Below, one piece after another: positions 1 to 29,645 of a DNA stretch of 29,645 bases; the first letter of the stretch is position 1; each line of letters begins with the position of its first letter. Source of the stretch: a virus (taxonomy: Duplodnaviria > Caudoviricetes); IMG/VR virus record IMGVR_UViG_3300024187_000019, positions 1-29,645 of that record; one strand, written 5' to 3'. A program made the translations under genes and the position numbers. A model generated the notes under the pieces. The model searched no databases. It had not been told where the DNA came from and saw only the letters and a list, made by a program, of their open reading frames with translations.

Positions 1-53
1 CTTTTTCTTCGCTATTTTCACCGTTCTGGACCCAAGGCTAGCCAAAAACCACA

Positions 54-479
54 ATGAATCAACGAGGCAGGAAGTCGGCTGCAGCACTGGCCGTTGTGGA
101 CGAAGGACCAGGGTTACAGCCGATCATGCCGCCCAAAGACCTGACGCCGGCCGAGCGTGGGGTATGGCTGGAGATCGTGAATAGTAAGCCGGCAGACTGG
201 TTCGGGACGGAGCATGGTCCGATGCTGGTTGAACTGGTTAGACACGTGTGTCGGGGGTCGGTCATTGACCAGCAAATTCGGCTTTTCGACCCGGAGTGGA
301 TGAAGACGGACGAGGGGCTTAGACGCTACGACCGGCTGGTGAGCATGGGCGCCAAGGTCGCGGGGGTGGTCCAGACCTATATGCGGTCCATGAGGCTTAC
401 GCATCAGGCCATCTATCACAAGGACAAAGCCAGTATGGGTCCGGGCAAGGGCCGGAAACTTTGGGACAGAGACCACTGA
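54..479 (+). CDS. terS: Terminase small subunit (P27/HK97-like)
   Basis: 141 aa; RGRKS N-terminus, PPKDLT..E..VW motif, basic C-terminus; overlaps the start of the large terminase. Confidence 0.8.
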   Translation: MNQRGRKSAAALAVVDEGPGLQPIMPPKDLTPAERGVWLEIVNSKPADWFGTEHGPMLVELVRHVCRGSVIDQQIRLFDPEWMKTDEGLRRYDRLVSMGAKVAGVVQTYMRSMRLTHQAIYHKDKASMGPGKGRKLWDRDH

Positions 480-1981
480 CCCGCGGGGAACAGAACGCGG
501 CTTGGATCGAGCGGCACTGTAGGATCCCAGAAGGTCGGTTCGTCGGGAAGCCGGTCAAACTGACGTCCAAACAGCGGAAGTGGCTTTGCGAGATATACGA
601 TACCCCGACTCGGCTTTTCATCCTATCGATGGGCCGAAAGGGGGCCAAGACCACCTTTGCGGCTTTTCTGCTCCTGCTCCATCTTTGCGGTCCTGAGGCT
701 GTCCGGAACGGGCACCTGTTCAGCGATGCTCAGTCTCGAGATCAGGCCGGCATCTTGTTTGCACTGGCGGCTAAGATTGTCCGTATGTCGCCCGATTTGG
801 CGTCCGCTGTGGCGATCAGGGACACGGCCAAGCAGCTGGCCTGTCCCGAGCTCGGAACGCTTTACCATGCCCTTTCTGCCGAGGTTACGACGGCGTTTGG
901 CTTGTCCCCGGTCTTTACCGTCCATGACGAGTTAGGCCAGGTCAAGGGACCGCGATCGCCTTTGTACGAAGCCTTGGAAACTGCTTCGGCCGCCCAAGAG
1001 AATCCGCTGTCGGTCATCATCAGCACCCAGGCGCCGACCGAAGCCGACCTGCTTTCCTTGCTGATCGACGATGCTTTGACGGGGGCGGATCCCAGGATCA
1101 AGGTCGAGATATATAGCGCGCCGCTCGAGTTGGACCCGTTCAGCGAGGAAGCGATACGGGCAGCGAATCCGCATTACGACGACTTCATGAACAAGGAGGA
1201 AGTCCTAAGGCAGGCTGCGGATGCAAGGCGGATGCCGAGCCGGGAAGCGTCCTATCGCAATCTGATCCTGAATCAGCGGGTTGAGGCTAGGAACCCGTTT
1301 ATCAGTCGGGTGATTTGGCAGGAGAACGGGGCGAAGCCTTTGGGCGAGCTCCGTGGGGCGAAGGTTTATGGCGGTTTGGACCTGTCCAGCGTCTCCGACC
1401 TGACGGCCTTGGTCTTGCTTTCGGAGTTCGGGAAGGCTTGGGACGTATGGCCTACGTTTTGGCTTCCCGAGGTCGGGCTGAGTGAGAAGTCACGGACCGA
1501 TCGCGTCCCTTACGACCTTTGGGCCGGCGAAGGTTTGCTCTTGACGTCGCCTGGCTCAAGCATCGAATACGAATTCATCGCTGAGCATCTTAGGGGAGTC
1601 TTCGATACCTGCGACGTCCAGGCTATCGGCTTTGACCGATACAACTGGAAATTCCTGAAGCCTTGGCTCGAGCGGGCGGGATTCTCTGAAGACGAACTGT
1701 TGAAGTTCGTCGAGTTCGGGCAAGGATTTGTGTCCATGTCCCCGGCAATCCGCGAACTGGAGTCATTGCTGCTCTCGCGGAAACTCAGGCATGGCAACCA
1801 TCCAGTCCTGACCATGTGCTTTCAGAACGCAACTGTGATGACGGATCCAGCCGAGAACCGGAAGTTTATCAAGGGTAAGGCGACGGGACGAATCGATGGC
1901 GCAGTCGCGACCGCGATGGCTGTTGGCGTCATGCCGACCGTCGCGGAGGGCGAACCCGAGTACCAAGTTTTCACCGTATAA
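461..1981 (+). CDS. terL: Terminase large subunit (Terminase_1/HK97-like)
   Basis: Walker A-like SMGRKGAKTT, Walker B FTVHDELG, coupling motif IISTQA, nuclease motifs GGLDLSSVSDLTA and RIDGAVA; TTG start is uncertain. Confidence 0.95.
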   Translation: MGQRPLTRGEQNAAWIERHCRIPEGRFVGKPVKLTSKQRKWLCEIYDTPTRLFILSMGRKGAKTTFAAFLLLLHLCGPEAVRNGHLFSDAQSRDQAGILFALAAKIVRMSPDLASAVAIRDTAKQLACPELGTLYHALSAEVTTAFGLSPVFTVHDELGQVKGPRSPLYEALETASAAQENPLSVIISTQAPTEADLLSLLIDDALTGADPRIKVEIYSAPLELDPFSEEAIRAANPHYDDFMNKEEVLRQAADARRMPSREASYRNLILNQRVEARNPFISRVIWQENGAKPLGELRGAKVYGGLDLSSVSDLTALVLLSEFGKAWDVWPTFWLPEVGLSEKSRTDRVPYDLWAGEGLLLTSPGSSIEYEFIAEHLRGVFDTCDVQAIGFDRYNWKFLKPWLERAGFSEDELLKFVEFGQGFVSMSPAIRELESLLLSRKLRHGNHPVLTMCFQNATVMTDPAENRKFIKGKATGRIDGAVATAMAVGVMPTVAEGEPEYQVFTV

Positions 1982-2002
1982 ACCAAGAGCACCCCCCTGG
2001 TT

Positions 2003-2027
2003 AGCCCGCTTCGGCGGGCTTTTTTTT
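2003..2027 (+). terminator. Intrinsic terminator-like hairpin between terL and the protease-capsid gene
   Basis: AGCCCGC-TTCG-GCGGGCT perfect stem with UUCG loop, followed by T7. Confidence 0.75.
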
Positions 2028-2039
2028 CGAGGTAAGGAA

Positions 2040-3977
2040 ATGACGATCCAAAAACTAATCGGCCGCGCCGACCTTGAGATCAAGGGATTCGACGAGGCAT
2101 CGCACACGATCAAGGGCATGGCGACTACACCAGGCCCCGACCGTACAGGCGACATTATCGAGCCGCTAGGGGCCAAGTTCGCCAAAGAGATTCCGCTATT
2201 TCTCTATCACGACTCCAGGCTTCAGGTTGGAACGGTGAAGCTGGGGCCGGCGAACAAAAGCGGCGTTCCATTCGAAGCGACCCTACCTAACGTCGTCGAG
2301 GCTGGCGCACTGAAGACCAGGGTGGAAGAAGCATGGCATATGTTGAAGTACGGTCTGTTGAAGACTGTCTCTGTCGGGTTTATTTCGATAGGCGACAGCG
2401 TCGAAAGGCTCAAGTCAGGCGGGCTTCGCTGGCTTGAAACTGAGATATTGGAACTGTCACTTGTGCCGGTTCCGATGAATCCTGAAGCAGAAATTTCTTA
2501 CATCAAGTCAATCGACGAAGCGCAGCCGGCCCCGTCGGGTCAACGCTCGCCCGTCGTGCGCTTGGGTATTCCTCCCGCTGTTGCGGGAAAAACTTCCCCA
2601 ACTACGCAAGGAACTACCATGACAACGAATCAGGAACACATCGCCGCTCTCGAGGCGAAACGCTCCGCTAGTGCGGCGCGGATACAGGAAATCATGAGCA
2701 AGTCGGCCGAGGAAGGCCGGACCCTGGACGATGCCGAGGCCAAGGAATATGACGAGCTCAAGGCCGAAGTGAAGTCGGTCGACGGACATTTGGTCAGAGC
2801 CAAGGAGACGCAAGACCTGATGATTACAAAGGCCACGCCGGTCAAGCCCGAGGCCGGGACGGATCCGGAAGTTGCTGACAAGACCCGCAATGGCGTCGTG
2901 ACGTGGGGCAAGTCAAACCTGGCTCCCGGCATCCGCTTTACCCGCTTTGCTCTGTGCGTTGCGAACGCCAAGGGCAATCTGATGCAGGCGGAAATCCTGT
3001 CGCGTCGGTTCAATGACACGACGCCGGAAGTCAACCTGGCGATGAAGGCAGCGGTTGCGGCCGGCACGACGCAAGACGCGACCTGGGCCTCCCCGCTGGT
3101 GCAACTGCAGGAAATGGCTTCGGAGTTCGTCGAATTCCTGCGTCCGCAAACCTTGCTGGGCCGTATTCCCGGCCTGCGTCGGGTGCCGTTCAACATCAAG
3201 TTTACCCGGCAGACCGCGGGGACTACGGGGACGTTCGTTGGCGAGGGTTTGCCGAAGCCGCTAGGCAAGATGGACTTCGAACTCCTGAGCCTGCCGTTCG
3301 CCAAGGCCGCGACTATCATCGTCATGACGGAAGAACTGGTCCGCTTTTCGAATCCGAGCGCGGAAATGCTGGCTCGGGATGATCTGGCCGCGGGCATTGC
3401 CCAATATCTCGACAAGCGTTTCATCGACCCGACCTATGCCGGCGTCACAAACGTTAGTCCGGCGTCGATCACGCATGGGGTTACTCCGATTACGTCATCG
3501 GGTAATACCATTGCGTTGATCTCGGATACGGTCGAGGCCGCGGTCCGGTCATTCATCACGGCCAATCTCGGCCTTGGTGGACTGGTCTGGATCATGTCTC
3601 CGGGTACTGCTCTGTCCCTGTCCTTCCGCCGCACGACCCAGGACATTTTCGCCTTTCCTGGTCTTGGCCCCAACGGCGGGACGTTCATGGGCTATCCGGT
3701 CATCACGAGCAACAACGTGCTGTCGGCCGGTTCGCCTGGCGAGGGTCAGGTCATTCTGATGGACCCGAGCGAAATCCTGCTTGCGGATGATGGTGGGGTG
3801 TCGATTGATATGTCGACGGAAGCATCCCTGCAGATGGACGGCGCCCCGAGCAATCCGGCAACGTCTACCGTGAGTATGTTCCAGTCGAATATGATCGCTC
3901 TGAGGGCCGAGCGGTACATCTACTGGATGAAGCGCCGCGATGCAGCGGTTGCGGTGATCCAGAACGTCGACTGGTAG
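2040..3977 (+). CDS. Fused HK97-family prohead protease and major capsid protein (645 aa)
   Basis: RBS GGTAAGGAA before ATG 2040; protease motifs DRTGDIIEP, FLYHD, TVSVGF, LELSLVPVPMNPEA; linker; coiled-coil delta-like domain; HK97-fold motifs FVGEG.PKP, GTFMGYPVITS, SMFQSNMIALRAER. Confidence 0.92.
   Translation: MTIQKLIGRADLEIKGFDEASHTIKGMATTPGPDRTGDIIEPLGAKFAKEIPLFLYHDSRLQVGTVKLGPANKSGVPFEATLPNVVEAGALKTRVEEAWHMLKYGLLKTVSVGFISIGDSVERLKSGGLRWLETEILELSLVPVPMNPEAEISYIKSIDEAQPAPSGQRSPVVRLGIPPAVAGKTSPTTQGTTMTTNQEHIAALEAKRSASAARIQEIMSKSAEEGRTLDDAEAKEYDELKAEVKSVDGHLVRAKETQDLMITKATPVKPEAGTDPEVADKTRNGVVTWGKSNLAPGIRFTRFALCVANAKGNLMQAEILSRRFNDTTPEVNLAMKAAVAAGTTQDATWASPLVQLQEMASEFVEFLRPQTLLGRIPGLRRVPFNIKFTRQTAGTTGTFVGEGLPKPLGKMDFELLSLPFAKAATIIVMTEELVRFSNPSAEMLARDDLAAGIAQYLDKRFIDPTYAGVTNVSPASITHGVTPITSSGNTIALISDTVEAAVRSFITANLGLGGLVWIMSPGTALSLSFRRTTQDIFAFPGLGPNGGTFMGYPVITSNNVLSAGSPGEGQVILMDPSEILLADDGGVSIDMSTEASLQMDGAPSNPATSTVSMFQSNMIALRAERYIYWMKRRDAAVAVIQNVDW
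2608..2621 (+). promoter_or_regulatory. Putative internal RBS and in-frame ATG (2619) for a protease-less capsid isoform
   Basis: AAGGAA at 2608-2613, 5 nt upstream of ATG 2619; 2619-2040=579 (in frame); lies at the linker/delta-domain boundary. Confidence 0.6.
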
Positions 3978-3985
3978 TAAAACCG

Positions 3986-4016
3986 GGCCGCTCGCTCACA
4001 AGGCGGGCGGCCTTTT
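3986..4016 (+). terminator. Intrinsic terminator-like hairpin after the capsid gene
   Basis: GGCCGCTCGC(T)...(G)GCGGGCGGCC stem with G-U wobbles, followed by TTTT, just after the TAG TAA double stop. Confidence 0.6.
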
Positions 4017-4027
4017 CGTGAGGATTT

Positions 4028-4228
4028 ATGAAACGCAAGATGATTTCAGATGGGAAGTTCACGCATGAGGGTAAGGCTTTGAACTCGGGCGATGAATTCG
4101 AAGCAGACGAACAAGAGGCCGCGGACTTGGCTAGCCGGCCGATCCGGCTCGCGCATTACAAAACGGAAGATTCGTCCAATGGGGCGAAGCGGCAGTATCG
4201 CCGCAGAGACATGACGGCCGAAAAGTAA
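4028..4228 (+). CDS. Small hypothetical head-associated protein (66 aa)
   Basis: RBS GAGGA; sits between capsid and portal; GDEFEA and basic YRRRDM tail; TAAATG junction to portal. Confidence 0.7.
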   Translation: MKRKMISDGKFTHEGKALNSGDEFEADEQEAADLASRPIRLAHYKTEDSSNGAKRQYRRRDMTAEK

Positions 4229-5629
4229 ATGCCGATTTTTGAAGCAACAAAGAATTACGACGGGATGGATTGGGAAGTAAAGGACGTGTCACTGTCGTCT
4301 GTTCCTGTCGCGCCATCGGGGTTTTTCGGGGTTATCCGCGAAGCATTTACCGGAGCCTGGCAGCGGAATGTTGAATGCGAGTCGCCCAAGAATCTGCTTG
4401 CGTTCTCGGCGGTCTATTCCTGTGTTTCCCTGATTGCGGATGACATAGCGAAACTGCGAATCAAACTGGTAAAGCAGCAAGCGGACACGACCTGGCAGGA
4501 GGTAACAAGCCTTTCTCCATTCCTTCCGTTCTTGCGCAAGCCGAATCGGTATCAGACGCGGATTCAGTTTCTATCGCAATGGCTCACATCGAAGCTATTG
4601 CAGGGGAATACTTACGTCCTGAAGGAACGTGACCAGCGTGGCGTAGTTGTGGCGGGATATATTCTCGATCCGCGCAGAGTCACGCCTTTAGTTGCGGAAG
4701 ACGGGAGTGTTTATTACCGGCTGGACCGTGATGCACTTGCAACGCTTGCCCTTCAAGTCACGGTCCCCGCGAGCGAGATCATCCACGACCGGATGATTAC
4801 GCCGTGGCATCCACTGGTAGGCGTTACGCCCATTTACGCTTGCGGAGCCTCTGCGACTCAGGGCATTCGCATCCAGGCGAACAGCGCCAAGTTTTTTGAG
4901 AACAGGGCGCAGCCTTCGGGGATGTTGACTGCTCCTGGCAAGATCACGGATGCAACAGCCCTGCGTCTCAAGGAAGCGTTTGAAAAGAACTTTACTGGAG
5001 AGAATATCGGCCGTTTGTTCGTTGGCGGCGACGGGCTGGAATATAAGCCGATGACCATGCCTTTCAACGATGCTCAGTTGATCGAACAGTTGCGGTTCAC
5101 GGTGGAAGATGTGGCCCGTACTTTTCACGTTCCACTGTATAAACTCGGCGGGCCGCTCCCGACATTCAACAATGCGGCGATGTTGAATCAGGAGTATTAC
5201 GCCCAGACTCTACAGGTTCACATCGAGGCGATTGAAGTCTTGATGGATGAAGGTCTAGGACTTGGCGCGACGCCGAATACGGATCTGGGTGTAGAGCTCG
5301 ACCTAGACGGATTGCTGCGCATGGATCCTATGAGCCGCGCAGAGGTCGCGCAGAAACTATCCGGCGTCGGGAAGATCAACGAACTCAGGCTGCGTGAAAA
5401 TTGGTCGCCGGTTACGGGCGGGGATACCGTCTATCTGCAGCAGCAGAATTACTCTGTGGAAGCACTGAATCGGCGCGATCAACAGCCAGCGCCTTCTGCG
5501 ACTACTCCGAGTGTGACGCCTGTGCCAGAGGCAACGCCCGCGCCGCCGACGCCGGCCAAAGCCGCTGCAGACGAAGCGTTGGAACTCGCCAACGCTTTGA
5601 TAGCGAAATTCGCACGTGCTGAATCCTGA
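4229..5629 (+). CDS. Portal protein, HK97 family
   Basis: AVYSCVSLIADDIAKL, LLQGNTY, EIIHDR, FFENRAQPSGML, EDVARTFHVP motifs; Pro/Thr/Ala-rich C-terminal tail. Confidence 0.95.
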   Translation: MPIFEATKNYDGMDWEVKDVSLSSVPVAPSGFFGVIREAFTGAWQRNVECESPKNLLAFSAVYSCVSLIADDIAKLRIKLVKQQADTTWQEVTSLSPFLPFLRKPNRYQTRIQFLSQWLTSKLLQGNTYVLKERDQRGVVVAGYILDPRRVTPLVAEDGSVYYRLDRDALATLALQVTVPASEIIHDRMITPWHPLVGVTPIYACGASATQGIRIQANSAKFFENRAQPSGMLTAPGKITDATALRLKEAFEKNFTGENIGRLFVGGDGLEYKPMTMPFNDAQLIEQLRFTVEDVARTFHVPLYKLGGPLPTFNNAAMLNQEYYAQTLQVHIEAIEVLMDEGLGLGATPNTDLGVELDLDGLLRMDPMSRAEVAQKLSGVGKINELRLRENWSPVTGGDTVYLQQQNYSVEALNRRDQQPAPSATTPSVTPVPEATPAPPTPAKAAADEALELANALIAKFARAES

Positions 5630-6176
5630 GCAACTTGCGGAACTGCTGGCGAAGGTAAAGCCTCGCCGCGGCAAGGATGGGAAGGACGGCAGGGACGGCC
5701 GCAACGGGCTTGACGGTATTGATGGGAAGGACGGGGCGCCGGGACTCCCTGGCGGGCCGCGAGGGCCTGCGGGGAAGGACGGCGATCCTGGTCGGGATGC
5801 CTACGAACTTGCGCTCGAGCAAGGATTCGCTGGTGATCGTCAGGCATGGGTCAAGTCGCTGCACGGCAAGCAGGGTGAGCCGGGACGGAATGGTAAGGAC
5901 GGTCTTCAAGGACCAAGGGGAGAGCAGGGTCCGAAGGGCGACAAAGGCGACATTGGCCCGATACCGCATCATGAATGGGAAGGCACGAAACTACGCTTTG
6001 AGCAATTCCCCGGTAAATGGGGAAAGTTTGTCGACCTCCAAGGTCCGCGGGGGCCTGATGGTGCTGGCAGGACTGGACACGGAATGCCGATCAATATTGG
6101 GGGCGGAACTTACGATCCCTCTCCGTCTGCTACTGCAGCAGTACAGAACACTTATTTTCCTAGCGGTTGGAACTGA
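5616..6176 (+). CDS. Collagen-like (Gly-X-Y) protein
   Basis: Runs GKDGKDGRDGRNG.. and GPRGEQGPKGDKG; AYELALEQGFAG..AWVKSL interruption typical of phage collagen-like proteins; GTG start overlaps the portal end. Confidence 0.8.
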   Translation: MLNPEQLAELLAKVKPRRGKDGKDGRDGRNGLDGIDGKDGAPGLPGGPRGPAGKDGDPGRDAYELALEQGFAGDRQAWVKSLHGKQGEPGRNGKDGLQGPRGEQGPKGDKGDIGPIPHHEWEGTKLRFEQFPGKWGKFVDLQGPRGPDGAGRTGHGMPINIGGGTYDPSPSATAAVQNTYFPSGWN

Positions 6177-6186
6177 AAGGACGGTC

Positions 6187-6390
6187 ATGGCTGACGTAAC
6201 GATTTATCGAGATCCGGCAGCGGTCAATGTAATAGTTGTCGACGGCGTTCCGCCTGTTGACCAATCCGCCCTCGTGGCGAGCCTGCAAGCTGCCATTGCT
6301 GGAGTCAGGGCGCGCGCGCAGGCTCGCAAGGACGCAGACGCGGCAAAGGTTGACGGGCAGGACGATCTGGACGCGCTCGCGGGGCTCTGA
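6187..6390 (+). CDS. Small hypothetical protein (67 aa): beta-type N-terminal motif plus coiled-coil
   Basis: RBS GAAAGGA before ATG 6187 (real start of track ORF 5677..6390); TGATG coupling to the next gene. Confidence 0.7.
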   Translation: MADVTIYRDPAAVNVIVVDGVPPVDQSALVASLQAAIAGVRARAQARKDADAAKVDGQDDLDALAGL

Positions 6391-6695
6391 TGCAGACCGT
6401 CACCTTTTACAAGCCGGCAGGGCTAACGGTTGAGGTACTGGATCGCGTCGCGGTTCCTCCTCCGGTCGATATTCAACAGGATTCTCCGGTTCCTGATGTC
6501 GACTGGCTCGAGGGCGGTCCGGGGACTTGGCCGATACTCAGCCACTATTCAAGCCCGACCGGGAAGGTACTGACTCTAGCGGCAGTTGGAAGTCTGCCGC
6601 CTGGAGTGACGGTAGTCGGCGGCGGCTTTGCCTACGACGGGACAGGTTCATTCCGCACATCTGTCGTGGTTAATTGGGCAATCGCGGCGCACTGA
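6390..6695 (+). CDS. Hypothetical protein with putative Ig/cadherin-like (He_PIG-like) domain
   Basis: TGATG coupling at both ends; beta-rich; SPTGKVLTL..GSLPPGVT resembles the LP.G motif of putative Ig domains. Confidence 0.6.
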   Translation: MQTVTFYKPAGLTVEVLDRVAVPPPVDIQQDSPVPDVDWLEGGPGTWPILSHYSSPTGKVLTLAAVGSLPPGVTVVGGGFAYDGTGSFRTSVVVNWAIAAH

Positions 6696-8236
6696 TGCAG
6701 ACAAGCGGCCAAGCCAAGACGCACGCGGCGATCGTTCTCCCGATTCCGCCTGCAGGTTCGCCTGATGCCTTAGCCATCTATGACGGCCCTGCAGACGTCA
6801 AGAGGTCGCCGCCTGGCGGAATTTCGTCATCGTTCCTCTATCAGACTTGGTTGCCGTGGAAGAACAACAAGACCGGTGACTGGATCGATGCGGCAGGAGT
6901 GGCGCAAGGCACGACGCCATTCGCGCAATTCTCGCTTGCGGCGGGAGCGATGGGTAATGCTGGCGTAGACGTCACCGTGCTGGTCAAGAAAAGTACCAGC
7001 ATCGTATTGAGGGGCGTCGGTGCCGCCACAGTTGTATGTAATGCGCGCGAATCAGGCAATGGTCCTGTGATTGCTTATGAGACGCCGAGTGGCCTGGTCG
7101 TCTCAAAATGTACCGCTGACGCGGAATGCAATCCGTCGACTGCCTACGAAATGGGCGCGAATCCGACCTGGACCGTCAGTTCGGCGAATGGCGTATATCT
7201 GTCGTTTCCAAATCCGCCCGTTGGATGGACCAAGGCAAATCTGATTCTGCCGCTGAATAAGGTCTGGACCGGCGGCAAGATCAACGTCTACCAATTCGCG
7301 TGGGGCGGCATTTCGTACCCCGGTCCAGCGGATACGCTGTCGCTAAAGGGCGACCCGCGCGTTTTTCTTGAGACGGAATCGTTTGAAGACCTGCCGCCAT
7401 TCATCGCGGCGATGGTCTTTGGTACGGCCAATAGCCCAGACACTTACAAGCAGAGGACCGTTGTCGATACGCCGGCCGGACGTGCTCTGCAAATCACATT
7501 CGATCCGCACGTTAACGGAGCCCTGACCGCGGCGATTCCGTTCCCAAATGGCGATGAGGCCGACGAGGCGGCGTGGGAGTTTGAAGCACGTTTCCTGCCC
7601 GACATGCTCACAGGGCTGACGCAGGGCTTCAAGTTCTTTGCTGGGGCTAGCTCATCCACCAAGCCAGATGATGCCTACTATGCGAATACCTGGAAAGTTC
7701 AGGTCGGTCGCGCCGGAACGCTACTCGCTGGTAATGGTGGCGCGAAGTCTCATGGTAACGATGGCTGGTCGACCCGCTTTGATATGTTCGCGCCTCCTGG
7801 TCCGGATCATCCCCTGGCGGGCCACTTCGCGCCGATGCAGTATTGCTACTGGCCGGAGCAATCGAGTTTCTACGGCGATGCGCATTTGTGGAATGGGTCC
7901 GGATTCACGCCTTACGTCGACGAGTGGCACCGCTACTCGATGCGGCTGAAATGCAACACCTGTGTTGGAACGAACTATTCCAAGGATGCGGAACTGGACT
8001 GTTATCTCGATGGCGTTCTGGCTCACCGCTGGCGCGGATTTTATCTTCGGACCACTGACGATCCGCTCATCATGCACGCGCCCAATAATCTTGGGCCTGA
8101 TGGCAAGACGTATGACGTCAAGTCGCAGCTGAGGATCGGCCGCATTTGGCTTAACACATATCACGGCGGGCTAGACTATCCTGCCAGCCGTTGCTCGTTC
8201 CAGGTCCGCAATCTTCGTGTGGCGAAATTCAAATGA
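6695..8236 (+). CDS. Putative virion-associated carbohydrate-active protein with C-terminal polysaccharide lyase PL14-like domain
   Basis: Start 6695 by TGATG coupling; N-terminal W..GDWIDAAGVAQG..PFA module; C-terminal GFK..G, GNGG...GNDGWSTR, W.RY.MRLKCNT, YLDGVL, IWLNTYHGG pattern like PL14 jelly-roll lyases. Confidence 0.65.
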   Translation: MQTSGQAKTHAAIVLPIPPAGSPDALAIYDGPADVKRSPPGGISSSFLYQTWLPWKNNKTGDWIDAAGVAQGTTPFAQFSLAAGAMGNAGVDVTVLVKKSTSIVLRGVGAATVVCNARESGNGPVIAYETPSGLVVSKCTADAECNPSTAYEMGANPTWTVSSANGVYLSFPNPPVGWTKANLILPLNKVWTGGKINVYQFAWGGISYPGPADTLSLKGDPRVFLETESFEDLPPFIAAMVFGTANSPDTYKQRTVVDTPAGRALQITFDPHVNGALTAAIPFPNGDEADEAAWEFEARFLPDMLTGLTQGFKFFAGASSSTKPDDAYYANTWKVQVGRAGTLLAGNGGAKSHGNDGWSTRFDMFAPPGPDHPLAGHFAPMQYCYWPEQSSFYGDAHLWNGSGFTPYVDEWHRYSMRLKCNTCVGTNYSKDAELDCYLDGVLAHRWRGFYLRTTDDPLIMHAPNNLGPDGKTYDVKSQLRIGRIWLNTYHGGLDYPASRCSFQVRNLRVAKFK

Positions 8237-9444
8237 TACAAACGAGCGCAAACGCGAAAACACACGCGGCGACTGCAGGCATTCCGGCATGGCTTAATGG
8301 CGTGCCGGTGTTGGGATGGAAGGCGGTGCCGGGCAGTCTCATGAAGGACATGGACTACACGCCGCAGCTAAACGCGGGATTGTCTGCCGATAACAAAGGG
8401 ACACCGGGCGCGGGTTTCAACTTCTACGGTAGTCCGATTTCTGGCTTTTTCGGCTACGGGTCGTGGATGCTGCGCGCGAGCGATTCAATGGTGCTCGGCA
8501 TGGGCGGCGGCGGCGCCGGCGCCTGGGCGGGCAACGACATCCGGGGCCTGCCATTGCTCGATGACGCGCCGCGCTGGAGAACCTTGGTCGATCCGTCGCC
8601 GGCTTCGAACGTATGGGGATCGCGCTACCAGCAAGTCCCAGCGACAGGCCCGCATTCGCGGATGAAAGATGGCGTAACGCCGAACGCGCGGCATACGTCT
8701 TGGATGCCTCAATTCGACGACGTCGCGAATCGCGTCTATTTGATGGGCTGTGCGCTGGTGTGGGAGAGTGATAGCGATCCGCCATATCCGGACAAACTAA
8801 ACGTCGACAGCATCTCGCTTGACGATAAGCAATGGACAGGCCCCGGCGCGCATCCGAATCTTCTTCACACATGGGGCTATCAAGGATTTTGTGTTTGTTC
8901 CGACCGGACGAAACGCCGCGCGTATATTTTTGGCGGATCGACGCTCGACGTCTTCGACTGGCCGACGAACACGATTTCGACGCTGGTTAGTTCCGGTCCT
9001 ACGCAATGGGATCGCGGCTCCGCAGCCGTAGATCCGGTCAACAATCTCATTTTGCACATCGGCTGGTTCACGACGACACCGAATCAGCCGACCGTCATCA
9101 ATCTTGCGAATGGCGCGCTGACGCAGGCGGTGCTGACCGGAACGTATGCGAGCGCGATCATTGCCGGCGCCGGCCCCTACGGTGCGGGAATGTGCTACTG
9201 CCCAGATCTCGGCTGCTTCCTATACTTTCCGGACGACGGCTTCGTCTACGCGATCACGAAGACCGACCTCGCACACTGGGCGGTCGATCGTCTGGTGACG
9301 ACGGGAGTCGGACCCGCGCCGCACATTTCCGGCAATGCCGGGACGCCACAGGTATGGAGCCGATTCCAATACGTCCCGGCGCTCAAGGGCGTTGTCGTCG
9401 GTCCGGTCTGGAATCAGCCGGCGTTTTTCTTGCGGATCGTGTAA
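8233..9444 (+). CDS. Putative beta-propeller (Kelch/galactose-oxidase-like) protein
   Basis: ATGA coupling at 8233; GGGG..WAGND, DG.TPNARHT, repeated YIFGG / AVDPVNN / YCPDLG blade-like units. Confidence 0.6.
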   Translation: MIQTSANAKTHAATAGIPAWLNGVPVLGWKAVPGSLMKDMDYTPQLNAGLSADNKGTPGAGFNFYGSPISGFFGYGSWMLRASDSMVLGMGGGGAGAWAGNDIRGLPLLDDAPRWRTLVDPSPASNVWGSRYQQVPATGPHSRMKDGVTPNARHTSWMPQFDDVANRVYLMGCALVWESDSDPPYPDKLNVDSISLDDKQWTGPGAHPNLLHTWGYQGFCVCSDRTKRRAYIFGGSTLDVFDWPTNTISTLVSSGPTQWDRGSAAVDPVNNLILHIGWFTTTPNQPTVINLANGALTQAVLTGTYASAIIAGAGPYGAGMCYCPDLGCFLYFPDDGFVYAITKTDLAHWAVDRLVTTGVGPAPHISGNAGTPQVWSRFQYVPALKGVVVGPVWNQPAFFLRIV

Positions 9445-10212
9445 ATGGCGATCGCGCGCGTCAGTTCCACGTCCGCCGACGTTGGCTTTGCAGCCAGCAT
9501 AACCTTCGGTGCTTTTGACGCGGGGAGCGCAGCGGGACGCACGGTGTTTGGATTCTGGACGAACGACTCGACCGCCGAGCACCTGACTTCGTCAACGTAC
9601 AACGGCGTTTCCTGCACGCTGGGCACGGAAGAAGTTTTCTCTTCGACATGTCTGAGCAATGTTTCCCGCCTGATAGGCGATGCCAACATAGCGACAGGCA
9701 CGCATAACTTCGTCGGGAACTACACGGACGGGAGTCATCATCCAGGCGGGATCGTCGTTTCGTATTCCGGCGTCAGTGCGATCAGTATCGTCGCACAAGG
9801 CCACGGCGACACTGGCGGCACGCCAGCAGGGCCGATCACGCTGACGGGGACGGGCTTCAACTCCGGCGACCTGGCCGTGATGCTGATGTCTTTCCACGCA
9901 GGTGCGTCGACGACCTATACGGATTCGCATGGCACGACTTTCAGAAGTGTGGGCGCGACCACGTTCCGTTATATCGGCATCGAACTGACGGCAAGCGGAT
10001 CAAGCGTAACCATCGACGGCACGCCAAGCGTGCGCGCTGCGTGGACGGGCTACATGTTCCGGCTGCAACCGCTTGCCAGCGGCACGGTGCGCCGGCGCAC
10101 GCTGGGCCAGCGCATCGGATCGCGTCAAGGCGGATTTGTGCGCCTAGCTTCGGGGCTCCTTGCGCCGCGGCGTTTTGCTTCTAACGAATCATCCTTTTTG
10201 GAGGCCGCATAA
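9445..10212 (+). CDS. Hypothetical Ser/Thr/Gly-rich beta protein, probable virion decoration protein
   Basis: TAAATG junctions at both ends; MAIA.. start, TYNGVS and VVSYSGV motifs seen in phage structural beta proteins; Arg-rich C-terminal tail. Confidence 0.65.
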   Translation: MAIARVSSTSADVGFAASITFGAFDAGSAAGRTVFGFWTNDSTAEHLTSSTYNGVSCTLGTEEVFSSTCLSNVSRLIGDANIATGTHNFVGNYTDGSHHPGGIVVSYSGVSAISIVAQGHGDTGGTPAGPITLTGTGFNSGDLAVMLMSFHAGASTTYTDSHGTTFRSVGATTFRYIGIELTASGSSVTIDGTPSVRAAWTGYMFRLQPLASGTVRRRTLGQRIGSRQGGFVRLASGLLAPRRFASNESSFLEAA

Positions 10213-11802
10213 ATGGAAGGCTTCCTAAAGCTAAGCACCGCGGTCAATATCACGGTGCTGATGATCGACAGCAGCGATCACGTCACCGGCAAGACCGGGC
10301 TTTCCGCCGGGCTTACGATCTATGCGACGAAGGCGGCAGGGACGCCGGCAACGATCACGCCGACCGTGACCGAGCTGGATTCGACCAACGTCAAGGGCGT
10401 CTATAAGCTGGCCTTGACGACCGGCCACACCGATACGCTGGGCGAACTGCTGCTGCACATTACAGCGACCGGCGCTGACCCGACCGATATAAAGTGGCAG
10501 GTCTCGACCTACCTGCCGGGCGAGGCGGCGACGCTTCAGGCTGACCAAGCGGTGAATGCTACGAAGATCGGCGGCACGACGCAGACGGGTCGAGATATTG
10601 GCGCGAGCGTTCTGCTTTCAGCTGGAACCGGCGCGGGGCAACTGGACTTCACTTCCGGAGTGGTCAAGGCGAACGCAACGCAATGGCTCGGCGGGACCAT
10701 TCCTGCAGTCAATGTAACTGGCGTCCCGATTATCGACCTTAAGTACACGCTCGGCACGATCTCTCCTGCGACGGCTGGCTCGGTGCGGGCCGATTCCGTT
10801 ACAGGAGCAGTTGGGTCTGTGACTGGCGCTGTGGGGAGCGTGACCGGAAACGTCGGCGGCAACGTGGTTGGCTCAGTGGCGAGCGTTACTGGCAATGTCG
10901 GCGGCAACGTCGTGGGCTCTGTCGCTAGTGTTACCGCTCGAGTCACGGCAAACACAGACCAGCTTGCCGGACAGACCGTGACTGCCGCGGCTGGAGTGAC
11001 CTTCCCGAGTTCAGTAGCCAGCCCGACGAATATCACGGCCGGCACGATTACGACTGCGACGAATCTGACGAACGCTCCGACTTCTGGAGACTTCACGGCA
11101 GCCATGAAGACGTCCCTAAACGCCGCGACGCCGGCTAGTGTTGTCGGCGCCGTTGGGTCTGTCACTGGAAACGTGGGCGGCAACGTAACAGGGTCAGTGG
11201 GCAGCGTGGCGACTGGTGGTATCGCTGCAGCCAGTTTCGCCGCGGGCGCCATCGATGCAGCGGCTATTGCAACAGATGCTCTTGGCGCGCTGGAGTTGGC
11301 AGCTGGAGCAGCATCGGAAATCGCAACCGCAGTCCGGACGGAACTTGCTCCCGAGCTCGGGCGGGTCGATGTGGCGGTAAGCACCAGACTTGCGACGGCT
11401 GGATACACAGCGCCGGACAATGCGGACATTTTGCTTATCAAGGCCAAGACTGACAACCTGCCAGCGAGTCCTGCAGCTGTTTCGGATATTCCGACCACGG
11501 CAATCGTAGCCGATGCGGTTTGGGACGAGGCCATAGCGGGCCATCTTGGGGCTGGCTCTACTGGAGCGGCCCTGAACGGCGCCGGGGCCGCTGGAAATCC
11601 GTGGATTTCGGTGCTTGAGGGGACATTAAACGCGGGTGACTTGCTGCGGATTACGGCTGGAGTCGCCGCGGGCAAGACTTCGATCACGCCTTCGGGCGAC
11701 GGCAACGCTACGGTTGTATTCCGCGACGTGTCTGACGACTCCGATATTGTCACGGCCAACATGACCGGCAGTGAACGGACGGGAGTAACGGTGGCGCCAT
11801 GA
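10213..11802 (+). CDS. Thr/Gly/Ala/Val-rich repeat protein, probable head fibre or decoration protein
   Basis: N-terminal DHVTGKTGL...GVYKL module, VGSVTGNVGGNV repeats, C-terminal ADAVWDEA and LLR..A.VAAGK..FRD modules. Confidence 0.7.
   Translation: MEGFLKLSTAVNITVLMIDSSDHVTGKTGLSAGLTIYATKAAGTPATITPTVTELDSTNVKGVYKLALTTGHTDTLGELLLHITATGADPTDIKWQVSTYLPGEAATLQADQAVNATKIGGTTQTGRDIGASVLLSAGTGAGQLDFTSGVVKANATQWLGGTIPAVNVTGVPIIDLKYTLGTISPATAGSVRADSVTGAVGSVTGAVGSVTGNVGGNVVGSVASVTGNVGGNVVGSVASVTARVTANTDQLAGQTVTAAAGVTFPSSVASPTNITAGTITTATNLTNAPTSGDFTAAMKTSLNAATPASVVGAVGSVTGNVGGNVTGSVGSVATGGIAAASFAAGAIDAAAIATDALGALELAAGAASEIATAVRTELAPELGRVDVAVSTRLATAGYTAPDNADILLIKAKTDNLPASPAAVSDIPTTAIVADAVWDEAIAGHLGAGSTGAALNGAGAAGNPWISVLEGTLNAGDLLRITAGVAAGKTSITPSGDGNATVVFRDVSDDSDIVTANMTGSERTGVTVAP
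10840..10929 (+). repeat. Tandem 45-nt (15 aa VTGNVGGNVVGSVAS) repeat x2, with a degenerate third copy near 11161
   Basis: Identical peptide with synonymous DNA differences; flanked by VTGAVGS heptads. Confidence 0.85.
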
Positions 11803-12686
11803 AAACACAGATCGACCATCTTGCGGATTCCGTCTTTGTTGCGGTCAAAGGATTCCTGACGGCCGAACTCGACCGAAGACTGGCCGCATTGCCTGTGCCG
11901 AAGGATGGCGCTCCCGGTAAGGACGCGGACCTGACAGCGGTGGAAACAGAGATTGCCGAAATTGAAAAGGGGCTGGCCGACGTCAGAAGCATTGCGGTAT
12001 CGCCGGAGCACGTCGAAACGATGATTAAGTCGGCGATCGAGTCATTGCCAAAGCCTAAGGATGGTGATCCGGGGAAGGACGGCCGGGACGGAGTTGATGG
12101 AAAAGACGGCGCTCCTGGCGTTGACGGCAAAACAGGATTCGACGGCCTGCCTGGTCAGGACGGTGTCGACGGAAAAGACGGCAAGGATGGAATGGATGGC
12201 GAGCCGGGCCGGGACGGGCTGAGGGTCGATGTTCTTGATTCGATCGACGAGGAAACCAGCTACCAGCGGGGGACTCATGCTTGTTACCGGGGCGGGGTGA
12301 TTCGTGCCAAGCGCAGGACTGATCCGCTGATGGTGCAGCCGGATCTGGACAAAGCCGGATGGCAAGTCGTCTTGGATGGGATCGACGAAACCATACCGGA
12401 AATAAGCGCCGATTCCAGAGTCGTTACGCTATCGATCAAGCGCACAAGCGGAGTTGTGACGAAGCGCGGCTTTGCCGTGCCGACCATGATTTACCGCGGC
12501 ATTTGGAAGGAAGGCGAATACCAGTTGGGCGACGTGACGACTTACGGCGGGCAGCTGTGGCATTGCCAGCAGGAAACGAAGACGCAACCGGGAGTCTCGC
12601 CGGACTGGAAACTCTGTGTTCGCAAGGGCATGGATGGGAAGGACGCTGGAGAACGTAAGCAGCCGCAAGTCGTTGCGCTTAAGTGA
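11799..12686 (+). CDS. Collagen-like head-associated protein with C-terminal carbohydrate-binding-like module
   Basis: ATGA coupling; PKDG/GKDG Gly-X-Y runs; C-terminal MIYRGIWKEG.Y..GDVTTYGGQLWHC...PG..W.LCVRKG.DGKD. Confidence 0.8.
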   Translation: MKTQIDHLADSVFVAVKGFLTAELDRRLAALPVPKDGAPGKDADLTAVETEIAEIEKGLADVRSIAVSPEHVETMIKSAIESLPKPKDGDPGKDGRDGVDGKDGAPGVDGKTGFDGLPGQDGVDGKDGKDGMDGEPGRDGLRVDVLDSIDEETSYQRGTHACYRGGVIRAKRRTDPLMVQPDLDKAGWQVVLDGIDETIPEISADSRVVTLSIKRTSGVVTKRGFAVPTMIYRGIWKEGEYQLGDVTTYGGQLWHCQQETKTQPGVSPDWKLCVRKGMDGKDAGERKQPQVVALK

Positions 12687-13315
12687 TGTGGTCTGTCCCG
12701 CGGATGTGGCCGGGGGAGACTTGTGCCGTTCTAGCGTCCGGCTCGAGCATGACGCAGGAGGTTGCGGACACGGTTAGAGCGGCCGGCATACGGTCTATAG
12801 CGGTCAATACGACGTTCAAACGCGCGCCCCGGGCCGATATGGTCTACGCCGCGGACGAGGCATGGTGGAAGTATCACAAGGCCGAACTGATGTTGTATGC
12901 CGGCCTGAAGGTAATGTGTACGCCGACGGCGATGCCGAATATGTGCGCCCCGTTCCCCGGAATCCACGTTCTGAGGAATACCGGCCGCGATGGGTTCGAT
13001 CCGAACCCCGCCCATATCCGGACCGGGAACAATAGTGGGTATCAGGCGATTCACGTTGCCGTCCATGCTGGCTGTAGTCGAGTCTTGTTGTGCGGATTCG
13101 ATATGCATGGCGGGAACTGGCACGGCAGACACCCGGAGCCATTGAGAGAACACGGCAACGACTATTCAGCCTGGTTCCCGATGTTTGAGACGTTGCACAA
13201 GGAATTACAGGAACGGGGCGTCGAAGTTCTGAACTGCACTCCCCGAAGCGCCTTGAAGTGCTTTCCGATGGCCGATTTGAAGGACGTTCTTGCGTGCTCT
13301 GTGCTTGCTGCGTGA
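12686..13315 (+). CDS. Putative glycosyltransferase, Maf/GT29-GT42 (sialyltransferase-like) fold
   Basis: TGATG coupling; VLASGSSM, IAVN, NSGYQAIH.A..G..RVLLCGFDM, VLNCTP motifs. Confidence 0.6.
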   Translation: MWSVPRMWPGETCAVLASGSSMTQEVADTVRAAGIRSIAVNTTFKRAPRADMVYAADEAWWKYHKAELMLYAGLKVMCTPTAMPNMCAPFPGIHVLRNTGRDGFDPNPAHIRTGNNSGYQAIHVAVHAGCSRVLLCGFDMHGGNWHGRHPEPLREHGNDYSAWFPMFETLHKELQERGVEVLNCTPRSALKCFPMADLKDVLACSVLAA

Positions 13316-14042
13316 ACGGACGGTATACCGCAGGCAGGCATTTGTGACGGGCCTTCAGCGGGCGGGTTATGAACTTGTAAACGCCATTCCCCGACCTGAG
13401 CCGCGGGACGTTCTCTGCATTTGGAATCGGTATGCCGGGAATCATGAGCAGGCCAGGAAATTTGAGTCTGCCGGGGCAAAGGTTCTGGTTGCGGAGAACG
13501 GATACATACCGGATCTTGCTGGTGGTAAGTGGCTGTCCCTGGCCTTGAATCATCATGCCGGTGCTGGGTCTTGGAAACACGGAGGACCCGAGCGTTGGGA
13601 TTATCTTGGCGTCCGGTTTGGGGAGTGGCGGCACGTCAATAACGGCGAGACGATCGTTCTCGGACAGCGGGGAATCGGGGAGCCGGGGATAGCGTCTCCT
13701 GTCGGTTGGGCTGAGTCTGTTGTCCGGAAGGTCAGGGGAAGGATCAGACCTCACCCAGGGACGAACAAGAATATCGTCCCGCTGGAACAGGACTTAGCCA
13801 AGGCGTCTGGTGTTGTCACTTGGGCGAGCTCGGCGGCATTGCGGGCGTTGTTACATGGGATTCCCGTTTGGTACGCCATGCCGAAATGGATAGGCGCCCC
13901 GGCTTGCAAGCCTCTCGGCCAATGGCCCGAGCCGCTGCGCGACGATCAGGCAAGGCTTGATATGTTCCGCCGACTGGCCTGGGCACAGTGGAGACTTGAC
14001 GAGATCGAGTCCGGCGAAGCCTTTTCGTACCTTCTGCAATGA
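13290..14042 (+). CDS. Putative glycosyltransferase, KpsS/KpsC (capsule synthesis)-like
   Basis: RBS GAAGGA plus TTG; VAENGY, IRPHP, VVTWASSAALRALLHGIPV motifs. Confidence 0.65.
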   Translation: MRALCLLRERTVYRRQAFVTGLQRAGYELVNAIPRPEPRDVLCIWNRYAGNHEQARKFESAGAKVLVAENGYIPDLAGGKWLSLALNHHAGAGSWKHGGPERWDYLGVRFGEWRHVNNGETIVLGQRGIGEPGIASPVGWAESVVRKVRGRIRPHPGTNKNIVPLEQDLAKASGVVTWASSAALRALLHGIPVWYAMPKWIGAPACKPLGQWPEPLRDDQARLDMFRRLAWAQWRLDEIESGEAFSYLLQ

Positions 14043-14890
14043 GAATCCTCGTTGCCGGGAAGTCTACGAAAGGGGCGTGGCCGATTCGTGGCGAGCAGCT
14101 TGGAGAAGCCATAGGTGCGCGAGTCGTACCAAACGCGAAAGCCATTGAGGACTGCGATGTGGTCATCGTGGTCAAGCGTCCCAAGCAGGATTTGCTCGAG
14201 CGGATAAAGCACTACGGGGCGCCTATTGTTTGGGATGTGGTCGACTCCTATCCCCAGCCTGGGGCATTGGAATGGGGGAAGTCGGCCTGCCTTCACTGGC
14301 TGGCATTGGAGGTCAAGCGAATCAAGCCGATCGCCATTGTTGCGGCGACCAAGGCGATGGCGGCGGATTGTGATTTCGGTGTACCCGTTATAGCCCTCGA
14401 GCATCACGCCCGGATGCAGAAACGAATTAACCCGATCCGCAAGAATGTGGAGGCGGTCGGATATGAAGGCGATGAACGATACCTCGGAAAGTGGCAACCG
14501 TTTTTAGAGCAGGAATGCAAGCGGCGTAAGTGGCGGTTCGAGATCAACCCGAAGTCTTTAGCAGACCTGGATATTGTTGTTGCCTTGCGCGAGGCTAGGG
14601 GTTATGCGGCTACGCAATGGAAATCTAACGTCAAACTAGCGAATGCCCAGGCCTCGGGGACGCCAATCATCATGCAACGCGACGCGGGGTATATGGAAAC
14701 GGCCTCGGGTTCGGAGTGGCTGGCCGATACGGAGGCCGAAGTCCTTAAGGCGTTGGATGAAATGGCTACGCCCGACGCGAGGGACGGTTCTCCGCGGTGG
14801 CTTGCTGCCAATCGGATGCTGCCTGTTGCGCCGAAGATAGAAGACGTTGCCGACAAATATCTGCAATGGCTGCATCAGTTGAAGTTTTGA
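14039..14890 (+). CDS. Putative GT-B fold glycosyltransferase
   Basis: ATGA coupling; IVWDVVD, VGYEG, DIVVA.R, WKSNVKLANA.ASGTPII...Y.E C-terminal GT-B pattern. Confidence 0.6.
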   Translation: MRILVAGKSTKGAWPIRGEQLGEAIGARVVPNAKAIEDCDVVIVVKRPKQDLLERIKHYGAPIVWDVVDSYPQPGALEWGKSACLHWLALEVKRIKPIAIVAATKAMAADCDFGVPVIALEHHARMQKRINPIRKNVEAVGYEGDERYLGKWQPFLEQECKRRKWRFEINPKSLADLDIVVALREARGYAATQWKSNVKLANAQASGTPIIMQRDAGYMETASGSEWLADTEAEVLKALDEMATPDARDGSPRWLAANRMLPVAPKIEDVADKYLQWLHQLKF

Positions 14891-15660
14891 TTTCCGGCGA
14901 CGAGTCGTTGCAGGGCAAGGCGGCGATGGAATGCGCCGCTGTGGGCGCTGATCTCGCTGGCCTTGAAGTTGTGGTCACGAAACAATATCGGGGAAAGTCG
15001 GATTGGCTCTGCCTTTACGGGCCAGGTCATGCGCATCGTAATCTGAGCAGGATGGCGCACGTTGCCAGCGGAAGACAGGTTGCTTGCTGGGACATAGGGT
15101 ACATATCTCGTAAGGTGTACGCCCGAGTAGCGGTCGACCATAACCATCCGCAACGGCTATTCAACGAGACGCCGAACGATGGGAGCAGATGGGACGTCCA
15201 CGGAATTACGCTGCGCGACGACTACGATCCGAACGGGCATATCGTTGTTGCAGGGATGGGGCCGAAGTCCCGCGCGCATCTAGGGCTTTACGATTGGGAA
15301 CTGAAAACATTGTTTGAAGTGCAGGCAAGGTTCCCGAAAAAACGAGTCCTGTACAGACCTAAGCCTCAGGGCAGTCGTGACCCGCAGATTGCATGGACTA
15401 GTGACGGGACGAGTTCGATTGAAGATGTCTTGCGGGGCGCCAGCCTTGCGGTATGCAGGCATAGCAATGTTGCCGTGGACGCTTGTATCGCTGGAATACC
15501 TGTCGAGTGTGAGGATGGGGCTGCGCGTTGGCTGTATGCGAAAGGGAGCAATCCAGACGCAGAGTCCCGGCTGGACTTCCTGCATCGGCTGGCTTACTGG
15601 CAATGGAAAAACAATGAAATGCGAGAGGCATGGACATTCCTGCAAGCGGTCTCAAACTGA
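14866..15660 (+). CDS. Second KpsS/KpsC-like putative glycosyltransferase
   Basis: Likely start ATG 14866; WDIGY, LYRPKP, AVCRHSNVAVDACIAGIPV and C-terminal LAYWQW..E parallel to 13290..14042. Confidence 0.65.
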   Translation: MAASVEVLISGDESLQGKAAMECAAVGADLAGLEVVVTKQYRGKSDWLCLYGPGHAHRNLSRMAHVASGRQVACWDIGYISRKVYARVAVDHNHPQRLFNETPNDGSRWDVHGITLRDDYDPNGHIVVAGMGPKSRAHLGLYDWELKTLFEVQARFPKKRVLYRPKPQGSRDPQIAWTSDGTSSIEDVLRGASLAVCRHSNVAVDACIAGIPVECEDGAARWLYAKGSNPDAESRLDFLHRLAYWQWKNNEMREAWTFLQAVSN

Positions 15661-16163
15661 ACCTTGGGAGCGGTAGGCACAGTCTTGACGGCTGGTTCAA
15701 CATCGACGCCGCGGCGAATCCGAAAGCGGTTCGGCCACCTGACTTGTTGTGCGATGTGAAGTCTATTCCACTGCCTGATGCCTGTGCTTCTGAGGTCATG
15801 GCGATTCATCTATTCGAGCATTTATATCGTTGGGAGTGCGATGACACGATTGATGAATGGCGAAGGCTGCTCAGGCAAGGCGGATTGCTGACGCTGGAAA
15901 TGCCCGACTTGTTCAAGTTCTGCCGCAACATTCTGGAAGGCATACCGGGTAAGAATCATGCGGACCAGTTGGGGATGTGGGGGCTTTATGGCGATCCTCG
16001 GGACCGCGACCCGCTGATGGTCCATCGCTGGGGCTGGACGTTCATCACGATACAACCATTCCTGACCGAACACGGTTTCACAGACATTCGAGAGGACGTA
16101 ACGCAATGGCACAAGGTAGGACGGGGCGTGCGTGACTTTAGGGTGACGGCGAGGAAAGCATGA
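15630..16163 (+). CDS. Class I SAM-dependent methyltransferase
   Basis: RBS GAGG; motif I LKLNLGSG, W.NID, HLFEHL, RLLRQGGLL.LEMPD. Confidence 0.85.
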   Translation: MDIPASGLKLNLGSGRHSLDGWFNIDAAANPKAVRPPDLLCDVKSIPLPDACASEVMAIHLFEHLYRWECDDTIDEWRRLLRQGGLLTLEMPDLFKFCRNILEGIPGKNHADQLGMWGLYGDPRDRDPLMVHRWGWTFITIQPFLTEHGFTDIREDVTQWHKVGRGVRDFRVTARKA

Positions 16164-16843
16164 CCTGTCTCCGCGTCTACATCGGTCACGACTCGCGCGA
16201 GCAGAAAGCCTTTGACGTCGCGGCCAAGACTGCGCGCGCTTTCGGTTGTGATGTGATTCCACTGTACGAGGACAGACTAAGGGCATCGGGGATGCTGACT
16301 CGCCCAACGGATAGGCGCGGCGGTATGTGGGATCTGAACAGCAATGCCCCGCAGTCCACGGAGTTTGCCATCAGCCGATTCTTTGTCCCGCTACTTGCTC
16401 ATTCCGGCTGGTGTCTCTTTGCCGATGCGGATGTTGTGTTCATGGAAGACCCGCACGAACTACTGTCCATTGCCGACAACGGAAAGGCCTTGCATTGCGT
16501 CAAGCATCCTCCGTTCGATCTTGCACAAACCAAGATGGACGGGCAGATACAAACGCAGTACAGCCGGAAGCTATGGTCGAGCGTGATCTTGTGGAACGCG
16601 GACCATCCGGCTAACAAACGTTTGAACCTGATGACGCTGAACCAGTGGCCGGGTAGGGACTTGCACCGCTTCGCCTGGCTGGCCGATGACGAAATCGGAA
16701 GCCTGCCCGCGGAAGCTAATTGGCTGGTCAATATCCAGCCTAAGCCGGCGCGGCCGATCGTTGCCCATTACACGCTAGGAACTCCTGACATGATCGGCGA
16801 ATCGGCGCACTCGGATATTTGGCAGGCGGCGAGCCAGCGATGA
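16160..16843 (+). CDS. GT-A nucleotide-diphospho-sugar transferase (GT8/CDI-like)
   Basis: VYIGHDSRE, STEFAISRFFVP, LFADAD (DxD), KLWSSVILWN..HP, NWLV, HYTLGTP. Confidence 0.8.
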   Translation: MTCLRVYIGHDSREQKAFDVAAKTARAFGCDVIPLYEDRLRASGMLTRPTDRRGGMWDLNSNAPQSTEFAISRFFVPLLAHSGWCLFADADVVFMEDPHELLSIADNGKALHCVKHPPFDLAQTKMDGQIQTQYSRKLWSSVILWNADHPANKRLNLMTLNQWPGRDLHRFAWLADDEIGSLPAEANWLVNIQPKPARPIVAHYTLGTPDMIGESAHSDIWQAASQR

Positions 16844-17571
16844 CCTATCCCTACGGCAGCTGGTCCTGGGGCTATTCAATGCGTCGCCAGGAGGCGCTTG
16901 CACGCTATGGACTGAGAATCGTATCTGGCCCGGACGCAGAGCCGATTTCGCTGGAGCTCGCGCGGGCGCACCTTCGGCTAGACGTTGATGACGACAGCCC
17001 GCCATCGCACCCTGACGACTTCTGGCTGACCGAAGTAGGCATCCCCGCGGCCCGCGAGGCGTGCGAGAGCGAGCTAGGTAGGGCTATTGCCCCACAAGTT
17101 TTCGAGATCAGCCTTCGCGGCTTTCCGAACTGGTTTCCCGGCATCGAGGTCTGTTCCGTCGATGGGCTGGTTTATCCCTGGGCGATAAGCCTTCCCATGT
17201 CGCCGGTTGAGTCTATTGTTTCGGTGAAGTACATTGACGCGGACGGAAACGAACAGACATGGGATCCGGCGAATTACATTCTCGATACCTGGTCGGACGT
17301 GAACGTGATTTATACGACCACTGGCGTTAGCTGGCCCCCGACAGGCGTAGTGCCGAACGCCGTCAAGATTCGCTATGTCGCTGGGTATTCATTGCCAGAC
17401 GATAGCCCGCTTTCTTATCCTCTACCCAAAGCGATAATGGCGGCGATGCTTCTCATGCTAGGGCATTTGTACGAGAACCGCGAAGCATCGACGGATGTGA
17501 AGCTGGACGAGATTCCCCGTGGAGTATCAGCCTTGCTTGAGCGGGACAGACTCAGGTTGTCGATGGCATGA
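16840..17571 (+). CDS. Head-tail connector protein (HK97 gp6 / phiE125 gp8-like)
   Basis: ATGA coupling at 16840; EPISLELARAHLRLD, AAREACE, V.IRYVAGY, AMLLMLGHLYENRE. Confidence 0.9.
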   Translation: MTYPYGSWSWGYSMRRQEALARYGLRIVSGPDAEPISLELARAHLRLDVDDDSPPSHPDDFWLTEVGIPAAREACESELGRAIAPQVFEISLRGFPNWFPGIEVCSVDGLVYPWAISLPMSPVESIVSVKYIDADGNEQTWDPANYILDTWSDVNVIYTTTGVSWPPTGVVPNAVKIRYVAGYSLPDDSPLSYPLPKAIMAAMLLMLGHLYENREASTDVKLDEIPRGVSALLERDRLRLSMA

Positions 17572-17906
17572 GAGCAGGCAAGCTAAGGCATCGGATAGAG
17601 GTTGACGAACCGATAACGAGTCAGAACGATACGGGCGAGGAAATAGTCAACTTCATGCCGTGGCCGCGCAAGGTGTCGGCTGAGGTCCATCCTCTGACTG
17701 GCCGGGAACGGCTGCTCAGTAACGGTATTCTGGCATCGTTCGATACGCGGATTGAAGTCCGCTGGAGTCCCGAGAACGCTAGGATAGATGCTAAGTGGCG
17801 CATCCTGTTCGCAGGGATTATCTACAACATCGTGAGTGCTGAGGACGTCGACTTTGCCCATCGCCGGATTGAGATCATGGCGACGAGCGGGGCGAACGAA
17901 GGCTAA
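17568..17906 (+). CDS. Head closure/stopper protein (SPP1 gp16 / HK97 gp7-like)
   Basis: MRAGKLRHRI, V.PLTGRE, IYNI.S motifs; position after the connector. Confidence 0.9.
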   Translation: MRAGKLRHRIEVDEPITSQNDTGEEIVNFMPWPRKVSAEVHPLTGRERLLSNGILASFDTRIEVRWSPENARIDAKWRILFAGIIYNIVSAEDVDFAHRRIEIMATSGANEG

Positions 17907-18343
17907 TGCCAGTTTCTACGACAGTCAGAGTCGAGGGCTTGCGGGAACTCGGTGAGCGTATGCGGGGACTTAGCCGCGAAGTCAACCTGAAGATTGCGCG
18001 GTCATCGACTAATGCCGCGGCCCAGGTCATCAAGAAGATCGTCAAGCAAAAGGCGCCGGTCGCGCCCCCTGAAGTAACCCCGAAGATTCCCTATGGGAGC
18101 CTGCGAGATAACGTCATCGTCAAACGTATCACAAAGACCGAACTGACGTCAGAACATATCGTCACGATCCGGGGCAAGAAAAAGGATTTTTACGCGGCTC
18201 GAGTCGGAAGGCTGCAGGAGTTTGGAACAGTCAAGATGCAGGCGCATCCGTTCATGAGGCCAGCCTTTGAGCAGGGCAAGTTGCAGGCGATGGATGCGCT
18301 GGTCAAGAAGCTAAAGACCGGAATCGACAAGGCGAGCAAATGA
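17906..18343 (+). CDS. HK97 gp10-like neck/tail completion protein
   Basis: VEGLREL, K.KAPV, EFGTVKMQAHPFMRPAF. Confidence 0.9.
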   Translation: MPVSTTVRVEGLRELGERMRGLSREVNLKIARSSTNAAAQVIKKIVKQKAPVAPPEVTPKIPYGSLRDNVIVKRITKTELTSEHIVTIRGKKKDFYAARVGRLQEFGTVKMQAHPFMRPAFEQGKLQAMDALVKKLKTGIDKASK

Positions 18344-18723
18344 GCCTGGAGGCCGATCTATTCTCGGCACTGAAATCGCTGGTCGGGAATCGTATGTCGC
18401 CTGATACCTTTCCCCAACCTCCAGCCGTTCCGGTCTGGCCGGCGATTCGCTATACGTTTGTCAGCAACGTCCCGTTTGTGGACTTGCTCGGGGATGGTGA
18501 TGACGAGACCTCGGAGCCACACGTCCAGTTAGATGTAGTCGCTACATCGTTCTCCGCAGTCCGGTCGCTCAGGCTTCAGGTGATGGCGGCGATGCGGACC
18601 TTTGCCCCGCCCGCCATTCTGCAGAACACAACGAGCGAATACGACTCTGAAACGAAGACGTATCGCGAGATCATGGAATACTCTTTTTTCGGCTCGTCTG
18701 ACAGCGGCAACTCGCCGCCTTAG
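18340..18723 (+). CDS. Tail terminator protein (DUF3168-like)
   Basis: WPAIRY..VS, VQLDV.A, YDSETKTYR; position before the major tail gene; extra C-terminal SSDSGNSPP. Confidence 0.8.
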   Translation: MSLEADLFSALKSLVGNRMSPDTFPQPPAVPVWPAIRYTFVSNVPFVDLLGDGDDETSEPHVQLDVVATSFSAVRSLRLQVMAAMRTFAPPAILQNTTSEYDSETKTYREIMEYSFFGSSDSGNSPP

Positions 18724-18740
18724 CAAGTAGCCGACCACTG

Positions 18741-18764
18741 AAGCCGCCTCCGGGCGGCTTTTTT
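18741..18764 (+). terminator. Intrinsic terminator-like hairpin upstream of the major tail gene
   Basis: AAGCCGCC-TCCG-GGCGGCTT followed by TTTT. Confidence 0.75.
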
Positions 18765-18783
18765 ATTGTCGAAAGGAAATATC

Positions 18784-19440
18784 ATGGCATCAGGCCGCAG
18801 ATACAAATTCCAAGGAAGTTTTATCGGGGTACTGGTGGACTACGATGCCACTAGCCCGTCCAAAGCCATCACTGCGATCACGAAGGCGAATCCCGCCGTC
18901 GTGACATCAGCAGGTCACGGCCTCGTCGATGGCGACGTCGTGCATATCACTGGAGTCCTGGGCATGACAGAAGTGAACGGAACCTCGTTCATCGTCAATT
19001 CCCTGTCCTCCAGTACGTTCGAACTCGTCGATACCAATTCGACCGGCTACGGAACGTATGTGAGCGGCGGGCTTTTCGACGTCGCTACCTTCAGCAATTT
19101 CTGCGAACTGACCGGCTACAACCGGACCGGAGGTTCTTCGCCGGAACAGGACGCGACCTCCCTTTGCTCCGTTTCAAAAGAATACGAGATCGGTCTGCCC
19201 GACATGGGTACGACTCAGATCGACTTCAACTTCGCCCCGCAGACGGCGATTCAATTGGCCCTCAAAGCCTTCGACACGTCCAAGGAACTCATGGCGGTCA
19301 AGGTCATTCTGCCGAACAGCGGCGGGACGATGGTGCAGCTTGGCTTCGTTCAGCAGTTGAGCGAGCAGGTTGCGAATCAAGGTCTGTGGACTGGATCGGT
19401 CACGATCCGGAACACAGGTCCGCGTTATGACATCGCGTGA
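18784..19440 (+). CDS. Major tail (tube) protein with inserted E1-FCCH-like beta domain
   Basis: RBS GAAAGGA; tube motifs GG...E.DATSLCS..KEY..GLPD.G; insert 18865-19071 ITKANPAVVT..HGL.DGD.V.I.GV.GMTEVN. Confidence 0.88.
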   Translation: MASGRRYKFQGSFIGVLVDYDATSPSKAITAITKANPAVVTSAGHGLVDGDVVHITGVLGMTEVNGTSFIVNSLSSSTFELVDTNSTGYGTYVSGGLFDVATFSNFCELTGYNRTGGSSPEQDATSLCSVSKEYEIGLPDMGTTQIDFNFAPQTAIQLALKAFDTSKELMAVKVILPNSGGTMVQLGFVQQLSEQVANQGLWTGSVTIRNTGPRYDIA

Positions 19441-19445
19441 TCTGT

Positions 19446-19775
19446 ATGAACCGCGACGAACTGATTGCAAAGATGAAGGTGACGGCTGCGCAGAAACCGA
19501 CAGCCGTTACTGTTCCTGGTTGGGGGAAAGTCTGGGTTAGATCCCTGACCGTTGACGAGGTAGATGCACAGGACGAGGACACAAACGACAAGAAGGATCG
19601 CACTCGGCTTTCCCGCGGCGCCGCTCGACTGATTTGTGACGAGAACGGGAAACGGATGTTTGATCCAGAAAACCCGGAGGACGTGAAGTTGCTTGCGGCA
19701 CAGCCCTGGAATCTTGTGCAGATGGTACTCGCTGCGTCTGGTAAACAGACGGAAGAGGCCGTAGCGGGAAACTGA
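19446..19775 (+). CDS. Tail assembly chaperone (lambda gpG-like)
   Basis: V.VPGWG.VWVRSLT, ICDENGKRMF; ends in a slippery site; alternative GTG start at 19437. Confidence 0.85.
   Translation: MNRDELIAKMKVTAAQKPTAVTVPGWGKVWVRSLTVDEVDAQDEDTNDKKDRTRLSRGAARLICDENGKRMFDPENPEDVKLLAAQPWNLVQMVLAASGKQTEEAVAGN
19766..19772 (+). promoter_or_regulatory. -1 programmed ribosomal frameshift site G GGA AAC
   Basis: X XXY YYZ heptamer directly before the TGA; the -1 frame is open into ORF 19796..20080. Confidence 0.85.
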
Positions 19776-20080
19776 CGCGGCGCCAGGAATTCCGCATGGA
19801 CCTGGCGCTAGAAAGCGGATGGTCAGATGAATATATCGGGGCCATGTCAAACACGCAGTTTTTGCGTTGGCAGAAATACGCCGCTACACGAATGTTTCCG
19901 TCGCAGCGTCTTGAGTTGTATTTGATGCAAGTAGCAATGATTATCGGAAAGGTCATGGGCGGAAGCAAGGCATCATTGCAGGATTATGTGATTGAGCGGA
20001 AAGCAACCGGGGACGATGAAGATAACCTTGAAGCGGCTAAAGAAGCGTTTGGCTTCAAGCCGCGGATTGTGAAGGGATAG
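19772..20080 (+). CDS. Tail assembly chaperone gpT-like segment, expressed as a G-T frameshift fusion
   Basis: -1 frame reads LTRRQEFRMDLALESG..MS..F..W..Y; lies directly before the tape measure gene. Confidence 0.8.
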   Translation: MTRRQEFRMDLALESGWSDEYIGAMSNTQFLRWQKYAATRMFPSQRLELYLMQVAMIIGKVMGGSKASLQDYVIERKATGDDEDNLEAAKEAFGFKPRIVKG

Positions 20081-20083
20081 GGC

Positions 20084-22756
20084 ATGGCTGCGTCTCTTGG
20101 TTCGATGGTCGTAAGCCTCGGGCTGAATGCGACCGAATTTGTAACGGGCCTGACCAAGTCCGAATACGAGGCCCGCAAGTTCGCGCAGAACATGGAAAAG
20201 ATCGGCCGTCAGGCCGGTACTTTCCTTGGTGTAGCGGCTACAGCTGCGGCGGCTGGTCTATTTGTGATGACCAAGAATGCCATCGACGCCGCGGACCATC
20301 TGAACGATCTGTCAAAGAGTACCGGGATTGCCGTCGGGACTCTTGGTGGATTAGGTTTTGCCGCCGAACAGTCAGGGTCCAGCCTTGAAGGTGTGGGGAA
20401 GGCCGTTGGCAAACTCAACATTGAGATTGCGGCAGCGGCGGCAGGAAATGAGCAGGCGAACCGTACCTTTGCCGCAATGGGAATCTCAGTCCGAGACGCG
20501 GCCGGCAACATCAAGGACGCGGACCAAGTATTTTCCGAGGTCGCAACGGCATTTGCTAGCTACGAGGACGGCCCGAACAAGGCCGCGATAGGTAATGCGC
20601 TGTTCAAGAAGTCCTATCAGGACATCATCCCTCTGCTCGACCAGGGCGGCGCCAAGCTACAAGCCAACGTCGACTACTACAAGAAATACGCTGGCGTCAC
20701 TGAGGAGGTCGCGCAGCAAGCGGACGAATTCAATGACACGATCAAGAAACTTCAGCTACTTACCGGATCGTTCGCCCGGACGCTGGCGGCTGAATTACTG
20801 CCATCGTTGCAGAACGTCGCGGACGAATTTCTAAGGTCCAAGGAAAAAGGGGACCAGTTCAAGGGGACGGCGAGTGATGTCGCCGAGTTCCTAAAGGGCG
20901 CGGCTGTTGTCGCGGCCTATACCGCTCAGGCATTCCGCGGCCTGGGTTTGGTCATTGGTGCTACCGCTGCACAGTTGTCAGCTCTTGGTCATGGCGACTT
21001 CAAAGGCGTCAAGTTCATCGGGGACGAGGTAAAGAAAGACATTGAGGAATCGAAAAAGCAACTGGCATCGTTTGTCGATGCAATCAACAATACCAAGAAA
21101 GAAACAGGCACAGCAAACAACGCATTCTTTTTCAATCGCACTATTACCACAAAGAGGCCGGCGCCAAGCATAGGCGATACCGGCGCGATCGGGGATGCCG
21201 AGAACCTAGCCAAGAAAATACTCGACGGACAAATCAAGGCGCTGGAAGCCTCGATTGCCCGCGAGAAAGACATACTCAGTGAACGGGCTGATTTCCTCCG
21301 CGACTATTTCAGCGAAGGACTGTTGTCGGTCGAGCAGTATTACGACCAGACGCAGCGGTCTCGTGACGAGAATCTAAGGGCCGCGCTTGCTGATCTGGAC
21401 AAAGAGGTCGCCGCAGCCCAAGCAGCTAAGGCTAAACTAAGTAAGGCTGCTGATCGAGAGGAAGTCCAGAACAAGATAAACGACATACGCGAGCGCCAGG
21501 CCAATCTGACCCGCGACGCGGCGACGCAGGAAAGGGCTTTTGACAGGGAACGTGATCGAGCGGCCCAGCAGTACGCGGATCAGTTGGACGAACTGAACGC
21601 GAAGATGCTGGAGCTCGCCGGGAACACCGCGGCGGCTGCGTCTATCCGGTTCGACTCGCAGAATCGAATCCTTGCCAACTCGCTAGCCTCTGCCCGCAAT
21701 CAGCAGGGCCAGGATCAGCTTGCGGCAATCAAGGCCGCTACCGTCTTACAGTCCCGGCTGAATGACGAGCAACTCAAGTTCACCCGCATTCTGGACGTCG
21801 TTGCGCTCAAGACAAGTGCCATAGACCTCCTGCAGCAGAACGGCTCCCTGACCGAACTGGACGCCATCAACAAGCGATCGGAAGCCTACCGAGCCTATAT
21901 CCCCCTGCTTGAGCAGGTAGCGGCCAAATACGACGTTCTAGCCGCATCGGCAACCGATCCTGCCTCTGCCGCTGGATTCGCCGTCAATGCCGCGAAGATA
22001 CGCGAGCAGATAGCACAGATGGCCGTGGCCTCTGATGCCCTGGCGCAGAAGTTCCGCGGCGTATTCGTGGATGCTTTTGCAGACGGGATTACAAGCCTTG
22101 TGACCGGCGCTAAGACGCTCAAGGACGTGCTGAAGGACGTCGAGAAAAGCATAGTCCAGTCCATCAGTCAGATAGCGTCCAAGAATATCTCGGAATCCCT
22201 ATTCGGCAAGGAAGGGGCGTTGGGTGGCATCCCCAATTTCTTCGCCGGCCTGTTCGGGGACAAGTCCAAAGGGGCAGGGGGAGACTTAATCTCTACGATC
22301 TTTGGCGGTGCCAAGGGTGGGGCAACAGCAGCAGACGCGGCCCTCGTTACCCTCAGTACTACTACGGCCGTAGCAGACGCCGCGGTTGTCACGTTCACCG
22401 CATCCATGACCGCGGCGACGGCAGCTGCGACGGCTTTTGCTGCGTCCGCGAGTGCAGGGAGTGCCGGGGCGATTGGAGGCGGGGTATCGAATTTCGTAGA
22501 CTTCGGACAGTTCTTTGCTGATGGCGGATACCCGCCTGTCGGAAAACTATCAATCGTCGGCGAGCATGGGCCGGAAGTCTTTATCCCCAATGCGGCCGGG
22601 AAGATTATTCCGATGGATCGTATATCACGTCAATCTGGAGGCGACTCGATTACGGTGCACGTCAACGTCTTGCCTGGAGCCTCTCGAGCATCGGCGGAAC
22701 AAGCGGCGGCAGCGGTTGCTCGGGAACTGAATAGCAGAGGAAGGCGGGTCGCGTGA
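20084..22756 (+). CDS. Tail tape measure protein
   Basis: 890 aa Ala-rich and helical; SLGSMVVSLGLN..F N-terminus; C-terminal FADGG...VGEHGPEVFIP. Confidence 0.92.
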   Translation: MAASLGSMVVSLGLNATEFVTGLTKSEYEARKFAQNMEKIGRQAGTFLGVAATAAAAGLFVMTKNAIDAADHLNDLSKSTGIAVGTLGGLGFAAEQSGSSLEGVGKAVGKLNIEIAAAAAGNEQANRTFAAMGISVRDAAGNIKDADQVFSEVATAFASYEDGPNKAAIGNALFKKSYQDIIPLLDQGGAKLQANVDYYKKYAGVTEEVAQQADEFNDTIKKLQLLTGSFARTLAAELLPSLQNVADEFLRSKEKGDQFKGTASDVAEFLKGAAVVAAYTAQAFRGLGLVIGATAAQLSALGHGDFKGVKFIGDEVKKDIEESKKQLASFVDAINNTKKETGTANNAFFFNRTITTKRPAPSIGDTGAIGDAENLAKKILDGQIKALEASIAREKDILSERADFLRDYFSEGLLSVEQYYDQTQRSRDENLRAALADLDKEVAAAQAAKAKLSKAADREEVQNKINDIRERQANLTRDAATQERAFDRERDRAAQQYADQLDELNAKMLELAGNTAAAASIRFDSQNRILANSLASARNQQGQDQLAAIKAATVLQSRLNDEQLKFTRILDVVALKTSAIDLLQQNGSLTELDAINKRSEAYRAYIPLLEQVAAKYDVLAASATDPASAAGFAVNAAKIREQIAQMAVASDALAQKFRGVFVDAFADGITSLVTGAKTLKDVLKDVEKSIVQSISQIASKNISESLFGKEGALGGIPNFFAGLFGDKSKGAGGDLISTIFGGAKGGATAADAALVTLSTTTAVADAAVVTFTASMTAATAAATAFAASASAGSAGAIGGGVSNFVDFGQFFADGGYPPVGKLSIVGEHGPEVFIPNAAGKIIPMDRISRQSGGDSITVHVNVLPGASRASAEQAAAAVARELNSRGRRVA

Positions 22757-23331
22757 GTTTCAAAAACATCCGTTTCCCGGTCGACATTTCCTTTGATGCC
22801 GTTGGCGGGCCGGGATTCCTGACGAACGTTGTTCCGGTCAATAGTGGTAGAGAATTTCGGGAAGACGTCTGGGCGCTAGAACGGGGCGAATGGGAAGTAA
22901 GCCATGCCGCGAAACTGCCCAACAAATATGAACGGCTGCGCTCATTTTTCCGCGTGGTCAAGGGCAGGGCTTATAGTTTCCGATTCAAGGACTGGACGGA
23001 CTTTGTAGCCTTATCAGGAGAAGGTCTGTTCATCGACGCGGGCGACGACAGCCCTGCGACGACTAAGCAGATGGTCAAGCGTTATACCTTTGGCTCGGAG
23101 ACATTCGATCGCGTCATTACCAAGCCGATTAGCGGGTCCGTAACGACGGACGCATCGAGTCTTGACTACAACACCGGCATTGCAACGAGCGGGACATATT
23201 GGTTCGGTGAGTTCGACTGTCACGTCCGATTCGATACGGACAAGATGCTGGCCGTAACCAAGGATCGGAATCCGGCTGAAGGTCTGATTATCACCTGGGC
23301 AAGTATTCCCCTGATCGAGATCAAGGGTTGA
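22753..23331 (+). CDS. Distal tail protein, DUF2460 (GTA-like)
   Basis: RFPVDIS..AVGGP.F.T, FF....GRAYSFRFKDWTDF, R.ITKP, EFD..VRFDTD. Confidence 0.9.
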   Translation: MSFKNIRFPVDISFDAVGGPGFLTNVVPVNSGREFREDVWALERGEWEVSHAAKLPNKYERLRSFFRVVKGRAYSFRFKDWTDFVALSGEGLFIDAGDDSPATTKQMVKRYTFGSETFDRVITKPISGSVTTDASSLDYNTGIATSGTYWFGEFDCHVRFDTDKMLAVTKDRNPAEGLIITWASIPLIEIKG

Positions 23332-24491
23332 AAACGATAAGCGTCGCGCTCGATACAGCATTGAGCGCGGAGTTGATGGGCAGGGCGGTACTCCTGAAGA
23401 TGACGCGGACGGATGGGGTTATCGTCGCCGCGGCGAATCACGACAGGGACATCATCTTTGGCGGCGTTGCGTACCTGTCCAGTAGCGGCGGGACGGAGAC
23501 TGATGTTGCTACGACTTCGGCCCTGAACGTCGATAACGCGAGTCAGAAAGGCATCTTGTCCCTAGACTCGATTACGGACGATGACCTCCATGCGGGTCTG
23601 TACGACTACGCAGCCATCAGTCTGTTCTCGGTCAATTACAAGGATCTGAGCCAGGGAGCGTACAGACTCAGAGACGGCAAGATTGGGCAGGTAAGCACGG
23701 AGCGGAGCACGTTTGTTGCCGAGCTCCGGGGCATGATGGAAGCGTTGCAAAGGCAATTCGGGACGCTCTACCTGCCGATGTGCCCGTACAACCTCGGTGA
23801 CTTTCCTTTCGCTGCTCCAGGCCGGGGACGATGTACGGTCGTCCTATCTGGCGGCAGTCCTGATTCACCTGCCATCGGATTCACGGTTACGAGCACGCTA
23901 ACCGGCGTCGGCGCAGATCAGGTTACGTTGTTGGATACCGCCAGGACTGAACCCGGTCCTTCGGGTGGAATTGCGATAACGAACATCACGTCTGCCAATC
24001 CTGGGGTTGTCACGACCGCGGCGCCTTTGGGCCTGCCTGACTTTTCCACGGTCACAATCTCCGGCGTTGTTGGCATGGCGAACGTCAATACCACGACTGT
24101 CATCAGGAATCCGAGCGGCAGCACATTTGAGATTGTGGATACATCAGGATTCCCGGCATACATCAGCGGCGGGACGGTCACGCCTTTAGGGGCAGACTCG
24201 GGATGGTTCGACTATGGACTACTAACGATCCTAACAGGTCCGAATGCTAACCGCAGCCAGCACATCAAGTCCTACCTTCCCGGCCAGTTCGTTCTGCAAC
24301 AGCCGTTTTTCTATCCCCTTGTCGGGACGGAAAGCTATACCGCTGTCGCCGGCTGCAATAAGACCTCGATCGTTTGTAAGGACAAGTTCGACAACCTCCT
24401 GAACTTCGGCGGCTATCCGTTCGTCCCCGGTCAGGACAAGATTATCCAAGTGGCCCAACCTCAGTCCGGGCAGTCGGCGCAAAAGAAATGA
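23328..24491 (+). CDS. Baseplate hub protein, DUF2163/BR0599 (GTA-like), with inserted FCCH-like domain
   Basis: TRTDG....NHDRDI, F.AELRG, C.YNLGD..C, GCNK...C..KFDN.LNFGGYPFVPG. Confidence 0.9.
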   Translation: MKTISVALDTALSAELMGRAVLLKMTRTDGVIVAAANHDRDIIFGGVAYLSSSGGTETDVATTSALNVDNASQKGILSLDSITDDDLHAGLYDYAAISLFSVNYKDLSQGAYRLRDGKIGQVSTERSTFVAELRGMMEALQRQFGTLYLPMCPYNLGDFPFAAPGRGRCTVVLSGGSPDSPAIGFTVTSTLTGVGADQVTLLDTARTEPGPSGGIAITNITSANPGVVTTAAPLGLPDFSTVTISGVVGMANVNTTTVIRNPSGSTFEIVDTSGFPAYISGGTVTPLGADSGWFDYGLLTILTGPNANRSQHIKSYLPGQFVLQQPFFYPLVGTESYTAVAGCNKTSIVCKDKFDNLLNFGGYPFVPGQDKIIQVAQPQSGQSAQKK

Positions 24492-24928
24492 CGACGCGAG
24501 CCGAAATCGTAGCCGCTGCGCGCTCGCAGCTTGGCGTTCGCACCCAACATCAGGCGGCAGTGAAGGACGTTGCCTGCGACTGTATAGGGCTGCTCCTGAT
24601 AGTCGCCGGGATCTGCAATATGCCACAGGTAACTGCCTTCCTGCAGGACTCCAGGTTTCGGGCCTATTCCAGACCTCCCAATCCGCGCCTACTCATTGCA
24701 GCCTGTGACGCTTATCTCGATCGCATCCCGATCACTGAAGCCCTACCGGGCGACATAGCCTTGGGCCGGATCGAAAAGGAACCGCAGCACTTCGGGATTA
24801 TCTCATCGATTGATCCGCCGCGAATCATCCATGCCTACAGTCAAGTTGGGAAGGTCACGGAGAACGGGATAGACGCGAACTGGCAGGCCAAGGTTGTGCG
24901 GATGTATCGCTTCCGAGGGGTTGAGTAG
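24488..24928 (+). CDS. NlpC/P60 family tail-associated peptidase
   Basis: IVAAARS.LG, CDCIGL (catalytic Cys), PQHFGI, IIHAY. Confidence 0.9.
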   Translation: MTTRAEIVAAARSQLGVRTQHQAAVKDVACDCIGLLLIVAGICNMPQVTAFLQDSRFRAYSRPPNPRLLIAACDAYLDRIPITEALPGDIALGRIEKEPQHFGIISSIDPPRIIHAYSQVGKVTENGIDANWQAKVVRMYRFRGVE

Positions 24929-27900
24929 TGGCTACCCTGGTCGTTGGGGCAATCGGCGCAACAGTCGGCGCGTTTTTCGGCGGGCCGCTCGGGGCGTCTA
25001 TCGGCTGGTCACTTGGGTCTGCGCTTGGCGGGGCGCTGTTTCCGAACAGGCCGGCACAGGTTCCGCATGACCTTCATCTTCAAGGTTCTAGCTACGGCGC
25101 CTTCCGCAAGATTATCTACGGGACTGTCCGAATCAGCGGGAATGTGACTTGGGAAACCGACCTTCAGGAACACGACGGGGGCGGGAAGGGTAAAGAGCCT
25201 GAGCAGTCCACGTTCACCGCGTCCTTTGACGTTGGACTATGCGAAACTCAAGTCGTATCGGTCCTGCGATTTTGGGCCGCAGGCAGGCTGAACTACGACA
25301 TTAACCAGCCGGACGGTCCCGACGTTCCGTTCGTTCTCTACGACGGCAACGCTACTCAACTACCAGACCCGACCGAGGAAGCTGCGGAGGGCGTAGGAAA
25401 CGTCCCGGCATATCGGGGCGTCTCGCGCGTTGTCTTCACCGATTGGGACATGACGCAGTTTGGAAACTCAATTCCGCAACTGAGTTTCGAGCTTGCCACC
25501 AAGGGAACGCTGCAAGACCTTCGGATTGTTTTGCAGAACGATGATACCGGCAAGACGTTTCAGGGTTTCTCATGCATCGCGGAATGGGATTCGCCGGATA
25601 GCATTCCGGTAGTGACGAACGTAAATGTAGGCGTGACCTACAGCGTCGCCAATTCCAACGGCGAGGACTATGACCCGGTCGACCTGAGTGCTACAGGTGT
25701 TCACGCAACCACCATCATTTATCCGCAATGGTGGAACGGTATAGCCTTTACCAATTACTTCGGCATGGGGAATTACAAGTATGCCGATGACAGCGTTGTC
25801 CAGCTGCACTTCGGCGTCGATGTTGGCGAGATAACGGCGAGCGACGAGAATCCGACGATCATCAGTAGTGCGACCGTAACGGCGGTACTCGATCCAGTCC
25901 ATTCGGTCTATAACGCTTTCGACTCGACCAAGTTCGTTTATAACGCGGGCGTTCCTGCGGGTCTGTTTTGCTACAACGCGGCGATGACGCAAGACGGGAC
26001 GGCGGTCTTCGTCTTTACGCGGCCGACGGCGATAGCATCTACCGACCACTGGTACAAGATCGTAGACGGTGCGGTCGTGGACGACGGAGCAATCGACGCC
26101 GGAATCCAAGCATTATTTACGAGCGTAAGCGGTCCGTATTGTCAGACCGGAAAGCCTCATGGTGTGGCTGGCGACGGTACGATAATGAATAGCCTTTCCG
26201 TAGAGAACAACGGGACATTCTTTTGGTATATGCAGGGGGCGTCACAAACGGTTTTCCTGCTCGAGATTGATAGCGGCGGAACATTAGTCGACAGCGGCGC
26301 ATCGCTTTCGATTCCGTTCTCAGGGGCAAGTCCCAACGGTGGTATCGAAGGCTGCATCCGCTCGTTGGGAACGACGGGTTATGCGGGGGTAGCCAAGGGC
26401 CACAACCTGTTTCTGCTCTCTCGAGTAGGCGATCAGGAGCTTACCTATTTGTCCGAAGTCGTGGCGGACCTCTGCGACAGGGCGGGACTTGACCCGAGCC
26501 AGTATGACGTCACGCAGCTGTCCAGCATAGTGGTTGACGGATATGTAATCGAGCAGCAGATAACGATCCGTCAGGCCATTGAGACCCTGATGCCGGTCTA
26601 TTTCTTTGATGCCGTCGAGTCTGACGGGGTTATAAAGTTTGTCGTCCGCGGCGCCGATCCGATTGTGACGTTTGAGGAGGATGATCTAGCCGCTCACACG
26701 GACAGCGACGATCTCCCTGCCTTGCTGTCGTGTGTCCACACCCAAGACGCGGACCTCCCATCGTCGATCAGTATTTCCTATATGAACAAGGAAGCCGATT
26801 ATCAGATCAATTCTCAAACCTGGCAGCGGATGACCGGAGGGAACGGGGACGTTCAGACCATACAAGTTCCGCTAGTCCTGACAGACCAGCACGCCAAACA
26901 GATTGTCGACGCTTGGGGCTTTAATGCCTTGTGGGAGCGCGACGCCTACACATGGTATTCGTCCCGCAAGTACGCCAAGTACGAGCCGACGGACGTTTGT
27001 ATTGTGATGGGCAAGACGATCCGCATAACGAGCAAGACCGAAGGGGCTACGGGAGTCATTAAGTGGGAAGGCGTGCCGTCTCGAGCCGCCAACTATATTC
27101 AGGCCGGAGTCGCAGGGACAGCCTTTAATCCGGGGCAGACGTTACAACCGACCGTAGCTACTCAGGTTGTCCTGCTCGACATTCCCATGATCGAGGACAG
27201 CGATAACCAGAATGGCTTTTACGCTGCGATGGCGCCTGCAGGACCGGGTTCCTGGCCTGGCGGGAGTCTGTGGAAGTCGTCGGATGGCGGGTCCAATTAC
27301 GAGCGCGTGGCAACGGCTGTATCCCCGGCAACCATTGGGGCCGTCACTGAAGTCTTGGGCGACTTCCCTGGTGGAAATACGTTCGACGAATCCCATGCAG
27401 TGACGGTGACAATCGGGGCGGGCGGCGGGACATTGGCGAGCGAAACCGAGCTCGCGGTCTTGAATGGGGCCAATACGTTCCTGATTGGCAATGAGATCGT
27501 GCAGGCGAAGAACTGTGTTCTTACAGCGCCGTCAACGTACCTTGTAAGCGGTTTCCTCCGCGGTCGCAGGGGAACCGAAGCCGAAATCCCGTTGCACGTT
27601 GCCGGCGAGACATTTATCGACCTGTCAACCGTCTCCGATGTTGACGCGCCGTTTAATGATTTGGGACAGACGCGGCTTTACAAAGCCGTCACGCTCGGGC
27701 AGTCGCTTGCCAGCGGGACTCCTGCTTCGTTCATCAACTACGGTGCGAAACTCAGACCGTATTCCCCGGCACAGTTGGGCGGCGGGTCGGACACCGTGGG
27801 TAATGTCACGATCAACTGGAATCGCAGAACGAGGATTGGTGGGGCGTGGGCTGACTATACAGACGTGATTCTCGGGGAATCCACTGAAGGCTACGTCCTG

Positions 27901-28557
27901 CAGATATGGTCGGAGGACTTTCAGGAGGTCGCGCGGATCGTTACCGGCCTGACGTCGCCGACGTTCACCTATACCGCGGCGATGCAAGTAACAGACTTCG
28001 GCGCGACGCAGCAGACCATCTTCGTTTCCGTCGGGCAGGTCGGGGCTTACACCCTCGGAGCGCAAGCGACGGCGACGATCGCCGGTATCGGCGGGAGCAA
28101 CAGTGCTCCGCTGAATCCGCAAATCCCGCACAACAATCCGCCGCCGATAACCGGAGCCGGATGCTCGGGAACCGTTATCGCCGATACGCTCAACTGGGCG
28201 ACGCCGACGTATATCTTTTCTCCTGATGGTTTCGGCGGCGCGGATCAGACGTGGCTCCTATCGTTTACGACGGGAAGCATTACCGCGGGACGAGGAGTGC
28301 TTACGGCCTTCGCCGGGTCGGGCGATCAACTACCGATGGGCGGGAAACTAACGGCCGAGCCATGCGGACAACCCTTGCCTCCGTCTAAGGAAAGACTGCC
28401 GCTCTCGAGCCTCGTCCAGTTTGCGTTCTACATGACCGGCAATCCTAACCCCGGCAAGTATCCGACACTGCTTCCATCAACGACTTACTACTTCAGCGTG
28501 ACGAGGCCGAGCGTCGGCGCCGCAATGTCCGCGATCCTCCTCTCACCGGGAAATTGA
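24928..28557 (+). CDS. Central tail/host specificity protein (GTA megatron-like, Phage-tail_3)
   Basis: SSYG...IYGTVRISGNV.W, PAYRG, FGN.IPQLSFE, FDAVESDG.IKFV.RG, LLDIP, GNEIVQ, LRGRRGTE, W.RRTR. Confidence 0.9.
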   Translation: MATLVVGAIGATVGAFFGGPLGASIGWSLGSALGGALFPNRPAQVPHDLHLQGSSYGAFRKIIYGTVRISGNVTWETDLQEHDGGGKGKEPEQSTFTASFDVGLCETQVVSVLRFWAAGRLNYDINQPDGPDVPFVLYDGNATQLPDPTEEAAEGVGNVPAYRGVSRVVFTDWDMTQFGNSIPQLSFELATKGTLQDLRIVLQNDDTGKTFQGFSCIAEWDSPDSIPVVTNVNVGVTYSVANSNGEDYDPVDLSATGVHATTIIYPQWWNGIAFTNYFGMGNYKYADDSVVQLHFGVDVGEITASDENPTIISSATVTAVLDPVHSVYNAFDSTKFVYNAGVPAGLFCYNAAMTQDGTAVFVFTRPTAIASTDHWYKIVDGAVVDDGAIDAGIQALFTSVSGPYCQTGKPHGVAGDGTIMNSLSVENNGTFFWYMQGASQTVFLLEIDSGGTLVDSGASLSIPFSGASPNGGIEGCIRSLGTTGYAGVAKGHNLFLLSRVGDQELTYLSEVVADLCDRAGLDPSQYDVTQLSSIVVDGYVIEQQITIRQAIETLMPVYFFDAVESDGVIKFVVRGADPIVTFEEDDLAAHTDSDDLPALLSCVHTQDADLPSSISISYMNKEADYQINSQTWQRMTGGNGDVQTIQVPLVLTDQHAKQIVDAWGFNALWERDAYTWYSSRKYAKYEPTDVCIVMGKTIRITSKTEGATGVIKWEGVPSRAANYIQAGVAGTAFNPGQTLQPTVATQVVLLDIPMIEDSDNQNGFYAAMAPAGPGSWPGGSLWKSSDGGSNYERVATAVSPATIGAVTEVLGDFPGGNTFDESHAVTVTIGAGGGTLASETELAVLNGANTFLIGNEIVQAKNCVLTAPSTYLVSGFLRGRRGTEAEIPLHVAGETFIDLSTVSDVDAPFNDLGQTRLYKAVTLGQSLASGTPASFINYGAKLRPYSPAQLGGGSDTVGNVTINWNRRTRIGGAWADYTDVILGESTEGYVLQIWSEDFQEVARIVTGLTSPTFTYTAAMQVTDFGATQQTIFVSVGQVGAYTLGAQATATIAGIGGSNSAPLNPQIPHNNPPPITGAGCSGTVIADTLNWATPTYIFSPDGFGGADQTWLLSFTTGSITAGRGVLTAFAGSGDQLPMGGKLTAEPCGQPLPPSKERLPLSSLVQFAFYMTGNPNPGKYPTLLPSTTYYFSVTRPSVGAAMSAILLSPGN

Positions 28558-28558
28558 T

Positions 28559-29645
28559 ATGGCCGACTTTACAACTAACCTCGATCTAATCTCCCCGTCG
28601 CAAGCGCAGAAGGAAGCGACCGGAGATGCTCTTTTTAACGCGGCGTCGCTGGCGATGGCCTTCGCGCGCAGGGACTCGACTTGCTCCGGATTGACATTCG
28701 GATATTACGGCGTTCGGCTCAACGGAACGTCCTACGCAAACGGGACCGTCCTCGCGACCGCGAGCAATACGAACTACGTCGTTGTTCACCGGACGACTTA
28801 TGCGGTCTCGATTTCGACGACGAATACAAACTGGAACAATACGGCGGTCTATGGTCGCGCCTATCTTCTGACGGCTGGTGCGTCGACGATTACAGACTAT
28901 CAGGATCACCGTTTTTCAAACGACGCGACCGGGATATTTAACCTCGGCGGCGCGGGCGCGGCGACGGCGATAACCGACGTAAAGGATAGCGTCCGCGTAG
29001 CGACGACGGCGAATATAACGCTATCGGGAACGCAGACGATCGATGGCGTCTCGGTAGCCGCCGGCGAACGAGTCCTAGTCAAGAATCAAACGACAGGATC
29101 GGAGAACGGTATTTACGTCTGCGCCTCCGGAGCCTGGACACGCAGTACGGACGCTGATAGTTCTTCCGAAGTTACGGCAGGGATGTTCGTCTTTGTCGCG
29201 GAGGGAACGGCTAACGGCGACTCGGGCTGGCTCCTGACGACGAACGATCCGATCACGCTTGCCTCGACCTCTCTGACCTTCGTCCAGTTCTCGACTTTCC
29301 TCGCCGACGACTCGGTAACGAATGCCAAGCTCGCCAATATGGCGACGGCATCCTTCAAGGGACGGACGACGGCAGGAACGGGAGACCCGGAGGACCTAAC
29401 TGCTGCCCAAGCCGCCGCGATTCTCGGAACGAATATCAAGTCGACGGAGTCGCTGATTATCGCCTGTTCCGACGAATCGACGGCGATCACGACAGGAACG
29501 ACAAAGTTTACGTTTCGGATGCCCTATGCTTTTACTGTTACCGCGATTCGTGCCTCTCTCTCTACGGCCCAGACCTCCGGGAGCATCTTTACGGTCGACG
29601 TCAACGAGTCCGGCTCCTCGATCATTAGCACGAAGCTGACGATCG
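28559..29645 (+). CDS. Tail fibre protein, partial (no stop in window; missing from the ORF track)
   Basis: ATG 28559 just after the megatron stop; reads MADFTTNLDLISPSQAQKE..., KDSVRVATTANITLSGTQTIDGV..RVLVKNQ..ENGIY, VTNAKLANM, FRMPYAFT; open to the window end. Confidence 0.85.
   Translation, partial: MADFTTNLDLISPSQAQKEATGDALFNAASLAMAFARRDSTCSGLTFGYYGVRLNGTSYANGTVLATASNTNYVVVHRTTYAVSISTTNTNWNNTAVYGRAYLLTAGASTITDYQDHRFSNDATGIFNLGGAGAATAITDVKDSVRVATTANITLSGTQTIDGVSVAAGERVLVKNQTTGSENGIYVCASGAWTRSTDADSSSEVTAGMFVFVAEGTANGDSGWLLTTNDPITLASTSLTFVQFSTFLADDSVTNAKLANMATASFKGRTTAGTGDPEDLTAAQAAAILGTNIKSTESLIIACSDESTAITTGTTKFTFRMPYAFTVTAIRASLSTAQTSGSIFTVDVNESGSSIISTKLTI

Follow-up and report, generated by a model that had tools for sequence, protein, structure and literature searches.

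Phage-borne glycosyltransferase genes are found in gtrABC serotype-conversion cassettes, which encode the GtrA flippase and a membrane glycosyltransferase, and in mycobacteriophages, where the virion itself is glycosylated with a terminal Ser as the acceptor. Virion glycosylation in mycobacteriophages is already known from Che8 gp110, Corndog gp38 and Myrna (Freeman et al. 2023, PMID 37329881, as described in PMC12363180 and PMC12619734), and the latter two sources place the glycans at the C-termini of the capsid and tail tube proteins. Maf proteins (PF01973; PDB 5MU5) are flagellin O-glycosyltransferases that are characterized by a central-domain fold, a catalytic acid-Ser-acid triad and the transfer of a CMP-ulosonate to Ser/Thr of a protein. 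Retaining beta-Kdo transferases of GT107 (KpsC/KpsS), GT99 (WbbB) and GT140 (KrkA) have a modified GT-B fold, a (K/R)xHP motif that binds CMP (PMC12887879) and a QxxxD motif that provides the nucleophile (PMC10148158, PMC12887879).

Based on the analysis reported here, we suggest that six adjacent genes of a siphophage probably act late and in the cytoplasm as one pathway, by which the phage O-glycosylates its own virion proteins at short Ser-Pro loops. Like the mycobacteriophage systems, this cassette encodes soluble glycosyltransferases of the phage, and capsid and tail tube subunits are predicted acceptors here as well. By contrast, the mycobacteriophage glycans are C-terminal, while the candidate sites here are internal Ser-Pro loops, and the enzymes, which we set beside those of mycobacteriophages by description only, are of the Maf and beta-Kdo-transferase folds. 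The first-pass annotation had also read the cassette as a candidate virion glycosylation system. The folds, the conserved position among virion genes and the Ser-Pro loops that track the cassette speak for this reading, in which the glycan is a predicted one.

The 29,645-base stretch analysed here (the window) is a siphophage morphogenesis region with genes for terminase, a fused protease-capsid, portal, accessory proteins, adaptor, head closure, gp10, terminator, tail tube, chaperones and tape measure, followed in our description by a GTA-like baseplate (DUF2460, hub, NlpC-like and Rcc01698-like proteins). Because the window is an entire contig, the finding that it has no sugar-synthesis genes rests on a genome that is incomplete. 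Among named genomes, the nearest to carry the block is a contig of Variovorax sp. JS1663 (53% for G2), and the other genome matches are MAG contigs with mixed labels. Positions 12686-16843 are filled without gaps by six ORFs (Table 1) with successive overlaps of 26, 4, 25, 31 and 4 nt; the ORF1 start shares 1 nt with the stop of the collagen gene, and the ORF6 end shares 4 nt with the adaptor start at 16840. The start of ORF4 was set at 14866, as a GTG at 14797 makes it too long. By a consensus scan of positions 4000-19000, the block contains no promoter-like site, and its only hairpin, on the plus strand, has 5 bp; terminator-like sites over the whole scan numbered 10, with 13.2 expected by chance. 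None of the six proteins has a transmembrane segment, because the highest 19-residue Kyte-Doolittle mean is 1.49. Thus, the overlapping arrangement between collagen gene and connector, and the lack of a promoter gap, terminator or membrane anchor, are as the first-pass annotation had described them. The upstream gene had been called a collagen-like head gene; it has collagen repeats and matches phrog_1289 and the C-terminal portion of a family of fused portal proteins, and its location in the head is a putative one.

Table 1. Coordinates of the cassette, its neighbors and the candidate acceptor sites in the window. Counts are loci or proteins with Ser-Pro, cassette-positive versus cassette-negative.
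Feature	Position	Strand	Basis
Gly-Ser-Pro loop, major capsid protein, candidate site	3732..3737	+	Alignment; Ser-Pro in last 100 aa 17/25 versus 2/16 (portal-anchored set)
Portal-associated collagen-repeat protein (upstream flank)	11799..12686	+	PF01391 1e-9; phrog_1289 2e-41; C-terminal part of phrog_2271
ORF1/G1, predicted initiating protein Ser/Thr O-glycosyltransferase	12686..13315	+	209 aa; stand-alone Maf-type catalytic domain
ORF2/G2, trimmed GT-B, retaining beta-Kdo transferase fold	13290..14042	+	250 aa, TTG start; RxHP kept, QxxxD Asp absent
ORF3/G3, GT4-like GT-B glycosyltransferase (predicted)	14039..14890	+	283 aa; Atlas models; PF13524 E 0.025
ORF4/G4, G2 paralog without HP and Q motifs	14866..15660	+	264 aa; hhalign, Atlas clusters, motifs
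ORF5, class I SAM methyltransferase	15630..16163	+	177 aa; PF08241 8e-6 (over cut-off); phrog_6636
ORF6/G6, putative GT-A-type, GT8-like	16160..16843	+	227 aa; PF01501 E 0.006 (under cut-off); phrog_28018 3e-43
Head-tail adaptor (RcGTA Rcc01688 type), two candidate acceptor loops	16840..17571	+	TIGR02215 over cut-off; 6tba 6e-20
Ser-Pro, adaptor site 1, candidate glycosylation site	16996..17001	+	57/83 versus 0/8 adaptors
Ser-Pro, adaptor site 2, candidate glycosylation site	17404..17409	+	69/83 versus 1/8 adaptors
Ser-Pro, tail terminator C-terminus, weakly tested candidate	18712..18717	+	Ser-Pro anywhere 24/46 versus 1/6
Ser-Pro insert, major tail protein N-terminal part, candidate site	18853..18858	+	Alignments; 43/48 versus 0/7
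Asp-Ser-Pro, DUF2460 distal tail protein, weakly tested candidate	23050..23055	+	17/29 versus 0/3

G1 has the Maf central-domain fold. Its score against PF01973 is 19.4 bits and thus below the gathering score of 34.6, and some G1 relatives carry the PF01973 annotation. D57, S117 and D139 are conserved with a spacing like that of the Maf acid-Ser-acid triad, as judged from sequence conservation and spacing. While the chain in 5MU5 has 632 residues, G1 is much shorter and stands alone, and neither flagellin nor a sugar pathway is near it. Of the earlier label "Maf/GT29-like", the Maf part stands, and G1 is closer to Maf/GT42 than to GT29.

G2 has the modified GT-B fold of the GT107/GT99/GT140 retaining beta-Kdo transferases, with capsule and O-antigen Kdo transferases as the closest folds. 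G2 shares with these families the fold, RxHP and a conserved Glu and Gln in similar order; by contrast, it lacks the Asp of QxxxD and is ~70 residues shorter. Across 97 sequences, R153 is conserved in 97% and H155 and P156 in 100%, while the residue four positions after Q126 is G in 97/97, judged by sequence, and the residue five positions after it is E in just 51/97. G4 is related to G2 (hhalign probability 99.85), but (K/R)xHP is kept in G2 only, the aligned place in G4 reading RPK, and G4 has no conserved Q by sequence conservation. The Atlas clusters of G4 are almost all viral, with PF05159 on 17-18% of the members in two of them. In sequence, the resemblance to KpsS/KpsC is marginal (hhalign E 0.001-0.04). 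Given the lack of the catalytic Asp motif, the likeness to KpsS proposed earlier for ORF2 and ORF4 holds for the fold only. Predicted Atlas models of G3 reach TM 0.75-0.80 to PF13439/PF00534 clusters, its best Pfam evidence being weak, and on these models we take G3 to be a GT4-like protein with a predicted GT-B fold. The first-pass calls for ORF1 (Maf/GT29-like), ORF2 (KpsS-like) and ORF3 (GT-B) find support in the Maf, beta-Kdo-transferase and GT4-like folds, respectively. In G6, the DxD residues D89 and D91 as well as H203 are invariant in 89 sequences, and no PDB sequence match was found for this protein.

The first-pass annotation had proposed a synteny survey. We took 92 G2-anchored loci (80 of 137 viral matches and 12 genome matches) and scored 91 of them, with L097 dropped for lack of a G2 match and duplicates retained; the position of the block among virion genes is conserved. 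A match to a virion gene of the window is present in 78/91 loci, always in the same orientation as the block. When each flank was required to span at least 6 kb, 42 loci remained, of which 38 have such a match (the exceptions are L020, L021, L057 and L064) and 31 have head genes upstream and neck or tail genes downstream. G1 is present in 79/81 loci. The six ORFs are real genes, because ORF1, ORF2 and ORF3 have 242, 1565 and 510 database relatives, respectively, and all six genes recur in the same order in 29/54 informative loci. The block is also found behind the head closure gene or behind that of the tail tube, and G1 sometimes stays beside the adaptor. In 29 representatives scanned, variants of the block gain FkbM and other methyltransferases, heptosyltransferase-like GT9, radical SAM/SPASM and SDR genes.

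Several observations accompany this survey. L020 and L021 are near-complete genomes of 54-56 kb with the full six genes and without a match to a virion protein of the window within 10 kb; in L020, G6 is inverted. Radical SAM/SPASM genes lie inside or beside the cassette in ~7 loci (e.g. L017 4753-5676 and L038 10662-11615). Phages with the same head type (L180, L183, L184, L192, L196, L226) carry unrelated GT2/GT4/methyltransferase islands, one of which holds a PglD-like acetyltransferase and a DegT aminotransferase. This head family attracts modification islands.

In 30 related records, of which only nine are at least 90% complete, neither a cytidylyltransferase (0/30; controls matched) nor GtrA (0/30; control matched in 8/14) was found, and the former result is consistent with the earlier proposal that the donor sugars are supplied by the host. 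Serotype conversion of the gtrABC type, with which the cassette has phage-borne glycosyltransferase genes in common, is not supported, given the absence of GtrA from these 30 records and the lack of membrane segments.

The arrangement is not rare, and relatives are found in the cultured phages CcrColossus, D3, PAJU2, P1 and P7. G2 matches 15 cultured-phage records, all Caulobacter jumbo phages, and G1 matches 77. CcrColossus gp126-131, between the tail and lysis genes, encode G1, G2, a G4-like protein, G6, a methyltransferase and GT9, and thus share G2, G4-like and G6 with the cassette of the window. D3 orf7 and PAJU2 gp10 are G1 homologs within head-neck genes. P1 pmgO and pmgP and P7 hdmB, the last annotated as "head morphogenesis", are G1 homologs as well. 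A homologous G1 is common to all these blocks (including P1 pmgO/pmgP/pmgQ and P7 hdmB/C/D), which resemble the cassette in their morphogenesis annotation or location among virion genes and have partial gene sets. In P1, pmgO, pmgP and pmgQ, the last annotated as a glycosyltransferase, lie downstream of an annotated late promoter and C1 operator in an operon that also has a Ser/Thr phosphatase gene, and are reported to be non-essential for plating (PMC10695390).

As side observations, the G1 family includes PmgO as well as PmgP (in P7, HdmB and HdmC; L098/L099 5941-7127), and tandem G1-G1 pairs precede the adaptor in several uncultured phages (L133, L142, L146, L156, L165). For PAJU2 and Klebsiella phage Eowyn, GenBank has a "structural protein" annotation at the place of the G1 match, and G1 may be packaged in some phages.

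The virion proteins of the window bear short Ser-Pro loops. Control loci for their analysis were anchored on the tail tube, on the portal (best 80 of 502) and on five of seven cultured adaptor matches. A locus was counted as negative if none of the G1-G6 profiles matched it and its sequence went on for at least 9 kb beyond the portal, short loci being excluded; a Pfam scan covered 147/214 ORFs without annotation in loci scored as negative or undecided. We left out six loci that carry islands of other glycosyl- or methyltransferases, and we moved L197 (divergent G1) and L211 (G1 elsewhere in the record) to the positives. Because a whole-record search with phrog_4603 missed the G1 of L197, other negatives may hide G1. 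With near-duplicates removed, Ser-Pro is present in 43/48 cassette-positive versus 0/7 negative tail tubes, in 74/83 versus 1/8 long adaptors and in 35/62 versus 3/17 capsid ends (32/56 versus 4/22 before reclassification, with two changes prompted by the motif itself). The portal-anchored set, which was not chosen for the cassette, gave 17/25 versus 2/16 for capsid ends; the [GD]SP motif, defined post hoc, gave 19/25 versus 2/16, and its control 7/25 versus 5/16. Terminase and portal showed no difference in Ser-Pro between cassette-positive and negative loci.

In tail-tube alignments, the loop is a small insert found in several places, and tail tubes without it at one position often have it at another. 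In the adaptor, Ser-Pro is kept at two sites amid hypervariable flanks, the Ser is encoded by both Ser codon families, and the preceding residue is G or D in 100 of ~124 cases. Thr-Pro replaces Ser-Pro in a few phages. A C-terminal acceptor as in mycobacteriophages was considered and rejected: the capsid protein of the window ends in W and the tail tube in A, and among relatives just 10/32 capsids and 1/23 tail tubes end in Ser.

In the model that we suggest, the block genes would be expressed as part of the late operon. G1 would start the glycan by transferring an ulosonic acid from a CMP-sugar of the host, with CMP-Kdo as the simplest candidate, to the Ser of G/D-S-P loops in subunits of the capsid, the adaptor and the tail tube. 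The two proteins of the beta-Kdo-transferase fold, G2 and G4, together with the GT4-like G3 and the DxD protein G6, would then extend the glycan, and ORF5 would cap it by methylation. More tentatively, and with real doubt that it holds in full, we speculate that this is a sequon-directed system of virion O-glycosylation, widespread among phages that infect Gram-negative bacteria. In it, a minimal Maf enzyme would decorate internal (G/D)-Ser-Pro loops in the capsid, neck and tail with Kdo of the host, and a new, Asp-less branch of the beta-Kdo fold would extend it to a methylated LPS-core-like coat; P1 pmgO/pmgP, long unexplained and called "morphogenetic", would be members.

Could the virion be glycosylated elsewhere, for instance on Ser/Thr-rich fibers or accessory proteins, with the Ser-Pro loops being turn motifs, phosphorylation sites or inherited hitch-hikers? 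The negatives come from a small number of lineages, at three places on the tail-tube tree, and the capsid tree provides just four supported independent pairs, all in the expected direction and too few to reach significance, so that the phylogeny-corrected test is not significant. D3 and PAJU2 have G1 and lack the Ser-Pro inserts, the CcrColossus block sits behind tail genes, and the phosphatase gene in the P1 operon would also fit this explanation; L182 has the loops and no visible cassette. However, the Ser is retained across both codon families despite the hypervariable flanks, the loop occurs at several unrelated positions, and, in the best single contrast, sister tail tubes change at the loop residue together with G1: L132 is G1-positive with Ser-Pro, while its negative sister clade L139/L141/L163 has Ala-Pro at the same site. 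We consider this explanation unlikely.

It is similarly improbable that the cassette acts on the host envelope, altering lipid A-core or a linker of the capsule on the cytoplasmic side of the inner membrane so that receptors are masked or superinfection is excluded. Enzymes that are soluble could do this without a flippase from the phage, and the folds nearest to G2, the GT9 genes added in relatives and the dispensability of the P1 genes are in line with such a role; but the block is tightly placed and co-oriented among virion genes, virion-protein loops track it, Maf acts on protein and GtrA was absent from the 30 records. Hypermodification of phage DNA bases is highly improbable, given genes that sit among morphogenesis rather than replication genes, the Maf and Kdo-transferase folds and the virion loops; a Tet_JBP search matched 0/30 related records, and its controls likewise gave no match.

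Returning to virion glycosylation at Ser-Pro loops, an initiator of the Maf type, extenders with the beta-Kdo fold and a Ser-Pro tag at internal sites were not found in the literature searched, the coverage of which has gaps. Our analysis adds the cassette in its complete form of six genes, fold assignments for its proteins, the lack of the QxxxD nucleophile by sequence, and the names of cultured phages with relatives of the block. If the model is correct, virion glycosylation would be common among tailed phages that share this head type rather than a mycobacteriophage curiosity, its acceptor tag would be readable from sequence, and P1 pmgO/P/Q, D3 orf7 and CcrColossus gp126-131, which are unexplained, would have a function. 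It would also imply natural protein-O-Kdo linkages, offer glyco-engineering a protein glycosyltransferase of 209 aa and its short tag, and bear on the recognition of phage particles by antibodies, decoys and other phages.

Elsewhere in the window, the region from the portal to the portal-associated collagen gene (5616-11802) contains accessory ORFs with almost no family matches, including a second collagen ORF (5616-6176), an ORF overlapping it (5677-6390) and genes for proteins of 101, ~513, ~403, 255 and 529 aa. Several of these proteins contain G/D/N-Ser-Pro, and the ORFs are probably head decoration or fiber genes. An E1_FCCH-like domain is common to the tail tube (18784-19440) and the baseplate hub (23328-24491), with 51% identity over 85 residues, and a terminator-like 9-bp hairpin with a T run lies at 18740-18761, between the tail terminator and tail tube genes.
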